DNA of 64,000 nt from an archaeon (lineage in GTDB: Archaea; Nanobdellota; Nanobdellia; Pacearchaeales; GW2011-AR1). This document shows positions 1-64,000 of this stretch, piece after piece (the stretch's first letter is position 1; every line of letters begins with the position of its first letter). Below the pieces are notes generated by a model. The model did not search any database, had not been told where the DNA came from, and saw only the letters and a list, made by a program, of their open reading frames with translations. The position numbers were made by a program, and so were the translations under genes. The stretch lies in assembly GCA_043821585.1 (NCBI GenBank), contig JBDRCQ010000003.1, positions 9,861-73,860 of the forward strand, in the 5' to 3' direction.

Positions 1-1
1 G

Positions 2-82
2 GGATTCGATATCTTTAACACATGGATAACAAACGCTTCCATAATTAAGTGGTACGCTGAATCTAGGGAGGGGAAATCATGA
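2..82 (+). CDS. 3-prime end of an upstream ORF (partial; possibly SecF)
   Basis: The frame is open from the window edge (GFDIFNTWITNASIIKWYAESREGKS*). Its TGA (80-82) overlaps the secD ATG (79-81) as ATGA. secF-secD adjacency is reported in archaea, but 26 residues are too few to identify the protein. Confidence 0.3.
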   Translation, partial: GFDIFNTWITNASIIKWYAESREGKS

Positions 83-1581
83 AAATCGGGTTTAGGCTAT
101 GGGTTTTGATAATTGTTCTAGCCCTTTCACTCCTGGCAATAAGGCCAAGTTTTGAAGAAGGGGTAATGGTTACTTCCATCGAGAGAAACTCCTCAATCTT
201 TGATGCAGGGCTAAGGCAAGGAGAAATCTTAAAACAAATAAACGGTGAACAAATTCTCACGGTACAAGATTATTCAACAGTTGTAGCAGACTTATTTTCA
301 GATGGGCAGGAAAAAAGAATAGACTTAGCAACAGATACACAAGAAATAACTCTCTTCACTAACGAGTCCTTCAAGATAACACTCGGAGAAATCCCCCGCT
401 CTCAAATACAAACAGGGTTGGACTTAAGAGGTGGGGCGAGGGCACTTGTCAAGCCAGATGTTGAAGTTACCGACGAAGAGTTGCAGGATTTGGTGGCAAT
501 AAGCAGAAACAGGTTTAACGTATATGGCTTATCAGATGTGACAATAAAAGGAGTTAGTGACTTTGCAGGTGACAAATTCATGCTCATAGAGGTAGCAGGT
601 GCAACGCCAAATGATTTAGAACAGCTTGTTGGTCAACAAGGTAAATTTGAAGCGAAGGTTGGTAACACCACTGTTTTTGAGGGAGGCAACAAAGATATTA
701 GCGATGTAGCTAGAAATGACGCAACTAGAGCAGGTATTAGAGAATGTTTCCAAACACAAGGCGGCTATGCATGTAATTTCGCATTCGTCATTTACTTAAA
801 AGAAGCAGCAGCCCAAAAACACGCAGACGTGACGCGCGAACTGAGCCTTGACGAAACGGGCCAGTATTTGAACGAGAGCTTATACCTTTATGTAGATGGT
901 AATGAAGTAGACTCTCTTCTAATCGGCAGTAGCCTTAGGGGGCAGGTAACCACTGAAATCCAAATTCAAGGATCAGGGACCGGCACAACAAGAGAAGACG
1001 CAATTGCAGATGCAAGAGCAAACATGAACCGTCTGCAAACGATTCTTCTAACTGGGAGCCTTCCTTACAAACTTGAAATAGTGAAACTTGATACAATCTC
1101 CCCAACCCTTGGTAATGAGTTTGTGCATTCGATCCTAATTGCCGCAGTCGCCGCAATTCTCGTAGTTTCCATATTGGTTTTCATAAGATACAGAAAAATA
1201 AAAGCATCCATAGCTTTGCTATTCACATCATTCTCTGAACTTTTCATAATTCTTGGAGTCGCCGCATTAATCCGTTGGAATCTAGACCTCCCATCTATAG
1301 CGGGAATTCTAGCAACAGTTGGTACTGGGGTAGACCAGCAAATAATCATACTGGATGAAGCGGGAAGATCTAAACAATTAAGTATCAAGGAGAGACTAAA
1401 GAGAGCTTCCTCGATAATTCTCTCAGCATACCTCACATTAGTCGCCGCAATGCTTCCGCTATGGTGGGCAGGCGCAGGTCTCTTTAAGGGATTTGCAATC
1501 ACAACAATTATCGGAGTCACAGCAGGCGTTTTGATCACAAGACCTGCTTTCGCGGAAATAATAAAAAGGATAGAAGGTTAG
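79..1581 (+). CDS. secD: Protein-export membrane protein SecD
   Basis: 500 aa with an N-terminal TM helix and the LDLRGGARALV SecD signature. The C-terminal multi-TM block carries GTGVDQQIIILDE, typical of SecD/SecF. SD-like GGGAGGGG lies 5 nt upstream of the ATG. Confidence 0.85.
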   Translation: MKIGFRLWVLIIVLALSLLAIRPSFEEGVMVTSIERNSSIFDAGLRQGEILKQINGEQILTVQDYSTVVADLFSDGQEKRIDLATDTQEITLFTNESFKITLGEIPRSQIQTGLDLRGGARALVKPDVEVTDEELQDLVAISRNRFNVYGLSDVTIKGVSDFAGDKFMLIEVAGATPNDLEQLVGQQGKFEAKVGNTTVFEGGNKDISDVARNDATRAGIRECFQTQGGYACNFAFVIYLKEAAAQKHADVTRELSLDETGQYLNESLYLYVDGNEVDSLLIGSSLRGQVTTEIQIQGSGTGTTREDAIADARANMNRLQTILLTGSLPYKLEIVKLDTISPTLGNEFVHSILIAAVAAILVVSILVFIRYRKIKASIALLFTSFSELFIILGVAALIRWNLDLPSIAGILATVGTGVDQQIIILDEAGRSKQLSIKERLKRASSIILSAYLTLVAAMLPLWWAGAGLFKGFAITTIIGVTAGVLITRPAFAEIIKRIEG

Positions 1582-1588
1582 AATCTTC

Positions 1589-2050
1589 ATGCTACCTAGA
1601 TGGCACATATTGATTGGAGCAGCCCTTACAATTTTAATTTGGTTTTTTATACCCAGCATGCCAATAGCATACCTCTCTCTAATCTTCTTCTCATCCTTTC
1701 TGATTGACTTTGATAACTACGCAAACTCGGTGATGAAAAGAAAATCTCTTAGCCTAAAATCTGCTTTCGACTATCATAAGGAAATGCGAGAACAAGAAAA
1801 AATTGACCTTGCTGCAGGTCTTAGGAAAAAAGGAGATTTTCACCTTTTTCACACAATTGAATTTCATGCACTAATCGGATTGCTCGGTTTAATTTGGATA
1901 GGCTTCTTCTACATTTTTGTTGGAATGCTCTTTCACTCGCTCTTGGATGTTTCATCCTTACTATTTACGGGCGTTTTCCACAGAAGAGAATTCTTTTTCT
2001 TCAACTGGTTAAAGAAGAAATCAAGCAAAACTGACCACGCCCTTAGCTAA
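1589..2050 (+). CDS. Integral membrane protein, possibly DUF457/YdjM-like metal-dependent hydrolase
   Basis: 153 aa with about 4 hydrophobic helices. His-containing patches (HLFHTIEFH, FHSLLD) are only weakly family-like. Confidence 0.4.
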   Translation: MLPRWHILIGAALTILIWFFIPSMPIAYLSLIFFSSFLIDFDNYANSVMKRKSLSLKSAFDYHKEMREQEKIDLAAGLRKKGDFHLFHTIEFHALIGLLGLIWIGFFYIFVGMLFHSLLDVSSLLFTGVFHRREFFFFNWLKKKSSKTDHALS

Positions 2051-2311
2051 AAGAAAGAACGCTGGAATCCACAATAAGACAGAAGGCAATGTAAACGGTA
2101 TCGACAAAAACAACAACAACGCTGCAATAAGGTCAATAGCACTAAGGATATCCCCCATCAAAATAAACATTCCTTTCACAAGAAGCAATCCTGCACAAAA
2201 AACCAAATACTGATGAAAAATGTTCATCCCAAATATTAACATCAAGAATGCCAAAGCTGCAGCGAGATCAATTCCTCCAAGGATTTTTACAAGCACCATT
2301 CGGAAACTCAA
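2021..2311 (-). CDS. Small integral membrane protein (unknown function)
   Basis: 96 aa with three hydrophobic helices and no recognisable motif. It converges on and overlaps the previous ORF by 30 nt. Confidence 0.4.
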   Translation of the reverse strand: MSFRMVLVKILGGIDLAAALAFLMLIFGMNIFHQYLVFCAGLLLVKGMFILMGDILSAIDLIAALLLFLSIPFTLPSVLLWIPAFFLLAKGVVSFA

Positions 2312-2430
2312 TAGGCAGGGTTAATAAAATTTTGTTTTCTAAGTGACCCACAGATTAATTATTAAGATTACCTGAGAAAATCCCCCCAAAAAACTTAGAA
2401 GATGATTTGAAGGATGAATATAAGGTAAAT

Positions 2431-2439
2431 TTTATAAAG
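2431..2439 (+). promoter_or_regulatory. Candidate archaeal TATA box for the ferredoxin gene
   Basis: TTTATAAAG is centred about 28 nt upstream of the ATG at 2463. This spacing fits a leaderless or short-leader transcript. Confidence 0.3.
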
Positions 2440-2462
2440 AAACGCGTCCAAGGCAAAACACA

Positions 2463-2648
2463 ATGCATGAAATAAAAATAGACAAAAATAAATGTGTGGG
2501 GTGTGAACTTTGCGCAACCTTATGCGGAGAGCTGTTTGAAATGAATGGGGATAAAGCAATAGTAAAAAACCTTAAGTCAAGCAGCCCTTGTGCAAAAGAA
2601 GCAGCAGAAAACTGCCCGGAACAGGCAATTAGTATAACCGAGGGATAA
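2463..2648 (+). CDS. Small single-cluster [4Fe-4S] ferredoxin
   Basis: 61 aa with CVGCELC (C-x2-C-x2-C) and a distal C-P (ENCPEQ), plus two extra Cys, as in Pyrococcus-type ferredoxins. Confidence 0.75.
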   Translation: MHEIKIDKNKCVGCELCATLCGELFEMNGDKAIVKNLKSSSPCAKEAAENCPEQAISITEG

Positions 2649-2995
2649 TCTATGACAATCGACAAGGAAGGTAATATTTCAATTCTCTCAAAAAATCTCT
2701 TCGTTAAAATGATGCTCTTCAAGCATGGGCCAGACTATTGTGGTTGCTTTATCGTAATGAATTAACCTGCTGAGGCACTTGCCTAAACACTGAGAAAGCC
2801 TGCCTTGAATTAAATAGGCTGGCAAAAATCCTGGCAAAAATATAACTTCTTCTTCAGGTCAGATTTAAAAAACGATCACAAAAAGTTAAAGCATTTCAAG
2901 AACCAATGACTTCGATTGCCATAAACAACCTCAGAGGGCTCATTTAGTGAGCTTCGGCGTATAAAAGCAACAAATAAAAAGAGTGGCCCTCTAAA

Positions 2996-4576
2996 ATGGC
3001 CATGGGAAAAGAAACGGACACTCCTAAGACCTCGTTGGACAGATCTCTAAAGTTACTTGTAAAAACTTCCTTTGTAGTTTTTATAGGCGTTGTGCTTTCA
3101 AAGGTACTAGGGTATCTCTACAGAGTTATAATCGCAAGGTATTACGGCCCAGAGGTGTACGGGTTGTTTACTCTAGCTACGGTGATTGTTAGTTTTTTTG
3201 TAACAATCGCAGGTTTGGGCTTGTCTGAGGGGTTTTTAAGATACGTTCCGATTTATCGGTCAAAAAGAAGATTTGCCGAAATAAAAACACTTATAACCAA
3301 GGTACTAAAAATTTATATTCTTACAGGCATTTTATGTTCCATTCTTTTGTGGGCCTTTTCTGAAAGTATATCCCTAAATATTTTTCATGATTCTGGCCTG
3401 ATATGGCCTCTGAAAATATTCTCCTCAATGATCTTAATAGCATTGGTTAACAATGTTTTTCTGACTAATTTAAAGGCATTTGAAGAGATCTCAGCATACT
3501 CATTCATATTTAATATACTCCAGAATGTAACCCGTCTCCTAGCCATCGTTCTACTGATATTCATGGGATTCAGATCCGGACCCAATCCTGCTGTTTGGTC
3601 ATTCGTAATCTCCATGGTGGCCATGCTGATTGCCTCATATTGGTTTTTCAGGATAAAAGTTCGCCCACTCCTTTCAGACAATCACAAAAAATTAAAATCT
3701 AAGGAATTTTTTGAGTTCTTTTCTTATTCATGGCCAATTGTGTTTTATTCTTTGATATTCATAATATTTTATTGGATAGATACATTCTCACTAGGATATC
3801 ACAAATCATCGATGGAAGTTGGCCTGTATAATGCAGCAGTTCCGATAGCAATGCTTTTAGGCATGGTCCCTGAAATGATCATGCAGTTATTTTTCCCGAT
3901 GATTAGCAGGTACTACGGGCAAAACAATCCTGAACTCATAGAACAGCTCAGCAAACAGGTTGTAAAATGGGTTTTTGTAGTTCTTCTTCCGATATTTATT
4001 CTAATCTTCTGTTTTCCCGGGGCTGCATTAAATCTCTTGTTCGGGAGTCAATACCTCGTTGCCGAAAATGCACTGAAAATCCTCTTAATCGGTTCGTTCA
4101 TCTCCTCATTATTTATAGTGTCCAATAGCCTAATCTCTATGATTGGCAAGTCAAAGATAATCCTCTATAACATTTTAGGAGCATCAATTTGCAATTTTGT
4201 TCTGAACTTCATCCTAGTTCCCAGGGAGAATATTCTAGGATTAAACAATTCAAACGGAATGGTTGGAGCGGCCCTGGCAACTTTAGTTTCAATAATACTC
4301 CTGAATACTCTATTTCTGATACAAACAAGAAAATATCTCAAATTTATTCCCGCAAGGAGAAACATGGCATTTATAGGCATTTTATCGATCATTCCGACCC
4401 TCTTACTGTTCTACGTAAAATCTATCGTTCCAATAAATATCATTTCTATAACAATCTTAGTGGGGCTCTTTCTTTTGTTTTATTTAGGCCTAATCCTGAT
4501 TTTTAGACTTTTTGACGAAAATGACTGGATGATAATTAAGGCAATTCTGAGAAAGATTTTTAGTAACCTAAAATAA
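2996..4576 (+). CDS. Wzx-like oligosaccharide/polysaccharide flippase (MOP superfamily)
   Basis: 526 aa and about 14 TM helices throughout. The length and topology fit polysaccharide biosynthesis (Polysacc_synt) proteins. Confidence 0.75.
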   Translation: MAMGKETDTPKTSLDRSLKLLVKTSFVVFIGVVLSKVLGYLYRVIIARYYGPEVYGLFTLATVIVSFFVTIAGLGLSEGFLRYVPIYRSKRRFAEIKTLITKVLKIYILTGILCSILLWAFSESISLNIFHDSGLIWPLKIFSSMILIALVNNVFLTNLKAFEEISAYSFIFNILQNVTRLLAIVLLIFMGFRSGPNPAVWSFVISMVAMLIASYWFFRIKVRPLLSDNHKKLKSKEFFEFFSYSWPIVFYSLIFIIFYWIDTFSLGYHKSSMEVGLYNAAVPIAMLLGMVPEMIMQLFFPMISRYYGQNNPELIEQLSKQVVKWVFVVLLPIFILIFCFPGAALNLLFGSQYLVAENALKILLIGSFISSLFIVSNSLISMIGKSKIILYNILGASICNFVLNFILVPRENILGLNNSNGMVGAALATLVSIILLNTLFLIQTRKYLKFIPARRNMAFIGILSIIPTLLLFYVKSIVPINIISITILVGLFLLFYLGLILIFRLFDENDWMIIKAILRKIFSNLK

Positions 4577-4934
4577 GGCAACAGTCATCTGAAACTCAGT
4601 ACAACAAGCAGCCATATACTTTCTTCTCTTGGCTTGCTTGAGGGCAGCACTCAAGGGAGGCTAAAACGTCCTATCAGAATCATCTAACTATCTTCCCGAT
4701 GGATAAGCATAGAAGAAAAAGTTAAAAACAGAATAATTCCCAATGGACCAGAAATAATCTGCGCAAGATTCATAACACTAAACTGACTACAATCTTTCAA
4801 GCTTTTCAAATCAGTCAGGTCCAAAATAAACGTTATTCCTTAACTGAGTTCACCCAACCATTATATGCGGATAAGTACTTAAAATTTTTTTCTTAAAAGG
4901 ATATTTATTTAAACCAGAAGACAAAAGGAATGAT

Positions 4935-5441
4935 ATGGTCAAGGCAACCAAAGGCATAAAAAAACTAAACCTCGGATGTGGAATAGATATCCGAAAGGGA
5001 TTCATAAACATTGATTTTGAAGACATAAAAGGTGTAGACATTGTCTTTGATCTAAACAATGTGCCCTATCCGTTTAAGGACAATCAATTCGAACACATAA
5101 TAATGAAGAACATTTTAGAGCATCTAAATGATCCATATAAGACAATGCAGGAAATACACCGCATATCATGTAAAGGGGCAATTGTAGAGATACAAACCCC
5201 TCATTTCTCCAGCGATAATGCTTGGGGAGACCTACAGCACAAAAGAGGATTCAACTCAGCCACATTTAAGAATCCGAATATTTCAGGAAGGTTTGGCATA
5301 ATGGAACAGAAAATCACCTTTCCGAACCACCGCTTCTTTATGAGGTCAATTGCCAACCTAAACACCTCCTTTTATGAAAGGCACTTGGCATATATCCTCC
5401 CAGCAATTGATTTGGTAGTAAAGTTAGTCGCCAAAAAATAG
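4935..5441 (+). CDS. Class I SAM-dependent methyltransferase (Methyltransf_11-like)
   Basis: 168 aa with motif I LNLGCG and downstream NILEHLNDP. It is a paralog of the ORF at 7722-8270. Confidence 0.75.
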   Translation: MVKATKGIKKLNLGCGIDIRKGFINIDFEDIKGVDIVFDLNNVPYPFKDNQFEHIIMKNILEHLNDPYKTMQEIHRISCKGAIVEIQTPHFSSDNAWGDLQHKRGFNSATFKNPNISGRFGIMEQKITFPNHRFFMRSIANLNTSFYERHLAYILPAIDLVVKLVAKK

Positions 5442-5445
5442 GAGA

Positions 5446-6237
5446 TCACACAGCCCTATAATACCAGTCTTCCCCCTCAACTGAAGAAACGCGATAGCCG
5501 TATCTTGACAAAAAGTCCTTGATCTTCTTCAATTTCTCCAGCTCAGTTGTTTCAAAGATAATCAAAGGATGGTCTTTCCTCAAGGTTTTATTAGCACCTC
5601 TTAACACTTCAAGCTCAGCCCCCTCAACGTCAATCTTTATGACTTTTACTTTCCCAGAGTTGTGTTTACTAAGGATCTCATCCAGCCTTTCTCCGCGGAC
5701 TTTTATTTTATTCTTATGGTGCTTCTGTCTGTAAACTGAATGTAACCCTCCCCCCTCTTTCTCCACATAAAAATCAATCTCCTTGCTCTCGGAGAAACAA
5801 GCCGCATTAACAGGGAATACATTTTTGAGATTATTCAATTGAACATTTTTTTCTAATATCTCAAAATTAAATGGCTCAGGCTCAATTGCAAAAACGATAG
5901 ATTCCCGTCCCAACTTACGGCCCATGTAAACAGAATACTTGCCGATGTTTGCACCAACATCAACAAAAACTCCTTCTTCCATCGTCAAATTCTTTTTTAC
6001 ATAAGGTTCGTGCAACGAAGAAGCAGTCAGGATAGATATAAAATTCTTCCCAGCAAAGAGCAAACCGTTCTCATTCTTCAAGTAGACATTAAAAGGCAAC
6101 ATTATGTCACGGCTTTTATGGGGATACCTAAAAAGTGCTCGGGGCACTAAAAAAAGCAAGGAAATCTTGCTCTTGATCCCCCGGGCCTCAAAAAAGATCT
6201 TCATAAACTTCTGAACCGCTTGAAATGGTCTGCTCAT
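5446..6237 (-). CDS. FkbM-family methyltransferase
   Basis: 263 aa with VDVGANIGKYS, IEPEPFNFEIL and KIDVEGAELEVLRGA, all typical FkbM-family motifs. Confidence 0.75.
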   Translation of the reverse strand: MSRPFQAVQKFMKIFFEARGIKSKISLLFLVPRALFRYPHKSRDIMLPFNVYLKNENGLLFAGKNFISILTASSLHEPYVKKNLTMEEGVFVDVGANIGKYSVYMGRKLGRESIVFAIEPEPFNFEILEKNVQLNNLKNVFPVNAACFSESKEIDFYVEKEGGGLHSVYRQKHHKNKIKVRGERLDEILSKHNSGKVKVIKIDVEGAELEVLRGANKTLRKDHPLIIFETTELEKLKKIKDFLSRYGYRVSSVEGEDWYYRAV

Positions 6238-6567
6238 GTACCCTCCCTAGTCATAAACCTTTTTAAAATTTTATATCCTATCGGGGCTCAGTGATTAGAG
6301 ACATACCCCTATCAACAAGAAAAAAAGACCGATCGTGGACTAAACAGGCCTAAATGAAAATTGTTAAAAACCTCTTTAATAAGTATTATGGGTATCCTGC
6401 TTTCAAGGGTCCGGTGTACCTTTCAGAGGCGCAACTGTGCATGCAGAAATAGGGGTTATTTTTGTCAAGTTTAGTTTGGAGTGACGCTCCCTGGCATACT
6501 GACCATTAGTGCAATTATCCAAAGAATAAGCTTAAAAAATAAAAAGTCTCTAGTCTAATCTCCTGGA

Positions 6568-7725
6568 ATGTTAAAAACAATGAACAGAACGTACTATGAA
6601 CTCCTGAGGTTTTACGCAAATTTAAAAGTTATAGTTCGGCTTATTTTTTATTTTCTAGAGTATCTCTCATGGGCAATTTTCAACATCCCCAAAACAAGAA
6701 AATATCCAAAAAAAATTAAAAAGGTTCTGGTTTACAACCAAGGACCTTTAGGAGATTTTTTTAGTTCATTGAAGGTGCTATTGACTGTTATCAAACAAAA
6801 CCCTAATATAGAATTTCATTTTTGCATCGTAGACGAGGTAAAAAAAAGTGTAAAAAGCCTTTTTAAAAAAAGAAATTTACAGCTCGTTAGCCAAAGCCAA
6901 ATAAAGAATAAATTTTATGACTTGGGTATTATTCTAACGCCAGACCAATTCACACGAAAGTTAAAAAATTTAGGTTTTACCTTGGGCAATGAGTACCACA
7001 GTATTCAGGGTTCATTGCAACAAATTTTCAAGACTCAACCCCTGAGTACAAAGATACCCCCCTGGTGGAGACATAAAATTAAGCAAGAAATTGAGATCTA
7101 CAAACAGGCAAAACTATTATCAAATGAAAATCTCACCTCCTTTAAGCCATTAAGGAACAAAAAAGTTCTTAGGTTCCTAAAATCAAAAAAGATTAAGGGG
7201 TTCATGATATTCCATCCCACGGGGAGAAACTTTTCCGAGATAATTAAATCTGGAAAAATTCCTGCCCTGTCCTGGTCGTTAGAAAGATTTGCAGAAATTG
7301 CCGATTACGTCTCAACAAAATACGATGTTGATGTAATTCTTACTGGAAGCAAGGACGAAAAATTCATAGGTCAAAAAATAATTTCCCTCACAAAAAATAA
7401 AAGAAATATCTTCAACTTAGCAGGTTTCTTTACCATAGGGGAATTAGCTTATCTAGCTAGTAGATCTGATTTAATATTATCAATAGACACGAGCATGGTC
7501 CATCTGGGAGAATTAGTCGACTCCAAGATAATCGCTCTATTCGGCCCAACTTTCGTTGAAGAGATAGGCGCCTATGGGGATACAGAAAAACAGATAAACC
7601 TGGGACATCCAGAAAAATGCATACGTGATAGAAGAAAGGGCCCGTCTCATGACAAGGAAAACAAGGGCATGAATTCAATCACAACAGAAGAAGTTAAAAA
7701 AGCAATAGACCAATTATTAAGATGA
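6568..7725 (+). CDS. Glycosyltransferase family 9 (heptosyltransferase-like)
   Basis: 385 aa. The C-terminal half carries DTSMVHLGELVDSKIIALFGPT, which matches the D-[ST]-G-x-x-H-[LI]-A ... LFGPT pattern of GT9 enzymes. The N-terminal half is divergent. Confidence 0.6.
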   Translation: MLKTMNRTYYELLRFYANLKVIVRLIFYFLEYLSWAIFNIPKTRKYPKKIKKVLVYNQGPLGDFFSSLKVLLTVIKQNPNIEFHFCIVDEVKKSVKSLFKKRNLQLVSQSQIKNKFYDLGIILTPDQFTRKLKNLGFTLGNEYHSIQGSLQQIFKTQPLSTKIPPWWRHKIKQEIEIYKQAKLLSNENLTSFKPLRNKKVLRFLKSKKIKGFMIFHPTGRNFSEIIKSGKIPALSWSLERFAEIADYVSTKYDVDVILTGSKDEKFIGQKIISLTKNKRNIFNLAGFFTIGELAYLASRSDLILSIDTSMVHLGELVDSKIIALFGPTFVEEIGAYGDTEKQINLGHPEKCIRDRRKGPSHDKENKGMNSITTEEVKKAIDQLLR

Positions 7726-8270
7726 GGTACAAGAAGTTTAATAGTAAAAAATTAAATCTTGGGAGCGGTAACGAATACAGGGTAGGATGGGTTAATATTG
7801 ATGTTGACCCCAGGTGGAAGGTTGATATTTTAGCAGATATTGAGAAAGGGATCCCCCTAAAAGACAACTCAATAGAAGAAGTTTTTGTGAAGCACGTCAT
7901 GGAGCACATTGATCCAAGAAAGTTTGAATTTGTCATGTCTGAAATCTGGAGGGTCTGTAAAAAAGGTGCTCGGATTACAATTTACTGCCCCTATTTCAGT
8001 TGCAGCATCACTTACAAAACTGCGGACCATATAACCTCAATTACCTATTTCACCTTTAGCGATAACGAAAAATTTAACCCTCTAGAGAAAAAACTATTTT
8101 ATTTTAGAGAAAGTTTTGGCTATGAAAGCAGAGTTTTTTCCAGGCTTAGAAAAATATTAAACCCTCTTCTTTCTTTTCTCCCAAATAGTTTTCCTTTGAT
8201 TTATGAAAGGGCATTCTGCTGGATATTTCCCATGGAAGAAATAAAAGTGATATTGGAAGTAAAAAAATAA
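7722..8270 (+). CDS. Class I SAM-dependent methyltransferase (Methyltransf_11-like)
   Basis: 182 aa with LNLGSG motif I and VMEHIDP. It has the same architecture as 4935-5441. Its start overlaps the GT9 stop by 4 nt. Confidence 0.65.
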   Translation: MRYKKFNSKKLNLGSGNEYRVGWVNIDVDPRWKVDILADIEKGIPLKDNSIEEVFVKHVMEHIDPRKFEFVMSEIWRVCKKGARITIYCPYFSCSITYKTADHITSITYFTFSDNEKFNPLEKKLFYFRESFGYESRVFSRLRKILNPLLSFLPNSFPLIYERAFCWIFPMEEIKVILEVKK

Positions 8271-9128
8271 TTATCTATAATTTTTTTTCAAATAGACTTT
8301 TCTGATTACGCCTGCGATAGTGCCAAAATACCTAGCGGCCATAAACAGAACCATCCAAGGAAGGAAGATACCGAAGTCTTTTAATGAAAAACTCTTTTTA
8401 ACCGCCAAAATCGGAACAACTATCGGAGAAACAATTACAAGAAGTAGCAACGCCAAATATCTCCAAAAAGGCATTCTAAAGATTTTATAATTTAGAGAGG
8501 CACCAATCCACCTGCTCTGCTTGTAAACATCTTTTAGCCTTTCTGGATTTTTATGGTAACAAGTAGTATTCTCCGCAAAAACAGGTTTTAACCCATGGTC
8601 CATCCAAAATGTTTGGTCATCCGCATAACCGTATTTTGGATTAAATCCTCCCAGTTCAATAAATCTTTTTTTAGTTATTGCACGAAATATTCTAGCGTCT
8701 TGACTCTTTTTGCCATCAACTCTTATTCTCCCCCAACATCTGCTCCAAACATTTTTGGTATTATCAGCTACTTCTAAATCATGGGTAGTGCCAAAGAGAC
8801 GTTTATTTTTTTTCCACGGAAAAACAAGATTTTTCAGGTAATCCTTATCAAAAGTCATGTCTGCATCAACAAAAATTAAAAGATCTCCTTTTGCCTCTTT
8901 CGCCCCCTTATTCCTAGAAAAACCCGGGCCCTTATGCTCCCCTTTAATCAGCTTAACACCTCGGTGCATTTTCACAATTTTTCTAGTGGCATCGGTAGAA
9001 CCATCATCAACAACCAACACTTCAAAATTCTTATAACTCTGTTTATTCAAGCTATTCAAACAGAGTCCTATTTCCCTCTCTTCATTATAAGTCGGAATAA
9101 CCACGCTCAGTTTTGGATTTTCTTTCAT
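8271..9128 (-). CDS. Glycosyltransferase family 2
   Basis: 285 aa with LSVVIPTYNEE, VLVVDDGSTDAT and FVDADM (DxD), plus C-terminal TM helices. Confidence 0.8.
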   Translation of the reverse strand: MKENPKLSVVIPTYNEEREIGLCLNSLNKQSYKNFEVLVVDDGSTDATRKIVKMHRGVKLIKGEHKGPGFSRNKGAKEAKGDLLIFVDADMTFDKDYLKNLVFPWKKNKRLFGTTHDLEVADNTKNVWSRCWGRIRVDGKKSQDARIFRAITKKRFIELGGFNPKYGYADDQTFWMDHGLKPVFAENTTCYHKNPERLKDVYKQSRWIGASLNYKIFRMPFWRYLALLLLVIVSPIVVPILAVKKSFSLKDFGIFLPWMVLFMAARYFGTIAGVIRKVYLKKNYR

Positions 9129-9272
9129 ACAAGGAATATTGACTGGCCATTTAATAATCTTTTGAACGATAAGATATGAATTTCAAGTTTTGTCGAACTC
9201 GGAATATCCCGCCGCCGAGTATAATCGACGACCAGACGTTTGTAAACTGGCCTTCCTCAAGGACAACTATCT

Positions 9273-10166
9273 TCACAACCCCAATAATTTTTTTAGTTTA
9301 TCTTTTAGAAACATCATCAACTTTGATTTATAAGCCGCAGTCTTTAGGCTCTCCAGAGTTCTAGCCAAGATTCTAGAAGCAAGGGGAGATACTCGGTCTA
9401 CTTTTTTTAAGAATTTTAATACCAATCCCATTAAGGAGCCTTGCCGGACGTTGGATTTATAAGTGCATTCAATAGACCCTTGTTTTGTTAAAAAAGGGAT
9501 AGTCCAAAATACTCTAAGGTCGTTTTTCTTTTGGATATAGCTCATCTCCACATCCATTGCAACAGCAAACCCTTCCAAAAGCTTAGCAATCTTTTCAGCA
9601 GATCTAGGAGTCACCAGATAGGACCCAGTAGTATTGGATCTTTTTTCAGGGTGTTTATAAAGTGTAATTTTCCCCTTTTTGTCTCTTTTTACTTTTGGCT
9701 CTATCAAGAAAGAACCTTTATCACTATAACAAATATCCCAACTGATTCTACCAAGTTTTTCGACAGTCTCTTCTAGTTTTCCTGGAAAGTCGTCTGAAAG
9801 AATTACATCATCCTCGAGCACCATGGAAACTTTGTTGTCTTTATCCTTCGCAATCTTTTTAAAGATCCGGATATGGTGCAAAACCATAATCACATCAATC
9901 TTTCCAACCGATGGCATCTTTTCCTTCAACACTCTTGATCTTTCTATTAGGGCGCCCTCGCTTCCATTATGCAATGAAAGTTCTTTTTTTGTAAATCCAT
10001 CATCTGTAGACAAAACCCATTCGGCATATTTTCCCAAACCCAACTCGTTCAATCTATTCTCTAAATAAGCCCGCCTTTCTTTTAATTTGTCGTAGTGGAT
10101 AATATATATTTTTCCTAAATTTTTAATGTCCATCCTGTTTTGCATCCTGTAAAGCATATGCTTCAT
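9273..10166 (-). CDS. Glycosyltransferase family 25-like
   Basis: 297 aa with IYIIHYDKLKERRAYLENRL at the N-terminus and VLEDDVILSDDF. This pattern resembles GT25 LOS/LPS glycosyltransferases. The true start is probably an internal Met (MDIKN), reducing the overlap with the upstream gene. Confidence 0.5.
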   Translation of the reverse strand: MKHMLYRMQNRMDIKNLGKIYIIHYDKLKERRAYLENRLNELGLGKYAEWVLSTDDGFTKKELSLHNGSEGALIERSRVLKEKMPSVGKIDVIMVLHHIRIFKKIAKDKDNKVSMVLEDDVILSDDFPGKLEETVEKLGRISWDICYSDKGSFLIEPKVKRDKKGKITLYKHPEKRSNTTGSYLVTPRSAEKIAKLLEGFAVAMDVEMSYIQKKNDLRVFWTIPFLTKQGSIECTYKSNVRQGSLMGLVLKFLKKVDRVSPLASRILARTLESLKTAAYKSKLMMFLKDKLKKLLGL

Positions 10167-11457
10167 CTTGATACCTTAATAATTCCGCATTGCTTACTCC
10201 TGATAAATTCACGCCCGTACTATCATAAAAAGTAGTTCTTTCCATCTGACCAAGATCATTGGGATCCAATAATCCTCTCTCAACAGCCAATCTATAAACG
10301 TCAGTTCCGGGAACAGGCGTCAATAACATAAATTTCATTTGTTCAGTATCCAGCTCTCTTGCAAAATCTAACGTCTGCCTTATAGTTTCATGAGTATCGC
10401 CCGGCAATCCAAGTATATAACTTGTAAGCGTCGGGATCCCAGCATCCCTTAAGAGCCTAACACCTTGTCTAATCTGATTTTTAGTTTCTCCTTTTCTAAT
10501 TTGTTTAAGCATAGCCTCATTTCCAGTTTCAACACCCACTGCAGCATAGACACATCCCGACTCTTTCAAGGCGACGGCAAGTGCGGGAGTCACTGAATCT
10601 GCCCTGACTTGCACGTCATATTTCAACCCTAAGCCCGCATCTCGAATTCTATTGCAAAGCTCTAAGGCTCTCCGCTGATTTATCGCAAAATGGTCATCAT
10701 AGAAGGTTAAATTTTTAATCCCCCACGTTTCAGAAAGATCGGTGAACTCTCCCATAATTGAATCTACGCCTCGGTATCTTATCTTACGTTTCCATGTTAC
10801 TCCAGATGCACAAAATACACAATCACGCGGGCATCCCCTTGTTGTGAAAACCCCCACGTGAGGTCCTTCAAAATGTCCAGGGTCCAAATATTCGCCCAAT
10901 GACAGTAAGTCCCATGCTGGCCGAGGTAATTCATCCAAATCTGTCACAAATGGCCTCCGCCCATTTACAACTAACTGGCCGTCTCGAGTTGTGATCAAAT
11001 TTTCCAAGTCCACCGGATCCCTGCCAGCAACAAGATGGTCCAACAATTCTAAAAATGCTGGCTCTCCCTCACCAGCAATTCCATAATCAATAGAGTCATG
11101 TCCGCAATCTTGAGGTCTCCCGGTAATATGCGGCCCGCCCACAATAGTTGTTACAGTTTCATCTTGTTTTTTCAGTTCATCGCAAATTCTTAGAACCGTT
11201 GGAAACCTCGGAGTTAACGTGGTAAACCCGATATACTCTGCGCCTCTAGACAATATGCTTTCAGCAATTTGGTCAGGCTCTCTAATATCTTCTAATTCAA
11301 AATCAAGAATTTCAGGCCCATACCTTCCAGATTCTCGTATAAACGAACCGAGCATGGCAAGATTTGTTGGAGTTCTTAATACGCCTTGTTTTTTCCACCC
11401 CCCAGATTTAAATACATTGGGTGCGCGTACCAGTAAAACCTTGTGTCTCTGCATCAT
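10123..11457 (-). CDS. B12-binding (class B) radical SAM enzyme
   Basis: 444 aa. The N-terminal half is a B12-binding-like Rossmann domain (IGFTTLTP ... IVGGPHIT). It is followed by CPRDCVFC (C-x3-C-x2-C), the radical SAM cluster motif. Confidence 0.8.
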   Translation of the reverse strand: MMQRHKVLLVRAPNVFKSGGWKKQGVLRTPTNLAMLGSFIRESGRYGPEILDFELEDIREPDQIAESILSRGAEYIGFTTLTPRFPTVLRICDELKKQDETVTTIVGGPHITGRPQDCGHDSIDYGIAGEGEPAFLELLDHLVAGRDPVDLENLITTRDGQLVVNGRRPFVTDLDELPRPAWDLLSLGEYLDPGHFEGPHVGVFTTRGCPRDCVFCASGVTWKRKIRYRGVDSIMGEFTDLSETWGIKNLTFYDDHFAINQRRALELCNRIRDAGLGLKYDVQVRADSVTPALAVALKESGCVYAAVGVETGNEAMLKQIRKGETKNQIRQGVRLLRDAGIPTLTSYILGLPGDTHETIRQTLDFARELDTEQMKFMLLTPVPGTDVYRLAVERGLLDPNDLGQMERTTFYDSTGVNLSGVSNAELLRYQDEAYALQDAKQDGH

Positions 11458-11487
11458 AATCCACCAGATTTAATTCGTTTAAAAAGA

Positions 11488-12147
11488 TTATTGTTTTTCT
11501 AAAACGCCAATCATTTCGTTATTGGGGAAGAAGGTCATTTCAAATGAGTTCATTGAGCAAAATTTCCATAACGATGAAATGTTCCTAAAACTTTTAATCG
11601 CCATAAGCCTCCAAATGCCAGGGATGCTTCTAAAGTTTCTAATTTCAACAATTTTAAATCCTATTAATTTAGATAAAGCTGAGAGGCTATTTTTAGTCAA
11701 TGGGCTCCGATGGGTAGGGTCATTATAAAACACTTTATAACCCTTCTCCCAGTTTGGGGTTTGTAAGAAGATCTTCCCCCCCTTTTTTAAACATCTAAAA
11801 GCTTCTTTAAGAAAATTTTCCGGAGACTCGAGATGCTCAATAAGAGATTTCGCAAATATAAAATCCAAGGAGTTATCTCTGAGCAAGAAATTTTTGTCCA
11901 AGTTCATTTTATAGCACTTTATTCCCTCCTTTTTCAACCTATTAAAAAAAGAAGGATCGGTATCACAAACAGACACATTAAAACCCAATTTCTTAAAAGC
12001 AAGAGCGTTGTTTCCATTACCCGAACCAAAATCAGCTAATTTGCCCACCCTCTTAAAATATTTCAAAAAAACCCATCTAGAGAATAAATATTCATATAAC
12101 TGATTCTCTTCATTCAATTGAAAATTCAATTCATTATAACCTTTCAT
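11488..12147 (-). CDS. Class I SAM-dependent methyltransferase
   Basis: 219 aa with LADFGSGNGNNA motif I, a VCDTD acidic loop, and SLIEHLESP. Confidence 0.7.
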   Translation of the reverse strand: MKGYNELNFQLNEENQLYEYLFSRWVFLKYFKRVGKLADFGSGNGNNALAFKKLGFNVSVCDTDPSFFNRLKKEGIKCYKMNLDKNFLLRDNSLDFIFAKSLIEHLESPENFLKEAFRCLKKGGKIFLQTPNWEKGYKVFYNDPTHRSPLTKNSLSALSKLIGFKIVEIRNFRSIPGIWRLMAIKSFRNISSLWKFCSMNSFEMTFFPNNEMIGVLEKQ

Positions 12148-12193
12148 TTCTACAACTTATTGAGGGTTGGCATCCTTAAAAAGATTACGGGGT

Positions 12194-14227
12194 CTAAGAA
12201 GTCATTTTCGGCTTCCAAACTCGAGTTCCCCCAAATTCAAAATTAAAGTTTAACACTTCTCCCCCAGATTCTTGCAACGCTTTAGTTAACTCATTCCTCT
12301 TAGTTGGCTTGCTAAAGAACAAAAGATACCCTCCGCCGCCTGAGCCAAGAAGCCTCCCCCCATAGGCTCCATTTTCCAACCCGATCCTGTAAAGATCATC
12401 TATTTTAGGGTTCGTGATAGACTTACTCAAGCGCCTCTTGTTTATCCAAGATTCATGCAAGAGTCGGCCAATAGATCCAATCTCATTTTTAAGTAAGGAG
12501 TCCTTGATCTTCACAGCGATTATCTTATGTTCATTTTGAATTTTAGTAATAATCTCTTCATTCTCTTGAAAAAACTTTTCTTGGTGTTGGTGTAGATCTC
12601 CAGAAAAGTGGGATTGTCCGACATAACAGAGCATCAAATGCGAAACAAGCTCATGAACGATGTCTTCCTTAAGGCGGAGGGGGTGAATCAATGTCCGCGA
12701 TTCCTCAAATTCCATCAGGCTAAAACCTCCAGTGACCGCGGCATATTGGTCTTGCCAGCCCCCCTTAATGCCCAGCTCTTCACGCTCCGCATTATAAGCA
12801 ATTTCAGCAATTTTGTAATCATCATAATTTAACTCCTGCAATGTGCTCAAAAGAGAAATAACCAGAACAGCAAGGCTAGCAGACGAACCAAGGCCTCTTC
12901 CAGGGGGAATATCGTTACGTAAATACAAATCAAAACCGAACGGAGGCTTCATAATTTTAATAACTGCTTTGACTAAGTCAAACTTTCCGTCATATTCAAT
13001 TGATTTCCACGAGTCTAACAGAACCTCGCGCCCCAAATCTGAATTAATATGAATCTTAGAATCTGCCCGTTTAGTAATGCTGGCATGACAGTACTTATCA
13101 ATTGTAGCGTTTATTACAACGCCTCCGTGGTTATTGAAGAAACTTGGCAAGTCAGTCCCTCCCCCTGCAAAACTTATTCTCAGCGGGGCCCTCCCTCGTA
13201 GCGTCGGAAATGGTTTCTCTGGCAAAACCTCGCTTTTAAACTCAATGCTGACGATTTTTCCCTGTTCATCGAGGATGGGCAAGCTGTTAACACCAGACTC
13301 CAACAAGTGATAAATAGATGCTTCGCTATCGGTGGTCTTCCCAGTTATGGGGTTCTGTGTCATAGCTTTATGGACCGGGTCGCTTGGATTACCTCCATGT
13401 AGAAGAAACCGCTTCAAGATACCTTCTGTAACAACACCCAACAGCTTCTTTTGTTCGCCTGCAATAAGCACAAGGTTAATGCCTGTTCGGTCAAGCTTAT
13501 ACAATGCGTCACGAACAAGACGATCTTCTCGCAAGATCAACATTTCAAGAACGTCTTTCTTAAACTGTTCAAGAGACTCAGGCCGGCCTATATCTCTAAA
13601 GTACCCTTCGAAAGGAAATCCCCACAAAGTGCCTTCATTGGCTAACTGTGGAAAGACTTCACCTTCAATAGAAGTCTTTTTGCCAGGCTCAATATAGTCA
13701 AAAATCTTTGGCTCAAAAACGTAAACTCCAGAATTAATTAATGAATTAGAAACAACCTTTTTTTCAGAAAAGCCCATAATTCTATTTTCATTTAAGATAA
13801 CGTTGCCGTAATGAGAAGGATCTGAAGAAGTTGTTAAAGCTAAAGTAAAATTGCTCCTTTTTGATTTATGAAAATCAACAAGTTTCTTCAAGTCTAACTG
13901 CGAATATGAATCTCCATTTAAAACAAGAAATGTATTGTCTACATAGCGCTCTGCGTTTTTAATTGCACCAGCGGTTCCAAGCGGAGTTTCCTCTTCAGAA
14001 TAGGTTATGTTAACATTAAAATTACTTCCGTCCCTAAAATAAGATTTAATCTGGTTTGCCTTATTATGAACGGCAAGAATTACTTCAGTTATCCCTTGAT
14101 CTTTTAGAAAACGTATCTGATGTTCTAAAAAGGGCTTACCTGCGATGGAAACCATGGGTTTTGGAACATCGCCCGATACACTTTTTAGTCTAGTCCCAAA
14201 CCCGCCAGCTAAGATTATGGCCCTCAT
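12194..14227 (-). CDS. Tri-domain fusion: sugar-1-phosphate nucleotidylyltransferase (HddC-like) + CBS pair + GHMP sugar kinase (HddA-like)
   Basis: 677 aa. The N-terminus has MRAIILAGGFGTRL (nucleotidyltransferase G-G-x-G-T-R-L). The middle holds two CBS-like repeats (about aa 235-345). The C-terminus has RAPLRISFAGGGTDL and PPGRGLGSSASLAV, GHMP kinase motifs I and II of the HddA/fucokinase branch. Confidence 0.75.
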   Translation of the reverse strand: MRAIILAGGFGTRLKSVSGDVPKPMVSIAGKPFLEHQIRFLKDQGITEVILAVHNKANQIKSYFRDGSNFNVNITYSEEETPLGTAGAIKNAERYVDNTFLVLNGDSYSQLDLKKLVDFHKSKRSNFTLALTTSSDPSHYGNVILNENRIMGFSEKKVVSNSLINSGVYVFEPKIFDYIEPGKKTSIEGEVFPQLANEGTLWGFPFEGYFRDIGRPESLEQFKKDVLEMLILREDRLVRDALYKLDRTGINLVLIAGEQKKLLGVVTEGILKRFLLHGGNPSDPVHKAMTQNPITGKTTDSEASIYHLLESGVNSLPILDEQGKIVSIEFKSEVLPEKPFPTLRGRAPLRISFAGGGTDLPSFFNNHGGVVINATIDKYCHASITKRADSKIHINSDLGREVLLDSWKSIEYDGKFDLVKAVIKIMKPPFGFDLYLRNDIPPGRGLGSSASLAVLVISLLSTLQELNYDDYKIAEIAYNAEREELGIKGGWQDQYAAVTGGFSLMEFEESRTLIHPLRLKEDIVHELVSHLMLCYVGQSHFSGDLHQHQEKFFQENEEIITKIQNEHKIIAVKIKDSLLKNEIGSIGRLLHESWINKRRLSKSITNPKIDDLYRIGLENGAYGGRLLGSGGGGYLLFFSKPTKRNELTKALQESGGEVLNFNFEFGGTRVWKPKMTS

Positions 14228-14757
14228 TTTATCAAAGATACTGCCTCCTTAAGACTTTTAGCCACAAAATCGGCCGCCTCTAAATTCTCATTCCCAATCA
14301 AAATAGTTTTACACTTCCTTTTTCTTCCCATTTCAATGTCGCAGACCGAATCCCCTATAACCCAACTTTCTTCCAAATCAATGTTCAATTCTTTACTTGC
14401 CTTGTCCAACATCCCCGTAAGGGGTTTTCGACAATCGCACTCTCCAGCATCATGGGGACAAAAGTAAATCTTATCTATCCTTCCACCAGCCTCCAAGATT
14501 TCATTCAACATTTTGCCATGTATCTCTTCAAGATCCTCAAGATTCATAAGCCCCTTAGATATGCCTCTCTGGTTAGTTATAATTACAATTTTATAATCTC
14601 TCGCTCCCAACTTGCCAATGCTCTCCTTAACCCCTGGCAAAAACTCAAAATCGCGCCAATTAGTAATATATACGCCTTCAGGAGCCTTTTTATTTATGAC
14701 TCCGTCCCTGTCAAGGAAAACAGCCTTTCTTTTTGATAAACTCAATGTTCCACACAC
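14224..14757 (-). CDS. gmhB: D-glycero-D-manno-heptose 1,7-bisphosphate phosphatase (HAD-IIIA, GmhB-like)
   Basis: 177 aa with FLDRDGVIN (DxDG), ITNQ, the Zn-finger-like insert CPHDAGECDCRKP, and GDS. The start overlaps the upstream fusion gene's stop by 4 nt. Confidence 0.8.
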   Translation of the reverse strand: MCGTLSLSKRKAVFLDRDGVINKKAPEGVYITNWRDFEFLPGVKESIGKLGARDYKIVIITNQRGISKGLMNLEDLEEIHGKMLNEILEAGGRIDKIYFCPHDAGECDCRKPLTGMLDKASKELNIDLEESWVIGDSVCDIEMGRKRKCKTILIGNENLEAADFVAKSLKEAVSLIK

Positions 14758-14879
14758 TCCATGTAATTCAATTCATTAGCGACTTTATAAACAATTTTGT
14801 TATGGGGAATATGCTTGCTAGGCTGAATTCTCCTTCGGAAGGCTACTTCGCAGTAAGCTGCGACGTGATGGGCTTTTCA

Positions 14880-15824
14880 CTAATCGTTGCCATATGGGTT
14901 ATTTGCCAATAAAACCTTATATCCTCTAATCAGCTCTTTAATCCCCTCATCCAGTCCGACTGTTGCCTTGAACCCTTTCTTTAAAATCTTTTCATTTGAG
15001 ACTATGTAATTTCTTTTATCAGGGTCTGAAGCAAATTCATCATAATATATCTTTATTCCAGGAAGATGCTCTTTAATTTTATGGGCCAGTTCATCTTTAG
15101 AGAGGTTCGCTTCGTCAAGGCCAAGATTATAAGGCTCATTTTTCATAGATTCGAAATTCTCTATGACATGTAAGAACCCTTTTGCAACATCACCTATGTG
15201 AATATAATTCCTTTTGAAATGTCTTTCAAACAGAATCAGACAACCGTCTCTAAACGCTTTGAAGACAAAATCATTAACCAAGAGGTCCGTCCTCATTCTA
15301 GGTGAAACTCCAAATACTGTAGCCAGTCTAAGCGTAACAGCTGGTTTATCAGATTGCAACAAAAGTTTCTCCGCATTAACTTTAGTCTCTCCATAAAGGG
15401 AGATCGGTTCAAGTGGCGTTTCTTCGGTACAGAACATGTCGCCAGTTTTAGTGCCATAACCGCTATTTGTTGTGGGGTAAACAACTATCTGATCGTGATT
15501 TCTTAGTCTGTCGAGCAAGGCAACTGCCTCATAATTTGTTGATTTTGCATCGAATGGTTTCTTCTTACAAATAGGCATTCCAACCAAACATGCAAGGGGG
15601 ATAATTACGTCCTTTCCAGAAATAGCTTTTTTAATTAATTCTTCATCTCTTGCATCTCCGAATATGAATTCATAATTTGGATCGTTAGAAAAGAGAAATG
15701 GTGTTTGTTGACCGTACATGAGATTGTCAACACAAGTCACCTTGTAACCACTATCAAGTAAATGCCTTGTCATAACGCTTCCGATATATCCTGCCCCCCC
15801 AGTTATTAAAACATTCTTTTCCAT
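14880..15824 (-). CDS. NAD-dependent sugar-nucleotide epimerase/dehydratase (extended SDR)
   Basis: 314 aa with ITGGAGYIGS (a GxxGxxG variant) and YGETK (YxxxK). Confidence 0.75.
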   Translation of the reverse strand: MEKNVLITGGAGYIGSVMTRHLLDSGYKVTCVDNLMYGQQTPFLFSNDPNYEFIFGDARDEELIKKAISGKDVIIPLACLVGMPICKKKPFDAKSTNYEAVALLDRLRNHDQIVVYPTTNSGYGTKTGDMFCTEETPLEPISLYGETKVNAEKLLLQSDKPAVTLRLATVFGVSPRMRTDLLVNDFVFKAFRDGCLILFERHFKRNYIHIGDVAKGFLHVIENFESMKNEPYNLGLDEANLSKDELAHKIKEHLPGIKIYYDEFASDPDKRNYIVSNEKILKKGFKATVGLDEGIKELIRGYKVLLANNPYGND

Positions 15825-15825
15825 T

Positions 15826-16794
15826 TCAATTATTCCTAGAGTACCAATCGATAGTTTTCTTTAATCCTTCCTCTAAAGTATGCATTTTGTTCTTTTCAGT
15901 CCACCCAATTTCATTCTTCGCCTTCGTAATATCCAAAACTTTATTCTTAACCCCTACAAATTTATTTGTATTGTAAACAATCTCTCCGGAATACCCGCTA
16001 ACCTTTTTTATCGTTTCAGCAAGGTCTTTTATGGATATCTCCTTTCCAGCCCCAATGTTTATAATTTGACCACAGTAACTCGAAGGGTCTCCCTCAAAAT
16101 GTTGAGCAGCCATCAGCAACCCATCTATCTGATCCTCGATAAATATTAACTCTCTTGTCTGGGTTCCACCCCCCCAAACTTCAACACTCGGAAGAGACTC
16201 TTTTTTAGCATCACAAAATTTCGCAACCAACGCTCCAACCACATGGGCAGTTTTCAAATCAAAATCATCATAGGGCCCATAAAGTGTGGCAAACATAGGC
16301 ATTATCCCCCTTAAATTTTTATGCTGATCTGCATAAGCTCTTAGTCCAATACCAAGTAACCTTTTTGTCGCCCCGTAGGCATAAACGCTGTCATGTAAAT
16401 CCCCTTGATCAATGTCCTCCTCTTTTAATCGAGGTATTTTCCCGGGGTAGCAACAGCTACTTCCAACAGCGATCATCTTAGCATCTGGTTGAAACTTTCT
16501 CCAGGCCTCAAGAGAGTTAATTTGGATCAATCCATTAACATAAAATTGTTCTGCAGTGTGGTGCATCGGCCAATCAGCAGCATGTTGCAATGCAGCCATA
16601 TGAATAACAAAATCATATTTACCAGTCTGAAATGCCTTTTCTGCATCATCCTTCTTTGTCAAATCATATTTGCTGCTTCCAAAAGTAAAATAAGTCGCAC
16701 CGAGAGCATCTAGTTTTTTTGTAAGATTTTTACCAACAAAACTAGTCCCCCCAGTTATTAAAACATTTTTCCCCTTCCAAAAGTTATCATCCAT
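15826..16794 (-). CDS. GDP-L-fucose synthase-like (Fcl/WcaG family) GDP-4-keto-6-deoxy-sugar epimerase/reductase
   Basis: 322 aa with ITGGTSFVGKNL, GSSCCYP (compare GSSCIYP in E. coli Fcl), YAYGATK, and VWGGGTQTRELIFIED (compare VWGSGTPMREFLHVDD). Confidence 0.7.
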   Translation of the reverse strand: MDDNFWKGKNVLITGGTSFVGKNLTKKLDALGATYFTFGSSKYDLTKKDDAEKAFQTGKYDFVIHMAALQHAADWPMHHTAEQFYVNGLIQINSLEAWRKFQPDAKMIAVGSSCCYPGKIPRLKEEDIDQGDLHDSVYAYGATKRLLGIGLRAYADQHKNLRGIMPMFATLYGPYDDFDLKTAHVVGALVAKFCDAKKESLPSVEVWGGGTQTRELIFIEDQIDGLLMAAQHFEGDPSSYCGQIINIGAGKEISIKDLAETIKKVSGYSGEIVYNTNKFVGVKNKVLDITKAKNEIGWTEKNKMHTLEEGLKKTIDWYSRNN

Positions 16795-16957
16795 AATTCT
16801 TCACACCCTTGCATGTATATAAATATTTGTAACTTCGTGGCATAATGAAAATCAATTCGCCACAGACATGTACTTAAGAAGTGGTAAAATTAAAAAAATT
16901 AATTAAACGAAAAACAGCACCAGGTAACTTTAAAAATAAAAGGGGCTAATTATCTCT

Positions 16958-17743
16958 ATGCGAAAGAACACGCCAGAACTTTGGGACTCTCTCTGGAAAA
17001 AAACATCAAAAGAGCAAGACATTTTCAACCTAACTCGAGAGGAAAACTCAATAAGGTGGCAAAGGATAGAGAAAAGGATACTTAGTAAATTTAAGGGTTT
17101 CAAGAATTTAAGAGTAATAGAAATTGGGGCCGGCGGAGGCACTAACGCGTTGCTATTTGCAAAAAAAGGGTCCAAGGTTACAATATTAGATTATTCAAAA
17201 AAAGCAATCAAACGAAGTAAGGAATTTTTTAAGAGGAATAATTGCGATGCAAGGTTTATACTGGCAGATGCATTGGACTTGCCTGAAAAATTGAACGGCA
17301 AATACGATGTTGCCCTATCCTTTGGCCTAGCGGAACATTTCGAGGGAAAAAACCGGATAAAAATTGTAAAATCCCATTTCGACTTGATCAATAAAGGGGG
17401 AATTGCCCTCATCTCGGTACCAAATAAGTACAATATTCCCTACAGGATTCACAAATTTGTGGCAGAATCAATAAATCTTTGGAAATTTGGCGAAGAATAT
17501 CCTTTTTCAAGGAGAGAATTCGAGGCTATCGCGCAAAAAATAGACGTTAGAAAAAAAGAATTTATTGGGGACTCTCTTTTCACGTCATTTCGGCTTATCA
17601 ATCCCTTCCTAGTGCTGAAAAAGTTTTTCAATTTAAAGTCAAGGATAAGAAAGGAGAAAGGCACACCTTTAGATTCATACCTGAGCTATTCTCTTGTTTT
17701 TGTAGGGGAAACTAATATGTCCACCACCAAAGGCTTGAGTTAG
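16958..17743 (+). CDS. Class I SAM-dependent methyltransferase
   Basis: 261 aa with VIEIGAGGGTNA motif I, an ILDYS acidic loop, and GLAEHF. Confidence 0.75.
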   Translation: MRKNTPELWDSLWKKTSKEQDIFNLTREENSIRWQRIEKRILSKFKGFKNLRVIEIGAGGGTNALLFAKKGSKVTILDYSKKAIKRSKEFFKRNNCDARFILADALDLPEKLNGKYDVALSFGLAEHFEGKNRIKIVKSHFDLINKGGIALISVPNKYNIPYRIHKFVAESINLWKFGEEYPFSRREFEAIAQKIDVRKKEFIGDSLFTSFRLINPFLVLKKFFNLKSRIRKEKGTPLDSYLSYSLVFVGETNMSTTKGLS

Positions 17744-18761
17744 CCCAATTATCGCATGTCTTGCAAACAGGCATAGAAAAGATTCCTTTTTTGTGAAGTT
17801 CTCTGATCTTATTAAACTTCTCAGAGTTCATTATTTCCTTAATAGGTTCCTTAAGAACATTCCCAAACTTTACCTTCGATTCATAATCCTGGCAACACAT
17901 TATAACGTCTCCTTCAACATCAACTGTGATATTCTTCCACAAAGGTAGGCAAGGCCACCCAAACCTCTTATTGAAAGAATGGGATCGCGCAGAATCAACC
18001 TTCTTATCGCCTGCCCAATCAAGTGGAAGGTAAGTCATTACAGAGTCTCCATAAGAAGACCAAAATTTAATGAACTCATCGATATCTTTTTCATTCTCCT
18101 TTAGAACCATGAGCGAGCAATTAACTAATGGAAATTTTTTATTAAGCTCCTTTTTTCTTTTCATTAAATATAGGAAATTCCCTTTTACTTTTTTATAATC
18201 GAGCCCAGTAATTTTTTTGTAGTTGTTCTCCATTGCATTAATGCTAAAGTTTATTCTTCTAATGTTCCTCTTCAATAGGCCATCGCTTAACTCTTTGCTA
18301 AGAAGCCCTCCATTCGTAAAAATGTCTATTTTTACTTTAGGATATTCATCGTTGATATATTTTATTTTATCAACAAGAGTTTTATCCATCGTCGGCTCTC
18401 CAAAGCCAGTTATAGTGACAATTTTAATTTCCTTGTAGTTTGTAAGTACTTCATCCACTATTTTTTTGAAATTATCGAGGCTCATTATCCTCTTTCCCCT
18501 CTTCATAGTGCTATGGGGGCACATGATGCACCTCGCATTGCACAAGTTTGTGTTTTCAATCTGAAGGATTCTTGGGCTGTGGGTCCTCGTGAATTTTTCA
18601 ACCTTCCTCCTGTAGAAAAATTTGTAAAGCCTTCCATTAACAAGCTTAGAAAGAGGAGTCTTACTAAAAAGAAAATTATAGATCACTCGCTTAGGAGACC
18701 CCTCAAGTAGAGTGTAATATCTCAGCTCTTTTAGATAGTATCTCAACCCCATAAACTGCAC
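17712..18761 (-). CDS. Radical SAM / SPASM-domain protein
   Basis: 349 aa with CNARCIMC (C-x3-C-x2-C). The C-terminus has a Cys-rich SPASM/twitch-like region (MCCQDYESKVKFGNV ... PVCKTCDNW). It is a paralog of 33887-34888. Confidence 0.8.
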   Translation of the reverse strand: MQFMGLRYYLKELRYYTLLEGSPKRVIYNFLFSKTPLSKLVNGRLYKFFYRRKVEKFTRTHSPRILQIENTNLCNARCIMCPHSTMKRGKRIMSLDNFKKIVDEVLTNYKEIKIVTITGFGEPTMDKTLVDKIKYINDEYPKVKIDIFTNGGLLSKELSDGLLKRNIRRINFSINAMENNYKKITGLDYKKVKGNFLYLMKRKKELNKKFPLVNCSLMVLKENEKDIDEFIKFWSSYGDSVMTYLPLDWAGDKKVDSARSHSFNKRFGWPCLPLWKNITVDVEGDVIMCCQDYESKVKFGNVLKEPIKEIMNSEKFNKIRELHKKGIFSMPVCKTCDNWANSSLWWWTY

Positions 18762-18793
18762 GTATAAATAAAACTATTTAAAGATATTCCCCC

Positions 18794-19912
18794 ATGTGTG
18801 ACCTTATGGCTCGCAGAAAGGAAAAACTAAAGATCCTCGAGTTAACTAATTTCTCGGCAGGCGCATGCGGAGTTTGGCAAAGAGTCAAACAAGAATCGGA
18901 GATGCTAGCAAGGAAAGGTCACACCGTTCAAGTCTTTTCTTCAAATTTTGTTAAGGGTACCAGAGACGTCGCTTCAGCGGAAGAAAAAATTGGTCTAGTG
19001 GGAGTCAAAAGATTTCCAGCAAAAAGACTGGGCGGAGAAAGTTTTATGAAATGGGATTTTAAACCAGAGGCGATCAAATTATGCCCCGATGTAATCATAG
19101 CTCATTCATATCGCCACACCCACACCACCACTGCACTGGCGATAAAAAAAAGAATAGGGTGCAAGGTTTTCTTAGTCACTCACGCACCGTTTGGTAACGA
19201 ATCAAGAGGGTTTCTTGGCAAGTTGTCCACCCGACTCTATGACTTCTTCATTGGTCAAAAAAAATTAAAAGAGTTTGATAAAGTTGTAACAATAACAAAG
19301 TGGGAAGAACAAGTCTTACACAAACTCGGAGTAAAAAAAGAAAAGATCGAGTATATTCCTAATGGCATCCCAAGAGAATTCTTCACGCAAAAAAGATCAA
19401 AAGAAGAACACAAGGTTCTCTTCCTGGGGAGGATCGCGCCGATTAAAGATTTAGAAACACTCATTAGGGCCATCAATCTGTTGAAAGACGTAAAATTGGA
19501 AATTGTGGGGCCTGCAGAAAATGAATGCCTAAAAAAATTAAAAAAGATAGCAGGTCAAAGAATAGTCTTTTCTCGCCCGGTGTATAATCTTAAAGGAAAA
19601 ATAAGGAAAGTAGACTCCGCAAAAGTTTTCGTTCTACCCTCAATAAGGGAATCTATGCCCCAATCACTGATCGAGGCAATGGCTCGTGAAAAAGTGGTAA
19701 TCGCAAGCAAAAACTTAGGAACTCAAGAGTTGATCCAGAATGGAAAAAATGGTTTTCTTTTCAAGACTGGCGATGAAAAACAACTCGCAGAAAAGATTTC
19801 TTTTTCGTTGAAAGAGGATCTGAACAGTGTCAAGATACAAGCACGCAAAAGCGTAGAAAAATTTTCCTGGGAAAAGATTGTAACAAAACTAGAAAAATTA
19901 ATTAACAGTTAA
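18794..19912 (+). CDS. Glycosyltransferase family 4 (GT-B, group 1)
   Basis: 372 aa. The C-terminal E-x7-E region is ESMPQSLIEAMAREKVVIAS, and there is a GKNGFLF motif. The start may be the internal Met at 18806. Confidence 0.8.
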   Translation: MCDLMARRKEKLKILELTNFSAGACGVWQRVKQESEMLARKGHTVQVFSSNFVKGTRDVASAEEKIGLVGVKRFPAKRLGGESFMKWDFKPEAIKLCPDVIIAHSYRHTHTTTALAIKKRIGCKVFLVTHAPFGNESRGFLGKLSTRLYDFFIGQKKLKEFDKVVTITKWEEQVLHKLGVKKEKIEYIPNGIPREFFTQKRSKEEHKVLFLGRIAPIKDLETLIRAINLLKDVKLEIVGPAENECLKKLKKIAGQRIVFSRPVYNLKGKIRKVDSAKVFVLPSIRESMPQSLIEAMAREKVVIASKNLGTQELIQNGKNGFLFKTGDEKQLAEKISFSLKEDLNSVKIQARKSVEKFSWEKIVTKLEKLINS

Positions 19913-20590
19913 ATACTCAGTGGGATCTTCAATACCGGCCCAATAGAATCCCTGTTGTCTCAGCCTACAGGCAAGACACGTGCCACAATGTTTTTCCTTT
20001 CCAACGTAACAACTAAACGTCTTTTTAAAATCAACACCTAACTTTCTTGCTAGACCCACAATATCCTCTTTATCTTTCTCAATCAATGGCGCAATTATCT
20101 TAAACTTGCCCTTTGTCGAGTTTTCAGAGATTTTGTTCATTGCCTCCACAAAAATTGGAGTAGTGTCAGGGTAATGCTCGCCACCCTCATTCTTGAAGCC
20201 AACAAAGATATCGCTCGTTTCTCCCTCCTTGATTGTTAAGGACTCCGCAAAAGAGAGTGCATTTGAGAGAAATACCAAATTCCTAGAAGGCACATACCAT
20301 TTATTACTCTCTAAAACCGTGTCTTTCAAGTCTTCCTTTTTAACTTTTGTAGGTTCTTCATCAGAATTTAGAAGAGATGTGGAAATCTGCCCAAGATAGC
20401 TAAGATCCATCTCAAAAAATCGTGCCCCCAAGTCTTCTGCGCATTTCATTGCAAATTTTCTTTCAGGGCCCTGATTTCTCTGCCCGTAATTAAAAAACAA
20501 AATGATGAGTTTATTATACTTACTTCTAGCTAAAAATGCAGTCGTAACGCTGTCTAATCCACCAGAGCACAGAACAATCGCACATTTCAT
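19898..20590 (-). CDS. queC: 7-cyano-7-deazaguanine synthase (QueC)
   Basis: 230 aa with the PP-loop VLCSGGLDS, then YGQRN, VPSRN, and the C-terminal zinc motif SCY ... CGTCLACRLR. Confidence 0.8.
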   Translation of the reverse strand: MKCAIVLCSGGLDSVTTAFLARSKYNKLIILFFNYGQRNQGPERKFAMKCAEDLGARFFEMDLSYLGQISTSLLNSDEEPTKVKKEDLKDTVLESNKWYVPSRNLVFLSNALSFAESLTIKEGETSDIFVGFKNEGGEHYPDTTPIFVEAMNKISENSTKGKFKIIAPLIEKDKEDIVGLARKLGVDFKKTFSCYVGKEKHCGTCLACRLRQQGFYWAGIEDPTEYLTVN

Positions 20591-20611
20591 TTTCCCAGCA
20601 AACCAATAAAC

Positions 20612-20619
20612 TTTATAAG
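20612..20619 (+). promoter_or_regulatory. Candidate TATA box for the aIF5A-like ORF / GT2 pair
   Basis: TTTATAAG is centred about 25 nt upstream of the ATG at 20641. Confidence 0.3.
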
Positions 20620-20640
20620 TCTAATCCATCAAATTAACTT

Positions 20641-20835
20641 ATGAAAAAGAAAGCAAGGGAGATAAAAAAAGGAGACAAAATAAAAGTCGCAGGAAAGATA
20701 TTTTCAGTTGAAGAAATAGAAATTTCAGAAATAGGAAAACAAGGCTCTAAAAAATGCAGAATTGTCGCAAAATCAGAATCTGGGGAAAAAATTGTTCTTA
20801 TCCGACCAGAGGATTATCCTCTAGAGGTAATCTGA
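20641..20835 (+). CDS. aIF5A N-terminal (SH3/KOW-like) domain-only protein
   Basis: 64 aa. IKKGDKIKVAGKIFSVEEIEISEIGKQGSKKCRIVAK aligns by eye with the aIF5A pattern LKxGxYVxIDGxPCxIVxISxSKxGKHGxAKARIV. The GKHG hypusine loop reads GKQG here. The C-terminal OB domain is absent, and the stop abuts the next ATG. Confidence 0.55.
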   Translation: MKKKAREIKKGDKIKVAGKIFSVEEIEISEIGKQGSKKCRIVAKSESGEKIVLIRPEDYPLEVI

Positions 20836-21741
20836 ATGATCCATATAATCATAACCTCTTACAACGAGCCGAAGGCAACTCTCAGAGCAGTAAAATATTT
20901 TCTAAATCAAAAAATAAAAGACAAGTTCAAGATAATAGTGGTAGATCCATTTCCAGAAGTGGAAAGGTTCCTAAAAAAAGAAATAAAAAACAAGAATGTC
21001 GAATTTTTCCTTGATCCCGGAGAGGGAAAGGGCTACGCGTTAAATCTTCTCTTTCAGGAATACGGAACTGGTGATGAAAATCACTTTTACATCTTGACGG
21101 ACGGAGATGTATATGTCTCGGAAAATGCTGTAGAAGAAATCCTTAAACCCTTTAATGAAAAAAAGGTAGGTTGCGTAACCGGAAGGCCGGTCCAAATAGA
21201 TTCCACTAAATCCAAGTACGAGTACTGGGCAGAAGTCGCATTCAAACGGATTCACCAAGTAAGAAAAAGGATGTCCAAGAACAAGGAGTTTTTCGAATGC
21301 TCTGGTTACTTATTTGCAATTCGCGACGGAGTAATCTTCGACTTTTCAACAAACACTTCTGAAGACAGCATAATTCCATATCTCTTCTGGAAAAAGGGAT
21401 ACAGAATAGTCTACTCCGACAAGGCAGAGGTTTATGTAAAAAACCCAAACAACTGGACAGACTGGTTTAACCAAAAGGTCAGAAATATAAAGGCTCACGA
21501 GAACCTGAACAAAATAGCGCCAGATATGCCCAGAACAAAATCTCTCTTCAATGAAATAAAGGAAGGTGCATTCTTTGCGATACTCCAGCCAAGAAGCCTA
21601 AAAGAATTTTTCTGGATTATCCAATTTTATTTTGCTAGGCTTCATATTTATCTATCAGCGTTCAAGGAATTGAAGACAAAAAAGGCCTATAAAGACGGTT
21701 GGAGAGAGACAGAGATAGAATCAACTAAGCCTCTTGATTAA
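20836..21741 (+). CDS. Glycosyltransferase family 2
   Basis: 301 aa with IIITSYNEP, IIVVDP, and TDGDVY (DxD-like). Confidence 0.65.
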   Translation: MIHIIITSYNEPKATLRAVKYFLNQKIKDKFKIIVVDPFPEVERFLKKEIKNKNVEFFLDPGEGKGYALNLLFQEYGTGDENHFYILTDGDVYVSENAVEEILKPFNEKKVGCVTGRPVQIDSTKSKYEYWAEVAFKRIHQVRKRMSKNKEFFECSGYLFAIRDGVIFDFSTNTSEDSIIPYLFWKKGYRIVYSDKAEVYVKNPNNWTDWFNQKVRNIKAHENLNKIAPDMPRTKSLFNEIKEGAFFAILQPRSLKEFFWIIQFYFARLHIYLSAFKELKTKKAYKDGWRETEIESTKPLD

Positions 21742-22150
21742 ACTGTTTAGCAAATTCCACAAGCTTAGACCCCAATTCTTCTTTGGAATTAACAATTTCC
21801 ATACTTCCGATCAGAATAGCGCTGAGATATTCTAAAGCAGATTCTACTGGTTCATCAGTTTTTATCCCGATTGCAGGGATTCCTCTAGCGTAAGCATAAC
21901 CAAGTTCCCAGGCAGTTCCAGCTCCGACATGTAGCCCATCAAGAACAGCAACAACTAAGTTAACATCCCTAAATCCTTCTTTTATATCCCCTTCAAATAT
22001 CTTGTCCACTTCCTCAATGCTTCCAGCCAACCCAACATCTCTGTGCGGTAAAAACGTCTCGAACCCTGCTGACTTACAAACGGAATCAATCTCTTCTAGG
22101 AACTCCCTTTCGATTTCGTTTCTAATCTTTCCAGCTAGGTATATCTTCAT
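21725..22150 (-). CDS. Nucleoside 2-deoxyribosyltransferase-family protein
   Basis: 141 aa with MKIYLAGKI at the N-terminus and DGLHVGAGTAWELGYAYARGIPAIGI. This matches the family pattern D-x-G-T-x-x-E-x-G-x-A. Confidence 0.6.
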   Translation of the reverse strand: MKIYLAGKIRNEIEREFLEEIDSVCKSAGFETFLPHRDVGLAGSIEEVDKIFEGDIKEGFRDVNLVVAVLDGLHVGAGTAWELGYAYARGIPAIGIKTDEPVESALEYLSAILIGSMEIVNSKEELGSKLVEFAKQFNQEA

Positions 22151-22221
22151 TAAAAGTCCATAACAACCTAAATTAAAAATGTTTTGAAAAAGCTTTTAAA
22201 CCATCCTTCAGCCTTAATAAC

Positions 22222-23220
22222 ATGAAAATAGTGCTAATCAAACTAGGCGCATTGGGTGACGTAATACGGACTCTTCCTTTAGCTGTTGCCCTAAAAAAGA
22301 GGTTTCCAAAGTCTGAATTAACCTGGATCACAAAACCAAACGCCTTGGAGATAATAAAAACAGACAAAAACATTGACAAGGTTCTAATGTCAAAACCGCA
22401 AGAAGAATTCGATGTATTATATAACTTTGATATAGACAAGGTTGCAACAACAATGGCCTCAGAAATAAAGGCTAAAGAAAAATTCGGATTCTATTCGGAT
22501 AATGGTTACGCCTCTGCATTCAATCTTGGAGCAGAATATTATCTCAATACTTTGTTTGACGATGAGCTAAAAAAATCAAACAAAAAAACATACCAGGAAA
22601 TGATGTTTGAAGTTGCAGAGATCCCCTACGAGAAAAAAAGATATTACATAGATCTAACTCCCGAGGAAGCATCTCTCGGAGAAATTTTCTTAAAACAAAA
22701 TAATCTGGTTGGAAAAAAGATTATAGGGATTCACATAGGTTCTTCACCAAGATGGCCCTCAAAGGCCTGGCACGAAAGTAGGATAAATGAATTCATAAAA
22801 AAAATAAAAGAACAAGGCAATGAGGTAATTCTCTTCGCTGGACCAGACGAAATTGAAAAAAGAGACAAAATCTTAGCGGCCCTAAAATCAGAAGGAATCG
22901 AAGTTCCAACAAACAATCCCCACAATTCAACAAGGGAATTTGCAGCCCTAGTTAACATTTGCAAGGCGATTGTTTGTTCTGACAGTTTTGCTCTTCACCT
23001 CTCTATCGGATTAGAAAAACCAACAGTCGGCCTATTCTTTTGTACTTCTCCAGAGGAGGTAGAACCTTACGACATTCTGACAAAGTTGGTTTCTCCAAAG
23101 TTAAAAGAATTCTTCCCTGAAAAAATGGACCAATACGATGAGGGTCTGGTAAAGAGCATAGACGTTTCAGAGGTTTTAGAAAGAATCAATCAGATTATCC
23201 CACAACAAACACTGAAATGA
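22222..23220 (+). CDS. Glycosyltransferase family 9 (heptosyltransferase-like)
   Basis: 332 aa. MKIVLIKLGALGDVIRTLPLAVALKKRFP matches the GT9 N-terminal LGD motif. The C-terminal half has SDSFALHLSIGL. Confidence 0.7.
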   Translation: MKIVLIKLGALGDVIRTLPLAVALKKRFPKSELTWITKPNALEIIKTDKNIDKVLMSKPQEEFDVLYNFDIDKVATTMASEIKAKEKFGFYSDNGYASAFNLGAEYYLNTLFDDELKKSNKKTYQEMMFEVAEIPYEKKRYYIDLTPEEASLGEIFLKQNNLVGKKIIGIHIGSSPRWPSKAWHESRINEFIKKIKEQGNEVILFAGPDEIEKRDKILAALKSEGIEVPTNNPHNSTREFAALVNICKAIVCSDSFALHLSIGLEKPTVGLFFCTSPEEVEPYDILTKLVSPKLKEFFPEKMDQYDEGLVKSIDVSEVLERINQIIPQQTLK

Positions 23221-23255
23221 GAAAGACATAAAAAGCTCTTTTAACTCTATTCCCA

Positions 23256-24902
23256 ATGGATCCGGTTGAAGAAAGAAAACAAAAGATAATCCTCTGGTTA
23301 AAAGACCCTCTAAACCTAATACTCCTTCTTGTCATAATCTTCGGGATAGGTTTTAGGCTTTATTACTTCTCGATAACCACTAGTCAGCCGCTTTGGTGGG
23401 ATGAAGCAGACTACATGGCATATGCAAAAACCTTAGCAGGTTACCCAACCGATTGGAAGGTAACATCTCAACATAATTCGCTATTTCCATTTGCAGCAGG
23501 CGCACTTTTCAAAATTGGGCTATCCGACATAAGTATAAAATTCATCTTAGAGATCATACCCTCCATCGCTCTAATCTTTTTAACATACCATATAGTATTT
23601 CTGATGTACAAAAACAAAAGTCTTGCAATTATCTCAACCATTTTAATGTGTGTATTCTGGGAGAATATTTTTTACACGATGAGGTTCCACTTAGAAGCTC
23701 CAGCCTTACTGTTTGGTTTTCTTTCAATTTATGTTTTCTGGAAGGGTTACGAAAGAAAGGAAAAATTTTTCGGGTTAAATCCCAAATGGGCAATCCCGAT
23801 AACAGTAATTCTAGTTATAATAACTTACATGATCAGGAGAGGGTATTTTCTCTTTGGACTTTTCTTTTTAGTTTATATGCTACTGACAAAAGATTTTAGG
23901 AAATTAATCAAGGACAAATACAATTGGTTTGCCTTAATCATTGCATTCGCCTTGTTGTACATATCTGAAAAATATATCTTTGCTTCAGGTATAGATACTG
24001 TTGCAAGCACATATTATAACCCTGGTCCGATCACATTGCTTGCTTTTCGTGTCTTTTGGGCATTCTACGGGAGCGTTTCTACTCAATTTAGTCCACTATT
24101 GTATGTATTTTTCATCGGAGTTTTTGTCTTACTAGTAAACATTGTTTTAAGCTTTGGATATTGGAAGAAGGACACTTCCACAAAAGTAAGAAGCGACCTT
24201 TTCCTATTCTTGACAATAGCCGTAACCATGGCTTATTTTACATTCTATCAAAAGAGAATAACAGACTTTGGTGAACCAAGATGGTACTACCCTATGTTGC
24301 TTGGCACTTTTGTCGCAATCTCCAGAGCAACTGTCTCAATCGGTGACTACCTTAAAAAATATTACAAACCCTTGGGAATCATATTCATAGTGCTCTTATT
24401 AGGATATGGTTGTTACGATCAAGTAACTCACGCCGATTTTATAATAAAAAATAAAATCGGCTCCTATCAAAGCGTAAAAGACGCAGGGCTATTTTTGAAA
24501 GATATATCTCAAGAAGAAGATGTAATCTCAACAAGGGCCGAAACTCAGACTGCATATTACTCAGAAAGGAGAACCGTTCATCCGCTAGGCATTCTAGATG
24601 ATTACCCAATAGGCTCTGAGAATGCCACGAAGGTTCTGCAAAAAATAGCCGACAATCCAAATATAAACTATTTCTTAGTTCTATTTTCGGAACCAGGAAA
24701 TCCTGATTGGATGGGGAGAATCAGCTACAATGCCCAGGGCCAAGCAGTTTCTATAGAGGTTCCTTTCATGGACACAAGGATAGATGTCTCAACGGGAACT
24801 CAAGATATCAAACAAACTAAGACATTTGAAGATGTGGGCATTTCCCTGAACCTAGTAACAATCAAAGGAGATGTTTTTATTTACGAAGTGATAAGGCAAT
24901 AA
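23256..24902 (+). CDS. GT-C fold membrane glycosyltransferase (PMT_2 / ArnT-like, GT39/GT83)
   Basis: 548 aa with a multi-TM N-terminal block. An acidic first loop (LWWDEADYM) follows TM1. The C-terminal domain is soluble. Confidence 0.6.
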   Translation: MDPVEERKQKIILWLKDPLNLILLLVIIFGIGFRLYYFSITTSQPLWWDEADYMAYAKTLAGYPTDWKVTSQHNSLFPFAAGALFKIGLSDISIKFILEIIPSIALIFLTYHIVFLMYKNKSLAIISTILMCVFWENIFYTMRFHLEAPALLFGFLSIYVFWKGYERKEKFFGLNPKWAIPITVILVIITYMIRRGYFLFGLFFLVYMLLTKDFRKLIKDKYNWFALIIAFALLYISEKYIFASGIDTVASTYYNPGPITLLAFRVFWAFYGSVSTQFSPLLYVFFIGVFVLLVNIVLSFGYWKKDTSTKVRSDLFLFLTIAVTMAYFTFYQKRITDFGEPRWYYPMLLGTFVAISRATVSIGDYLKKYYKPLGIIFIVLLLGYGCYDQVTHADFIIKNKIGSYQSVKDAGLFLKDISQEEDVISTRAETQTAYYSERRTVHPLGILDDYPIGSENATKVLQKIADNPNINYFLVLFSEPGNPDWMGRISYNAQGQAVSIEVPFMDTRIDVSTGTQDIKQTKTFEDVGISLNLVTIKGDVFIYEVIRQ

Positions 24903-24941
24903 TTTTTAGTGATTAACACAATTTGATAGTCAAGACTCAAA

Positions 24942-26069
24942 TTAGTCCCTAAATCTCTCAGATTTCTTAGGCAAAAATACTGAGGGATCAAATCTCTGAG
25001 GGGCCCCCTTCACCAAATTAAGGTCATAATCCATCATTTCCTTAACAAGATCGCTAAACTTATAGTCCTGAGACCATCCTAACTCTTTCTTGGCTTTGTT
25101 AGCATCACCCACCAGTGCCTCAACCTCAGTGGGCCTAAAATAATACGGGTCTACTTCAACATAAACCTTGCCATTTTGGGGATCATAACCGACCTCGTTA
25201 ACCCCTTCGCCCCTCCAAGCAATGTCTATCCCAACATGCTTAAATGCAATCTCAACGAACTCCCTCACAGAATGATTTGCCCCTGAAGCAATAACGTAAT
25301 CGTCTGGTTTCTCCGCCTGCAGAATAAGCCACATTGCCTTAGCGGAGTCCTTCGCATGACTCCAATCCCTCTTTGCATTCAAATTTCCGAGATATATCTT
25401 CTCAGACAACCCTGCATTAATGTCCGCAACGCCTTTAGTTATTTTTCTCGTCACAAAATTCTCACCGCGCCTAGGCGATTCCGTATTGAAAACAATTCCA
25501 TTAGAACAAAACATATTGTAGGCTTCCCTGTAATGCTTAATGATCCAATAACCGTAAAGTTTAGCAACGCCATACGGGCTTCTTGGATGAAACGGAGTAT
25601 TTTCATTCAGCAAGGCATTTCCCAAAACCCCTCCATAAAGCTCAGAAGTCGAAGCCTGGTAAACCCTCACTGGCTTTTTCAGTCTTCTAGCAGCTTCCAA
25701 TATCCTCAAAACGCCCAAGGCATTTGTGTTTGAGGTATGTTCGGGTGTATGAAATGATATCCAAACATGGGACTGGGCAGCAAGATTATAAATTTCATCA
25801 GGTTGTATATCAGAAACTATCCTTTCAATAATCCCAGAATCCTGTAAGTCTCCATAAAACAAGTTCAAACCCTTTATATGGTCTATCCTCTGTCTAGCGC
25901 CCTCTATCCTTGAGGTTCTTCTTATTATCCCATACACTTCATATCCTTTATCGACTAAAAGCTCGGCGAGATAACTCCCAATCTGGCCGGTAATCCCAGT
26001 TATCAGAGCTCTTTTCTTCCATGAGCTCGAATTAGCTAAATGATCTGCTTGATTCACTTTCACCCCCAT
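24942..26069 (-). CDS. gmd: GDP-mannose 4,6-dehydratase
   Basis: 375 aa with ITGITGQIGSYLAELL, YQASTSELYG (catalytic T-x-E), SPYGVAKLY (YxxxK), NHESPRRG, and NLNAKRDWSHAKD. Collinear with E. coli Gmd. Confidence 0.9.
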   Translation of the reverse strand: MGVKVNQADHLANSSSWKKRALITGITGQIGSYLAELLVDKGYEVYGIIRRTSRIEGARQRIDHIKGLNLFYGDLQDSGIIERIVSDIQPDEIYNLAAQSHVWISFHTPEHTSNTNALGVLRILEAARRLKKPVRVYQASTSELYGGVLGNALLNENTPFHPRSPYGVAKLYGYWIIKHYREAYNMFCSNGIVFNTESPRRGENFVTRKITKGVADINAGLSEKIYLGNLNAKRDWSHAKDSAKAMWLILQAEKPDDYVIASGANHSVREFVEIAFKHVGIDIAWRGEGVNEVGYDPQNGKVYVEVDPYYFRPTEVEALVGDANKAKKELGWSQDYKFSDLVKEMMDYDLNLVKGAPQRFDPSVFLPKKSERFRD

Positions 26070-27108
26070 AAAATTCTTTTATTTTAATGACAATAAAGTC
26101 TATATCTTGCTCATTCAGACTAGGATATGTTGGAATATAAATTCCATTGTATCCATATTTAGCAGCTTTTAAACTTCTCCAGGATTCATCATAATACATA
26201 GGTTGCCGACTCATTGGCTTGAAAAACTGTCTTGTTTCTATGCCTTGCTCTTCTAAGAATTCCTGCAATTTCTGTCTGTTATCAACCAAGACATCATAAA
26301 ACCAGACAACATCTCTCTTAGGCAACAAAGTCACGCCCCGAACATCTTTCAGTTTTTCATCATACCAAGATTCGATCTGTTTTCTTTTCTTAAGGAATGA
26401 ATCTATCCTTTCTGTTTGTGCCAATGCAATGGCTGCTTGCATATTGGTCATCCTAAAATTATAAGCAATTTTTTTATGTATAAAATCGTGCTGTGGCGTA
26501 AATGCCATTGCCCTAAGATGAACCATCTGCTCTGCCAGGTTTTTATCATTTGTAATACAGATCCCTCCTTCGCCAGAGGAAATTATTTTATTCCCAAACA
26601 AGGAGAAGCACGCAATATGCCCCCTTGGTCTTACGCCATGCGCTTCAGCCGAATCTTCAACAATCTTAAGATTATAATTATACGCAATGTCCAATATTGC
26701 GTCCATATCACATTGTCTTCCATAAATATGGACTGGAATTATTGCCTTGGTTTTTTCAGTTATCTTCCCCTCAATTAAACTAACATCAATATTCAGATCA
26801 TCTTTGCAGTCTACAAAAACAGGTTTTGCCCCAGTGTATGAAACTGCCCACGCGCTTGCAATCATTGTAAACTCCGGCACAATCACTTCATCTCCTGGAC
26901 CAATACCCAACGCCCTAAGGGCAAGAGTCAACGCAGCAGTTCCAGAAGAACAAGCGACGCCATGTTTTATGCCATTCCATGACGCAAATGCATCTTCAAA
27001 TTTTTTAACAAATGGTCCTTGAGATGAGATCCAACCTGTTTTGATAGCTTCAGTTACATAATCCAGCTCATTGCCGTCCAAATCAGGTTTTGAAACAGAA
27101 TATCTCAT
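26032..27108 (-). CDS. per: DegT/DnrJ/EryC1 PLP-dependent sugar aminotransferase, GDP-perosamine synthase-like
   Basis: 358 aa. KPDLDGNELDYVTEAIKTGWISSQGPFVKKFE resembles the Per/RfbE N-terminus. A PLP-lysine motif (SLFGNKIISSGEGG) is present, and the gene lies directly upstream of gmd. Confidence 0.75.
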   Translation of the reverse strand: MRYSVSKPDLDGNELDYVTEAIKTGWISSQGPFVKKFEDAFASWNGIKHGVACSSGTAALTLALRALGIGPGDEVIVPEFTMIASAWAVSYTGAKPVFVDCKDDLNIDVSLIEGKITEKTKAIIPVHIYGRQCDMDAILDIAYNYNLKIVEDSAEAHGVRPRGHIACFSLFGNKIISSGEGGICITNDKNLAEQMVHLRAMAFTPQHDFIHKKIAYNFRMTNMQAAIALAQTERIDSFLKKRKQIESWYDEKLKDVRGVTLLPKRDVVWFYDVLVDNRQKLQEFLEEQGIETRQFFKPMSRQPMYYDESWRSLKAAKYGYNGIYIPTYPSLNEQDIDFIVIKIKEFYGGESESSRSFS

Positions 27109-29360
27109 CTTTTGATCTCAGAATCAACTTCTTTTAAATCGTGCTTAACCATTAGCCCCACAAGATCCCTAAATCTGACCCCCGGACTAAAACCAAATGC
27201 CTGTCTAGCCTTGCTGGTATCTCCAATTAGCGGATCTGTTTTGCTGGGCCTGAAGAATCTTGGATCAACCCCAACGCACTCCCTTCCAGTATTTTTATCA
27301 TAGCCTACCTGCTCAAGACCATCACCCTTCCATAAAATTTCAACCCCTATGTGTTTAAATGCTTCCTCAACAAACTCCCTGACTGTATGCTGCTCGCCTG
27401 TGCAAATAATAAAATCATCAGGCTTTGTCAGTTGCAGAATGTTCCATGAAGCCTTCACATAATCTTCAGAATAACCAAAGTCTATTCCCAAGTCTATAAA
27501 ACCAAGATACAATTTATCTTGCAATCCTTTTGATATCCGCGCGACAGCCCTTGTTATCTTTCTTGTTACATATTCCTCATTCCGCCTGGGAGATTCGTGA
27601 TTGTAAAAAATGGCCGTTGAAGCAAATAATCCAAAGACATCCCGATAGTATCTCATTAAATGAAAAGCATACGCCTTTGCACAGGCATAAGGGCTTTGTG
27701 GCCTTAACCCAGTCTCTTCGGTCTGAATCCCATCTAGAGTTTTACCGAAGATATTTGAAGAAACAGGTTGAAAAAACTTTATCTTGGGATTAACTTGTTT
27801 TATAATTTCCAGAATCCTTCCAACAGCCGCACCGGTAATATCTGAAGAGTAGTCTACAGAATCGTAACTCCACCTAACATGGTCTTGGTCGGCAAAATTG
27901 TAAAGCTCGTCAGGATTCACAGATGAAATTGTCCTATACAATGAAGTTGAATCAGCTAAGTCCCCTTGGTGAATATTTATTTTATCAATTAAATGTTTTA
28001 TGTTTTTCGTATTGCCAGTAGAAGATCTTCTTATGAATCCATGAACTTCATAACCTTTCTCCAGCAAGAGCTCTGCCATGTAGCTTCCATCCTGCCCGGT
28101 AACGCCCAAGATAAGTGCCTTTTTCTTTCTCCCGCCAGTATCTGAATCTCCCGAAAGGGTTTGTTCTCCCCAGCCATAAATCTCAACTTTTGGTGTACAA
28201 AAAATGAACTTACCCCCTTCTTTCAGCCAGGATTGCTCTCTTTTTATGAAGCTATCCTTGAACGCATATGGCAACACTAAAAAATAATCTGCTTTTTTCT
28301 TCGCCTCTTCTTCTTCGAGGATGGGGATATGCGTCCCCACAGTCATCTTACCAATTTTTTCGGGATGGATCTCTGCAATGCCATTTATAGAATCTTTGCC
28401 CAGCCCGTAATATTGAAGGATTGTATTCCCCTTTGTCGAAGCGCCATAAGCATAGACACTCTTGCCTTCCTTTAGAATACTATTTATTAAATCAACACAT
28501 TCCTTTTTATTCTGATCCATTCTCTTAGCAAGTTCAAGATAGGATTCTTTCGTTATATCTTCTGGATAATCAACACTCCCATTTTTGTAATGCCTAGCAA
28601 ACACCCTATAACTTCCACCATTTATTGAATTCTCCTCAACCTTAAAGATCTCCAATCCATTTTTCTCGAACAAATACTTCAACGAGCTATATGAGTAATA
28701 CTCTAAATGTTCATGGCAAATATTTCCAATGTCATTTTTTTCAAGCATTGGCTTTGATGTCATAAGTTGAGCAACAAAAACACCATCTTCTGCGAGGGCC
28801 TTTGCAGAGTCTCTAATAAACTGTCCCGGATCATCCATGTCATAAAACATTCCAATCGCAGTAATTATCTTGGCCTTTCTGTCTGAAAACATATAACCAT
28901 ATCGGTTATAGTCCCAAAAGTCATCAATAACAATATTGCAATGTTTTTTCAGTTCCGGAACAAGATTCAGCGCAGGTTCGCAACCAATCCTCCTCAGATG
29001 GTCGGGGTAGAATTTTAATAGGGTGCCATCATTGGCCCCAATATCCAAAACAATGTCATCTCTCTTCAAGGGAACCATTTTTTGTGCAGCCTCCGTTATC
29101 TCCTTCAGATCATCTATGATTACCTTGTTTAAGTTGGACCTATACCAATAATGTCTTGAGTACATAAGCTCCTGAGGGGCCGTGTGCTTCAGTTGAACAA
29201 GGCTACAATTATTACACCACACTAGATGTAGGGGGGCCTTTCCTATGTTTTCGCCCTCTTTTTCCACAAATGTCGAGAGATACAAATCTCCTAAGCCAAA
29301 CAAACCCACTAAATCAGTAGAACCACATACCCTGCATTTAGTAATCTCCCTAGTCAGCAT
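27105..29360 (-). CDS. Fusion protein: sugar C-methyltransferase (Zn-ribbon + class I MT + C-MT C-terminal domain) + Gmd-like extended SDR domain
   Basis: 751 aa. Residues 1 to about 405 carry CRVCGS ... CNNCSLVQL (zinc ribbon), DIGANDG (motif I), and a TylC3-type C-terminal region. After a short linker (GDSDTGGRKKK) comes a Gmd-like domain with ILGVTGQDGSYMAELL, SPYACAKAY and NHESPRRN. In that domain the Gmd T-S-E reads S-S-N. Confidence 0.8.
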   Translation of the reverse strand: MLTREITKCRVCGSTDLVGLFGLGDLYLSTFVEKEGENIGKAPLHLVWCNNCSLVQLKHTAPQELMYSRHYWYRSNLNKVIIDDLKEITEAAQKMVPLKRDDIVLDIGANDGTLLKFYPDHLRRIGCEPALNLVPELKKHCNIVIDDFWDYNRYGYMFSDRKAKIITAIGMFYDMDDPGQFIRDSAKALAEDGVFVAQLMTSKPMLEKNDIGNICHEHLEYYSYSSLKYLFEKNGLEIFKVEENSINGGSYRVFARHYKNGSVDYPEDITKESYLELAKRMDQNKKECVDLINSILKEGKSVYAYGASTKGNTILQYYGLGKDSINGIAEIHPEKIGKMTVGTHIPILEEEEAKKKADYFLVLPYAFKDSFIKREQSWLKEGGKFIFCTPKVEIYGWGEQTLSGDSDTGGRKKKALILGVTGQDGSYMAELLLEKGYEVHGFIRRSSTGNTKNIKHLIDKINIHQGDLADSTSLYRTISSVNPDELYNFADQDHVRWSYDSVDYSSDITGAAVGRILEIIKQVNPKIKFFQPVSSNIFGKTLDGIQTEETGLRPQSPYACAKAYAFHLMRYYRDVFGLFASTAIFYNHESPRRNEEYVTRKITRAVARISKGLQDKLYLGFIDLGIDFGYSEDYVKASWNILQLTKPDDFIICTGEQHTVREFVEEAFKHIGVEILWKGDGLEQVGYDKNTGRECVGVDPRFFRPSKTDPLIGDTSKARQAFGFSPGVRFRDLVGLMVKHDLKEVDSEIKR

Positions 29361-29452
29361 AGGGCTTAGATTAATGAGGTTTATTTAAAGATTTATGTAG
29401 TCCAATTTGACCAAACAGATAATTTTATAAAAACCTAAAATTTCCTAACAAA

Positions 29453-29977
29453 ATGAACGAACTCTTCGAATGTAATCTAGAGGAAGAAAAAGGTACGGAC
29501 CTTTCAAAACTAGAATCGGGGAATCTCCCTCTTGAAGATTACGTGGCGGCCCATAAAAACATGATTGTTCCCTGTCACGACATATTTATTCAATATAATG
29601 GGGGAATACTTCTGGTAAGGAGAGATAACCAACCGATGAGGGATACAATCTGGCCTATCGGAGGCAGGATACAAAGAGGAGTAAAAACAGAGGACTCTCT
29701 AAGGCTAAAGGTAAAACAAGAGACAAGGCTCGATATAACAGACATAACCTTCCTGGGTTCTGCAAGAATTTTCATGCACACCGAACCCTTCGGTCACGGA
29801 AAAGGGACAGATAACACTGCCTTTGTTTTTTTTGCAGTTGGTAACGGAAATTTAAAGTTGGACAATCTTCACAAGGACCCGATGATAGTAATGCCTTCTG
29901 AATATCCAAGATTAAGGCCAGAGCTACACCCTTACGTGAAAAAATTTATGGATGGAGCAATAAAGTTGGTGAAATAA
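29453..29977 (+). CDS. NUDIX-fold-like protein with degenerate Nudix box
   Basis: 174 aa. GGRIQRGVKTEDSLRLKVKQETRL loosely fits G-x5-E-x7-REUxEExGU. It is divergently transcribed from the C-MT fusion gene. Confidence 0.45.
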   Translation: MNELFECNLEEEKGTDLSKLESGNLPLEDYVAAHKNMIVPCHDIFIQYNGGILLVRRDNQPMRDTIWPIGGRIQRGVKTEDSLRLKVKQETRLDITDITFLGSARIFMHTEPFGHGKGTDNTAFVFFAVGNGNLKLDNLHKDPMIVMPSEYPRLRPELHPYVKKFMDGAIKLVK

Positions 29978-29990
29978 TCAAATAGTCCGA

Positions 29991-31142
29991 CTATTGTTTA
30001 TAGTTTGTCAATGTTCTTTTTATTTCTTTAACAAAATCTGTTTTGACATCTTCATAAAGAAACTTTCTTGCAGAATCTTTAATTTTTCTCTTATTTTTTT
30101 GCTTAAGGTTTAGGTCAATACATTTGTCCATCTTGGCCCCAAAGTCTTTCAGATCATACGGTTTAGCGTAGAATCCATTCACGCCGTCCGTTATCTGTTC
30201 TGCAGGTCCAGCATTATCTCCCCAAACAACAGAGGGGGTACCGCAAGCAAGAGCCTCTATGGCAATCATGCCATACTCACAGACAGGCACTGGAAACGCG
30301 GTTAACTGAGCAGATGAATAGTACTTTATTAAATCGTCTGTGCTTAACTTGCCCAAAAATTTTAACTTCACTCCTTTTTTTGACGCAAGATCTTTCAATT
30401 CGTTAATATATGCATCATTGCCCTGACCGGATAAATAAAGGGGCACTTTGTTTTTCATGTAAGAGCAAGATTCTATCAACCAGTCAAACTTTTTATCTGG
30501 AATTATCCTGCCGGAATACAATATAAACGTCTCATCTATTTTTTCCTTTGATTCCTTAAAGACTTCATCGACTGGAGGGTAAGATATCACCGCATTTATT
30601 TTGTAGGGGGGCTCAATCACTTTCTTCAGGTAATCGCAGCTGGTAAATATGAGATCATTATTTCTCACAAGGGCTTTATCTAGGGCCCTAAGCCTTTTTC
30701 CAAACAAAATGGATAAGAGAAAAGCCACCATCCTCTTGATTCCATGGGTGGATTTTGCCCAGAGATACCTGCCTTTCACGTCTGCATTAAGCCAACGTGG
30801 GAAGTGGTTTAAGAAATTTATTTTCTTGGTCTTAACATTTCTTATTAGATAGTTAGAAGGAAAACTATAGCTGATGAACAAATCACTCTTGTCCCCATCC
30901 ACTTTATTAAATCCAAGAAAACAAAGGGCCATGCTTAGGGATTCTAGTGGCGTTTTAAATGATGAGATGTTTTTAACCTTCACTTTATCAAGGCCAGTAT
31001 TCTTCAGAGTTTCATCGTTGTAATGGCAGGTCAATATTTCGACATCAAAACCTGCTTCCTGAAGCATCCTTGCATTATTTGCCATAAGTCTTTCTATCCC
31101 GCCGGTTTCTGTTAAAAACTCGTAGACAAGGGAGATTTTCAT
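29991..31142 (-). CDS. Glycosyltransferase family 4 (GT-B, group 1)
   Basis: 383 aa with C-terminal CEYGMIAIEALACGTPSVV (E-x7-E region) and a GVNGFY motif. Confidence 0.8.
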   Translation of the reverse strand: MKISLVYEFLTETGGIERLMANNARMLQEAGFDVEILTCHYNDETLKNTGLDKVKVKNISSFKTPLESLSMALCFLGFNKVDGDKSDLFISYSFPSNYLIRNVKTKKINFLNHFPRWLNADVKGRYLWAKSTHGIKRMVAFLLSILFGKRLRALDKALVRNNDLIFTSCDYLKKVIEPPYKINAVISYPPVDEVFKESKEKIDETFILYSGRIIPDKKFDWLIESCSYMKNKVPLYLSGQGNDAYINELKDLASKKGVKLKFLGKLSTDDLIKYYSSAQLTAFPVPVCEYGMIAIEALACGTPSVVWGDNAGPAEQITDGVNGFYAKPYDLKDFGAKMDKCIDLNLKQKNKRKIKDSARKFLYEDVKTDFVKEIKRTLTNYKQ

Positions 31143-31238
31143 GATTTTTTTAGAAGTCTATCCTTTTTAAGAATTGTTGAGTTCATAAATCAGCTTCAGC
31201 CGGAGCGTTGTTGTGCATAGGTATTTCCTAATAAAAAA

Positions 31239-32045
31239 TTATTGTCTCTTTTCAATAATCCCCACCAGCAACCCATTTGCATACATATAGGGTGAACCAA
31301 ATTTGATTCCTTTTGCTTCTTCGCGAGAAATTTCTTCCCAAAAATTATTTGCGCTCATTCTTTTCAAGTAATGTTCTTTTGTAAAATTTATCTTGCCTTC
31401 CTCAATCAATTCCATCAATCTCGGGTGATAATCTAACGGAACGGTGACAACAGCCCTCCCGCCCCCTCTCAACAACTTCTTTAATTTATTCACAGCAAAA
31501 ACTATCTTATCAAAATCTTTCGGAGACTCGTCAATTCCAACATGTTCCAATGTAGAGATGCTCACAATTAGATCATACTTTTTTTTCGGGTTAAAGTTGA
31601 TGATATCCTCATTAATGACTCCCTTGATCTTCTCGTATTTATCCACCCTCTGAAAGCTTTTAGGGAAATCAGAAAAATAATAAGATAGCACATTTCCAAC
31701 CTCCAATACTTCCTTATTCCAATTCTCCTTCACTTCCGACCAAACAATCGGAATTTCGATACTCCTTTCATTCATCCAAGTTGTATTAAAAAAGTGATCG
31801 AAATATTTCATCTTTTTTTTACCAAAATTGAAGGTCTTTGGTCGAGAAATTGCACGGAATGGATAAATCAATGTAAACGCCATCCATGAAAAACCTCGTT
31901 TTGCGACGACCGCCCACCCCTCCTCTCCACCGACCTCTTTCACACGAGAAATAAAGTTTTTTAGTACAGGCATTTCCAAAAAACAAGAACGTTGTTTAAA
32001 TATCTTTCTGGGCTGGCTAAACACTGCCACTTTCAATTCCAACAA
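31239..32045 (-). CDS. Putative methyltransferase-fold protein (degenerate motif I)
   Basis: 268 aa with VLEVGNV in place of motif I, DLIVSISTLEHVG, and GGGRAVVTVP. The assignment is weak. Confidence 0.4.
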   Translation of the reverse strand: MLELKVAVFSQPRKIFKQRSCFLEMPVLKNFISRVKEVGGEEGWAVVAKRGFSWMAFTLIYPFRAISRPKTFNFGKKKMKYFDHFFNTTWMNERSIEIPIVWSEVKENWNKEVLEVGNVLSYYFSDFPKSFQRVDKYEKIKGVINEDIINFNPKKKYDLIVSISTLEHVGIDESPKDFDKIVFAVNKLKKLLRGGGRAVVTVPLDYHPRLMELIEEGKINFTKEHYLKRMSANNFWEEISREEAKGIKFGSPYMYANGLLVGIIEKRQ

Positions 32046-32502
32046 TCACTTTAGAAAGATATCCTTTTAGCTTATTCAAATTCTCCTTGTCTATACTGGC
32101 AATCTTGTTATAATCCTTCAATAGTTCTGGGGTCAACTCTGCCATGTCATAAATCGCCTTTATCCCTGTTTTTTTAGAAAAAAACTCAGCAAATTCTGCT
32201 TGATGATCATTGAAATGTTCTTTGTATTTAGAAAGCCGAGGTGTTATGATCAATGGTTTCTTATATTTGTGAGCAAACTCCCAGACGCTTGAACCCCCGT
32301 GAGCAATAACGACCCGAGCCTCTTTATAAAATTCATTAATATTCGGGATAAATTCATGACTTTCATAATTCTTCGGGCGATACTTTGTTGGCCCCCTTTG
32401 CACGATTAATTTTTCATTTAATTTCGGGGCAATCTCATCTAATCTCCTCAAAAGTCTGTCAAAGTTCATACTGCGATGTGTTCCAATAGTCACAAAAATC
32501 AT
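32017..32502 (-). CDS. Alg13-like glycosyltransferase catalytic subunit (Glyco_tran_28_C)
   Basis: 161 aa with MIFVTIGTH ... FDRLL at the N-terminus and HGGSSVWE. It overlaps the Alg14-like gene by 4 nt. Confidence 0.7.
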   Translation of the reverse strand: MIFVTIGTHRSMNFDRLLRRLDEIAPKLNEKLIVQRGPTKYRPKNYESHEFIPNINEFYKEARVVIAHGGSSVWEFAHKYKKPLIITPRLSKYKEHFNDHQAEFAEFFSKKTGIKAIYDMAELTPELLKDYNKIASIDKENLNKLKGYLSKVIVGIESGSV

Positions 32503-32948
32503 ACTATCCCTCCGACATATCTCGCCCTTTTCCCATAATGCTTCTCCATTCCAGGAATTTGCACAAGGAAAATATCAGAAAATGGATATGATAGTTTTCC
32601 AGCCCAGGTCGGAGTTTTTACTCTGATTATCGTGTCAATGAATATTGTTTTTATCCCCAACAGCTTCCCGGCAATCATCCCGACTAGCCCAATATCTGCA
32701 CCAGTAGTTATAACCACAGAGGGTTTTTCCCTTTTGAATATAAGAAGACATTTCAGTATAGCATACGGATAATTAAATGGATTATACCCCACCTCCTTAA
32801 AAAAATATTTCTTTCCAGGCAGTTTTTCAGTTTTAGGATTTCTTTCGGTGAAGTAAATTGCCTCGTTATTTCCAATTACTTCTTCAGAAAAAATTGTCCT
32901 AGCCTGGGTCAAATGGCCTCCCTCAGAAGCAACCAAAGCAATTTTCAT
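32499..32948 (-). CDS. Alg14-like glycosyltransferase accessory subunit
   Basis: 149 aa with KIALVASEGGHLTQ (Alg14 GGH motif) and VITTGADIG. Confidence 0.7.
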   Translation of the reverse strand: MKIALVASEGGHLTQARTIFSEEVIGNNEAIYFTERNPKTEKLPGKKYFFKEVGYNPFNYPYAILKCLLIFKREKPSVVITTGADIGLVGMIAGKLLGIKTIFIDTIIRVKTPTWAGKLSYPFSDIFLVQIPGMEKHYGKRARYVGGIV

Positions 32949-32953
32949 TTAAT

Positions 32954-33736
32954 TCAAAAGCCCCCCATCTTTTTAAGTCTATGATAGTAACTCACAATCG
33001 GCCTGAGCCAGGAATTTATGAGCCTCAACCTAACAACTCCAAGGGCCATTCCTGGCCCTGCTTTCCAAAAATTAATCGTAGCGTACTCTTTGTCTTCCCA
33101 AAAGGTGGGTAGTTCTTTAATTCTAAAACTTTTCTTTCTCGCCGTGTATAAAAGGTCTACATCAAATGCCCATTGAGACATCGTCAATTTGGGGAGTATT
33201 TCTTCAAGGGCCCTCTTTCTAAAAATTTTAGCACCGCATTGGGTATCTCTAAAGGGCATGAGCAAAAGAGATCTAACAAGAACATTGAAGACCCACTTAG
33301 CCAAAAGCCTTTGCACTTTCGGTTTTGGTTTAATTACAGACCCCTTCATATACCTACTTGCAATAGTCACATCATACGCCTTGTTCTCCCCCATGAATCT
33401 TATAAGTTTCCAATATTCTTCGGGAAGTGTGGCCATATCAGCATCAACAAAACCGATTAAATCATTGTTTCTCTTCAGGGCATCTTTGAATCCCTCAATT
33501 GTTGCGAAGCCCTTCCCACTAGGTGTCAAGTTCAGGAAGAGGATTCTACTATTATTTTGTGAACAAGTCTTAACAATCTCCTCTGTTTTGTCAGTAGTTC
33601 CATTTATAACAACCAATATTTCGTAATCTAATTTACCCCTTTTTCTTAATCCCTCAAAATAGCTCGAATATCCTTCAAGGGTCTTTCTTATCCGCCTTTC
33701 TTCGTTATACGCGGGCATGATCATAGAAACCTTCAT
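32954..33736 (-). CDS. Polyprenyl/dolichyl-phosphate hexose synthase (GT2; Alg5/Dpm1/GtrB-like)
   Basis: 260 aa with MIMPAYNEE, VDADMA (DxD), and RDTQCGAKIF (compare DTQCGFK in Dol-P-Glc synthases). Confidence 0.75.
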   Translation of the reverse strand: MKVSMIMPAYNEERRIRKTLEGYSSYFEGLRKRGKLDYEILVVINGTTDKTEEIVKTCSQNNSRILFLNLTPSGKGFATIEGFKDALKRNNDLIGFVDADMATLPEEYWKLIRFMGENKAYDVTIASRYMKGSVIKPKPKVQRLLAKWVFNVLVRSLLLMPFRDTQCGAKIFRKRALEEILPKLTMSQWAFDVDLLYTARKKSFRIKELPTFWEDKEYATINFWKAGPGMALGVVRLRLINSWLRPIVSYYHRLKKMGGF

Positions 33737-33886
33737 TTCCTTAGGGAGATTTAAAGGTATAAAAATTTAATTGGCCTGCGTTCTTTATAAAATATGATTT
33801 GCCTTAGTTTAGTCTTGTGTTAAGAACGGTCTCAATAACGCTCGATCAATCGAAACTTATTTAAACCTCTCGCCCAACAAACTGCA

Positions 33887-34888
33887 ATGGACCTAAGAGT
33901 GATAAAAAATTTCATTATTTCTCATAAACTCCTTTACGAATCAATGCTTAATTTAATCAATATGAGGGGCATTGGAAACATTTATGACTATTTTTATTTG
34001 AACATGATCCGGAAAAAGATTGACTCGCAACCTCTTTCTCTTACAATAGAGCCAAACAATCTCTGTAATTTGAAATGCGTTATGTGCCCATATCAACACA
34101 TGAAAAGAAAAAAAGAGAGCATGCCTTTCGATTTGTACAAGAAAATAATAGATCAAGCAGCCGATTTAGGATGCAAAGATGTTAACTTTACGCAATATAA
34201 TGAACCCTTAACAGACAGATTGCTATTTGAAAGAATAAAATACGCCAAAGGTAAAGGGATGGAGACTAGATTTTATTCCAATGGGACATTATTGCTCTCT
34301 AATGATAATATCAACAAACTCTTGTTAAACCCGCCAGATAAAATCAGATTTAGTTTTGATGCTTTAACTAAGGAAGTTTATGAAAAAATAAGGAGGGGTG
34401 CTAATTATGAAAGGGTTGTAAAGGGAATAATCCAGTTATATAAAGAGAGAGAAAAGAAGGGTTTAAAGTTGCCCCACATCGAGGTTTATTTCACAGTACT
34501 GAAAATAAACAAGCATGAGGTCAAGGAATTCTTGAAATTTTGGAAAGGCAAATGTGACTTCGCAACAATTTATATGGCTGATTCCAGAAACGACGATGAA
34601 AAAAACAAGTTTAAATTATACGACCAGAAAAAAAGAAAATTTTACCCTTGTTTCAACCCAAAAAGCCCAATTATCTTCAGCAATGGAAAGATCGCACTGT
34701 GTTGCGTAGATGTAGACGGCTTTATGGATTTAGGGGATTTAAAATCTGAAAAATTAAAAGATATACTTAACTCTAAAAAATTCAAGGAGATTTATAAAGC
34801 GCATATGAACGGAGATCCCCATCTTTCGGTATGTAAAAATTGCTCAAAAGGGTATGTAGACATGGCATTCTCTTGGTGGAATCAGTAG
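33887..34888 (+). CDS. Radical SAM / SPASM-domain protein
   Basis: 333 aa with CNLKCVMC (C-x3-C-x2-C). The C-terminus has LCCVDVDGFMDLGDL ... SVCKNCSKGY. It is a paralog of 17712-18761. Confidence 0.8.
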   Translation: MDLRVIKNFIISHKLLYESMLNLINMRGIGNIYDYFYLNMIRKKIDSQPLSLTIEPNNLCNLKCVMCPYQHMKRKKESMPFDLYKKIIDQAADLGCKDVNFTQYNEPLTDRLLFERIKYAKGKGMETRFYSNGTLLLSNDNINKLLLNPPDKIRFSFDALTKEVYEKIRRGANYERVVKGIIQLYKEREKKGLKLPHIEVYFTVLKINKHEVKEFLKFWKGKCDFATIYMADSRNDDEKNKFKLYDQKKRKFYPCFNPKSPIIFSNGKIALCCVDVDGFMDLGDLKSEKLKDILNSKKFKEIYKAHMNGDPHLSVCKNCSKGYVDMAFSWWNQ

Positions 34889-35063
34889 GGGGGAATCCAA
34901 GCAAGACTGCACAAAACAAGAGCAAATTTTTTAGTACCTTTTCAATAATTCTCTTCATTTGCTCAGACACTTATCCCATTTCATTAGGATTGAATTTTTA
35001 GATAATATTCTTTTAAAGCGAGAGGATTAATTTTTGATAAGCCAAAAAATAGACAGTAGCCAC

Positions 35064-36269
35064 CTATTCTTTCAAGAGAATGATCGATCCAACCAATAAT
35101 ACAACGGAGGAAATAACGAAGGAGATTGAAAATTCCCACAATGAGGTAGAAAAGTAGAAGAAAAGAGCAACCTCCAGCAACAAAAATCCCAACAAATATC
35201 TGTGGCCCCCAACCCTACCAAGGGATAATTTATACAGCAAAATAAGGTTAGCCACCGATGTTAAAGAGATGGCCAGGCCGAGGAGGAACAATATTTTTGC
35301 AGATTCTGGGATTACACTCCCCCTAAACAAATAAACTATCTGATCTGGAAAGAAGTAAAAAAGAAAGAGCGCAACAATTACCAAAAACATAACAAGGAGA
35401 AACGCATTGAGAAATAGGTTACCGGACCTTCTCTTTTTTGAATGGTTATCAGAAGATAATGGAAACATCGCCTTAGCAACAGGTAGAGTTCCCCAAAAGA
35501 TGGACTTTGATAATACTGCAGCCATAGCATACTTGCCAGCAAGTTCGGGTGAGAAAACAATTTTAGCTATGAATATGTCGATCGTATAAAATATTAAAAT
35601 AACCGTTGTTATAACAAACGCTGGTCGGGCATAAACGTAGATGCCCTCCGTCTTAGATTTGCCCTCCTTTGACTTCATAATCTTCCTCAGCTGAACAAAG
35701 CAAAGGATGAACGCGATTACGAACGCGATGAATGTACCTGCAAGGGCACCATAAACCCTCCACCCAGCATAAACCAAGAGGATAGACAGTAAAAGCTTGC
35801 TAAGCGCTTCCAGAACCAGATTCGCCCCCAGCCCAAAAAACATTTTTCTACCTTGTAGCACACCTTTAGTGATGGGCATTAGAAAAGCTGAAAAGATAAA
35901 TAATCCATTAAAAGCGAGCAAAAGATAGTCCACGTCCAGAATAAAGGTGAGGGGAATAGAAACGATTAAATAGAGTATAAAAAACAAAATAGACAGGACA
36001 AACGACTTCTTCAAGGACTTTCTCAGGATATTTTTTATCCTACCAGAGTTTGCCTCAGTTGAAGTGTACTTCGTGATAACTGTCTGAATCGACTCAGTAA
36101 ATATGCCAAACATATAACTCACCGAAAACAAGGCTGCGAGAGTCCCGTAATCAACAACATTCAACATTCTAACCATTGAAACTTGAAACAAGAGGTTGAA
36201 TAAATTAAAAAGCCCGAAAGCAATCAACAAAACAAAACTTCCTTTCATTAAACCTTTTTCAATCCTCAT
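35064..36269 (-). CDS. Wzx-like flippase / polysaccharide biosynthesis membrane protein (MOP superfamily)
   Basis: About 400 aa and multi-TM throughout. The track ORF extends to 36332. Met22 (MRIEKGLMK) at 36269 instead gives an ATGA overlap with the aglH stop, so I prefer that start. Confidence 0.65.
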   Translation of the reverse strand: MRIEKGLMKGSFVLLIAFGLFNLFNLLFQVSMVRMLNVVDYGTLAALFSVSYMFGIFTESIQTVITKYTSTEANSGRIKNILRKSLKKSFVLSILFFILYLIVSIPLTFILDVDYLLLAFNGLFIFSAFLMPITKGVLQGRKMFFGLGANLVLEALSKLLLSILLVYAGWRVYGALAGTFIAFVIAFILCFVQLRKIMKSKEGKSKTEGIYVYARPAFVITTVILIFYTIDIFIAKIVFSPELAGKYAMAAVLSKSIFWGTLPVAKAMFPLSSDNHSKKRRSGNLFLNAFLLVMFLVIVALFLFYFFPDQIVYLFRGSVIPESAKILFLLGLAISLTSVANLILLYKLSLGRVGGHRYLLGFLLLEVALFFYFSTSLWEFSISFVISSVVLLVGSIILLKE

Positions 36270-37282
36270 AAGAAAAGGCCTTCCCAGAACAACATGAAAC
36301 CTGCCACAATGATCAAAACCTGGAAAATCCAAACAAACAAAACCACTTTTATCTCAGTAGGTTTTATCCTCACTTTTTCCATCAACACGATTGCAACATG
36401 GTTAAGGCTATAAATTTTGTCATATCTCTGGGAAAGAGAGCCGTCCTTTCCAGGCTTACCAAAGCTCTGTTTTTTTAGTTTACCTCGAGATTTTAGAACA
36501 GTTTCAATGATATAAGGTATGAAGAAAAACACGGCTATCTTTTCGAAGTTGCCAAGGATTGCCATTATCGCAATTAAACCGCCCACAACGTATGTTAACG
36601 AATCTCCTGGGAACACAAGGGCTGGAGAGAAGTTATAAATTAAAAACGCGAGCAAAGCAGCAACCATACAAATAGCAATTACCGCAAGCCAGGGGCTGCC
36701 CGTCATGTAAGCTACTACTGCAAGTGCTGAGAGCAAGAGCATTCCTTGTCCGGCTTCCAATCCATTAAATCCCGCAAGAAAATTATATGTTGTTGTTGCA
36801 CCAACAATTCCTAACGGGATCAAAAGCAATGGGTAAATAATGCCCAGGTGCACAGAACCAAGAAATGGAAAAGACATCGAGTCTGCACCCGAATTTATAA
36901 CCATCAAAGGTATCGCAGACACCAAAACTAAAATCAGTCTTGATCTTATCGCAAGGCCTCCTTTTCTCCAGCCAAGCAAATCATCGATTAGGCCCACCAA
37001 AGTAAGTATCAAAAGAACAGTCAGTAATGAGAAGATTTCCACCAAAAACCCGTCCTCTAATCCAAGATAAAAAACCATATAGGCTATATAAAGAAGGGTA
37101 CCGATTAGAAAGCCCAACACTACCATGACTCCTCCCGAACCAGCAACCTTTTTCCCGCGGAACTTGTTCATGTCCTCCCATTCCAGTCCAACCTCGTGCA
37201 TCTTCCTTATCCAATAAGACAACAAAAACAAAGTTACAAAAAAGCTTGCCAAAACAGGGATGATAATCATTGAATCTACCAT
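36266..37282 (-). CDS. aglH: UDP-GlcNAc:dolichyl-phosphate GlcNAc-1-phosphate transferase (MraY/WecA/Alg7 family)
   Basis: 338 aa and about 10 TM. It carries LIDDLLGWRKGG (the family's DDxxD-type loop) and NFLAGFNGLEAG. It overlaps the aglB stop by 1 nt. Confidence 0.8.
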   Translation of the reverse strand: MVDSMIIIPVLASFFVTLFLLSYWIRKMHEVGLEWEDMNKFRGKKVAGSGGVMVVLGFLIGTLLYIAYMVFYLGLEDGFLVEIFSLLTVLLILTLVGLIDDLLGWRKGGLAIRSRLILVLVSAIPLMVINSGADSMSFPFLGSVHLGIIYPLLLIPLGIVGATTTYNFLAGFNGLEAGQGMLLLSALAVVAYMTGSPWLAVIAICMVAALLAFLIYNFSPALVFPGDSLTYVVGGLIAIMAILGNFEKIAVFFFIPYIIETVLKSRGKLKKQSFGKPGKDGSLSQRYDKIYSLNHVAIVLMEKVRIKPTEIKVVLFVWIFQVLIIVAGFMLFWEGLFL

Positions 37283-39978
37283 TATGTCCTTATTAACTCT
37301 TCAGGATAGTATGTATCCACAAACTCTTGTTTATATTCAATGTCCGAAGGATAATCTATCTCCCATATCCTAATAGGTCCCCTAACCCCTCCAAAATAAA
37401 CAAGGTCGTTAGAGACTGGAACGCCCTGTGACTTCATAGAGGCCACCACAAAGTCATCTTCACTATGTGCAAGCACAAAACCTTCAGGTTCCTGCTTATA
37501 AAGATACAATTTTGCAAGTTGTGAGTGAGCCACCCTCTCACTAAGATAAAGGAGAGCACCTTGCTGCTCGATGGTCACCCCGCCACCGCTGTTTTGATCT
37601 GCTTTAGGCATCAGAAAAATGCTTGCGTTAAGGCCGAAACCAAAATCTTTCAACTCGTCATCATATGCATACCTGAAGGGGATGTTGTATTGCCTTCCTT
37701 CATAAACAAAAATGCCCCTAGGATTGCTGATTATCTTATTGCCTGGGCCCATTTCAACAAGAATCGCTCCAAGACCTGCTTTCCCAGAAGGGAGGAATAT
37801 CCTAGAACCATTCTCTTCATATACAATATCTCCATCTAATCCTGCCCCCCCACTATAAACAAAAACAGTCGAGTTTTTCTTCTCCTGAGTTTGGCTATTA
37901 TCTCTTAAGAAACTAGGGATATAACTTGCTCTGTCATAACTCGCATCGCTACCAATGCTAGAAAAAGCAGAGTACTTTCCGATATCGGTAGAATCAATCA
38001 AAAAGTGTGTAGTATTGTGAGCATATAAAAAATCTAAAGCATCCCTTTCATTCGGGCCTGTGAGGGCATAACGACCCATCAGATGGTTCCAATAAGGCCT
38101 CGCATTTCCTCCATCCAATACTGTCGCTCTTTCGCCGATAGTCTGAACCCAGTATCCGTAATCCCACCAATGACCAAAAACAGCATCCTCTGAAGTGTTT
38201 TCCCGAACCCAACTCATTGCCTTTTGCCACTGTTGCGTATAACTCGAGGGCACGTTGTTAGGGGCACCTGCACTAATTCCCTGATAAAATGCGTAACCTG
38301 CGAATAACACAGCAATAACCACTATTGCTGAAATAACAACGAACACATTTCTCCTCAAGGAATCTTTTATCCTTAAAGAATGAACAGGTAGAACTACCGC
38401 GATGTAGGCCACAATAATTGACGCAGACGGTACAAGCATCATTATTAACCTCACTGCGCTTCTAGCGGAAAGCAAACTAATGACAAAAAACGCTAGCAAA
38501 AAAACCAAATTAAAATCAATCTCTCTCAACTTCTCCTTAGACTCCTCAGACTTACAATTCCATAAGTGATGGCCCAACACAAAAAGTAAAATTAGGGGCC
38601 CAAGAGCATAAAATACCAAACTCGCAAAATTAGTTCCGTTCAACGTGCCCGCACTCGAATATCTACTAAAGACCAAACTAACCAAAACCGCAACATACGC
38701 AATAGTGAATTTAACCCTGCTTTTGCCAATCTTAAGAACTGCTAAATAAAACAAATGCACTGATCCAATAAAGAACAACCAAAACGTCAATGCAACCCCT
38801 CTAACATGCGGGCCAAAATTAGATTCCCATTCAGAGAAGTAAGGCTGCCTATTCTCTGCGACAGTTACACCAAGCCTATCTGATGAGGGACTAACCAACT
38901 GATTCTTCAAATCGCCAATTTTGCTAAAAATTGTTGATGGCCCAAAGAAAATTGAGAATAAAACAACGCCAATAACAAGTGACATAACAAAAGAGGCCAC
39001 TGGTCTAGGAATCTTGAAGAATCCGTAATCAGCTACTTTTTCCTTAAGTTTAGTCCCAAAAACTAATTGGTCAACAACAAGGACAAAAAACAAAAATATT
39101 GAAGGTCCAACAGACGTAGAGGCCACCAAATTAGATAACCCGGTCCTATTGGACATTCCTAGGAACACTAGAATAAATACAAGGATCCATAAACTATAAG
39201 AAATAGTTCTCTTTTTGTCCACCTTGCCCAAGAAAAATGCAATCAGAGTCGCAAGAGTTATTGATATTGTTACGTAAATGTACCCTCCCCAAACCAGGGC
39301 CATGCCCGCGGTTGCCAAACCTGCTAACCCCGCAAGGAGGTATTTATTGAGATTCTTTTCAGAATTCCAAGAAGCCAGATAAAGGTAAAACGACAAAAAT
39401 AAGAAAGCAAGGCCACTAGCTTCCTTCTCAGGAATTCCTGCAATTGTTCTTGGCAGAATGGCAGGAATAACAGACAAGAAAAACGTTGCAATTAACGCTA
39501 CCGCCGATGCAAACTTTTTATCAAAACTCCTAGAGAAAATAAGTCGAGTCATAAAGAAAAATGCAATCATCGCTAAGGCAAACATAAAAGCAGGGTATAA
39601 AACAGCAGAATGAGTCACAGATTCCGATCCAAAAATCACGGCGATCTTGTGGAACCAAGCAATCAAATAAGAGTGCAAAACAAGTTCCTTGGATGTGTCA
39701 AAACCAAGTGGGACGTACCTCATTACATCATTGGCCATTAAACTCCCATTCTCAACTATATATTTAGCCCACCTCAAGAAAAGGAATGGATCAAGATCAG
39801 GGCCAAGCGTCCAGGTGCCTGTGGTAATATCCTTCAAACCACCCAAATTGCTCGTCCGAATCTTAACCGCAATCCATACAACAATGGCAAGAACTACATA
39901 ACTAACAACATTGTAATTATCCTTAAAAAACTTAATAGCCTTCTTCTTTCTCTCTTGAATTAATTCACTCTCTTCCAT
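37282..39978 (-). CDS. aglB: Archaeal oligosaccharyltransferase AglB (STT3 family)
   Basis: 898 aa with a 13-TM-type N-terminal half and the first-loop acidic motif GPDLDPF. The WWDYGYW motif (GHWWDYGYWVQT) is present, and STDIGKY is a candidate DK motif. A large C-terminal soluble domain follows. Confidence 0.9.
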   Translation of the reverse strand: MEESELIQERKKKAIKFFKDNYNVVSYVVLAIVVWIAVKIRTSNLGGLKDITTGTWTLGPDLDPFLFLRWAKYIVENGSLMANDVMRYVPLGFDTSKELVLHSYLIAWFHKIAVIFGSESVTHSAVLYPAFMFALAMIAFFFMTRLIFSRSFDKKFASAVALIATFFLSVIPAILPRTIAGIPEKEASGLAFLFLSFYLYLASWNSEKNLNKYLLAGLAGLATAGMALVWGGYIYVTISITLATLIAFFLGKVDKKRTISYSLWILVFILVFLGMSNRTGLSNLVASTSVGPSIFLFFVLVVDQLVFGTKLKEKVADYGFFKIPRPVASFVMSLVIGVVLFSIFFGPSTIFSKIGDLKNQLVSPSSDRLGVTVAENRQPYFSEWESNFGPHVRGVALTFWLFFIGSVHLFYLAVLKIGKSRVKFTIAYVAVLVSLVFSRYSSAGTLNGTNFASLVFYALGPLILLFVLGHHLWNCKSEESKEKLREIDFNLVFLLAFFVISLLSARSAVRLIMMLVPSASIIVAYIAVVLPVHSLRIKDSLRRNVFVVISAIVVIAVLFAGYAFYQGISAGAPNNVPSSYTQQWQKAMSWVRENTSEDAVFGHWWDYGYWVQTIGERATVLDGGNARPYWNHLMGRYALTGPNERDALDFLYAHNTTHFLIDSTDIGKYSAFSSIGSDASYDRASYIPSFLRDNSQTQEKKNSTVFVYSGGAGLDGDIVYEENGSRIFLPSGKAGLGAILVEMGPGNKIISNPRGIFVYEGRQYNIPFRYAYDDELKDFGFGLNASIFLMPKADQNSGGGVTIEQQGALLYLSERVAHSQLAKLYLYKQEPEGFVLAHSEDDFVVASMKSQGVPVSNDLVYFGGVRGPIRIWEIDYPSDIEYKQEFVDTYYPEELIRT

Positions 39979-40000
39979 TTTGAAGTGACCTTTCTAGGAG

Positions 40001-40027
40001 ATAAAACTTCCCTTATATAAAACTTCC
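40001..40027 (-). promoter_or_regulatory. Tandem 11-bp direct repeat (ATAAAACTTCC x2, 16-bp period) carrying TATA-like sequence upstream of aglB
   Basis: Exact copies lie at 40001-40011 and 40017-40027. On the coding strand they read GGAAGTTTTAT twice. The proximal copy ends about 22 nt upstream of the aglB ATG (39978). Confidence 0.35.
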
Positions 40028-40050
40028 TTTAAGACAATTCAATCTATGTT

Positions 40051-40944
40051 TTACCCACTAAAAAGAGCAGGAGTAACAAAAACTTCAATCAACGCCGCCA
40101 AAAATAAAACAATAACTGAGAGGATTATCAGATTAAGTGAATCCTGCAAAACGCTCCAGAATTTCTCTGTCCCAGTTTCGTGTCTTATTACTGCCACAGA
40201 AATAATCCCTCCCGCCAACGCAATTATAAAGTAGGAGCCAATTTCAAAAACCCCGTGTACAAAAAATCTCAACAAGCCTAGCGGCAATGCAGATAACTGA
40301 TAGTCCGTAAAAATTCCTATGGCTGCGCCAATAACACTCGCATTCCATGCCAAAATAAATATCACTCCTGCCCCAAATATTAGAGAGAACACAAGGGTAA
40401 ACAAAAGAACGTACATATTATTTGTAAAAATCAAGAACAACCTTTCGGTATTGGTTAGAAATGGGGTGACCTGAGTAGAATCTTTAATCCCATACTGTCT
40501 TACGCACGAATCAAAATTCCCTGGCCTATTTATCATGCAATAAGTTTCAATCTGCGCCCTAAAACTCTGAGTGCTCGGCAGAACACTATACCAAAAAGCA
40601 AACGCAATAGTAAAACCTAAAAACAACCATAGAAACGCATAAATCGCCTTTCTATGATCCTTCAAAAGTTGCCAACTCCCAGAGGTTTTAGTTATCTTCT
40701 TTTCTTCCAATCTAATCGTATAATAAATGAAAGGTATCGAAAACAAAACCGTAAACAGCACAACCAAAACTCCAGCCCTTTGATTCAAAACCGCGTCTTG
40801 AGCGAATACCCAGTTGACAAGCAGAACAGACAAACTAGCATAAAACAAACCAATAAAAAACATTTCCCACGGCCGCCTTTCGGCCTTCTTCGGATTAATA
40901 AGCATTTCTAACATGGCATTCCTCTTCTGATTTAGGATTACCAA
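40051..40944 (-). CDS. SpoIIM-like (DUF95) integral membrane protein
   Basis: 297 aa with FTNNMYVLLFTLVFSLIFGAG, AWNASVIGA, and FFVHGVFEIGSYFIIALAGG. These are typical stage II sporulation protein M family patterns. Confidence 0.6.
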   Translation of the reverse strand: MVILNQKRNAMLEMLINPKKAERRPWEMFFIGLFYASLSVLLVNWVFAQDAVLNQRAGVLVVLFTVLFSIPFIYYTIRLEEKKITKTSGSWQLLKDHRKAIYAFLWLFLGFTIAFAFWYSVLPSTQSFRAQIETYCMINRPGNFDSCVRQYGIKDSTQVTPFLTNTERLFLIFTNNMYVLLFTLVFSLIFGAGVIFILAWNASVIGAAIGIFTDYQLSALPLGLLRFFVHGVFEIGSYFIIALAGGIISVAVIRHETGTEKFWSVLQDSLNLIILSVIVLFLAALIEVFVTPALFSG

Positions 40945-41063
40945 ATCAACTTAAATAGTTTTGTGTCTTGGCGAATTTCAGCAAGCCACTGAGTTTCGAG
41001 GGGGTTCGAGAGCTCAATGAGCGAAAGGGAAGTAATCAATCTTGAGCTCTATCAACAAAACCA

Positions 41064-41071
41064 TTATAAAA
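41064..41071 (+). promoter_or_regulatory. Candidate TATA box for rpiB-rpe
   Basis: TTATAAAA is centred about 25 nt upstream of the ATG at 41092. Confidence 0.3.
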
Positions 41072-41091
41072 TAGCTCTGCCTAGTTAAAAA

Positions 41092-41541
41092 ATGAAAGAA
41101 GGCATAATCTTTTTGGCAAGCGACCACGCAGGTTTCAAACTAAAGGAAAAAATCAAAGATCCTCTAATTCTGAATGGCCACGCGATTTTCGATTGCGGAC
41201 CCTTTTCCTTCAACAAAGAGGATGACTACCCTGATTTCATAACTCCCTGCGCAAAAAGAGTCGCTAAAACAAAAAACTCTCTTGGGATAATTCTCGGCGG
41301 CTCCGGCCAGGGCGAAGCCATCGCCGCAAACAAAATCAAAGGCATCCGGGCAGCAGTTTTTTACGGTGGAGATAATAAGATAATTTCTCTATCAAAAGAA
41401 CACAACAACGCAAACATCCTTTCTTTAGGTGCATTCTTTCTAACAACCAAGGAGGCACTCAAGGCAGTCGATCTCTGGCTTAAAACTCCTTTCTCAAACG
41501 CGGCCAGGCACAAAAGAAGATTAGGGAAAATAGGTAAATGA
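41092..41541 (+). CDS. rpiB: Ribose-5-phosphate isomerase B
   Basis: 149 aa with SDHAGFKLKE, GGSGQGEAIAANK, and EHNNANILSLGA. The active-site loop has Gly in place of the E. coli-type Cys and is followed by Glu, as in Mycobacterium-type RpiB. Confidence 0.85.
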   Translation: MKEGIIFLASDHAGFKLKEKIKDPLILNGHAIFDCGPFSFNKEDDYPDFITPCAKRVAKTKNSLGIILGGSGQGEAIAANKIKGIRAAVFYGGDNKIISLSKEHNNANILSLGAFFLTTKEALKAVDLWLKTPFSNAARHKRRLGKIGK

Positions 41542-42167
41542 AGTTAGTGATCCCAACAATCTTCGCAAAAACTAAAAAAGAATTCAATGACAGATTAGCA
41601 AGGCTCTCGCCGATCTCAAAAAACCTCCAAATAGACTTCATGGACGGAAAATTCGTCAAAGCAAAATCAATTTCTCTCAAGGACATTCCAGATCTAAAAA
41701 AATTCAAAAACAACTTTGAAGCTCATCTCATGTGCCTTCATCCAGAAAAATACCTCTCACAATTAAAGAAAAAAGGATTCAAGAAAGTCATCTTTCACAT
41801 CGAAACAACCATTCATCCTGAGGAATTAATTCAAAAAATAAAAAATCTGAAGATGAAGCCAATGGTCGCAATAAACCCCAAAACGCCCATCGAAAAACTC
41901 CCAAAAAAAGTTCCGGTTCTTTTCATGGGGGTCAATCCAGGAGAGGAAAGTCAGTCCTTCATTCCCACACTCTACAAAAAAATAAAATCTTTTCGCCAGA
42001 AAAATAAACGAATAGCCATTCAAGTAGACGGAGGAGTCTCACCAAGGAATGCCAAAAGGCTCGCAGAGAGCGGAGTTGACGCAATAAATTCAGGAAGTTA
42101 TATCTCCGAAGCAGAAAACCCAATAAGGTCTCTAGAAGAACTAAAGCGTTTGTTCAAATGTAATTGA
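41538..42167 (+). CDS. rpe: Ribulose-phosphate 3-epimerase family protein (divergent)
   Basis: 209 aa with LQIDFMDGKFV (compare LHxDVMDGHFVPN), AHLM, and QVDGGV. It overlaps rpiB by 4 nt. The first metal-ligand His appears to be replaced by Gln. Confidence 0.65.
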   Translation: MKLVIPTIFAKTKKEFNDRLARLSPISKNLQIDFMDGKFVKAKSISLKDIPDLKKFKNNFEAHLMCLHPEKYLSQLKKKGFKKVIFHIETTIHPEELIQKIKNLKMKPMVAINPKTPIEKLPKKVPVLFMGVNPGEESQSFIPTLYKKIKSFRQKNKRIAIQVDGGVSPRNAKRLAESGVDAINSGSYISEAENPIRSLEELKRLFKCN

Positions 42168-42209
42168 ACAAATCAAGTCTTTTTTATACCCTTTTTGACT
42201 TAGATTTTA

Positions 42210-43139
42210 ATGAAATACAAGAAAGTGATATTCACTTCCATGGGGACATCCATCGCCCTTTTTCTAGTCCTCATCTTAGTTCTCGCACCGAGCATTAAGA
42301 GAGTTGTAGCAGAGGAAGTCGTGCTAGGTGCTCATCGGGGAGCTCACTCCCTACCTCCAGAAAACTTCAAGGAGAACACGCTCGAAGCATTTGAGAAAGC
42401 GGTCGAATCGGACAATTATAGGTTCATAGAATTTGATATTCAATACACAAAAGACAAGACACTCGTTGTTCACCACGATAAGTCTCTGTTAAGGTTACAA
42501 AAAAAGCCAGAGAGGATACCTGACCTAACTTACGAAGAGCTTTTAGAGGTAAGTGACTATCACATACCGACGTATGATGAAACGATGGAACTAACGGCAG
42601 GAAAAAAGCCATTAAACATCGAAATAAAATCTCAGGGCAATTTTGAAGACGACGAAGCTATTGCGGATAGAATAATTAAGGATTGCATGGAAAGAAAAAT
42701 ACTCGATAGTACACTAATCAGTTCTATATCTAACGAAGTCTTAATCTACATAAAAGAAAATTACCCTGAAGTAAAAACCGGCAAAATTTATTACATCGCC
42801 GAAAGCACACTCTTAAACTACGAATTTGCAACTTCTGAGTTATACAATGAACTAGACGAAGCAGACGCAGATTTTCTAATGCTCCATGGGTGCAACCTCC
42901 ACAATTACGGGAATCTAAAGAAACTTCTCCCAGAAGATAAAACACTTGTAATATGGTACTTCACAGACGAGATGTATATTGTTCAACCCAAAACAGAAAG
43001 TTGGGTATTCAAACTACAAGGGATCAGAAAGCTCACCGGGGCTAGAGATGCTTCCGGGCAAGAGCTGTCAAGAGGCTCGGTCAGAGGTTATGTTGGAAAC
43101 AAAGAAGAGGGCTGTGGTTGGTGGTGCCAAGGCGCGTAA
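42210..43139 (+). CDS. Membrane-anchored glycerophosphodiester phosphodiesterase (GDPD family)
   Basis: 309 aa with an N-terminal TM helix, followed by LGAHRGA, ENTLEAFEKA, and IEFDIQYTKDKTLVVHHD. Confidence 0.75.
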   Translation: MKYKKVIFTSMGTSIALFLVLILVLAPSIKRVVAEEVVLGAHRGAHSLPPENFKENTLEAFEKAVESDNYRFIEFDIQYTKDKTLVVHHDKSLLRLQKKPERIPDLTYEELLEVSDYHIPTYDETMELTAGKKPLNIEIKSQGNFEDDEAIADRIIKDCMERKILDSTLISSISNEVLIYIKENYPEVKTGKIYYIAESTLLNYEFATSELYNELDEADADFLMLHGCNLHNYGNLKKLLPEDKTLVIWYFTDEMYIVQPKTESWVFKLQGIRKLTGARDASGQELSRGSVRGYVGNKEEGCGWWCQGA

Positions 43140-43186
43140 ACGCCGAATTCAGATAGTTTTTTAACTTCTCCCTGTTATTAACTAAC

Positions 43187-43912
43187 ATGAATCCAGGAAT
43201 CTTAATTGAACTAGACAAGGTAAAAAAGCATTACTACATGGGTGAAGAAACGGTCAAAGCAGTAGATGGAATCTCAATAAAAATAGAAAAAGGTGACTTC
43301 GTAGCAATCATGGGACCTTCCGGTTCTGGAAAATCAACAGCAATGAACCTCGTTGGCAGTTTAGATCTCGCAACACATGGAGAAATTTACCTTGACGGAA
43401 ATGACATTGAACATATGGGGGAATCAGAACTTGCTCAAATCAGAGGCAAAAAAATCGGTTTCATATTTCAGTCCTTCAACCTAATCAACAACTTAACTTC
43501 AAAAGAGAACGTCATGCTTCCAATGCTCTTCCAAGACACTGAGAAATGGGAAAGAGAAGAACAAGCTGAAAAACTCCTAAGGCTCGTAGAATTAGGGGAT
43601 CGGATGAACCACTACCCTAATCAACTTTCCGGAGGGCAACAGCAAAGAGTAGCAATCGCACGCGCCCTAGCCAACGACCCAGAGGTTATCTTAGCAGATG
43701 AACCGACCGGTAATTTAGATACAAAAACAGGGAATATCGTGATGGAGTTCCTCGAGAAGCTAAACAAAAAAGGAAAAACAATTATCATGGTAACTCACGA
43801 TCCAGATACCGCAGTTAACCACGCAAAAACAGTTTATTGGTTAGTTGATGGGAAGGTTGACAAGGTGACAAAGAAGGTCGACGGAAAGTGGAAGGCCGTC
43901 AAAAAAGCGTAA
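43187..43912 (+). CDS. ABC transporter ATP-binding protein (MacB/LolD-type)
   Basis: 241 aa with Walker [10 protein letters not shown], the [15 protein letters not shown] signature, Walker [12 protein letters not shown], and an H-loop VTHD. Confidence 0.9.
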
Positions 43913-43943
43913 CCTCTCTCAGGCAAAAACCTAAAAGGAGCAA

Positions 43944-45176
43944 TTGTTTCTAAATATCATGCTTACAGACTACTTTAGTCTAGCTTTTAGGAACGTTAGA
44001 AAAAGAGGAATCCGATCATGGTTGACAATTCTCGGAATCTTCATTGGCATAGCCGCAGTTGTATCTCTGGTCAGTTTAGGAAACGGCCTTCAAGCCGCAA
44101 TAAACGCCCAATTTGGAGTTAGTTCAACCGAACTCATAACCGTACAAGCTGGAGGTTTAAGCGCCTATGGGCCTCCAGGCAGCGGAGCGGTCGACCCATT
44201 AGTAGAAAGCGACGTCGAAGCGATTGGCAAATTAAACGGAGTAGAAAGAGTCATCAGAAGAAACGTTCGTCCAGGGAGATTAGAGTTTAACAAAAAAACA
44301 GTTTTTGGTTACGCAACAAATATTCCTGATGGAAACGATAGAGATTTCGTATACGAAATTTTAGACGCAGAGGCAGAGGTTGGCAGGTTTCTCAAGGACG
44401 GAGATACAAGGCAGGTTGTCTTGGGCTATAACTTCTACGTAGACAAAGTTGGCCTAGACAAAATAGTAAAGCCCGGCGACAGTGTGCTAATAAACGACGT
44501 AAGTTTTGAGGTGGTTGGAATAATGAAAAAGAAAGGGAGTTTTATCTTTGATAACATAGTTCTCATGAACTCTAAAACAATGGAGGATCTCTTGGGTTAT
44601 GGTGATCAAGTAGACATAATCGGAGTTAAGGTAAAAGAAAAAGACGAAATGGATCTCGTTAAAGCAGATATCGAAGAACTAATGAGAAAAAGGAGGGATG
44701 TCAAGGAAGGCGAGGAAAACTTCGAGGTCTCAACACCAGAAGCCTCTCTTGCACAAGTCAACAGCATCCTTAACGGCGTTCAAGTTTTCATCTCAATGAT
44801 TGCAGTGATTTCAATACTCGTAGGTACAATCGGAATAGTAAACACGATGAGTACCTCCGTCTATGAAAGAAGGAAGGATATAGGCATAATGAAAGCAATC
44901 GGGGCAAAAAACGAAAATATATTTATTTTATTCCTTATAGAGTCTGGCTTGCTCGGTCTCGCTGGCGGAATATTGGGCGTTGCTATAGGCATATCAGCAG
45001 GCTATTTCGGCACCATTGCAATCAGCAACTTTATCGGATCCGATCTTGTCCCACAAATTGACACGTTCTGGGTTATCGCTCCAATTATCGGAAGCTTCAT
45101 TCTTGGAGCTGTTGCAGGGATTATTCCCGCAATGCGTGCAGCCAATCAAAATCCAGTGGAGGCACTGAGGGGATGA
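43944..45176 (+). CDS. ABC transporter permease, FtsX/MacB-type (with periplasmic-core domain)
   Basis: 410 aa arranged as TM1, a large extracytoplasmic domain, then 3 TM with the FtsX-type segment ERRKDIGIMKAIGA. It ends in NPVEALRG. The start is uncertain (TTG 43944 or ATG 43959). Confidence 0.85.
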   Translation: MFLNIMLTDYFSLAFRNVRKRGIRSWLTILGIFIGIAAVVSLVSLGNGLQAAINAQFGVSSTELITVQAGGLSAYGPPGSGAVDPLVESDVEAIGKLNGVERVIRRNVRPGRLEFNKKTVFGYATNIPDGNDRDFVYEILDAEAEVGRFLKDGDTRQVVLGYNFYVDKVGLDKIVKPGDSVLINDVSFEVVGIMKKKGSFIFDNIVLMNSKTMEDLLGYGDQVDIIGVKVKEKDEMDLVKADIEELMRKRRDVKEGEENFEVSTPEASLAQVNSILNGVQVFISMIAVISILVGTIGIVNTMSTSVYERRKDIGIMKAIGAKNENIFILFLIESGLLGLAGGILGVAIGISAGYFGTIAISNFIGSDLVPQIDTFWVIAPIIGSFILGAVAGIIPAMRAANQNPVEALRG

Positions 45177-45192
45177 ATACGTGGTAATAAGT

Positions 45193-46392
45193 ATGGAACT
45201 AGTAAATTATTCCCTGAAGAATATCTGGCAGAGCCGGGGCAGAAGTTTTATGACTGTACTTTCAATTTTTGTGGGCATAACCACAATCTTCATTTTCATA
45301 AGTTTTGGCTGGGGCCTTTACGACTATACCAACTCATTCACAACAGGCTCCTCGGTCGATAAGGTTATTATCCAGGCAAAAGGAATGTCTGCCCCTGGAA
45401 TAGACGACAGCATTAAATTCACCGATGACGATTTGCAAGCTATTCAAAAGACAACTGGCGTCTATGAGGCCACAGGGGCATACATGAAACCAGTGCAGAT
45501 TTCACAAAAAGGAAAAATCATTTACGCATTCATGATGGGCTATGATCCTACAATTCCAATAATAATGGACGTCTCAGATCTTGATATTCAAGAAGGTAGA
45601 TGGCTCAGGCCAGGCGAAAAAAATGCAGTGTTGCTTGGTTACGGATACACAGTCCCCGATAGAATTTTCAGCACACCTTACACATTAGACGACCGCATCG
45701 AAATAGACGGAACAAAGCTAAGGATAACTGGAGTTGTAACAGAGGTGGGAAATCCACAGGACGACTCTAATATATACATCACAAAGGCATTCATGGAAGA
45801 CATCTACGGAAAAAATAACCTTTCATACGCAATGATCGTCGCACGAGTGGATATAAACGATATAAGCGAAACAATCACAAGAATAGAAAAAAGCCTCAGA
45901 AAAGAGCGCAATCTTGATAAGGGCCAAGAGGACTTCTATGTCCAGTCCTTCGAGGATCTCATCGCTTCATTCCAAACAGCCCTAAATGTAATCATCGCCT
46001 TTGTGGTTCTAATAGCACTCATTTCAGTCATGGTCTCTGCCGTGAATACAGCAAACACAATGGTCACTTCAGTCTTAGAAAGAGTCAAGGAAATCGGCAT
46101 CATGAAATCAGTTGGCGCAAGGAACTCTGAAATCTTCAAGATTTTCCTATTCGAATCCGCCTTCCTCGGCTTTGTCGCAGGCATCTTAGGCGTGGCTCTC
46201 GGCTGGCTCGTAAGTTACATAGCCGGAACAATACTTGACAACCTCGGCTGGGGCTTTCTCTCACCACACTTTTCATTAACTCTCTTCGCAGGCTGCGTCC
46301 TATTCGCCACACTCACGGGTGCAATTTCGGGTGCCTGGCCTGCATGGAGCGCGTCCAAGATCAAGCCTGTGGATGCATTACGTTATGAGTAA
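45193..46392 (+). CDS. ABC transporter permease, FtsX/MacB-type (second, non-identical subunit)
   Basis: About 399 aa from ATG 45193 (the track uses GTG 45181). It has the same architecture as the first permease, with ERVKEIGIMKSVGA, and ends in KPVDALRYE. Confidence 0.85.
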   Translation: MELVNYSLKNIWQSRGRSFMTVLSIFVGITTIFIFISFGWGLYDYTNSFTTGSSVDKVIIQAKGMSAPGIDDSIKFTDDDLQAIQKTTGVYEATGAYMKPVQISQKGKIIYAFMMGYDPTIPIIMDVSDLDIQEGRWLRPGEKNAVLLGYGYTVPDRIFSTPYTLDDRIEIDGTKLRITGVVTEVGNPQDDSNIYITKAFMEDIYGKNNLSYAMIVARVDINDISETITRIEKSLRKERNLDKGQEDFYVQSFEDLIASFQTALNVIIAFVVLIALISVMVSAVNTANTMVTSVLERVKEIGIMKSVGARNSEIFKIFLFESAFLGFVAGILGVALGWLVSYIAGTILDNLGWGFLSPHFSLTLFAGCVLFATLTGAISGAWPAWSASKIKPVDALRYE

Positions 46393-46450
46393 TGCACTAT
46401 TGTAGTTTCTTTGAACTCCTAGAAGGTTTCTTTTCTAAAGAAAGCTTGTA

Positions 46451-46474
46451 GGTTGATGCTTTAAGGTATGAGTA
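46451..46474 (+). repeat. Orphan copy of the last seven codons plus stop of an FtsX permease (V-D-A-L-R-Y-E-stop)
   Basis: GTTGATGCTTTAAGGTATGAGTAA compares with GTGGATGCATTACGTTATGAGTAA at 46369-46392. That is 20/24 nt identical, with an identical translation. It is preceded by an in-frame TAG. Confidence 0.6.
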
Positions 46475-46481
46475 AGAATGA

Positions 46482-46988
46482 TTAACTTTTATAAAATAAA
46501 TCCAAGCATTTAGGCATTGGCGCCACAAAATTGTCTGGATTGCTTTTCAGCAGAGACCTGAATTCATCTTCTGAAAACCACTTGACCCCATCCACCTCTT
46601 CCTCTTGAATGATAAATTCTTCAGCAGGTTTATCAACTACACAAGTGAACCACTGAAGAAAATACCTATATCTCTCATCAACCTTTTCCTTAATTCCCTT
46701 TTTAAATTTAATACCTTTTATTCCCAACTCCTCCTCGGCCTCTTTTATTATGTTGTCTTCGTAGGTTTCACCCTCATCTAATGTCCCCGCCACCGCCGGG
46801 CTCCACTTACCAGGATCATGTCTTTTTGTCAATGCTCGTTTAGCAAGTAAACACTCCCCTTTAGAATTGAATATCCACAGCGCAGAAACCCTATATCTTA
46901 AATTTTCTTCATCCGCCTCATATCTAGATTTAAGACCAATCTCTTGGTCATTATCATCAACAACTATAATCCTTGGTTTATTCATCAT
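46482..46988 (-). CDS. NUDIX hydrolase (IDI type-1-like architecture)
   Basis: 168 aa with the Nudix box GTLDEGETYEDNIIKEAEEELGI. The N-terminal part (VDDNDQEIG ... RVSALWIFN) resembles isopentenyl-diphosphate isomerase-like NUDIX proteins. Confidence 0.7.
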   Translation of the reverse strand: MMNKPRIIVVDDNDQEIGLKSRYEADEENLRYRVSALWIFNSKGECLLAKRALTKRHDPGKWSPAVAGTLDEGETYEDNIIKEAEEELGIKGIKFKKGIKEKVDERYRYFLQWFTCVVDKPAEEFIIQEEEVDGVKWFSEDEFRSLLKSNPDNFVAPMPKCLDLFYKS

Positions 46989-47029
46989 TAATCATCCGGT
47001 CAAGAATATTTAAGAATTACTAAAAATGC

Positions 47030-47929
47030 CTACTTCCTCTTCCGTTCTTCCTTCTTTTTCTTCCGCCTCTTAAACCACCCTCTAATCCAAAAGATAATAA
47101 CCAATAAAAACAATGCATAAAACAAGTAATAATACGTCGACTTAGGCTGAACTTCATCACCCTTCCTACCTGTGAAATAGGAGGAGTCATAATAAACCTT
47201 CTTTATCATTTCCCTTCTTTCATTTATTGAGTCTGTATACGCAATAGTTAACTCAATCTCCCCATCATGTGGCGTTGCCTCAAATTTAAAAGTTGTATCA
47301 TCACTGGCATCTAAATCTCCAATTATATTTCTGCTAGCACCCTTAACCACGATAGTATCTTGCTTTGGAACATCAACTGTTAGGGCAACAACATCATCTT
47401 CTCTAGTGTTCAAAATTTCAAACGTCAAGGAATTAGTAGCAGAATCAAAGTCTTTCACAGAAACCTCAAAGTCCACCTTCACGCCATTAACATTGATTTC
47501 AAACTCTTGTACCTCCGAAATTACATTCCCAGAGGAAGCATCGACATACTCTAACACTGCTTCAATTTCGTTTTCCCCATCAATCGCATCCTTATTAACT
47601 CTTAACTCATAAGGGGCCATCGCAGCAGAACTAAATTTCCTTACATACGCATCTCCGATAAAATCGTACGTCCTTACTTCGCCCGGGTCCAATGAAAAAG
47701 GAAAACTGTCTTTAAGTTCGAAAGAAACCTTCTCACATTCAGGGTTATTCAATCCATCAATTTGAAAGACTACTTTAACATATTCGCCAGGATTAGCGGG
47801 ATAAGGATCCTGATTAATCAACTCAACACTCGGCCTGCAATTCTTCAGCGGCGCAGAATCAGCACTAGCAAAACCAATGCTAAGCAAAAGCACCCCTGCC
47901 AAAAACAAGCTCAACACTTCTTTTTTCAT
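47030..47929 (-). CDS. Cell-surface protein (signal peptide, beta-rich ectodomain, C-terminal TM + Lys/Arg tail)
   Basis: 299 aa. An N-terminal hydrophobic signal is followed by PANPGEYVKVVFQI, which resembles COG1361-type archaeal surface domains. A C-terminal TM helix is followed by RRKKKKEERKRK. Confidence 0.5.
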   Translation of the reverse strand: MKKEVLSLFLAGVLLLSIGFASADSAPLKNCRPSVELINQDPYPANPGEYVKVVFQIDGLNNPECEKVSFELKDSFPFSLDPGEVRTYDFIGDAYVRKFSSAAMAPYELRVNKDAIDGENEIEAVLEYVDASSGNVISEVQEFEINVNGVKVDFEVSVKDFDSATNSLTFEILNTREDDVVALTVDVPKQDTIVVKGASRNIIGDLDASDDTTFKFEATPHDGEIELTIAYTDSINERREMIKKVYYDSSYFTGRKGDEVQPKSTYYYLFYALFLLVIIFWIRGWFKRRKKKKEERKRK

Positions 47930-47993
47930 CTATTTAATAGAAAAAACGTTTTTTTAAATGTTATTGTAATCGCAGCGGTTCAATGGAAAGGAG

Positions 47994-49829
47994 TCATCTC
48001 TTCATTAACTTTTTAGCAGCCCTAACAATCGCACCAGAATCAATTCCATATTTCCTCAAAAGTTCCTTGCTCTTCCCGGAATGTGGAATTTCTCTAACAG
48101 CCAAGTGCGTAATCTCAATCCCAGTATTCTCTAACTCTTCCGCAAGCATTTCTCCGATCCCCCCCTCCCCATAGTGGTCCTCACACACAACAACTTTCCC
48201 CCCATGTTTTTTCACAAAACCAATAAATTTCTTAGAATCAAACGGTTTAACACAATACAAATCAACAACTGCCGAATCAACTTTCTTCTTGCTCAATTTT
48301 TCATTCGCGATTAGACATTCGTGCAGCGTTATTCCCGCACCAACTAAAACAACTTTGTCTTTCTTAGACTTTTTCAAAACCCCAAACTCCCCAATTTTAA
48401 ACTCGTCTTTTGGAGAATAAACAATGGGGGTTTTACCTCGCGTAGTTCGGATGTACTTTAGGCCTTTCGTCTTTGCTGCAAGATAAACCAGCTTCTCAGT
48501 CGAAACTCCATCGCTTGGATACAAAACGATTGAATCAGGCAATGCCCTCATCATAGCAATATCTTCCAAGCCCATTTGCGATGCCCCGTCCTCTCCAATT
48601 GAAACTCCTGCATGACTTCCACAAAGTGTGAAATTTCCATTCGACAAAGCACTCATTCTGATTTGGTCATGCGCTCTGCTCAAAAACGCAGCGAAAGTCG
48701 AACCAAAAACATTATACCCCTTTTTACTCATTCCCAAACAAACACCAACCATATCCTGCTCCGCAATAAACGCCTCGACAAACTGCCCAGGCCTAACTTT
48801 CTTTACTTCATCGGAATGAGTAGAATTAGAAACTTCAGCGTCCACCACAATCACTTCGGAGTTAGCAATCACAAGATTTCTCAATGCCTTTCCGTAAGCC
48901 ATTCGTGTTGCAACCCCCACCCCCAGCTCATACGGGCTAACCTCCAGCTTTTTCTTTTTGGACTTAACAAGGTCTACCTTCTCTGGCTTCTCAATTTTAA
49001 TCTTTGGCATTTTCACGTTCGGGATCTCTTTCAATGCCTTCGCCAGTTCTTCAGGACTCATTGCTCTACCATGCCACCCTTCTTTATTTTCCATAAAAGA
49101 AACGCCCTTCCCCTTGAGGGTTTTAGCAATAATTGCAGTTGGTAATCCAGACTCTCGCGCCTCTTCAAACGCCTTGATCAACTCTCCGACATTATGGCCA
49201 TCAACAGTTATTGCATGCCACTTAAACGATCTTATCCCCTCAGCAAATCTCTTCAGGTCGTGTCCCACCATTGTTTCGCCTCTCTGCCCAAGTCGATTCG
49301 CATCAATCACCACACAAAGATTTTCCAAATTGTAGTAAGGTGCTAACTGCAGTGCTTCGTAAATTGAACCCTCAGCCATTTCGCTATCCCCCATCATCAC
49401 ATACGTCCTAAACTTCCTACCTTTCAATCTCCCTGCCAAGGCCATCCCTACACCAACTGAAGCTCCCTGCCCAAGCGAACCAGTCGCAACCTTAACCCAT
49501 TTCAACGATCGAGGCATGGGATGCCCTTCTAAATCGCTAGACAATTTTCTCAAACTTTTCAAGTCTTTTTTCATGCAACCTGCCCGATTCAATGCAGAAT
49601 ACAAAATCGGCGCGGCGTGCCCCTTGCTCAAAATGAACTCGTCATTGTCCGGATTGTCCGGATTCTTAACATCACACTTCATTTCATGAAAGAACAACGT
49701 CGCAACAATCTCCGCACACGAAAAGCACGAGCTCGGATGTCCAGAGCCAGCAGCTGTCGTCATTTCAGCCACATCTCTCCTCAAAACATTCGCTACATCC
49801 CGAATAGACTTCTCACTAACCATGCTCAC
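47994..49829 (-). CDS. tkt: Transketolase (single-chain, N- and C-terminal halves fused)
   Basis: 611 aa with GSGHPSSCFSCAEIVATLFF, the GDSEMAEGSIYEA ThDP-binding motif, and a C-terminal pyrimidine-binding and transketolase-C region. Confidence 0.9.
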   Translation of the reverse strand: MSMVSEKSIRDVANVLRRDVAEMTTAAGSGHPSSCFSCAEIVATLFFHEMKCDVKNPDNPDNDEFILSKGHAAPILYSALNRAGCMKKDLKSLRKLSSDLEGHPMPRSLKWVKVATGSLGQGASVGVGMALAGRLKGRKFRTYVMMGDSEMAEGSIYEALQLAPYYNLENLCVVIDANRLGQRGETMVGHDLKRFAEGIRSFKWHAITVDGHNVGELIKAFEEARESGLPTAIIAKTLKGKGVSFMENKEGWHGRAMSPEELAKALKEIPNVKMPKIKIEKPEKVDLVKSKKKKLEVSPYELGVGVATRMAYGKALRNLVIANSEVIVVDAEVSNSTHSDEVKKVRPGQFVEAFIAEQDMVGVCLGMSKKGYNVFGSTFAAFLSRAHDQIRMSALSNGNFTLCGSHAGVSIGEDGASQMGLEDIAMMRALPDSIVLYPSDGVSTEKLVYLAAKTKGLKYIRTTRGKTPIVYSPKDEFKIGEFGVLKKSKKDKVVLVGAGITLHECLIANEKLSKKKVDSAVVDLYCVKPFDSKKFIGFVKKHGGKVVVCEDHYGEGGIGEMLAEELENTGIEITHLAVREIPHSGKSKELLRKYGIDSGAIVRAAKKLMKR

Positions 49830-49875
49830 CTCTTTTACAAAAAAACAACGTTTCTCAAAGATTTAAGGATTTTGG

Positions 49876-51177
49876 TCATCCTTTGCCTTTCCACAAAAGG
49901 CCCAACGCACTCCCGCCCAAAATAATCACTGCAACTATCGGTTCCAAACCCAAAAAGGTAAATCCTAAAACCATGACCACAGACCCTAAAATAGCAGAGC
50001 CCACAAAACGATTAGGATTCTTGCCTCCAAGAAACAGATAAACCATCGGAAATGAAAGCAACAAGGAAAGCCCGCCAGTAAGAAGAGAAACATCAACGAT
50101 GTCCGAAAAGACTAGGGCTGCAATCGCAACAAGCACAACCAAAACAACCGTGCTCTTCCTTATATTTGCCACAAGCGCCTTTTTCTTAGGAATTGCGTAA
50201 TGGGATGAAATAGCATAAACGCTTGTATCTGCGGAACTCATAATTCCAGCAAAAAACATTACAACACTCAATGGCAAAAGTGAAGCGGGAAGAAAGTTCT
50301 TCAACGCTTCAGTAAAAACAAGTCCGGCGTCTAATCCGCCAACATGCTTTGCCATAAACAACCCAATTAGCAACAAAAGAGCACTCGCAAACACGACAGG
50401 CAAAATGGCCAAGCCCAGCCCATGTTTTAGTTTCTTTTTATTTCTCGCAGCATAACAAAGCTGATACATGTTAGAATAAGAAAAAATAGCTAAAAATCCA
50501 AACAAAAAGAACCCTACAATAACTTGAAAACTAACTTCTCCAGTTCTAACAGAAAACAATTCGCCGAGATTGCCTGTGCCAACAATACCAAAAGTCACCA
50601 CGGCAAGAAGGACCACAATAACAAAAGCCTGAACTATATCTGTAAGTATGACCGCCTTAAAACCTGCAAGAAGAATATATGAAAGTACGACCAGACAAGT
50701 TAAAATAACCGCAAACTCATACGACAAAAATCCGAAATCATTAATTATCTTTGCGCCCCCAATTACTCCAATCAAAAGCCAGCCGAATAGTATAACACTA
50801 GAAAACACGTTTGAAACTTTCCCTGCAAACCTGCTTCGAGTTTTATGATAAACAAAATCTCCGATCGTATAAAATTTCTTTTCCTTGGAGTTTTCATGGA
50901 TCTTTGGTGCAGCCCAATAAGCAAAAACAAGATATCCTGCGATTATTCCAAGAAGCATCGCAAAAATGCCAAGCCCATATTCATAAGCAAAACCCGTATA
51001 AGTAATAAAATAGCTAGCACCAATAGCACTTGCAAATTTAGAAGAAAATATTTGAAATCCTCCACGATTCCTCCCACTTATCAGAAAATCTTCATCAGTC
51101 TGCTTCCTTGAAACCACAAACGAAACAATTATCAAAACAGCAATATACACAACAAGATAGGTATACACCAGCGACAT
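49876..51177 (-). CDS. Sodium:solute symporter family transporter
   Basis: 433 aa and about 12-13 TM. The N-terminus (FLISGRNRGGFQIFSSKFASAIGASYF) is typical of SSF proteins. Confidence 0.7.
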   Translation of the reverse strand: MSLVYTYLVVYIAVLIIVSFVVSRKQTDEDFLISGRNRGGFQIFSSKFASAIGASYFITYTGFAYEYGLGIFAMLLGIIAGYLVFAYWAAPKIHENSKEKKFYTIGDFVYHKTRSRFAGKVSNVFSSVILFGWLLIGVIGGAKIINDFGFLSYEFAVILTCLVVLSYILLAGFKAVILTDIVQAFVIVVLLAVVTFGIVGTGNLGELFSVRTGEVSFQVIVGFFLFGFLAIFSYSNMYQLCYAARNKKKLKHGLGLAILPVVFASALLLLIGLFMAKHVGGLDAGLVFTEALKNFLPASLLPLSVVMFFAGIMSSADTSVYAISSHYAIPKKKALVANIRKSTVVLVVLVAIAALVFSDIVDVSLLTGGLSLLLSFPMVYLFLGGKNPNRFVGSAILGSVVMVLGFTFLGLEPIVAVIILGGSALGLLWKGKG

Positions 51178-51254
51178 TCCATTCCAACTTCACAGTGATT
51201 TATATTCTTTAGCATTCGGGATAATTTCTTAAACTCCACACTCTTCATTTCAAG

Positions 51255-52967
51255 ATGGCCCTAAAACTATCAATCTCCGCAATGGTCATAATATTCCTTT
51301 CAGTGTTTGCTCTAGTCCTCGGAGTTATTTATCTAACAAATCTTTACATTTTCAGTCAAGACATAACCTCCACAGAACTTCCAATACCAAATATTGATCC
51401 AGACACAAGACCTGCAACAACCCGCATTGATTTAGTTGTCACGCCTTCATCATCTCTTAAGGGAACAGTTTTCGCCCTAATCGCAGACACCTGGCCGCCA
51501 ACTCCCAATCAAGCACTAAACTTAATAATCGAAAAGGAAGGCGAAGAAACTTCCGTAGTTCTATTCGATGACGGTCAGCACTATGACGGCCAGTCAAATG
51601 ACGGAACCTACGGCGCGCTCTTAGATTCACAAGATCTCTCTCTAGGCGTTTACCAAGTCAAAGATGAAGAATACAACGAACTCGCAGAATTCACACTTCA
51701 CGATTCAAAGTGCCAACCCTTAATTGGCAGCCCAACAAACGACAAAATAAATTTCCTAATTTTACCTTATGGATACTCTGATTTAGAGGCTTTCAAACAA
51801 GACGCACAAGATGTCATTCTAGGAAAAAACTCAATCTATGGAATAGAACCCTTCAAGTCAAATTTCGACAGATTTTCCTTCTCCTTTGTTGAACCAACAG
51901 AAGATTTGGAATGCGAAGTCGGTTGCAAAGGGATTGAAACAATGGTCTGTTGCAACGATGCAAGAGTCGTAGACACCGCTTCACAATGCCACTACGACGG
52001 AATCATCGTTCTTATCAACAGCGATGAGGGCTGTGGCACCGCATCCTTTTACACAAAACTCTGCGGCAAATCCTCAAAAGCTGGATTAATATTGGCCCAC
52101 GAACTCGGCCATTCGTTTGGAGGATTGGCCGACGAATATGTCTATCAAGATTACTTCGACAGCTACAACATCCCAGACTCTCTGATCTTAAGCATGCCCA
52201 ACTGCGACACCGAAGGCTGTGAAAAATGGGCGGGCATAACAGATCAGTGCTTCGAAGGTTGCACCTCGCCAAACCTCTATCGCCCATCCCCCAATTCAAT
52301 CATGAGGTACCTTTCTTTCGGTAAATTCAACGAAGTAAGCCAAACCAGCTTACAAGAAGAAGTAAATCGCCACGTCATCCAAGAAGCTCAATTAGACTAT
52401 AAGGATCCAAATCTGAAAAGCTATTACGTTAACCTCCATTATGAAGATGGAAACATTCAACTTGGTCCAGTCACTGCCCTCCCAGTCAAACCCGGGATCA
52501 TATCAACAACAGGTTATTTCACAGCAAACCTTCGCGGAAAAAATGGAGCACTCTTACACACCACAAAAATACCTCTTCCAATATTCGAGCTTCCTGCATT
52601 AGAAATCTCAGACAAGCCAATAGTCTTACAGAAAATAACTCTTCCAGTCATTCTTCCGTTCACGCCAAACGCACAATCCATAGAAATCGTTGCTGACGCA
52701 AGGATTGTAGCAACGGCTTCTCTTTCGCCATTCCAAGAAAACTGCGGAAACGGAATCTGCGACCCAGAAGAAAACAGAGTAACCTGCAACGAGGACTGCA
52801 CACTTCAAAACGACAACCTATGCGAATTCTCCCACTGCGATCCTGATTGTCCAGATCAAGAAGCCTGTAACCAAACAACCAAAGAAAAATACATTTGGAC
52901 CATAACCTTAATTGTAATCGCACTAATTGCAATATTAGTTGTCTTATTCAGATCGAAAAAGAATTAA
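51255..52967 (+). CDS. Membrane-anchored extracellular metallopeptidase, M64 (IgA-peptidase)-like
   Basis: 570 aa with an N-terminal TM/signal and HELGHSFGGLADEY (the M64-type HExxH extended motif). A Cys-rich module (CGNGICDPEENRVTCNEDC) and a C-terminal TM anchor follow. Confidence 0.6.
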   Translation: MALKLSISAMVIIFLSVFALVLGVIYLTNLYIFSQDITSTELPIPNIDPDTRPATTRIDLVVTPSSSLKGTVFALIADTWPPTPNQALNLIIEKEGEETSVVLFDDGQHYDGQSNDGTYGALLDSQDLSLGVYQVKDEEYNELAEFTLHDSKCQPLIGSPTNDKINFLILPYGYSDLEAFKQDAQDVILGKNSIYGIEPFKSNFDRFSFSFVEPTEDLECEVGCKGIETMVCCNDARVVDTASQCHYDGIIVLINSDEGCGTASFYTKLCGKSSKAGLILAHELGHSFGGLADEYVYQDYFDSYNIPDSLILSMPNCDTEGCEKWAGITDQCFEGCTSPNLYRPSPNSIMRYLSFGKFNEVSQTSLQEEVNRHVIQEAQLDYKDPNLKSYYVNLHYEDGNIQLGPVTALPVKPGIISTTGYFTANLRGKNGALLHTTKIPLPIFELPALEISDKPIVLQKITLPVILPFTPNAQSIEIVADARIVATASLSPFQENCGNGICDPEENRVTCNEDCTLQNDNLCEFSHCDPDCPDQEACNQTTKEKYIWTITLIVIALIAILVVLFRSKKN

Positions 52968-53371
52968 TCCTGCCTAATCTTCTCAACTTCAGAAAGCATC
53001 TTTCTAAATTCTTCAGCATGTTCCTGTAACTGCGAAGTCAATTGCATCTTAGCTTCCTGGAATTTTTTAACCTGCCCATCAACAATCTTCTTCGCCTCAT
53101 CAGGCGTTTTTCTAACAACAATTCCCGCCCCCACCTCAACAAAAAGTTTCTCATCATCACTTCTTGTAACCTTCATCCTAACGCCTCTGCCAATATCCGC
53201 AAGCATCTCTTTCTCCTTGCTCTCCTTCAAAACATCCAAATTCTCACTAAACTGCTGCAACTCCGCAATCTGTTCGCTAACAAATTGCAACTGCTTTTCA
53301 ACATCCTCCGACTGCTGCCTAAGGCTCATCGCCCTTTGCAAAATCGCTTGACTTTCCTGCACATTTGTCAT
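52964..53371 (-). CDS. pfdA: Prefoldin alpha subunit
   Basis: 135 aa. Coiled-coil N- and C-terminal arms flank a central two-hairpin region (MLADIGRGVRMKVTRSDDEKLFVEVGAGIVV) characteristic of alpha-class prefoldin. Confidence 0.65.
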   Translation of the reverse strand: MTNVQESQAILQRAMSLRQQSEDVEKQLQFVSEQIAELQQFSENLDVLKESKEKEMLADIGRGVRMKVTRSDDEKLFVEVGAGIVVRKTPDEAKKIVDGQVKKFQEAKMQLTSQLQEHAEEFRKMLSEVEKIRQD

Positions 53372-53412
53372 AAATCAATCAGAAAATTAAGGGTTTTAAG
53401 TGTTTGCACGAA

Positions 53413-54203
53413 TCACTTTATAGCCACAACAATCATGTCTTCAGAATCAGGAGAATATTTCGAACCATTCCAATCAGAATAAATCTCAACCTTGCTAAAT
53501 CCTACTTCTTTGCACATCCCTTCAAACTCTTCTTTTGTATAAACCCTGACCGAGTAATCTTTCATCTCGACTTTTCCATTTTTCTCAAGAACCCAAACTC
53601 CATGGTTTCTCTTTGTTTCCGGACTATAAAACTCGATCTGCCTCATGAAGCCGCCACCCCCCAAACTCCTCTTCTCATATTCTCTAAACTTTCCAGCGAA
53701 AACTCTTGGCATATTCACATCAGTGTGCATTAGGAATTTGCCCCCTTTCCTCAATGAGTTATAAAAATTCTTTAATACCTTAAGATTTTCAGAGTCTTTC
53801 TCAAAGAAGCCAAAGGAATACCACATATTTATCGCGCAATCAAATTTGCAATCATAGTCTAAGTCAAGCATATTTGCTTTTTTGAACGAGACTTCAACCT
53901 TCTGCTTTTCCGCATCCTTTCTAGCAACATTTAATTCATGAGTATTCAAATCAACCCCTTCAACCTCAAACCCATTTTAGAAAGCCCAATACTGTGTCTT
54001 CCGTAACCACATGGACAATCCAGTATTTTATCCCTCTTCTTTAACCCGCAAACTTTAATCACCCCATTAACTTCTTCCTCAGTTCTTTCCTTCAGGTTCA
54101 TCTTTCTGCCTTCATGATATCCTTCATTAGAATTATCGCAAGTCATGTAAAACTTACCAAAAAACCCATAATTTTCAGACCACCATTCTTTTTTCATTTT
54201 CAA
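53413..54203 (-). pseudogene. Class I SAM-dependent methyltransferase split by a single -1 frame break (pseudogene, sequencing error, or programmed -1 frameshift)
   Basis: The upstream ORF (54203-53946) ends ...ILDCPCGYGRHSIGLSKMGLRLKGLI*. The downstream frame reads NGFEVEGVDLNTHELNVARK... Together they restore motif I plus the acidic loop (LDCPCGYG ... GFEVEGVD). The two frames overlap only within 53949-53976. Confidence 0.7.
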
Positions 54204-54625
54204 AACTCCCGATACCTCGCGTTCCCCACATGCCCCGGAACATCCATCAACAAAGACTTATTAGAACCGAAATGCGCCCTAATAACCTTAAACTTTTTTT
54301 TCTCCAGCTTAGAAGCAATCATCTTCAACGTCTTCAAACCCAAACTTGAACCTGCAATATTGTTAGACAGATGAGCAAAAGGACAAACAACAACACTTTT
54401 CCTGCCAAGCTCTTCACACATTTTCTCTATTTCTCCCACCATTCCCGAAGAAGTTTTCTCAGCATCATCTCCTTTCTCAACAGTTACATACGCAACAACA
54501 CAATCTTTGCATTCCTGTTTCTCCATTCCATCAACCGGCTCAGGCCTTATACTTCCAAGCCTATTTGCATAACTATCAAATTCCACAGCCCATTTCCTGC
54601 AATGAAACAACAGCGCCCTCATCAT
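54200..54625 (-). CDS. Free-standing archaeal-type threonyl-tRNA synthetase editing domain (tRNA-Thr_ED / DTD-like fold)
   Basis: 141 aa. It is collinear by eye with the Pyrococcus ThrRS N-terminal editing domain: LLFHC vs LLIHS, VAYVTVEKGD vs VAFISVEKVD, VVCPFAHLSN vs FVYPFAHLSS, and AHFGSNKSLLMDVPGH vs APFGYYKAFKISCKGH. Confidence 0.75.
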   Translation of the reverse strand: MMRALLFHCRKWAVEFDSYANRLGSIRPEPVDGMEKQECKDCVVAYVTVEKGDDAEKTSSGMVGEIEKMCEELGRKSVVVCPFAHLSNNIAGSSLGLKTLKMIASKLEKKKFKVIRAHFGSNKSLLMDVPGHVGNARYREF

Positions 54626-54670
54626 TTCTAAAAGAACAGCCCATTTTTATTTTTTACTATAGCAGAAATA

Positions 54671-54678
54671 TTTTTATA
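54671..54678 (+). promoter_or_regulatory. Candidate TATA box for the secreted-protein gene at 54700
   Basis: TTTTTATA is centred about 25 nt upstream of the ATG. Confidence 0.3.
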
Positions 54679-54699
54679 CGCTGTTAACAACCTTAATGA

Positions 54700-55866
54700 A
54701 TGAAAAAGAGGCTGTTGATAGCATTAATTTTAATGTGCTCGGCATTTAGTGCTAATGCAGCAGTTGTTTCCCATAATGCAAATCAGGTATTCTTTGACGA
54801 TGGAGACAGCCTTAAAACGAAGTTTGATTCAATTAGTTCTGGACAATGGAGTGAGGGCACTATAACTGCCGGAGACATTTATTACATAGGTGGAGACGTA
54901 GGAATTGGAACAACATCCCCCAACGCAAAACTTGAAGTCGCAACCCCTTCTGCCGGGCCAACAGTGGTCTTGGGTAGATTATCTGACAATCCCTCCATAA
55001 AATCAACTAACTACCTTATGTTAGACTCAACTGGCGCAGAAGCAGGGATAAATTGGTTTTCTGACGATGACGTCATCTTGGCTTACGGCGGGGGCTATGT
55101 TGGAATCGGGGAAGATGGAAGAGGCCCAGAAGCTAAGCTCCACATAAGGGGCGGCGGATCTCAAGTCCTAAGAATTGAATCAAACACCGGTAATCCCACC
55201 GCTCTAGAGTTTGTTAGGTCCGGAGACCAAAGGGACTGGCAGATAATAAACAACGGAGGCGATTTAAGAATCAACAGCAAGACAACTGGAAGTTATGCAG
55301 CAGATCCCAAAATGATTATTGATTCAGCTGGTAGAGTGGGAATAGGCGCGACTAGCGAGCTTACTGAAAGGTTGAACGTCAACGGAGTTATCAAATTGCG
55401 TTCAATAAAAGACTGGGATAGCACTTCTTTCTATCTAGATCCGAACGGAGAATCTGCCTTGCTTAACCTAATAATTAATGGAGGCCTTTGTTTTGGTAGT
55501 ACTGATTGTATTGCTGGTTGGAATGAAATCGGCGGTGGACCGGGTACTTGCAGCGATTGCGACGGCAGATTTGTAAACACTGGAGAATCTGCCTTCCTAA
55601 ACAATCTCGAGGTTACTGAAAACGTCGATGTTGCAGGAACTGTCTTCATGGGTTATGAGATCGTGACTGCCACTGGAACTACCACCGCAGATGCTGTCTG
55701 CCCTTCTGGAAAGAAAGTACTCGGGGGAGGATGTGATGCAGGAAGCGGTTGTCAGATTGAAATAGCCATGCCCTACGCTTCTCCAACCAGTAGTTACTGG
55801 TGCAGAAGCGCTGACTGCGGGGGGAGCTTAAGGGCTTATGCCATCTGCGCAAGAGTCGGAGACTAA
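54700..55866 (+). CDS. Secreted Gly-rich protein with tail-fibre-like repeat motifs and Cys-rich C-terminal domain
   Basis: 388 aa with a Sec-type signal (MKKRLLIALILMCSAFSANA). It has three copies of a G-x-VGIG-x(4-7)-[KR]L-x-[VI] motif: GDVGIGTTSPNAKLEV, GYVGIGEDGRGPEAKLHI and GRVGIGATSELTERLNV. The C-terminus has a CPSGKKVLGGGC ... YAICARV module. Confidence 0.6.
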   Translation: MKKRLLIALILMCSAFSANAAVVSHNANQVFFDDGDSLKTKFDSISSGQWSEGTITAGDIYYIGGDVGIGTTSPNAKLEVATPSAGPTVVLGRLSDNPSIKSTNYLMLDSTGAEAGINWFSDDDVILAYGGGYVGIGEDGRGPEAKLHIRGGGSQVLRIESNTGNPTALEFVRSGDQRDWQIINNGGDLRINSKTTGSYAADPKMIIDSAGRVGIGATSELTERLNVNGVIKLRSIKDWDSTSFYLDPNGESALLNLIINGGLCFGSTDCIAGWNEIGGGPGTCSDCDGRFVNTGESAFLNNLEVTENVDVAGTVFMGYEIVTATGTTTADAVCPSGKKVLGGGCDAGSGCQIEIAMPYASPTSSYWCRSADCGGSLRAYAICARVGD

Positions 55867-56393
55867 GTTTTATTAATCTCCCAAACCCACAACTCTTCCA
55901 TAAAAATCTTCTTCGAAGCAACAACCTTTTTCGCTAGCCTTCTCTCTGTCAAAGTCTTCTCAATTCGATCCAATGGTGTCAAAGAACTAACTAAAAGTAA
56001 AACCTTCCCGCCCGAAGCCAAATGCCTCCCAACACTCTCCAAAAACCTAACAATTATCTCATCCCCCCGAGCCCCTCCAGAAGTAGCCAAAGCACTCTCT
56101 GCGTCCTCCCTTTCATCTTTCGGCAAATACGGAGGGTTAAACACAATCAAATCAAATTCACCATAAACCTCAGATAACAAGTCACTCTTCTTCGTCTCAA
56201 ACTCTTCGCTCTTAAGTTTCTCAAGAGCCTCTTCATCAATATCTACCGCAAGAACCTGCTTCGCCCCAGCCTTCCAAGCCGCCTGAGCAAGGATCCCAGA
56301 ACCCGTCCCAACATCCAAAACCCTCTTCCCACTCGCCAATTTCTCAACTTCCTTCTCAAGCAGAAACGAATCTTCAGCAGGTTGATAAATCAT
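55863..56393 (-). CDS. HemK/Mtq2-like N5-glutamine (release factor) methyltransferase
   Basis: 176 aa with YQPAEDSFLL, VLDVGTGSGIL motif I, AVDID, and the NPPYLP catalytic motif. Confidence 0.65.
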   Translation of the reverse strand: MIYQPAEDSFLLEKEVEKLASGKRVLDVGTGSGILAQAAWKAGAKQVLAVDIDEEALEKLKSEEFETKKSDLLSEVYGEFDLIVFNPPYLPKDEREDAESALATSGGARGDEIIVRFLESVGRHLASGGKVLLLVSSLTPLDRIEKTLTERRLAKKVVASKKIFMEELWVWEINKT

Positions 56394-57097
56394 TTTCTAA
56401 CAAACTTCGTCAAAACCAAAACAAAATACGGAAAGACAAGGCCATAAATAACAACATCTCCCATAAATCCACCGATCTGATTAACCAAGCGATAAACAAT
56501 CCAAAACGAAATTACCAAAAACAATGTAGCCGGATACTCTCTTTTCACAAACTTAAATGATCTTTTGATTGCTTTCCTTACCCTCAACTTTTCAACAACA
56601 AGAAAGACATTTGAAAAGGTAAAGAAAATAATTACCCCCATCAGCCAAATCAAAACAATAAATCTCGGCAAAACCCATAGCACAGTTTCATTAGTCACTT
56701 CAAAAGCAGGTCTGATGCTCAACATAAGTCTTGTGAAAAGATAAATTGACCCGCTCAAAAGAACATTAGACAAAATAACCACAGTCAGAGATATAACCAG
56801 ATTACCTAGCCAAAACTTCTTGGCAACAGAAAAGAATTCTTTCAGCCCGTCTTTCCTCTCAAGTCCAATAAGCCCCGCAGAGACATACGAAACGAGCGCA
56901 AGTACAATCAGACCAGCGACCGCAGTCCAAGCAACATTAGAAAAAGTAGACTCTAATCCTGGAGTAATAGTCTTCCCCAAAATTGAAACAAACGTAATCA
57001 AAAGCCCAAGAACAAGAGAAATCACTATAAAGATCGGCCTCGAAAACAATTCCTTCGCCCCATCCGAATAAATGTCAAAAAATTTACTTGCTTTCAT
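56390..57097 (-). CDS. Integral membrane protein (unknown function)
   Basis: 235 aa and about 6 TM helices. A 4-nt overlap links it to the HemK-like gene. Confidence 0.5.
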   Translation of the reverse strand: MKASKFFDIYSDGAKELFSRPIFIVISLVLGLLITFVSILGKTITPGLESTFSNVAWTAVAGLIVLALVSYVSAGLIGLERKDGLKEFFSVAKKFWLGNLVISLTVVILSNVLLSGSIYLFTRLMLSIRPAFEVTNETVLWVLPRFIVLIWLMGVIIFFTFSNVFLVVEKLRVRKAIKRSFKFVKREYPATLFLVISFWIVYRLVNQIGGFMGDVVIYGLVFPYFVLVLTKFVRK

Positions 57098-57103
57098 ATT
57101 AAC

Positions 57104-57550
57104 TTATTTGAAATATAAAATGTAAAAAAGGTAACCCACAGCCCCAAGAAAGATCAGCGCCGCGACTACTATCATCGTAACAAGCAATGCAGTGTTATTT
57201 CCCTTCTTCTTTTCAGGCGGATTTCCAAGGGGGGCCGCTGGAGCAGCGTTGGGTTGCAGTTGTCCAGGCCGGACTTGTTGTTGAGCCTGATTCTGCATTT
57301 GATTCTGTGCAGGTTGTTGCGCAGGACTTCCAATCGCTTGCCGAGAATTTTGTTGCACTTGTACCCCTTGCCCTTGAGGAAGAGAATGAGCGTTAGATAT
57401 CGTATTGCTCGCGCCAGAAGAAAGTACCTGATAAGCTGCCTTAACCTCTTGAGGATTATAACCAGCATTGATAAAACTCTGCGCCGCCTGCTCCAAATTC
57501 TGGCCCCGAGCCACAGCATTCCTTAAACCTGCGATTATTTCATCTCTCAT
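57104..57550 (-). CDS. Tail-anchored protein with Gln/Pro-rich low-complexity linker
   Basis: 148 aa. A small N-terminal helical domain is followed by a Q/P/A-rich region (QQPAQNQMQNQAQQQVRPGQLQP) and a single C-terminal TM. SD GGAGGAG lies upstream. Confidence 0.5.
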   Translation of the reverse strand: MRDEIIAGLRNAVARGQNLEQAAQSFINAGYNPQEVKAAYQVLSSGASNTISNAHSLPQGQGVQVQQNSRQAIGSPAQQPAQNQMQNQAQQQVRPGQLQPNAAPAAPLGNPPEKKKGNNTALLVTMIVVAALIFLGAVGYLFYILYFK

Positions 57551-57689
57551 TTGTTCTCCTCCAGGAAACGAATGATTGGGAATATTTTATTCACTCTCAT
57601 TTTAAAAAACTACAAGAAAACAAATGAAACTTCATTTAAATAGCTTTTGAGAAAAATAAAAAGAAAAAAATTAAAAAATTAAAACCTTG

Positions 57690-58511
57690 TTAACAAGGAT
57701 ATTCGCTTCTGAACAATTTGCCCCACCGGTCCGCACACACATAACCATTCCCCTCAGTAGTATCTAAACTTCTGAGATCGGAAAACTCAATGTGACCAGG
57801 GTCAAGTCTGATGTAGTTTTGTAACCTAGAGTGCCTAACTGTCAGTACAACCATCGATAATCCACCTTCATGAGATGTGTAAAGTATGTCTTCAACAGTT
57901 ATCCATAAACTGCCAGAACTACCTGGCAAGAAATAGGATTGACCTTCACTCAAGGAATTACTAGCTTCCCCGTTAACAGTTATGACTACTTCATTCGCAC
58001 TGAAAATCATGGCAGAAAATTCATAAACAGTTCCATCAAGTTCGCGGCTAACTGTTTCACCATCCCTTATTTCAAGGTCAAAAAGTCCGCCTTCCCCTAT
58101 CATCAAGTCCTCTCCAGTATCAAACTCCCCACCCACTACAAGGTCATTTTCTACATATAAGTTCCCGCTTGATTCCGCCGGAAAGATTCCTGCAGATTCT
58201 CCGATGTAAGCATTTCCTTGCATATAGGAATGCCCTTCAGAAGTGAATCCCAGTTCAAACCTCGGATCATCCCTAAATACGGAATCTTCCTCGACCAACA
58301 AAGCATTAACTTCACAAACGTCATCTGCACTACATGCCTTAGCATTCAGACAAGTACGACATGTAGTAGAAGGATACGCCTCAGCATAATCCATCCTCAT
58401 AGATGGACCAAGCATCACGCCCCCCAAAGCAAAGTACAGAATCAAGAACACTATAGCCGAAGTTAGCGCAGAAATTCCAACAGTTTTCCAAACTTGTTTA
58501 TTATCTTTCAT
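57690..58511 (-). CDS. N-terminally anchored extracellular protein (unknown function)
   Basis: 273 aa with an N-terminal TM, then a Cys cluster (CRTCLNAKACSADDVCE) and a beta-rich region. A strong SD (GGAGGTG) lies upstream. Confidence 0.5.
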   Translation of the reverse strand: MKDNKQVWKTVGISALTSAIVFLILYFALGGVMLGPSMRMDYAEAYPSTTCRTCLNAKACSADDVCEVNALLVEEDSVFRDDPRFELGFTSEGHSYMQGNAYIGESAGIFPAESSGNLYVENDLVVGGEFDTGEDLMIGEGGLFDLEIRDGETVSRELDGTVYEFSAMIFSANEVVITVNGEASNSLSEGQSYFLPGSSGSLWITVEDILYTSHEGGLSMVVLTVRHSRLQNYIRLDPGHIEFSDLRSLDTTEGNGYVCADRWGKLFRSEYPC

Positions 58512-58615
58512 AACATCACACCTCCTTTCATTAACTTGAACATAAGTTCCACCAGACCAAGAATTACCTTACCTTTCAATAACTGTTAACAAGACTATAA
58601 AAATATTCCTGTAAT

Positions 58616-59953
58616 CTACTTCAAATTCAAAACACCGCCATCCTCAAGCAGATGAACCGTCTTATTCATCTTATAGCCCATACTCACAGCGAGGTCCGCA
58701 CAAAGACTTGTTCTCTCGAGACCAGCATTTGAAGGCAACAAGTGCTGCGACTTCGTCACTTCAATCATGTCCCTAATGTCCTCTCTGCTTCCGTGCCCAG
58801 AGACATGCATATTATCAAAAATTCTAACATTCATTTTCCTTAACCTCGCGATCAACTGGTTCTTACTCAATTCAGTCTCAGGCGTTGGAATGGTCTTAGA
58901 CGAAAATATGATATGGTCATTGTGATCCAACTTCAAAGGCAGTTGGTGCCTCGAAATTCTATCGAGTATTGAACCAGGCTCCCCCTGATGCCCAGTGCAA
59001 ACGACCAAATATCTTCTCTTATTAGCGCTAATTTGCCTAAGCGCCTTCTCAAGTTGTTTCCGATAAGTTACCATTTTTATATCTGCAAAAAAAGGCGCTC
59101 GCCCAACATTATGCGCTGCAGTCATGTATTTATTCAAGCTTCTTCCCAAAAACAGAACCTCTCGCCCCAACTTTTTCCCAATCTCTGTAATCGTCTTAAG
59201 TCGGGCAATCTGCGAAGAAAATGTAGAAACAACTATTCCCGCGTCCCTATTTGGAGTATTCAACAGTACATCCTCCAAAAGAACCTTTGCAATTTTCTCC
59301 GAAGGCGTCTTAATATCTTGATGGGCATACAACGAATCAACCATCATCAACTTAATTCCCTCTTTTGACAACTCCCTTAACCTTTTGTAATTGGCCTTCT
59401 CACCAAATGTAGGTGTATTGTCCATCTTAAACTCATTGGCATAAAGAACAATCCCCTCGGGCGTATGGACTGCTATTGCCGCAGTTTCAATCGTCGAGTG
59501 CGGAACGTTGATGAATTCCACTTTGTAAGTTCCGCTAACGCCCTTAACTATGTAACTTCCATTAACTTTCACAGGAACGATCTTATTTGGAATTGTTTGA
59601 CCATTATCCCTCATCAAAACTTTAACAACCTCCATAGTAAACCTAGTGCCCACCACCGGTGCTTTGTATTTATTGGCAATATAGGGAATCGCGCCGATAT
59701 GATCTAAATGCGCATGCGAAATCAAAATCGCCCGGACCTTCTTTCTCAATCCAAGCCTGTCTAAATAGAGATCGTTAGGCAAGGCGCCAATATTCCTCAT
59801 CCCCTTCTCGGTAGGCACTTTCTCTTTTTCCTGAACCCTCACAATCGCAGGCAAATAAATGCCACAATCGAAAAGCAAAACGTCCTGGCCGATTTCAAGC
59901 GCAGTCATATTCTTGCCCACTTCGCTCCAACCACCAATAGCATGAACTTTCAT
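58616..59953 (-). CDS. rnj: Ribonuclease J (metallo-beta-lactamase / beta-CASP)
   Basis: 445 aa with the ISHAHLDHIGAIP (HxHxDH) motif, beta-CASP length and order, and a C-terminal HVSGHGS motif. Confidence 0.8.
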   Translation of the reverse strand: MKVHAIGGWSEVGKNMTALEIGQDVLLFDCGIYLPAIVRVQEKEKVPTEKGMRNIGALPNDLYLDRLGLRKKVRAILISHAHLDHIGAIPYIANKYKAPVVGTRFTMEVVKVLMRDNGQTIPNKIVPVKVNGSYIVKGVSGTYKVEFINVPHSTIETAAIAVHTPEGIVLYANEFKMDNTPTFGEKANYKRLRELSKEGIKLMMVDSLYAHQDIKTPSEKIAKVLLEDVLLNTPNRDAGIVVSTFSSQIARLKTITEIGKKLGREVLFLGRSLNKYMTAAHNVGRAPFFADIKMVTYRKQLEKALRQISANKRRYLVVCTGHQGEPGSILDRISRHQLPLKLDHNDHIIFSSKTIPTPETELSKNQLIARLRKMNVRIFDNMHVSGHGSREDIRDMIEVTKSQHLLPSNAGLERTSLCADLAVSMGYKMNKTVHLLEDGGVLNLK

Positions 59954-60031
59954 GCACTAGTCAGCAAAACCTGGTTTAAATAACTTTTCAGAAAAAGAAA
60001 TCTTATTAAACAAGAAACTGTTCAAACAGCC

Positions 60032-60691
60032 ATGGAAAAAAGAGGGTTCGAGCTTGGAAACTGTATCTCCTGTTTCTTTCTAATAGTCCTAGTCGCAGTG
60101 ATTCTGTTCTTCTTATTGCATGACAAGATAAGCCTCTCCCCTCCAGACGAAACAGGAACCTATCTGAAATGCATTGACAATGCTTGTACAAGAGTCGAAG
60201 GAACTGGAGTAAACGAATGTAGGTCAGAAGGTTCATTTTGTGGGTGCATAGACACAGATCTCGAAGAAATCCACCCCTCAGGAATGAACTTTTTCTTACA
60301 AGGAACCGCCAGAAACGCAACAGCCTCATATTCAGACAGGTGTTCAGTCTCAGGTAAACTTATAGAATACCTCTGCGATAGCCACGATCAGGTAATCAAC
60401 TTTGAAATCTCCTGCGAATCTCTTGGAGATTACACCTGCGCCTCGGGTGAATGCTTTCCCGACCGCCTGGAGCTAGAGGAATGTAAGGATAGCGACGGCG
60501 GCCTTAACTATCAAACAGAAGGCCAGGCAAGCAACGGAAAAATAAGACTATCGGACTATTGCACAGATGAAGGCATGCTAGCAGAAGTTTACTGCTCTCA
60601 AGCAACAGAAGAAATTCTAATCGAATTATTTGATTGTAATGATTTGGGAAATTCTATTTGCGAATACGGAAAGTGCATTAGCGCAGTATAG
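60032..60691 (+). CDS. Anchored Cys-rich protein with two internal repeat modules
   Basis: 219 aa with an N-terminal TM. Two modules share a common pattern: C-x-D-[ST]-D ... D-[RY]-C ... L-x-E-[YV]-x-C ... C ... C-x-x-G-[EK]-C. They run roughly CIDTDLEE...CASGEC and CKDSDGGL...CEYGKC. Confidence 0.55.
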   Translation: MEKRGFELGNCISCFFLIVLVAVILFFLLHDKISLSPPDETGTYLKCIDNACTRVEGTGVNECRSEGSFCGCIDTDLEEIHPSGMNFFLQGTARNATASYSDRCSVSGKLIEYLCDSHDQVINFEISCESLGDYTCASGECFPDRLELEECKDSDGGLNYQTEGQASNGKIRLSDYCTDEGMLAEVYCSQATEEILIELFDCNDLGNSICEYGKCISAV

Positions 60692-60727
60692 AGCAAATTA
60701 TAAATAGTTAGTTTACGGATCTACATC

Positions 60728-61603
60728 ATGCCCACAGTATCACTTCACGAATCTCATAAAAGCCATCGAAATGCCCTCTATGCTTTAGTGGTATTACTCG
60801 CGATAATCCAAACGGTTTCTTTCATAATCATCAGCATGCAAGTGTCAAAACTCAATGTAAAAATTGACGATGAGATGGAAAGGGCCACAACAGAGATGAG
60901 GCAGTTCACAACCGAAGTGACCGAAACATACAATTCAATTTATCAAGAGAACTTCAACCAAATATCCGACGCAATAATCCGGCAGCAAGAAGGTTTTGAC
61001 GAAGAATTAAAGCTGCTAAAATCTGCGCAAGAAGACTTCTCGGGCATAGTCGAAGATGTTGTTAGAAGTGTCGTAACAATAAGAACAGACAGCTCAATCG
61101 GAACGGGTTTTGTAGTGAACCCAAATGGATACATCGTAACTAACTATCACGTCATAAGGGACAGCGAGGAATCCATACAGGTAGTCACTTATGACAGGGA
61201 AACCCTCCAAGCAACTTTGATAGGCATGGATGAAACCAGAGATATCGCGCTCTTGTGGGTGCCTGGAGATTACAACGCGCTTGAACTTGCAGACAAATCA
61301 GAAATCCAGGTTGGCAAGAAGGTGATCGCAATAGGAAATCCCCTGGGCCTTTCGTTCACAGTAACTGAAGGAATAATTTCCGGAATCGATCGCGTCGGCC
61401 CAAGCGGATTGGCAGAATACGTACAAACCGATGTGTCCTTAAACCCTGGCAACTCTGGAGGGCCCCTAATCGATACGCAAGGAAAGGCAGTTGGAATAAA
61501 CAACTTCAAAATCGGAGGAGCGGAAGCACTCGGTTTCTCCCTAGAAAGTCCAATCATAAAAGAAAGGGTCAACTTCATTGCAAATCAAACCATAATCGCT
61601 TAA
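60728..61603 (+). CDS. Membrane-anchored trypsin-like serine protease (S1C/HtrA-like, no PDZ domain)
   Basis: 291 aa with an N-terminal TM. The catalytic triad contexts are TNYHVI (His), DIALLWV (Asp), and GNSGGPL (Ser). Confidence 0.8.
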   Translation: MPTVSLHESHKSHRNALYALVVLLAIIQTVSFIIISMQVSKLNVKIDDEMERATTEMRQFTTEVTETYNSIYQENFNQISDAIIRQQEGFDEELKLLKSAQEDFSGIVEDVVRSVVTIRTDSSIGTGFVVNPNGYIVTNYHVIRDSEESIQVVTYDRETLQATLIGMDETRDIALLWVPGDYNALELADKSEIQVGKKVIAIGNPLGLSFTVTEGIISGIDRVGPSGLAEYVQTDVSLNPGNSGGPLIDTQGKAVGINNFKIGGAEALGFSLESPIIKERVNFIANQTIIA

Positions 61604-61604
61604 A

Positions 61605-61880
61605 ATGAGACTAAAGATCAAACCTTCTGCAAAAATAAACAGGCGCTACCTTCTAATCGAAGCAAAAAACAAAAAAGAGATTGAAGAAGCAATTCTCGAC
61701 TACATTGGGATACTCGGATGGGCGAAGGCAGCTCCAAAGTTTGTACAATCCAATTCAAAAAACTACATCCTGGCAATAGATAGAAGCGAAACAACAAATA
61801 TCCGTGCAGCATTTGAAGCAGCAGACAAAAACATCAAAACACTAAAAGTTTCAGGCACACTAAAAGGACTAAAAAAATGA
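61605..61880 (+). CDS. RNase P protein component Pop5/Rpp14 (short form)
   Basis: 91 aa. It is collinear by eye with Pyrococcus Pop5: INRRYLLIEA vs DKKRYIAFKV, LGWAKAAPKFV vs LGELGTAKAKPWLI, and IKTLKVSGTLKGLKK vs IKVLGVSGTIKRLKRK. Confidence 0.7.
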   Translation: MRLKIKPSAKINRRYLLIEAKNKKEIEEAILDYIGILGWAKAAPKFVQSNSKNYILAIDRSETTNIRAAFEAADKNIKTLKVSGTLKGLKK

Positions 61881-62446
61881 ATTCAATAAACAAAAAAGGA
61901 CAAGGCGTTTTCGGGATGTCCTTCAGCACAATCTTCTCGATAATAATAATCATATTCATACTTCTAGTCGCTTTTCTAGTCATCAGGCACTTTGCTGATC
62001 TAAGTAAATGCACCAATGTTGGCCTTTACTACGATGATCTAAGGGAAGAAGTCAGAGATGCATGGACAAGTACTTCCGGCAGATATCTAGATGAATTCAC
62101 GGCGAAAGTACCCAAAAAAGGAATGTTTGGTGCAGGCGTAGAATACGTCTGTTTCGGCAACCTTACAGATACACCAACAGACGCAGATTCCACAGATATG
62201 CAAGAATCCTTAGAAAGAGAATACCTCTACGATCCAACCGAAGGTTACAACGTTTTCATGTATCCTCCAGATAACGCCTGCGAATCGAACCTCGGAGCAA
62301 TAGTCCTAAAATGTGGTAGTGCCGATTGCGCAACAACAGACGGAAGGTTCTTCTGCCAGCCAATCGCTGATGACGGAACTGTAAGCGTCTACATGTACAA
62401 ACAACCAACAGAATACAAAATCACTTTAATGCGTAACGCCCCTTAA
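61877..62446 (+). CDS. Putative type IV pilin-like protein (class III signal peptide candidate)
   Basis: 189 aa. NKKGQ is followed by a roughly 25-residue hydrophobic helix (GVFGMSFSTIFSIIIIIFILLVAFLVI), then a Cys-containing ectodomain. It overlaps the Pop5 gene by 4 nt. Confidence 0.45.
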   Translation: MNSINKKGQGVFGMSFSTIFSIIIIIFILLVAFLVIRHFADLSKCTNVGLYYDDLREEVRDAWTSTSGRYLDEFTAKVPKKGMFGAGVEYVCFGNLTDTPTDADSTDMQESLEREYLYDPTEGYNVFMYPPDNACESNLGAIVLKCGSADCATTDGRFFCQPIADDGTVSVYMYKQPTEYKITLMRNAP

Positions 62447-62485
62447 TTTCACAAGTTTTATAAGATTCCCTTGCTTAATTGACAA

Positions 62486-63565
62486 ATGATAAAGAGGTGC
62501 TCGAGGAAGGGCTATGAGTTTAGTTTTGCCTGGATATTCGCCGTTTTTGTGGGTGCAGCAGTAATCTTCTTGGCAATCTACATTGCAACTCAAATTGTAG
62601 GCACAGAACGTTCCGGACGTGACGCAACCGAAGGAAAATCTCTTGGCATCCTTTTAACCCCCATAGAGACCCAAACTGAAGAGGGAAAATTCGCAACGAT
62701 TGTTCTTACAGATGAAACCCGCCTCTACCACGAATGCGAATACCCTGAACCCAACATAAATCCCTTCGGGTCAGATCACTTAAAGGTTTCAGTCAAACCA
62801 ATTTTAGGGGAAAGATGGGACGAAACAGACGCTCCCCAAATAACCTTTCACAACAAATACTTTTTCCCAAGCGCTAAAGAAACAGATCGTCCAGGAGTGT
62901 ATTTCTCTCAAGCAGAAAAAAATTATTACGTTCTTTCCAAACCTCTCTACCTGCCATTCAAGGTAGCAGACCTACTAATCATCTGGAGCGACAAGGAAGA
63001 GTATTGTTTCTTAGATGCGCCTCCTGAGATCAAATCAAGACTAGAACCTCTTGACATGGAAAAAATCTCTTTCCAATCTTCTGGTGGAGACACGTGCGAT
63101 CCCTCAAAACAAAGAATTGTCTGCTTCAATTCAGGGGCGTGCAATGACATAGTAGTTCAAGAGAACAGCGGTATAGTCCAAAAAGAAGGAAAGACGCTCT
63201 ACTTTCTAAAGTCCCAAAAGCACGATCCTTATTCCATGATGTATGCAGCAATTTTCTCCGAGCCAGAAATATATGAATGCCAAGCAGCAAGACTCATGGC
63301 CCATACTTCAAACCTTCTGGACGTATATCACTCAAAATCCCTGTGGGTCGAGCAGCACAGTTCCACGGGGTGCAGCCGCACAACCCAATCAACAATGCTC
63401 AGTTTCAACACACTCGTTTCAACAACCGCTGGGGCGATCACCACAAGCACCACAAGCGACAAAACAGTAACCCTGAGAGACGTAATGCTTTTCATGGAAA
63501 ATCCCGCCACCCGTTTCATCCAACTCGCATCACTAAACGGAGGAACATCCTGTGAACTCTTCTAA
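62486..63565 (+). CDS. Putative pilin-like / N-terminally anchored surface protein
   Basis: 359 aa. SRKG is followed by a hydrophobic helix (YEFSFAWIFAVFVGAAVIFLAIYIA) and a large ectodomain with several Cys and a Thr/Ser-rich patch. Confidence 0.45.
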   Translation: MIKRCSRKGYEFSFAWIFAVFVGAAVIFLAIYIATQIVGTERSGRDATEGKSLGILLTPIETQTEEGKFATIVLTDETRLYHECEYPEPNINPFGSDHLKVSVKPILGERWDETDAPQITFHNKYFFPSAKETDRPGVYFSQAEKNYYVLSKPLYLPFKVADLLIIWSDKEEYCFLDAPPEIKSRLEPLDMEKISFQSSGGDTCDPSKQRIVCFNSGACNDIVVQENSGIVQKEGKTLYFLKSQKHDPYSMMYAAIFSEPEIYECQAARLMAHTSNLLDVYHSKSLWVEQHSSTGCSRTTQSTMLSFNTLVSTTAGAITTSTTSDKTVTLRDVMLFMENPATRFIQLASLNGGTSCELF

Positions 63566-63575
63566 ACGAGCACAA

Positions 63576-64000
63576 ATGAAGATACAGCAGATGGCATTCA
63601 TGCTAGTCGCAATTATGATATTCTTTGCGATGGTCGCAATAGTTTATTTCACAATAGTCTTAGCAAAAGTACAGGGCACTGCAGATGACTTAAGGGAACA
63701 GGAAGCCAAAGAACTCGCCAGACAAATGTCTGGAACTCCAGAACTTACATTCTCACAAGACGGTATTTCATCCTCTTCAACAATAGACTTAGACAAGGCA
63801 TATATTCTAGCAAAAACTGACAATTTTAAAAGAAAGTACTGGAACCTAGACTATCTCATGATAGAACGGATATATCCAGAAACCCCTGCAGGTAAGGAAA
63901 ATTGCCTCCAAACGAACAATTACCCAAATTGTAGAGAATTAGTCCTAATTGATAAAACCGGGGGCAATTATTCCGGAACAATGACCTCCCCAATCGCGTT
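63576..64000 (+). CDS. Putative pilin-like protein, 5-prime partial (runs off window)
   Basis: This ORF is not in the track because it has no stop. My translation is MKIQQMAFMLVAIMIFFAMVAIVYFTIVLAKVQGTADDLREQEAKELARQMSG..., open to position 64000. It has the same short charged N-terminus plus hydrophobic helix design as the two preceding ORFs. Confidence 0.45.
   Translation, partial: MKIQQMAFMLVAIMIFFAMVAIVYFTIVLAKVQGTADDLREQEAKELARQMSGTPELTFSQDGISSSSTIDLDKAYILAKTDNFKRKYWNLDYLMIERIYPETPAGKENCLQTNNYPNCRELVLIDKTGGNYSGTMTSPIA

Follow-up and report, generated by a model that had tools for sequence, protein, structure and literature searches.

The pathway that leads to GDP-heptose is already known, and the alpha-GDP-heptose route has so far been documented in bacteria. 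Its kinases, the HddA/WcbL heptokinases, have the GHMP fold, and mutation of R13, D22, S118-S120, Q162 or D163 abolishes the activity of WcbL (PMC4691232); its nucleotidyltransferase, HddC, consists of one short NTP_transferase domain (about 225 aa). Two other known enzymes place a kinase and a nucleotidyl-transfer activity in one chain. HldE, which works on the beta-anomer with ATP, combines a PfkB kinase with a cytidylyltransferase-like domain and so carries two non-consecutive steps, with the GmhB step separate, and the Bacteroides L-fucokinase/GDP-fucose pyrophosphorylase (FKP) joins an N-terminal sugar-1-phosphate guanylyltransferase to a C-terminal GHMP kinase for the salvage of free sugars without a phosphatase. 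In the bacterial CBS-HddA proteins (about 455 aa; Pseudomonas, Halopseudomonas, Stutzerimonas, and Betaproteobacteria), a CBS pair directly precedes an HddA-type kinase; their genes are common and often lie in gmhB-hddC-[CBS-hddA]-gmhA operons, just downstream of hddC, and the proteins are annotated but, as far as we have found, apparently uncharacterised in the searchable literature. The capsular heptose enzymes of Campylobacter jejuni (viz. the C4-dehydrogenase Cj1427 and the reductases Cj1428, MlghC, and DdahC) follow a logic of C4 oxidation and then epimerisation/reduction. The archaeal heptose work that we found (Tang et al., summarised in PMC11461863) concerns, to the extent covered by that summary, the unrelated HldE-type beta-heptose route, and our searches of the literature turned up nothing relevant on heptose in DPANN or on GDP-heptose in archaea, nor on any HddC-HddA fusion or CBS-HddA protein; the fused form considered below is undescribed in searchable papers.

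Our analyses concern a 64-kb stretch of DNA (hereafter the window), the archaeal origin of which, as given in a preliminary description, holds. The window contains an open reading frame in which an HddC-like domain, a CBS pair and a heptokinase-like domain are joined, together with a phosphatase gene directly upstream of it:

12194-14227, minus strand: HddC-like/CBS/GHMP kinase fusion ORF, 677 aa, ATG start
13544-14227, minus strand: fusion domain 1 (aa 1-228), short-form sugar-1-phosphate nucleotidyltransferase, HddC-like, without a C-terminal beta-helix domain
13202-13543, minus strand: fusion domain 2 (aa 229-342), CBS pair (Bateman module) between the two catalytic domains
12194-13201, minus strand: fusion domain 3 (aa 343-677, with the stop codon), a GHMP kinase that groups with the HddA/WcbL heptokinases
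14224-14757, minus strand: GmhB-like HAD-IIIA phosphatase, 177 aa, upstream of the fusion, predicted heptose-1,7-bisphosphate 7-phosphatase

Pfam domain calls and motifs confirm the composition first proposed for this ORF (viz. nucleotidylyltransferase, CBS pair, and GHMP kinase). Residues 3-227 match NTP_transferase (PF00483; E 2.6e-43), residues 418-501 GHMP_kinases_N (PF00288; E 1e-19) and residues 576-654 GHMP_kinases_C (PF08544; E 2.1e-9), and the motifs GGFGTRL, RAPLRISFAGGGTDL and GRGLGSSAS are all found in the ORF, for which the AlphaFold2 model has a pLDDT of 89.3 and a pTM of 0.83. The full-length tri-domain architecture is common to more than 120 database clusters with 53-66% identity to the fusion, and we have rejected an assembly chimera or a frameshift artefact because the architecture is conserved in this way. 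The fused HddC-CBS-HddA form is common in this DPANN-type archaeal group; a contig search with a single protein query returned mostly nucleotidyltransferase-only matches and four fusion loci (L006-L009). The archaeal protein is the bacterial CBS-HddA arrangement with hddC fused on, whereas the bacterial CBS-HddA proteins are accompanied by a separate hddC gene, are 34-41% identical to it (metagenome scan) and fall in a different clade of the kinase tree. With HldE it shares the joining of kinase and nucleotidyl transfer, but HldE has the opposite domain order and no CBS pair, and neither of its Pfam domains (PF00294 and PF01467) has a match in the fusion ORF. Homology to HldE is rejected, the folds being unrelated, and the resemblance is functional only, in keeping with the earlier characterisation of the two as analogous and not homologous.

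The kinase differs from HddA and WcbL in forming the C-terminal domain of a 677-aa protein, after a nucleotidyltransferase and a CBS pair, and it shares with them the GHMP fold, about 35% identity (TM 0.83-0.89) and linkage to gmhB and hddC and at some loci also to gmhA. The NCBIfam HddA model (NF049969) gives 270 bits on this domain, compared with 92 bits for FKP (NF009948; cutoff 721) and 78 bits for mevalonate kinase. The HddA score is under the equivalog cutoff of 600 bits, but the match spans model positions 3-337 of 338, so that the low score is due to divergence from the sequences on which the model is based and not to a partial match. Searches of PDB sequences gave 237 bits for 4n3o and 211 bits for WcbL against 69-73 bits for FKP, and the top Foldseek matches were WcbL (TM 0.89) and 4n3o. 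The GLGSSAS motif, of the PxxxGLGSSA type of ATP loop, lies at aa 445-451, and the WcbL residues R13, D22, S118/S119, Q162, and D163 align with R350, D359, S448/S449, Q492, and D493 of the fusion; the exception among the essential WcbL residues is S120, the position of which is occupied by A450. Among the aligned essential residues, four are invariant in 46 homologues and S448 is 98% conserved. In a neighbour-joining tree that supports coarse grouping only (the root is placed at the midpoint, FKP is not included as an outgroup, and the PDB sequences were retyped from alignments), the archaeal kinase domains form one clade that is sister to the group holding the characterised HddAs, and the CBS-HddA group branches outside both. 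On sequence comparison, the kinase domain belongs with the HddA/WcbL heptokinases rather than with fucokinase; the preliminary description had placed it in an HddA/fucokinase branch. Membership of the fusion in the FKP family is rejected on the basis of these kinase scores and of the poor superposition of full-length FKP (9iit) on the fusion model (Foldseek; TMt 0.32, rmsd 28.8). The linker between the two catalytic domains also differs in FKP.

The nucleotidyltransferase domain has the short NTP_transferase fold with GGxGTRL and without a left-handed beta-helix domain, the CBS pair beginning at about aa 229. It resembles the 225-aa HddC of Yersinia pseudotuberculosis (6jq8) with a TM of 0.88 and 38% identity (Foldseek on the model) and shares its pathway context, but unlike HddC it is fused to a CBS pair and a kinase, and its scores do not separate HddC from mannose-1-phosphate guanylyltransferases, either in NCBIfam (HddC, NF049965, 183 bits with a cutoff of 300; mannose-1-phosphate guanylyltransferase 189 bits, also below its cutoff) or in the PDB (142.9 and 143.5 bits, respectively). 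The domain is a predicted HddC, an assignment that draws on the fusion and on gene context. It is the sole NTP_transferase domain found within the window, which also holds two GMD-type genes, viz. a true GMD (477 bits; cutoff 415) and a second GMD-like fusion (C-methyltransferase-GMD), and an aminotransferase gene of the same GDP-mannose-type branch. At two other loci (L006 and L159), an extra stand-alone NTP_transferase adjoins the fusion.

Both genes of the pair lie on the minus strand with the phosphatase upstream, and the stop codon of the phosphatase overlaps the start codon of the fusion in an ATGA (reverse complement ...TTG ATA AAA TGA with ATG AGG GCC); the preliminary description had this junction the other way round, with the fusion stop overlapping the phosphatase start. 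The GmhB-like gene is, judging from this overlap, translationally coupled to the fusion. Its product has the core residues D16xD18, T61, and K111 and a Cys/His zinc-binding insert (C100-P-H102-DAGE-C107-D-C109-RKP). It exceeds the cutoffs of TIGR01662 (113.6; cutoff 44.6) and TIGR01656 (136.5; cutoff 84.15) and scores below those of the GmhB models PRK08942 (157.4; cutoff 178) and TIGR00213 (112.5; cutoff 149.6). A histidinol phosphatase of the HisB type, the contrast that had been drawn for this protein at the outset, was set aside as the less probable reading: HisB-N gives 86 bits against 157 for GmhB, and the best PDB match is GmhB (4pnh) with 106 bits against 80 for HisB. No histidine-biosynthesis genes were found near the phosphatase gene.

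The neighbouring genes form an island of N-glycosylation/surface-glycan functions. Scanning the window with Rfam revealed no RNA gene that would inform its taxonomy. The genes of the window that are relevant here are the following:

14880-15824, minus strand: SDR1, predicted Cj1427-like GDP-heptose C4-dehydrogenase, immediately upstream of the gmhB-fusion pair
15826-16794, minus strand: SDR2, GDP-L-fucose-synthase-like, adjoining SDR1, predicted 3,5-epimerase/4-reductase for a 4-keto-heptose
11488-12147, minus strand: SAM methyltransferase (Pfam), downstream of the fusion and co-directional
10123-11457, minus strand: B12-binding radical SAM protein (Pfam), downstream and co-directional
9273-10166, minus strand: GT25 (Pfam), downstream and co-directional
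8271-9128, minus strand: GT2 (Pfam), downstream and co-directional
6568-7725, plus strand: GT9 (heptosyltransferase-family) glycosyltransferase (Pfam Glyco_transf_9, 60 bits)
22222-23220, plus strand: second GT9 (heptosyltransferase-family) glycosyltransferase (Pfam Glyco_transf_9, 64 bits)

The PDB entries 6vo6 and 6vo8 name Cj1427 in their titles, and SDR1 is 53.4% identical to 6vo6 over a 307-aa alignment (356 bits). Of 16 tri-domain loci, 10 have a close SDR1 homologue (at least 340 bits) in the neighbourhood of the fusion, and for 9 of these the distance is no more than about 2.3 kb. As in C. jejuni, a member of the GDP-fucose synthase (GFS) family accompanies SDR1; in contrast to C. jejuni, no cupin epimerase adjoins SDR1 or SDR2 in the window. 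SDR2 (NCBIfam Fcl 172 bits; E. coli GMER 124 bits) retains the catalytic triad and the epimerase dyad of GDP-fucose synthase, its residues S112, C114, Y140, K144, and H184 corresponding to S107, C109, Y136, K140, and H179 of GMER. MlghC and DdahC are without this Cys/His dyad, and its presence in SDR2 means that one enzyme may both epimerise and reduce. The co-directional downstream block (8271-12147, minus strand) probably supplies tailoring and transfer steps through its methyltransferase, radical SAM protein, GT25, and GT2, and B12-binding radical SAM genes are recurrent neighbours of the fusion in other archaeal loci. Heptose-related glycosyltransferases, which the preliminary description had named among its criteria, are represented by the two GT9 genes, of which the one at 6568-7725 was noted for weak matches to LPS heptosyltransferase models and the one at 22222-23220 has a syntenic GT9 in L161. 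To our knowledge, characterised GT9 enzymes use ADP-heptose and not GDP-heptose.

The first enzyme of the pathway, GmhA, had been reported as missing from the window, and it is absent by three approaches: no SIS/GmhA domain was detected by Pfam or NCBIfam scans in 62 of the 65 ORFs selected with a minimum length of 90 aa (the remaining ones, of 91-96 aa, are too short for a GmhA of about 190 aa), and GmhA was found neither by tblastn with an archaeal GmhA nor with a profile from 29 GmhA-like ORFs run against all ORFs of at least 60 aa. At three other loci (L005, L163, and L164), a GmhA-like SIS gene adjoins the orthologous fusion, and the L005 protein, the only copy of the three that was scored, exceeds the equivalog cutoff of TIGR00441 (211.6; cutoff 209.45). 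When archaeal loci were chosen irrespective of gmhA, only one of about 12 independent ones had the gene within 10 kb. The window does encode enzymes that, in our inference, could serve as a source of sedoheptulose 7-phosphate:

47994-49829, minus strand: transketolase (Pfam)
41092-41541: RpiB (Pfam)
41538-42167: Rpe (Pfam)

On the evidence of what the domains are, of the catalytic residues that they conserve, and of how the genes are linked and the family is distributed, we consider it likely that the ORF encodes a bifunctional GDP-heptose enzyme, for which we infer the substrates, the nucleotide, the stereochemistry of the product, the function of the CBS pair and the source of heptose 7-phosphate. 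Steps 2 and 4 would be united in a single polypeptide, as the corresponding steps of the ADP-heptose route are by unrelated domains in HldE, and removal of the 7-phosphate would fall to the co-translated GmhB-like phosphatase. SDR1 would then oxidise the product at C4, SDR2 would epimerise and reduce it to a GDP-D-glycero-L-hexo-heptose, and the sugar, perhaps methylated first, would be transferred by glycosyltransferases of the island. The fusion of steps 2 and 4 in a GDP-heptose pathway, as originally suggested for this locus, thus gains support from the kinase and GmhB comparisons, the GT9 genes, the linked gmhA genes and the Cj1427-like neighbour. Some observations run against it: all three activities score below equivalog level (HddA 270/600, HddC 183/300, GmhB 157/178), the transferase domain is equally close to mannose-1-phosphate guanylyltransferases and to HddC, the 64 kb contain no gmhA, the gene is close to the fusion at only one of the loci chosen irrespective of it, the only NTP_transferase domain stands in a window with two GMD-type genes, and characterised GT9 enzymes use ADP-heptose.

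These observations bear on two other readings of the catalytic domains. The domain order is that of FKP, with an N-terminal pyrophosphorylase and a C-terminal GHMP kinase, and the protein could accordingly be a salvage enzyme, the kinase of which acts on C1 of a free hexose (e.g., mannose) and the transferase of which provides GDP-hexose for the GMD and aminotransferase genes, with no heptose involved. Mannose is bound in the sugar site of the WcbL crystal (PMC4691232), the transferase scores 189 bits as a mannose-1-phosphate enzyme against 183 as HddC, and the absence of gmhA and of any other NTP_transferase domain from a window with a true GMD and a second GMD-like fusion would suit such a role. 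Salvage is nevertheless very improbable, as the kinase gives 237 bits to heptokinases against about 70 to fucokinase, superposition of full-length FKP on the model fails (rmsd 28.8, TM 0.32), and a 7-phosphatase would be superfluous, yet a GmhB-like gene is coupled to the fusion here and adjacent to it in several orthologous loci; moreover, the most consistently linked neighbour is the Cj1427-like heptose dehydrogenase, and gmhA itself is adjacent in L005, L163, and L164. The similar scores of the transferase on ManC-type and HddC models and structures, and the lack of a second NTP_transferase domain in a 64-kb set of glycan genes with GDP-mannose-type dehydratases among them, also suit a dual use, in which the kinase/GmhB arm yields heptose 1-phosphate and a promiscuous transferase additionally converts mannose 1-phosphate to GDP-mannose, so that the heptose branch and the GDP-mannose branch (GMD, aminotransferase, and C-methyltransferase-GMD) share one pyrophosphorylase. 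We regard this as rather unlikely, though clearly less so than salvage: a manC gene could be located outside the window, the GMD homologues may themselves use GDP-heptose in the manner of the C. jejuni C4,6-dehydratase (PMC10680097), and the stand-alone NTP_transferases beside the fusion in L006 and L159 suggest a division of labour.

Within the GDP-heptose reading, the CBS pair and the supply of precursor allow for further alternatives. In other enzymes, CBS pairs commonly bind adenosyl ligands, and for the pair in the fusion the most probable role is allosteric or in oligomerisation, the module having come down from CBS-HddA ancestors. That it is a structural linker or dimerisation element only, without ligand sensing, is a somewhat less likely alternative: the CBS region is the least conserved segment of the fusion (mean column conservation 0.58 in 46 homologues, compared with 0.71-0.72 in the catalytic domains), Pfam detects it weakly (PF00571; 27.6 bits against a cutoff of 24, at about aa 230-275, with no single stretch above threshold alone), and HddC-HddA fusions of about 570 aa, apparently without the segment, also exist. 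Against this, the position of the module is constant across thousands of bacterial CBS-HddA proteins and the archaeal fusions, and two beta-alpha-beta-beta-alpha-type units fold confidently in the AlphaFold2 model (about aa 231-276 and 284-330; pLDDT about 86-95). As regards the precursor, a lineage without GmhA might obtain heptose 7-phosphate or its precursor from a host cell or use a non-orthologous isomerase, such as the RpiB of the window. The absence of gmhA from the window and the majority of archaeal loci in our sample, the presence of RpiB, Rpe, and transketolase, and the general description of DPANN archaea as reduced-genome symbionts in the portion of the literature on which we draw are consistent with this proposal. 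It is doubtful all the same, for linkage of gmhA is not required (C. jejuni gmhB sits outside the capsule cluster; PMC10680097), the visible part of the genome is 64 kb only, and the database contains GmhA proteins named for Woesearchaeota and Nanoarchaeota, with at least nine fusion clusters that, judging from equal lengths of their longest contigs, appear to share contigs with GmhA clusters. It is similarly improbable, taken as a whole, that the CBS pair gates the fused enzyme by sensing adenylate, SAM or GDP-heptose and coordinates two steps that do not follow one another in the pathway, perhaps complexed with GmhB, while a heptose supply that may need a host precursor or a non-orthologous isomerase, gmhA being unlinked, ties surface heptose to the symbiotic state.

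If the GDP-heptose reading holds, the fusion shows that kinase and nucleotidyl transfer have been joined a second time in heptose biosynthesis, independently of HldE and in convergence with it, and it draws attention to the large predicted CBS-HddA family in Pseudomonas and its relatives. Together with GmhB, the fusion would also constitute a compact two-protein route for the enzymatic synthesis of GDP-heptose. Many archaea of the Woesearchaeota/Pacearchaeota type would be predicted to make GDP-activated, probably C4-remodelled heptoses for surface or N-linked glycans, with these sugars as a glycan marker that could be tested in uncultured DPANN cells.

The tri-domain architecture claimed in the preliminary description is borne out by Pfam, which matches all three parts of a 677 aa ORF: an NTP_transferase domain (aa 3–227), a CBS match at about aa 230–275 (27.6 bits, cutoff 24), and a kinase region consisting of GHMP_kinases_N (aa 418–501) and GHMP_kinases_C (aa 576–654). 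The gene order given there, with the fusion stop over the phosphatase start, has to be reversed: the junction reads TTG ATA AAA TGA overlapping ATG AGG GCC, and therefore the stop of the upstream phosphatase gene overlaps the start of the fusion.

12194–14227, minus strand: tri-domain fusion ORF, 677 aa, ATG start
14224–14757, minus strand: HAD-IIIA phosphatase ORF, 177 aa, upstream of the fusion

The AlphaFold2 model of the fusion, based upon an alignment of 46 homologues, is confident (pLDDT 89.3, pTM 0.83), and in this model aa 231–330 are predicted to form two beta-alpha-beta-beta-alpha-type units, i.e., a CBS pair.

The kinase domain is of the HddA rather than the fucokinase branch. In comparisons with NCBIfam models, HddA is the top match (270 bits over the entire model, against 92 for the Bacteroides fucokinase/GDP-fucose pyrophosphorylase FKP and 78 for mevalonate kinase); this score is well below the equivalog cutoff of 600, and the domain is therefore named an HddA-type kinase and not a curated equivalog. 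The closest solved structures are the putative heptose 7-P kinase of C. jejuni (4n3o; 237 bits), 3k85 (223 bits) and the characterised heptokinase WcbL of B. pseudomallei (211–215 bits), compared with about 70 bits for FKP. In Foldseek comparisons WcbL superposes on the fusion model (TM 0.89, rmsd 2.5, 35% identity), whereas full-length FKP fails to do so (rmsd 28.8). The activity of WcbL is abolished by mutating R13, D22, S118–S120, Q162 or D163 (PMC4691232). Residues R350, D359, S448/S449, Q492 and D493 of the fusion align to these essential positions, with A450 in place of S120, and four of the aligned residues do not vary among 46 family members, with S448 showing 98% conservation.

The phosphatase, which carries a DxD motif (D16/D18) and the insert C100-x-H102-x4-C107-x-C109-RKP, scores closer to GmhB than to the histidinol-phosphatase HisB-N: GmhB models score highest (157 bits, below their cutoff of 178, vs. 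86 for HisB-N), and among PDB entries it matches a GmhB best (106 vs. 80 bits for HisB-N). The transferase domain is of the short, single-domain type and shows 38% identity and a TM of 0.88 to Yersinia HddC (Foldseek). Sequence scores cannot separate HddC from mannose-1-P guanylyltransferase for this domain (183 vs. 189 bits in NCBIfam; 142.9 vs. 143.5 bits in a second search), and it is the sole NTP_transferase domain in the window, which has GMD genes.

The case for the pathway assignment is decided by the gene neighbours, among them two dehydrogenase/reductase-type genes upstream of the fusion on the same strand.

14880–15824: SDR1, directly upstream of the phosphatase–fusion pair, matching PDB 6vo6
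15826–16794: SDR2, GDP-fucose synthase-like

SDR1 matches PDB 6vo6 with 53.4% identity across 307 aa (356 bits; runner-up structure 96 bits), and the PDB titles of 6vo6 and 6vo8 describe Cj1427 crystallised with GDP-D-glycero-D-manno-heptose. In SDR2, residues S112, C114, Y140, K144 and H184 are kept, corresponding to S107, C109, Y136, K140 and H179 of the E. coli GDP-fucose synthase GMER. Of these residues, the Cys/His pair constitutes the dyad for epimerisation, which is absent from the reductase-only enzymes MlghC and DdahC (PMC7949155). Since SDR2, unlike these enzymes, keeps the dyad, it can reasonably be regarded from its sequence as a combined 3,5-epimerase/4-reductase.

The neighbours of 16 other tri-domain loci, including two duplicate pairs, were surveyed. 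A close homologue of SDR1, scoring at least 340 bits, is present near the fusion in 10 of the 16, a GmhB-like gene in six and GmhA in one (locus L005), whose score against TIGR00441 (211.6) is above the equivalog cutoff (209.45). No SIS gene was found within 10 kb of the fusion in four more archaeal loci. At least nine fusion clusters have a longest contig equal in length to that of a GmhA cluster and so appear to share a contig with it; in the two examined of these (L163 and L164) the SIS gene adjoins the fusion or is one gene off, the order in L163 being SDR1-GmhB-fusion-GmhA. As GmhA lies beside the fusions of L005, L163 and L164 and is absent near others, its linkage is real but variable; C. 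jejuni likewise splits a pathway gene from its cluster, with gmhB lying outside the capsule cluster. A Pacearchaeota contig bearing the fusion (L159) also carries, about 9.5 kb off, an HldE-like gene (21608–22055; CTP_transf_like and PfkB, 512 aa), and hence some of these archaea may have both ADP-type and GDP-type heptose routes.

Full-length homologues of the fusion (53–66% identity) come from sources named, among others, Woesearchaeota, Pacearchaeota and Nanoarchaeota, and as clustering at 50% leaves few representatives, they constitute one coherent archaeal family. Our metagenome scan also identified 67 two-domain CBS-GHMP proteins (about 455 aa, 34–41% identity), upstream of which a nucleotidyltransferase gene typically abuts; a fuller recurrent order is gmhB-hddC-[CBS-hddA]-gmhA. 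With 3948 matches at E <= 1e-20, such CBS-HddA proteins occur commonly in Pseudomonas, Halopseudomonas, Stutzerimonas and Betaproteobacteria and are labelled HddA or "CBS domain-containing protein"; this very large ~455 aa family (metagenome loci L086–L158, database proteins P0121–P0240), which includes Azoarcus and relatives, is apparently unstudied. The domain order of the archaeal fusion is hddC then CBS-hddA, as though two genes had joined. In a rough neighbour-joining tree the archaeal kinase domains form one clade, whose sister group contains the characterised HddAs; the CBS-HddA proteins lie outside both. Because the archaeal domains are thus nearer to single-domain HddAs than to the two-domain bacterial clade, it is from gene order only that we infer the joining of hddC and CBS-hddA genes. 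The fusion arose more than once: L095 (687–2876) and a protein from Rhodospirillaceae each represent a separate tri-domain fusion. These independent bacterial proteins (L095, P0367/P0510), one from a Rhodospirillaceae MAG, are 700–729 aa long. Proteins of about 570 aa (P0366, P0370–P0375, P0392) apparently fuse HddC to HddA but have no CBS pair.

In the literature searches, neither an HddC-HddA fusion nor CBS-HddA nor GDP-heptose in DPANN archaea was the subject of any paper found; published work on archaeal heptose concerns the HldE-type beta-heptose route (PMC11461863). Automated pipelines already label the fusion proteins hddA (K07031). The pathway and its components are all known already, and what is new is the architecture together with its archaeal setting.

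The window amounts to a large island of glycan genes, with several GT2 and GT4-family (Glycos_transf_1) glycosyltransferases, one GT25, two GT9, flippases, methyltransferases, radical SAM enzymes, a DegT aminotransferase and the features below, and it also encodes an archaea-specific Thr-tRNA editing domain; RpiB, Rpe and transketolase genes lie 27–36 kb from the fusion.

24942–26069: true GMD, adjoining the 751 aa fusion
26032–27108: LegC/Per-like aminotransferase, adjoining the 751 aa fusion
27105–29360, minus strand: C-methyltransferase-GMD fusion, 751 aa (Methyltransf_13/23/14 and GMD-like dehydratase)
31239–39978: archaeal N-glycosylation block, also with a GT2
32017–32948: split Alg13/Alg14-like genes
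35064–36332: flippase
36266–37282: GT4 AglH-like phosphotransferase
37282–39978: AglB/STT3 oligosaccharyltransferase

The GMD-like part of the 751 aa protein scores 386 bits against TIGR01472, slightly below the cutoff of 415. A NUDIX gene also adjoins this protein, and the same fusion (768 aa) occurs on a Woesearchaeota-type contig (L001, 1–266). A B12-binding radical SAM gene (10123–11457, minus strand) recurs beside the tri-domain fusion in L001, L005, L159 and L161–L164, frequently accompanied by a DegT aminotransferase and a small E1_dh/Transket_pyr pair, and also by a ~165 aa CTP_transf_like gene and a ~550 aa Glyco_trans_1_2 protein; this set has the look of a tailoring module not yet characterised, which might serve in C-methylation or in adding a two-carbon branch. 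QueC and nucleoside 2-deoxyribosyltransferase-family genes are set among the glycosyltransferases (19898–20590 and 21725–22150, both minus strand), in a region syntenic with L161 2381–5074 (GT2-GT9-Nuc_deoxyrib_tr-GT2-QueC). Pfam gave no match for ORFs of 299–548 aa at 23256–24902 (plus), 47030–47929 (minus), 54700–55866 (plus) and 62486–63565 (plus); the 548 aa ORF lies amid glycan genes and is near in size to the ~550 aa Glyco_trans_1_2 proteins of related loci. An Rfam scan of 1–64000 found no family at gathering score, and thus no gene for a tRNA, an rRNA or any other known RNA is detectable in the window.

The analysis itself shows which domains are present, which residues they conserve and which genes are linked; every substrate and product is inferred for the proposed route, in which the kinase domain would convert heptose 7-P to the alpha-1,7-bisphosphate and GmhB would convert this to heptose 1-P. 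Further along, SDR1 would give a 4-keto intermediate and SDR2 a GDP-D-glycero-L-hexo-heptose, with methylation and glycosyl transfer last, and N-glycans may be where the predicted heptose ends up.

What the first reader, a model, noticed from the sequence alone, without database searches (positions are those of the whole stretch)
27105..29360. C-methyltransferase fused to a Gmd-like domain that has lost the dehydratase catalytic Glu
Residues 1 to about 405 form a complete TylC3-type NDP-4-keto-sugar C-methyltransferase: a zinc ribbon (CRVCGS...CNNCS), motif I (DIGANDG), and the C-terminal C-MT domain. Residues from about 424 to 751 are collinear with Gmd (ILGVTGQDGSYMAELL, SPYACAKAY, NHESPRRN). 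Where Gmd has Y-Q-A-S-T-S-E-L-Y-G, this domain has F-Q-P-V-S-S-N-I-F-G (Asn codon at 27753-27755, complement). Where Gmd has G-N-x-D-x-x-R-D-W-G-H-A-K-D-Y-V, this domain has G-F-I-D-L-G-I-D-F-G-Y-S-E-D-Y-V. The bona fide Gmd 1 kb away keeps both motifs. In Gmd, that Glu is the base for the 5,6-dehydration step. A Ser/Tyr/Lys-only Gmd-like SDR is what one expects for a 4-ketoreductase (Rmd-like). The fusion therefore looks like a two-step module. The separate Gmd would make GDP-4-keto-6-deoxy-mannose (or heptose), the C-MT domain would methylate next to the keto group, and the fused SDR would reduce C4. The product would be a GDP-linked branched-chain 6-deoxy sugar, comparable to the evalose/virenose-type sugars proposed to arise from GDP-mannose in bacteria. 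I am not aware of this domain fusion being described.
Basis: partly seen in the sequence, partly recalled or inferred. Interest (0 to 1): 0.7.

Follow-up and report, generated by a model that had tools for sequence, protein, structure and literature searches.

The report
Methyltransferase fused to glutamate-less Gmd paralogue
An archaeal protein-glycosylation locus encodes a sugar C-methyltransferase fused to a GDP-mannose-dehydratase look-alike that has lost its dehydrating residue; this look-alike is a widespread, uncharacterised and mis-annotated enzyme family that almost always travels with the methyltransferase and a perosamine-synthase-like aminotransferase.

Summary
ORF 27105-29360(-) encodes 751 aa: an intact TylC3/TcaB9-type C-methyltransferase, a 12-residue disordered linker, and a Gmd-fold SDR in which the dehydratase Glu is Asn536 (codon 27753-27755).

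It is not an assembly artefact or a decaying domain. The Glu-less SDR ("SDR*") is a monophyletic Gmd offshoot, as conserved as Gmd itself. It keeps the NADP site, Ser/Tyr/Lys and four of six GDP contacts, and has a remodelled, more acidic pocket.

SDR* occurs fused or as a separate gene in DPANN archaea, CPR bacteria, SAR11 and many other phyla. The C-MT lies directly upstream in 85% of loci. SDR* co-varies with a GDP-perosamine-synthase-like aminotransferase (28/31 vs 3/22 loci), and often with a Gmm-like NUDIX, a small cupin and a true Gmd.

In aminotransferase-less loci, the gene after the C-MT is always a reductase-type SDR. A redox-neutral oxidise-methylate-reduce cycle on an amino sugar is not excluded.

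No paper describing the family was found in the open-access library searched. Verdict: new variant of a known kind; interest 0.6.

The parts
27105..29360 (-). Whole ORF, 751 aa: C-methyltransferase fused to a Glu-less Gmd paralogue (SDR*)
   Evidence: An identical protein, P0001, comes from a 94-kb 'MAG: archaeon' contig. AF2 mean pLDDT is 86.9.
28167..29360 (-). C-methyltransferase module, residues 1-398 (TylC3/TcaB9/MtmC type)
   Evidence: Pfam PF08421+PF13489+PF08484. PDB MtmC 4rv9 2e-44 and TcaB9 2e-30. Foldseek TM 0.87-0.89.
29160..29336 (-). Zinc ribbon, residues 9-67 (C9, C12, C49, C52)
   Evidence: PF08421. All four Cys are invariant in 27 family members.
28707..28721 (-). ICHEH motif, residues 214-218. 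E217/H218 align with the TcaB9 E224/H225 catalytic pair.
   Evidence: Alignment. Invariant H216 E217 H218. The motif is shared by all GDP-type C-MT subfamilies.
28131..28166 (-). Flexible interdomain linker, residues 399-410 (EQTLSGDSDTGG)
   Evidence: pLDDT is below 50 only at 399-410. pTM 0.55 means the relative domain orientation is undefined.
27108..28130 (-). SDR* domain, residues 411-751: Gmd fold with no dehydratase Glu
   Evidence: PF16363 9e-107. TIGR01472 386 bits, below the 415 cut-off. GMD structures 4e-94. Foldseek TM 0.92-0.95 at 44-46% identity.
27753..27755 (-). Asn536 codon (AAT), at the position of the Gmd catalytic Glu (human E157)
   Evidence: The position is Asn in 85% of the family, otherwise Thr or His.
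27675..27689 (-). YACAK, residues 558-562: catalytic Tyr and Lys retained
   Evidence: Y179 and K183 (human numbering) are conserved at 90% or more in both Gmd and SDR*. Tyr is kept in 87/89 and Lys in all.
27879..27893 (-). ADQDH, residues 490-494: family-specific acidic motif replacing Gmd GAQSH
   Evidence: A110D in 100% and S112D in 98% of SDR*. This motif seeded the independent metagenome scan.
27471..27485 (-). IDFGY, residues 626-630: replaces Gmd RDWGH and loses a GDP-phosphate Arg (P. aeruginosa R218)
   Evidence: The GDP-contact list comes from PMC9415975.
27240..27251 (-). RPSK, residues 704-707: replaces Gmd RPxE and loses the GDP-contacting Glu (P. aeruginosa E282)
26032..27108 (-). 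DegT-family aminotransferase, GDP-perosamine-synthase-like. Its start overlaps the fusion's stop by 4 nt.
   Evidence: PDB 3BN1 8.6e-91 with the catalytic Lys aligned; ColD only 1e-21. Co-varies with SDR*, 28/31 vs 3/22 loci.
24942..26069 (-). Bona fide GDP-mannose 4,6-dehydratase. The listed ORF overlaps the aminotransferase's 3' end by 38 nt.
   Evidence: TIGR01472 477 bits, above the 415 cut-off. STSE, YxxxK, RDW and RPTEV are all present.
29453..29977 (+). Divergent NUDIX protein, divergently transcribed from the fusion
   Evidence: PF00293 3e-05. Orthologues in other loci hit the GDP-mannose mannosyl hydrolase family at 3e-16. Found in 19/31 SDR*+ loci against 2/22 SDR*- loci.
22222..23220 (+). 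GT9-family glycosyltransferase, a candidate transferase for the product
   Evidence: PF01075. A GT9 gene lies directly downstream of the fusion in two other loci and near a class B fusion.

Best explanation
The ORF is a two-enzyme module of a conserved GDP-sugar cassette.

**Proposed pathway**
1. [quoted passage not shown]
2. The N-terminal TylC3-type domain C-methylates next to the 4-keto group, using SAM.
3. The C-terminal domain (SDR*) transfers hydride at C4, most likely an NADPH-dependent 4-ketoreduction of the methylated intermediate. SDR* is a Gmd duplicate that kept the NADP(H) site and Ser/Tyr/Lys but lost the Glu needed for 5,6-elimination, so it can no longer dehydrate.
4. The product would be a GDP-linked C-branched 6-deoxyhexose, used by the GT9, GT4 and GT2 enzymes of this AglB-type glycosylation locus.

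**Shown**
- The architecture, the intact catalytic motifs of both halves and the loss of Glu.
- Family-wide conservation, linkage to the C-MT and the GDP-type context.

**Inferred**
- The direction of the redox step.
- The methylated carbon (C3 by analogy).
- How the co-inherited perosamine-synthase-like aminotransferase fits in. It could act as a parallel branch from the same 4-keto intermediate, or within the same linear pathway.
For: 1. Both halves are intact. Zn ribbon, SAM motif and E-H pair; G30/G33/G36, R55, S156, Y179, K183, N208, H209, S211, R214, K222 and R325 conserved in 89 SDR*.
2. The Glu that is GMD's only extra acid/base (PMC8987622; PMC3584063) is N, T or H throughout the family.
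3. SDR* is under Gmd-like purifying selection, with 61% mean identity against 59% for Gmd, and forms a clean clade (50/50 and 200/200 bootstraps). It is an enzyme, not a relic.
4. Positional analogy. In 20 or more aminotransferase-less loci the gene right after the C-MT is a reductase-type SDR. These are Rmd-like with FNHTGPGQ, or Gmd-like forms that independently lost Glu and often the RDW Arg. The class B fusion Gmd-C-MT is directly followed by a 304-aa SDR of that kind.
5. In a scan seeded on an SDR*-only motif, the C-MT lies within 2.3 kb upstream in 47/55 loci.
6. The NADP-type R-(R/K)-S motif is kept. This argues for a reductase or a non-exchanging cofactor rather than net oxidation.
7. 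Some GMDs already show 4-reductase side activity (PMC3539893).
8. The context is GDP-type: true Gmd in the operon, perosamine-synthase-like AT and Gmm-like NUDIX.
Against: 1. A terminal 4-ketoreductase does not explain why SDR* almost never occurs without the aminotransferase (28/31 vs 3/22).
2. It also does not explain the existence of AT-C-MT, AT-NUDIX and C-MT-cupin fusions. A C4 aminotransferase and a C4 reductase would compete for the same carbonyl.
3. A few loci have NUDIX-SDR*-AT with no C-MT (L111, L132, L129, L197).
4. SDR* keeps a Gmd-like RR-loop, which in Gmd encloses a non-exchanging cofactor.
5. Its pocket became markedly more acidic (L108E, A110D, S112D, R64N, R176Q, R247 to I/V). 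This fits an amino-sugar substrate better than a neutral keto sugar.
6. SDR* is not sister to the other Glu-less reductase-slot SDRs (X+Y1 clade in 0/200 bootstraps). The reductase inference therefore rests on analogy, not homology.
7. No activity has been measured.
Confidence: 0.45

Rival explanations
1. Redox-neutral 'oxidise-methylate-reduce' cycle on an amino sugar.
1. Gmd plus the aminotransferase first make a GDP-3-amino-3,6-dideoxyhexose (mycosamine-type). The 3,4-keto isomerisation is spontaneous, AT-assisted, or catalysed by the small cupin where present.
2. SDR*, with a tightly bound NADP+ as in Gmd, re-oxidises C4.
3. The fused C-MT methylates C3 of the 3-amino-4-keto sugar, the substrate type of TcaB9, KijD1 and EvaC.
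4. SDR* returns the hydride to C4.
For: This gives every universal member (Gmd, AT, C-MT, SDR*) a place in one linear pathway. It explains:
- the AT co-variation
- the fusions AT-C-MT, C-MT-SDR* and C-MT-cupin
- the Gmd ancestry and the retained RR-loop and NADP motif
- the loss of Glu, because a 6-deoxy substrate must not be enolised or dehydrated
- the acidified pocket and the loss of two Arg residues
- the need for a separate intact Gmd in the same operon
Against: - There is no precedent for an SDR lending its keto intermediate to a partner methyltransferase.
- The AT is most similar to a C4-specific enzyme (3BN1).
- The cupin is absent from the window.
- The class B fusion Gmd-C-MT followed by NUDIX and AT (L006) implies that C-MTs of this superfamily take the Gmd product directly.
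- Loci with SDR*+AT but no C-MT would need a different role for SDR*.
Confidence: 0.2
2. Non-dehydrating C4 dehydrogenase. SDR* oxidises GDP-mannose (or GDP-heptose) at C4 but cannot eliminate water. It thereby supplies a 6-hydroxy 4-keto sugar to the C-MT and then to the aminotransferase, as an oxidation-transamination pair. This would be functionally like Campylobacter Cj1427.
For: - It gives a linear order SDR* -> C-MT -> AT that fits the fusions and the SDR*-AT co-variation.
- NUDIX-SDR*-AT sits among GDP-heptose-type genes, without C-MT or Gmd, in L111 and L132.
- Cj1427 is a precedent for C4 oxidation of a GDP-sugar without dehydration (PMC10680097).
- The window also has GT9 genes and an NTP-transferase/GHMP-kinase fusion.
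Against: - A true Gmd is frequently in the same operon, directly next to SDR* or the AT (the window; L107, L110, L134, L154, L178, L179 and others). That would be redundant.
- The cofactor motif is NADP-type, whereas the sugar-nucleotide dehydrogenases I recall (from memory) use NAD+ or need a recycling oxidant.
- SDR* has no detectable specific similarity to Cj1427, which is not among PDB hits at E<=1e-10.
Confidence: 0.1
3. Non-catalytic Gmd-like domain. SDR* would act as a docking or channelling subunit that hetero-oligomerises with the true Gmd and hands the labile 4-keto sugar to the C-MT.
For: - The key catalytic Glu and two GDP contacts are lost.
- Opposite-order fusions of an intact Gmd to the C-MT exist (class B), which shows that physical coupling of Gmd and C-MT is selected.
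- A true Gmd is often adjacent.
Against: - The active site is not decayed. It is strictly conserved in a new state (D110 100%, P153 100%, N64 100%, D112 98%), and Tyr, Lys, Ser and the cofactor motifs are kept.
- The family is as conserved as Gmd.
- About half of SDR* loci have no Gmd within 10 kb.
Confidence: 0.1
4. GDP-linked counterpart of the epivancosamine (EvaA-E) pathway:
- NUDIX = 2,3-dehydratase
- AT = C3 aminotransferase
- C-MT = C3 methyltransferase
- cupin = 5-epimerase
- SDR* = 4-ketoreductase

The product would be a GDP-3-amino-2,3,6-trideoxy-3-C-methylhexose.
For: - The cassette matches EvaA-E fold for fold (Nudix, DegT, TylC3-type, cupin, SDR). Sugar 2,3-dehydratases belong to the Nudix superfamily (PMC8987622).
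- NUDIX, AT and cupin all co-vary with SDR*.
- It would explain the acidic pocket and the C-MT-less NUDIX-SDR*-AT loci.
Against: - The NUDIX proteins are small and Gmm-like, with a near-canonical hydrolase box. They are not Hexose_dehydrat-type.
- NUDIX is undetectable in 12/31 well-flanked SDR* loci.
- The window's own NUDIX is very divergent and transcribed separately.
Confidence: 0.08

Closest known systems
[quoted passage not shown]
   Same: - Same fold (TM 0.92-0.95) at 44-46% identity.
- Glycine-rich and R-R/K-S NADP motifs, the Ser/Thr-Tyr-Lys triad and NHESPRR are all kept.
- Four of six GDP contacts are kept.
- Direct phylogenetic sister or offshoot of Gmd.
   Different: - The catalytic Glu is Asn.
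- The GDP contacts R218 and E282 (P. aeruginosa numbering) are replaced by I/V and K/N/T.
- New conserved acidic residues are present (E108, D110, D112 in human numbering), plus R64N and A153P.
- It scores below the equivalog cut-off.
- It is nearly always paired or fused with a C-methyltransferase.
Human GMD E157Q variant (PDB 6GPK)
   Same: It carries the equivalent loss of the carboxylate at the same position, on the same fold. It is among the top structural matches.
   Different: It is an engineered single mutant deposited with unconverted GDP-Man bound. SDR* is a natural family with about 18 further conserved substitutions and a partner enzyme.
[quoted passage not shown]
   Same: - The proposed chemistry is the same: NADPH reduction of a GDP-4-keto-6-deoxyhexose.
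- It has the Ser/Tyr/Lys triad without a dehydratase base.
- Rmd-like genes occupy the same slot after the C-MT in other loci.
   Different: - It is only distantly related (1.5e-19, 22% identity).
- The Rmd signature FNHxGPGQ is absent.
- SDR* arose independently from Gmd.
TylC3/TcaB9/KijD1/MtmC NDP-hexose C-methyltransferases, and the proposed GDP route to virenose in Coxiella (Gmd + TylCIII-like C-MT + reductase)
   Same: - The N-terminal half has all three domains, the zinc site and the catalytic E-H pair.
- The pathway logic is the same: 4,6-dehydratase, then C-MT, then reductase.
   Different: - The characterised enzymes use dTDP-sugars and are stand-alone.
- This enzyme sits in a GDP context and is fused to the SDR.
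- It belongs to a distinct subfamily (D[LVI]GN instead of S[FY]DT before ICHEH).
- It is accompanied by an aminotransferase.
Cj1427, GDP-heptose C4-dehydrogenase of Campylobacter jejuni
   Same: It is an SDR that oxidises C4 of a GDP-sugar without dehydration and holds its cofactor tightly. This is a conceptual precedent for a non-dehydrating Gmd-like enzyme.
   Different: It has no close sequence relationship to SDR*, uses NAD rather than NADP, needs alpha-ketoglutarate recycling, and has no methyltransferase partner.

Membership tests
GDP-mannose 4,6-dehydratase (EC 4.2.1.47; TIGR01472) | Extended-SDR fold with GxxGxxG and an NADP-type RR motif | tested here: met
   PF16363 9e-107. Foldseek TM 0.92-0.95 to GMD structures. 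G30/G33/G36 and R55 conserved.
GDP-mannose 4,6-dehydratase (EC 4.2.1.47; TIGR01472) | Fingerprint [ST]-S-E...Y-x3-K, with the Glu as the dehydration acid/base (PMC8987622) | tested here: not met
   The sequence is S-S-N536...Y558-x3-K562. The position is N, T or H across the family.
GDP-mannose 4,6-dehydratase (EC 4.2.1.47; TIGR01472) | Scores above the curated equivalog cut-off | tested here: not met
   386.2 bits against a cut-off of 415. The stand-alone SDR* of L032 scores 379.9, and the neighbouring true Gmd scores 477.1.
GDP-mannose 4,6-dehydratase (EC 4.2.1.47; TIGR01472) | Conserved GDP-contact residues V190, N179, K193, R218, R279, E282 (P. aeruginosa numbering; PMC9415975) | tested here: not met
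   N, V, K and R279 are kept. R218 is replaced by I/V/L, and E282 by K/N/T.
GDP-mannose 4,6-dehydratase (EC 4.2.1.47; TIGR01472) | [quoted passage not shown] | not testable with these tools
   This needs an enzyme assay.
[quoted passage not shown] | Closer in sequence to Rmd than to Gmd, with the FNHxGPGQ-type motif | tested here: not met
   2pk3 scores 1.5e-19 against 4e-94 for GMD. The motif here is YNHESPRRN. Rmd-like SDRs group away from SDR*.
[quoted passage not shown] | Ser/Thr-Tyr-Lys triad with no dehydratase base, and an exchangeable NADPH | tested here: inconclusive
   The triad is present and the base absent. Cofactor exchange cannot be judged from sequence, and the Gmd-like RR-loop is retained.
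TylC3/TcaB9-type NDP-hexose C-methyltransferases | N-terminal four-Cys zinc ribbon (PF08421) | tested here: met
   C9, C12, C49 and C52 are invariant.
TylC3/TcaB9-type NDP-hexose C-methyltransferases | Class I SAM-binding core plus the C-terminal Methyltransf_14 domain | tested here: met
   PF13489 4e-14 and PF08484 1.7e-32. Full-length alignment to MtmC and TcaB9. TM 0.87-0.89.
TylC3/TcaB9-type NDP-hexose C-methyltransferases | Catalytic Glu-His pair (TcaB9 E224/H225) | tested here: met
   E217 and H218 align with it and are invariant.
TylC3/TcaB9-type NDP-hexose C-methyltransferases | SAM-dependent methylation of the carbon next to a 4-keto group, and its regiochemistry | not testable with these tools
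   This needs an assay and NMR.
EvaA-E-type 3-amino-3-C-methyl sugar pathway | A dedicated NDP-hexose 2,3-dehydratase of the EvaA type | tested here: not met
   The NUDIX partners are about 150 aa and Gmm-like (NF011963, 3e-16) with a near-canonical Nudix box. They are missing from 12/31 SDR* loci.

The most novel reading that the evidence does not exclude
SDR* may be a new kind of 'carbonyl-lending' enzyme. It would be a Gmd descendant that keeps NADP+ bound and transiently oxidises C4 of an already aminated GDP-6-deoxyhexose. It would let the fused or adjacent C-methyltransferase alkylate the neighbouring carbon, then give the hydride back. The net reaction would be a cofactor-neutral C-methylation of a finished amino sugar. 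The product would be a GDP-linked 3-amino-3,6-dideoxy-3-C-methylhexose not yet described in any glycan, made by abundant uncultured lineages (DPANN, CPR) and by SAR11.
Probability: 0.18. Interest if true: 0.85.

Novelty: new variant of a known kind. Interest (0 to 1): 0.6.

Why it matters
**Annotation.** A coherent, widely distributed enzyme family is currently labelled 'GDP-mannose 4,6-dehydratase' in NCBI and JGI records, yet it lacks the residue that makes a Gmd a dehydratase. Pathway reconstructions for DPANN archaea, CPR bacteria, SAR11 and many other groups therefore mis-assign it.

**Biochemistry.** The family marks a conserved cassette (C-MT, SDR*, perosamine-synthase-like AT, with or without a Gmm-like NUDIX, a small metal-type cupin and Gmd). 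This cassette should make a GDP-linked C-branched sugar, probably an amino sugar. I know of no biochemically established GDP-dependent C-methylation route; the virenose route is only an in-silico proposal (PMC3539893).

**Enzyme evolution.** It is a clean natural example of a dehydratase neofunctionalised by losing one catalytic residue and remodelling its pocket.

**Experimental access.** The fusion protein gives an experimentally convenient, self-contained two-step module, and Pelagibacter genomes, one of them a complete chromosome, carry the unfused version.

Tried and rejected
**Rejected**
1. Assembly artefact. The same C-MT->SDR* architecture is found in more than 40 independent clusters from five data sources and in genome bins.
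2. Mis-alignment hiding a Glu. Ungapped HMMER alignments to five GMD structures and a 148-sequence MAFFT alignment agree.
3. ColD/E1-like 3-dehydratase role for the DegT protein. The catalytic Lys is present, and 3BN1 scores 9e-91 against 1e-21 for ColD.
4. Decaying pseudo-domain. Conservation equals that of Gmd, and the active site is fixed in a new state.

**Tested, with limited or negative outcome**
5. EvaA-type dehydratase role for the NUDIX. Weakened: the proteins are Gmm-like with a near-canonical box and are not universal.
6. Common origin of SDR* with the other Glu-less SDRs that follow C-MTs. Not supported (0/200 bootstraps), so the ketoreductase inference rests on analogy only.
7. 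Residue differences between C-MT subfamilies, as a clue to an amino against a hydroxyl substituent. The ICHEH motif is identical everywhere. Only the preceding D[LVI]GN vs S[FY]DT differs, and this is uninterpretable.
8. Representative search at 50% clustering. SDR* collapses into about 6 representatives, so it is of little use for counting.

**Could not be done**
Its profile found nothing meaningful in the PDB, and only a sub-threshold WbuC-family match.
10. King et al. 2009 (GMD/RMD structures) is not held. Residue roles were taken from secondary sources.
11. Literature searches for the fusion, for GDP-dependent C-methylation or for a 3-C-methyl-perosamine found only the Coxiella virenose proposals.

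Full report

Yes. The minus-strand ORF 27105..29360 is uninterrupted and encodes 751 residues. Pfam finds four domains:
- Methyltransf_13, the zinc ribbon (residues 9-67)
- Methyltransf_23 (89-238)
- Methyltransf_14 (270-390)
- GDP_Man_Dehyd (416-736, E = 9e-107)

The N-terminal half aligns end to end with the solved C-methyltransferases MtmC (4rv9, 2e-44) and TcaB9 (2e-30). E217/H218 lie opposite the TcaB9 E224/H225 pair.

The C-terminal half aligns without gaps to solved GMDs (7kf3 at 4e-94; human 6gpj and 6gpk). FQPVSSNIFG lies opposite YQASTSELYG, IDFGY opposite RDWGH, ADQDHV opposite GAQSHV, and RPSK opposite RPxE.

The gene two positions downstream (24942..26069) is a true Gmd. It scores 477 bits against the NCBIfam equivalog cut-off of 415, whereas the fused domain scores 386.

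An AlphaFold2 model built on 27 homologues is confident for both halves, with mean pLDDT 86.9. A disordered linker spans residues 399-410, and the inter-domain geometry is undefined (pTM 0.55). Foldseek matches the C-terminal half to GMD structures at TM 0.92-0.95, including the engineered E157Q variant. It matches the N-terminal half to MtmC, TcaB9 and KijD1 at TM 0.87-0.89.

**2. It is a family, not an accident.**

The identical protein exists in a 94-kb 'MAG: archaeon' contig. More than 40 further clusters, at 52-75% identity, share the C-MT->SDR order.

A second group of about 770-800-aa proteins has the opposite order, Gmd->C-MT. Its SDR half keeps every Gmd motif: SSE, RDWG and RPTEV.

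I call the Glu-less domain SDR*. I compared 89 SDR* with 59 Gmd sequences (human GMD numbering).

Residues conserved in both families:
- the Rossmann glycines and R55
- S156, Y179 and K183
- N208, H209, S211 and R214
- K222, D248 and R325-P326

Changes conserved within SDR*:
- E157 -> N in 85%, otherwise T or H
- A153 -> P (100%) and Y151 -> F
- L108 -> E, A110 -> D (100%) and S112 -> D (98%)
- R64 -> N (100%) and R176 -> Q
- R247 -> I/V/L, and E328 -> K/N/T

A review lists the GDP-contacting residues of GMD as V190, N179, K193, R218, R279 and E282 (PMC9415975). SDR* keeps four of these and replaces R218 and E282.

The Glu is described as GMD's only additional acid/base (PMC8987622) and as the base that removes the C5 proton (PMC3584063).

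SDR* is monophyletic, in 50/50 and 200/200 bootstraps. It is sister to or nested in Gmd (192/200). Its mean internal identity is 61%, against 59% for Gmd. A domain decaying after loss of function would not look like this.

**3. The real unit is a gene cassette.**

*C-MT-seeded scan.* A scan of one genome per species seeded on the C-MT returned SDR* loci from many groups:
- Nanoarchaeia, Woesearchaeota, Iainarchaeum and Micrarchaeaceae
- Peribacteria
- Pelagibacter (SAR11, including a complete genome)
- delta-proteobacteria, Planctomycetes, Omnitrophota, Nitrospinota, Spirochaetota and others

In most of these, C-MT and SDR* are separate adjacent genes, often in the order cupin - aminotransferase - C-MT - NUDIX - SDR* - GT2 - Wzy-like - PMT_2.

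*SDR*-seeded scan.* A second scan was seeded only on the SDR*-specific motif YNEADQDH and is independent of the C-MT. Among 55 non-redundant loci with enough upstream sequence:
- the C-MT lay within 2.3 kb upstream in 47
- it lay downstream in 2
- it was absent in 6

*Co-variation.* In 53 well-flanked C-MT loci, three partners co-vary with SDR*:

| Partner | SDR*-positive loci | SDR*-negative loci | p |
|---|---|---|---|
| DegT aminotransferase | 28/31 | 3/22 | 1.5e-8 |
| Small cupin | 21/31 | 1/22 | 2.7e-6 |
| NUDIX | 19/31 | 2/22 | 1.5e-4 |

Neither NUDIX nor the cupin is universal: 12 loci have both, 7 have NUDIX only, 9 have the cupin only, and 3 have neither. A true Gmd lies within 10 kb in about 40% of loci, and is often the next gene in the operon.

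*Observed fusions among cassette members*:
- C-MT-SDR*
- C-MT-NUDIX
- a 1102-aa protein (P0033) with C-MT, NUDIX and SDR* domains
- C-MT-cupin
- AT-C-MT
- AT-NUDIX

*What the partners are.*
- The window's aminotransferase is a GDP-perosamine-synthase homologue. It matches 3BN1 at 8.6e-91, with the Schiff-base Lys aligned. ColD scores only 1e-21, so it is not a 3-dehydratase.
- The cassette's NUDIX proteins score best against the GDP-mannose mannosyl hydrolase family (3e-16, below cut-off). They keep a nearly canonical Nudix box. The window's own copy is much more divergent.
- The cupin has HxH...E...H metal-type motifs and only a sub-threshold WbuC-family match. It is absent from the window.

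All of this points to GDP-linked chemistry.

**4. The window's setting.**

The fusion, the aminotransferase and Gmd are consecutive minus-strand genes. The fusion's stop overlaps the aminotransferase's start by 4 nt, and the aminotransferase ORF overlaps the listed Gmd ORF by 38 nt. They lie inside an archaeal protein-glycosylation locus that contains:
- AglB/STT3 (37282-39978)
- an Alg7-like GT (36266-37282)
- a flippase
- Alg13 and Alg14
- GT2, GT4 and GT25 genes, and two GT9 genes
- several methyltransferases and radical-SAM enzymes
- a second nucleotide-sugar gene set: an NTP-transferase-CBS-GHMP-kinase fusion, a HAD phosphatase and two further SDRs at 12194-16794

**5. What does SDR* do?**

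The sequence shows that it cannot use the Gmd elimination mechanism, but it keeps everything needed for hydride transfer at C4 with NADP(H).

The strongest functional clue is positional. In loci without the aminotransferase, the gene directly after a GDP-type C-MT is always a reductase-type SDR. These are either Rmd-like (FNHTGPGQ, SSxxVYG) or other Gmd-like proteins that have independently lost the Glu (to H, L, R, Q or K) and often the RDW Arg. A class B Gmd-C-MT fusion is immediately followed by one of these. In those pathways ketoreduction is the only step left, so 'the SDR after the C-MT' is the 4-ketoreductase slot, and SDR* occupies it.

Two further points agree with a ketoreductase:
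- The NADP-type motif is retained.
- Some GMDs have a known 4-reductase side activity (PMC3539893).

I put it at about 0.45 rather than higher, for four reasons:
1. SDR* is not related by descent to the other slot-fillers (0/200 bootstraps).
2. A terminal reductase leaves the near-obligatory aminotransferase and the AT-C-MT fusion unexplained.
3. The pocket has gained three acidic residues and lost two or three basic ones, as if the substrate carried an amino group.
4. A Gmd-like RR-loop, which in Gmd encloses a non-exchanging cofactor, is retained.

**6. Rivals.**

*Redox-neutral cycle, about 0.2.* Gmd and the aminotransferase make a 3-amino-3,6-dideoxyhexose. SDR* re-oxidises C4, the C-MT methylates C3, and SDR* returns the hydride. 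This uses every universal member and explains the four points above. Against it:
- It has no precedent.
- It needs C3 regiochemistry from an enzyme most similar to a C4 aminotransferase.
- It is contradicted in spirit by the Gmd-C-MT fusions followed by NUDIX and AT.

*Non-dehydrating C4 dehydrogenase feeding the aminotransferase, about 0.1.* This is analogous to Cj1427 (PMC10680097). It fits the C-MT-less NUDIX-SDR*-AT loci embedded among GDP-heptose genes. It leaves the co-operonic Gmd redundant and conflicts with the NADP-type motif.

*Non-catalytic docking role, about 0.1.* The fixed, non-degenerate active site argues against this.

*GDP analogue of the EvaA-E pathway, under 0.1.* This is attractive at the fold level, but the NUDIX is Gmm-like and missing from 39% of loci.

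**7. Novelty.**

Full-text searches for the fusion, for GDP-dependent C-methylation and for related sugars returned only the in-silico virenose proposals for Coxiella. Public records name these proteins 'GDP-mannose 4,6-dehydratase'. The library covers open-access papers only, so an undetected description is possible.

Both halves belong to known superfamilies, and the likely chemistry is known in kind. What is new is threefold:
- a neofunctionalised Gmd lineage
- its obligate partnership with a C-MT and a perosamine-synthase-like aminotransferase
- the implied GDP-linked branched, probably amino, sugar in very abundant uncultured lineages

I therefore rate it as a new variant of a known kind, with interest 0.6.

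Noticed in passing
window 12194-16794 (-): A second nucleotide-sugar gene set: a 677-aa NTP-transferase-CBS-GHMP-kinase fusion (12194-14227), a HAD phosphatase (14224-14757) and two further extended SDRs (14880-15824 and 15826-16794). It resembles GDP-heptose-type synthesis (HddC, HddA, GmhB). No SIS isomerase (GmhA) was seen among the ORFs scanned.
   Followed up: partly
window 6568-7725 (+) and 22222-23220 (+): Two GT9 (heptosyltransferase-family) genes in an archaeal genome fragment. GT9 genes also sit directly next to the fusion in other loci. As far as I recall, characterised GT9 enzymes use ADP-heptose, so their donor here is an open question.
   Followed up: partly
window 32017-39978 (-): A complete-looking archaeal N-glycosylation core: AglB/STT3 (898 aa), a Glycos_transf_4 (Alg7-like), a Polysacc_synt flippase, GT2, and split Alg14 and Alg13.
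   Followed up: no
window 24942-26069 (-): The 'bona fide' Gmd passes the equivalog cut-off but has unusual substitutions in otherwise invariant motifs: GQIG for GQDG, NTES for NHES, and RDWSHAKDSA for RDWGHAKDYV. P0089 shares them.
   Followed up: no
window 21725-22150 (-) and 23256-24902 (+): A nucleoside 2-deoxyribosyltransferase-like protein (141 aa) and a 548-aa protein with no Pfam match. Both are embedded between the glycosyltransferases and Gmd.
   Followed up: no
P0058-P0101; L004 8001-10313; L006 8001-10400: Opposite-order fusions of an intact Gmd to a C-MT (about 770-800 aa). These are apparently true bifunctional dehydratase/C-methyltransferases. They are followed either by a Glu-less reductase-type SDR or by NUDIX plus an aminotransferase.
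   Followed up: partly
P0069, P0077, P0095, P0098, P0100, P0116; L013 5703-8006: Inteins inserted in C-MT homologues and in a cassette aminotransferase, shown by Intein_splicing, HINT and homing-endonuclease domains.
   Followed up: no
L032 8443-8853 and about 29 other loci; C-terminus of P0047-P0057: A conserved cupin of about 138 aa with HxH...E...GGHG motifs. It has only a sub-threshold WbuC-family match, lies directly upstream of the aminotransferase, or is fused to the C-MT. Its function is unknown: an epimerase or a keto-isomerase are both possible.
   Followed up: partly
L058, L060, L068, L075, L080 (Anabaena), L082, L083: the SDR directly after the C-MT: A reductase-slot SDR subgroup in which the Glu position is Leu and the catalytic YxxxK reads YxxxR.
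   Followed up: no
L111 and L132 (marine metagenomes); L097: SDR* without a C-MT. In L111 and L132, NUDIX-SDR*-aminotransferase sits among GDP-heptose-type genes. L097 has an orphan SDR* next to a GNAT and a HAD hydrolase.
   Followed up: partly
P0089 (594 aa, fragment): A Methyltransf_14 C-terminal domain followed by an intact, Glu-containing Gmd that is 66% identical to the window's Gmd. This is a C-MT->true Gmd fusion in the same order as the SDR* fusions.
   Followed up: no
window 10123-11457 (-), 17712-18761 (-), 33887-34888 (+): One B12-binding radical-SAM enzyme and two radical-SAM/SPASM enzymes lie inside the glycosylation locus. Similar genes flank the cassette in other loci.
   Followed up: no

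Follow-up and report, generated by a model that had tools for sequence, protein, structure and literature searches.

The window, by which we mean the whole 64,000-nucleotide stretch of archaeal DNA analysed here, contains an open reading frame (ORF) of 141 amino acids that resembles the editing domain (ED) of archaeal threonyl-tRNA synthetases (ThrRS) and stands on its own. Such a gene raises the question of whether it serves an organism whose ThrRS lacks an editing domain, as an earlier note on this DNA had predicted, or whether a free-standing domain of this kind is put to another use. The gene, its key residues and the adjoining features are as follows.

54200..54625, minus strand: stand-alone ED gene, 141 aa, defined by the ORF, PF08915, PDB matches, AF2, Foldseek and family alignments
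Key residues of the ED protein: P82-F83-A84-H85-L86-S87; H118-F119-G120-S121-N122-K123; G131-H132
Key residues at its C-terminus: G134-N135-A136-R137-Y138-R139-E140-F141
54626..54699, no strand: divergent intergenic region, 74 nt, AT-rich, defined by the sequence itself
53413-54203, minus strand: class-I SAM methyltransferase downstream of the ED gene, from the sequence, a split gene
54700-55866, plus strand: divergent gene whose 388-aa product has a signal peptide of the Sec type along with Gly-rich VGIG repeats

The stand-alone gene, its family and its surroundings

A Pfam scan of the ED protein matched PF08915 (tRNA-Thr_ED) with 83.5 bits (E 1.8e-23; cut-off 30.2) and returned no second family, residues 2-132 aligning to positions 1-128 of the 137 in the profile. 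This bears out the end-to-end match to the archaeal ThrRS editing domain claimed in the earlier note, as does the presence of the PFAHLS motif at residues 82-87. The NCBIfam models for ThrRS and Ser-tRNA(Thr) hydrolase were matched over the first ~130 positions only, and NF011500 (Ser-tRNA(Thr) hydrolase) is covered by the ED protein at positions 28-124 of 387 only. On the strength of these matches and of its single domain of 141 aa the protein lacks a catalytic and an anticodon-binding domain, and its description as free-standing agrees with both the Pfam and the NCBIfam results. The nearest solved structures by sequence are the ThrRS editing domains of M. jannaschii, P. abyssi and A. pernix. 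An AlphaFold2 (AF2) monomer model built with 30 homologues (mean pLDDT 88.9) was compared with known structures using Foldseek and matched the P. abyssi domain (PabNTD) with a TM of 0.85-0.86 and an rmsd of 2.3 A, and 1y2q, 3pd4 and 4rrf with a TM of 0.82-0.86 and an rmsd of 2.0-3.9 A; the DTD-like fold expected of the protein is thus seen in the model, by its match to PabNTD at TM 0.86. Similarity to DTD and ATD themselves is remote, with a TM of only ~0.65 and 10-20% identity. The DTD1 family PF02580 gave no match to the ED protein in the Pfam scan and the Gly-cisPro motif of DTD1 is missing, the matching segment reading G-N-A-R, without Gly-Pro. We could confirm that the ED ORF is real, is a member of PF08915 and is free-standing, and it lies well beyond chance because 45 near-full-length homologues and 34 loci in species-representative genomes were found.

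The true start of the ED gene is probably the second ATG (54622), which would give a protein of 140 aa, since the family consensus opens MRALLFH. The gene has its own upstream intergenic region, as had been stated, in the form of 74 AT-rich nucleotides separating it from the plus-strand gene for the secreted 388-aa protein, which has no Pfam match. Both promoters presumably lie within these 74 nt (54626..54699), where A/T-rich TATA-like runs are found 13-30 nt upstream of the ED ATG. The GC content near the ED gene is unremarkable, which speaks against a compositional island. A methyltransferase does follow the ED gene, with its ATG 2 nt past the ED stop codon, and is of the class-I SAM type, but its gene is frameshifted. 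One frame of 85 aa and one of 178 aa result, each aligning with 61-65% identity to a single intact homologue of 276 aa that likewise lies directly downstream of the ED gene at locus L019. The frameshift site is an A4 run (TCTAAAATGGG, near 53960), and the split is due either to an assembly error of 1 nt or to a genuine frameshift.

Threonyl-tRNA synthetases of the host and of other carriers

The host genome (1.22 Mb in 22 contigs, 86.6% complete) contains two PF08915 matches, the ED ORF and C6:74723-75121 (159.5 bits, within a 578-codon frame). The latter belongs to a ThrRS of 568 aa (C6:74723-76435) in which tRNA-Thr_ED (156 bits) is accompanied by a class II core as well as by an anticodon-binding domain; the motifs of its editing domain are canonical (YPYAHLS, FGYYK and GHPLSEL). 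The prediction that this organism's ThrRS would be without an editing domain therefore fails, and since the host ThrRS has its own, the stand-alone ED is no substitute for a missing cis domain. From the idea of a minimal trans-editing factor we can retain that the protein could act in trans, but there is no missing ThrRS editing domain for it to replace.

A similar picture emerges from the 34 other carrier genomes. ThrRS of the archaeal, ED-fused type was found in 10 of these and full-length bacterial-type ThrRS (620-729 bits) in 22 of the remaining 24, while G151 and G181 gave no full-length ThrRS match. The N-termini of the bacterial-type enzymes were read in 12 of the 22 carriers and all 12 contain the N2 editing motifs (HSxxH ... 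DLC[KR]G[GP]H); a Pfam scan of five bacterial-type enzymes gave a tRNA_SAD match in each. A ThrRS demonstrably without an editing domain was found in 0/34 (10 archaeal, 22 bacterial type, 2 without a full-length match), and no carrier genome shows the split-ThrRS arrangement for which the earlier note had proposed a survey of relatives. In the split ThrRS systems of Crenarchaeota, ThrRS-ed (the Ser-tRNA(Thr) hydrolase; Korencic et al. 2004, as cited in PMC5424206 and PMC8762117), a protein of the same editing-domain family, likewise acts in trans. ThrRS-ed has kept its anticodon-binding domain and works together with a ThrRS-cat that lacks editing, whereas the window protein has no anticodon-binding domain and its host ThrRS has an editing domain of its own.

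We also observed that in some DPANN archaea a bacterial-type ThrRS (tRNA_SAD/N2) replaces the archaeal ED-fused enzyme. These include G163 (= G110), where the gene lies at C4:179133-180836, and also G153, G154, G160 and G162. Their archaeal nature is apparent from TBP neighbours, from DTD2, or from a Nanoarchaeota label together with membership in the GTDB order of the window, and several of the DPANN MAGs with a bacterial-type ThrRS have bacterial NCBI titles (Chloroflexi, Falkowbacteria).

Relatives and distribution of the clade

Although the earlier note had implied that a bare editing domain is new, such proteins were described by Mukai et al. 2017 (mBio, PMC5424206, Text S1), who defined stand-alone 'tRNA-Thr-ED' proteins with a wide distribution, no anticodon-binding domain and a Glu135 (Mj) that is not conserved, and who suggested hydrolysis of aminoacyl- or hydroxyacyl-tRNAs as their activity (PMC5424206). 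A 2022 review restates the genomic association only (PMC8762117), and a full-text literature search found no paper assaying any stand-alone member. The window ED resembles the tRNA-Thr-ED proteins in its single domain, in having no anticodon-binding domain and in the equivalent of Mj Glu135 not being conserved, and the tRNA-Thr-ED proteins, like the ED clade, are patchy among prokaryotes; the window ED adds one more member to a family that the literature had pointed out before (Mukai et al. 2017). KKR49220 (Magasanikbacteria) and EKD43573 (ACD_72C) from Data Set S1 of that paper end in GHPGSFRYREFY and belong to the same clade as the window ED. The SepCysS-linked subgroups of Mukai et al. differ in possessing a canonical serine pocket and in lying beside SepCysS or tRNA-Cys genes, whereas the window ED falls in a rewired clade. 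We rejected a SepRS/SepCysS link, which had been hypothesised in the literature for other groups of tRNA-Thr-ED proteins, for the host because its genome has no such system, a tblastn search finding no SepCysS and a weak, PheRS-like match for SepRS.

A length-restricted homology search identified 45 proteins of 137-142 aa with 45-81% identity (98% for one fragment), some of which NCBI labels 'threonyl-tRNA synthetase editing domain-containing protein' and assigns to Nanoarchaeota, Pacearchaeota or Woesearchaeota. The clade carries the signature PFAHLSNNLA ... RAHFGS[NH]K-SLLLD-x-YGH-x-GN-[AV]-R-[YF]-RE-[FY], after which the chain stops, its proteins being ~138 aa in length with the C-terminus GH-x-GN-x-R-[YF]-R-E-[FY]. 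The clade alignment has 23 invariant columns and the window protein has every clade-invariant residue. A profile search covering 1.84 billion representatives gave 865 matches at E <= 1e-3 and 25 at E <= 1e-30, with no informative domain fusions, the best 150 representatives being almost all ~138-aa stand-alone proteins or ThrRS. Maximum-likelihood analysis recovers a monophyletic clade (100/99, or 99 with a larger tree) that is nested among archaeal ThrRS editing domains on a long branch (1.0 substitutions per site), apart from a large bacterial/archaeal 'SLAKVFK' stand-alone group. That 'SLAKVFK' group forms a clade of its own and lacks the Lys121 equivalent, a residue that the window clade keeps.

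Within the host's DPANN order (n=151) an ED-fused ThrRS was found in ~137 genomes and the stand-alone paralog in 7, all from one family; it is absent from the two other genomes of the host's genus. The scan of species-representative genomes gave 34 loci with a stand-alone ED, and the assignment of many of the hosts to CPR bacteria was confirmed by bacterial neighbours (FtsH, a peptidoglycan-binding protein, PilM and Pol III alpha) and that of archaeal hosts by adjoining TBP genes. In a sample of 201 genomes from the CPR class around carrier G164, PF08915 occurs in that carrier only (1/201). In the tree, DPANN hosts are interspersed with CPR hosts, from which we deduce horizontal transfer, and the distribution indicates that ED is a rare, patchy accessory gene that has passed between DPANN archaea and CPR bacteria. 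A viral origin was rejected, there being no relative in IMG/VR viral contigs.

All-against-all clustering of the neighbours at 35 loci revealed no conserved synteny, with no cluster common to more than 4 loci, and the survey identified no conserved neighbour pointing to a substrate. Aspartate racemase was not among the top 25 of the 79 families in immediate ED neighbours. A SAM methyltransferase lies beside ED in the window and at L019, L022, L032, L033, L029, L030 and L013, and was rejected as a partner, being heterogeneous and present in 9/65 immediate neighbours vs ~10/150 other locus genes (p 0.08). A tRNA gene is found <=300 nt upstream of ED in 6/24 carrier loci from genomes with a bacterial-type ThrRS, well above chance expectation (p ~3e-6), as listed here.

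L027:4422-4498: tRNA gene, Lys-UUU, 7 nt away
L038:5926-5999: tRNA gene, Ile-UAU, 1 nt away
L033:5836-5923: tRNA gene, Ser
L029:5812-5888: tRNA gene, Pro
L032:5660-5747: tRNA gene, Ser
L039:5739-5811: tRNA gene, His

Because the tRNA identities differ between loci, this adjacency looks like co-transcription or tRNA-linked insertion and not like a specific tRNA partner; the 64-kb window has no tRNA gene. A SerRS gene convergent to ED, or one gene from it, was seen at L024:6422-7672 (-) and L031:7016-8293 (-), which are sister tips, and the adjacency thus amounts to one evolutionary event. At the related CPR loci L036:2398-3369 (+) and L037:6611-7744 (+) the gene beside ED encodes a D-isomer-specific 2-hydroxyacid dehydrogenase or a DAO-family FAD oxidoreductase, the dehydrogenase lying 17 nt upstream of ED on the same strand. 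These neighbours are suggestive of hydroxyacyl or D-stereochemistry ideas, as single cases that are not conserved.

Active site and candidate functions

The residues within 6 A of the scissile bond in PabNTD are P80, F81, A82, H83, Y120 and K121 together with E134 of the partner subunit (Ahmad et al. 2015, PMC4491819). The serine moiety is contacted by the side chains of Tyr120 and Glu134, and catalysis is performed by the 2'-OH of A76; activity is abolished by H83A and K121M, while the Y120A and E134A mutants continue to deacylate Ser-tRNA-Thr and to reject Thr (PMC4491819). The adenine has F117 stacked on it (PMC3845328). These and other positions were compared between 86 distinct clade members and 25 ThrRS editing domains. 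Using Pab numbering, H7, E46, D49, P80, A82, H83, L84, S85, F117, G118, K121, G129 and H130 do not differ between the two groups, and P82, F83, A84, H85, F119, G120 and K123 of the ED protein are invariant in the 86 clade members. The clade departs from ThrRS editing domains at P116 (His), W/Y119 (Ser), Y120 (His/Asn/Asp) and F123 (Leu), and further at L132 (Gly), S/A133 (Asn), E134 (Ala/Val/Ile) and L135 (Arg), with H118, S121, G134, N135 and R137 of the ED protein constant in the clade and occupied by other residues in ThrRS editing domains. The serine-pocket side chains Tyr120 and Glu134, which are invariant in ThrRS editing domains, are Asn122 and Ala136 in the window protein, and the clade chain stops right after the cross-subunit strand.

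Relative to the archaeal ThrRS NTDs (PabNTD 1Y2Q/2HL1, MjNTD 4RRF, ApNTD 4RR6), which share its Pfam family and fold, the ED protein thus has the same adenosine pocket and the same residues at P80, F81, A82, H83, F117, G118, K121, G129 and H130, but it is unfused, has ~30% identity, replaces Tyr120 and Glu134, ends at the cross-subunit strand and has His118, Ser121, Gly134, Asn135 and Arg137 as new invariant residues. Judged from the comparison of 86 with 25 sequences and the published residue roles, the clade retains all the residues known to be needed for A76 binding and hydrolysis with its amino-acid contacts swapped, the substitutions falling, on this alignment, exactly on the side chains that contact the amino acid and on the cross-subunit strand.

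We consider it reasonably probable that ED is an intact, selectively maintained stand-alone paralog that acts in trans as an aminoacyl-tRNA deacylase with a rewired amino-acid pocket. Its lineage would have split off inside the radiation of ThrRS editing domains to become a stand-alone protein of ~138 aa. Homology with PabNTD and DTD makes it most likely a homodimer with cross-subunit active sites, in which the invariant Phe119 and Gly120 together with PFAHLS would hold the 3'-terminal A76 of the aminoacyl-tRNA, and hydrolysis of the ester would be RNA-assisted, the 2'-OH of A76 activating a water that the invariant Lys123 positions. Asn135 and Arg137 may be placed in the pocket, going by the PabNTD literature. 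DTD and ATD are free-standing proteins of ~150 aa with a DTD-like fold that act at the CCA end without an anticodon-binding domain, and with ATD there is already an example of a paralog whose specificity has shifted. Because the pocket replacements are clade-invariant and the chain stops after the cross-subunit strand, we infer that the substrate may carry an aminoacyl (or modified acyl) group different from L-Ser on tRNA-Thr, or one in addition to it, although the loss of Tyr120 and Glu134 is by itself no proof of new specificity since Y120A and E134A PabNTD stay active.

The main rival to the rewired-pocket reading is a redundant 'third-sieve' trans-editor that would remove Ser-tRNA-Thr missed by the cis editing domain of ThrRS, in the way AlaX serves AlaRS, which we regard as unlikely while weighing it seriously. 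Every residue needed for PabNTD activity is kept, Y120A and E134A keep both activity and Ser/Thr discrimination (PMC4491819), the isolated NTD can recognise tRNA via U73 (PMC8762117) and a T discriminator ends the host tRNA-Thr genes, and ED has a SerRS gene next to it at L024 and L031, two archaeal loci that are related. However, a redundant editor of the same substrate sits poorly with replacements that are invariant across the clade and that coincide exactly with the amino-acid pocket and with the cross-subunit strand, and with a clade branch of 1.0 substitutions per site. The gene is also very rare, implying no general need for it, and is found too in bacteria whose ThrRS has the unrelated N2 editing domain.

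A more specific form of the rewired-pocket reading, which we put forward as a quite unlikely and strictly tentative proposal, is that the GN-x-R-[YF]-RE-[FY] clade constitutes a new specificity class of DTD-fold deacylase for non-free-L-amine substrates, with its gene traded among DPANN/CPR symbionts. With the Glu anchoring the free alpha-amino group lost and an invariant Asn/Arg pair gained on the cross-subunit strand, the substrates could be N-blocked, aldehyde-modified, alpha-hydroxyacyl or D-aminoacyl-tRNAs. The traders would be ultra-small DPANN/CPR symbionts, mostly without DTD1 and DTD2.

That ED serves in chiral proofreading as a substitute D-aminoacyl-tRNA deacylase, in ultra-small symbionts without DTD1 and DTD2, appears improbable to us. 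The host genome is without DTD2 and DTD1 and 29/35 carriers, the host genome counted, have neither; DTD2 is absent in 6/7 carriers of the host's own order vs 49% overall (p 0.052, the carriers not being phylogenetically independent). The DTD-like fold and the DAO-family oxidoreductase adjoining one locus and D-2-hydroxyacid dehydrogenase another are also consistent with such a role. The background nevertheless accounts for the pattern, as DTD1 is missing in 197/201 genomes of the CPR class around G164 and ED is present in 1/201, DTD2 is absent in 74/151 genomes of the order, including whole genera, irrespective of ED, and 6 carriers do have a DTD. With the background similarly poor in DTD1/DTD2, DTD replacement by phyletic complementarity is unsupported, and unlike DTD the protein has no Gly-cisPro motif and keeps the K121-equivalent Lys where DTD has Met. 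As a separate observation, DTD1 (PF02580) was found in only 4/201 genomes of the CPR class around G164, where D-aminoacyl-tRNA handling is explained by neither DTD1 nor a stand-alone ED.

We think it very improbable that the protein is a non-catalytic binder of tRNA or of the CCA end, or a decaying duplicate. Of the seven side chains close to the scissile bond two are altered, and the frameshift in the adjoining methyltransferase hints at local decay or assembly error, but the ORF is intact with all clade-invariant residues present, the catalytic-site residues are invariant, and 45-81% identity with 23 invariant columns is maintained across two domains of life. The model of the earlier note, a split ThrRS in which a minimal trans-editor offsets an ED-less ThrRS, is scarcely credible and is rejected for the host genome, since even though the protein is a bare ED homologue with PFAHLS, the editing domain of the host's own ThrRS is intact with no sign of catalytic death in its sequence, and 32/34 other carriers have a full-length ThrRS with editing motifs in every one read.

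The deacylase with a rewired pocket remains the reading that we favour. The presence of a stand-alone editing domain does not imply that the synthetase has lost its own, and the tempting inference to that effect is wrong. What is marked out instead is a small, sharply defined orphan clade of the DTD fold, common to DPANN and CPR, in which the RNA-assisted scaffold appears to be kept and the pocket rewired. Its substrate, if found, would represent a new trans-editing activity in translation quality control and would give insight into how minimal symbionts police their tRNA pools.
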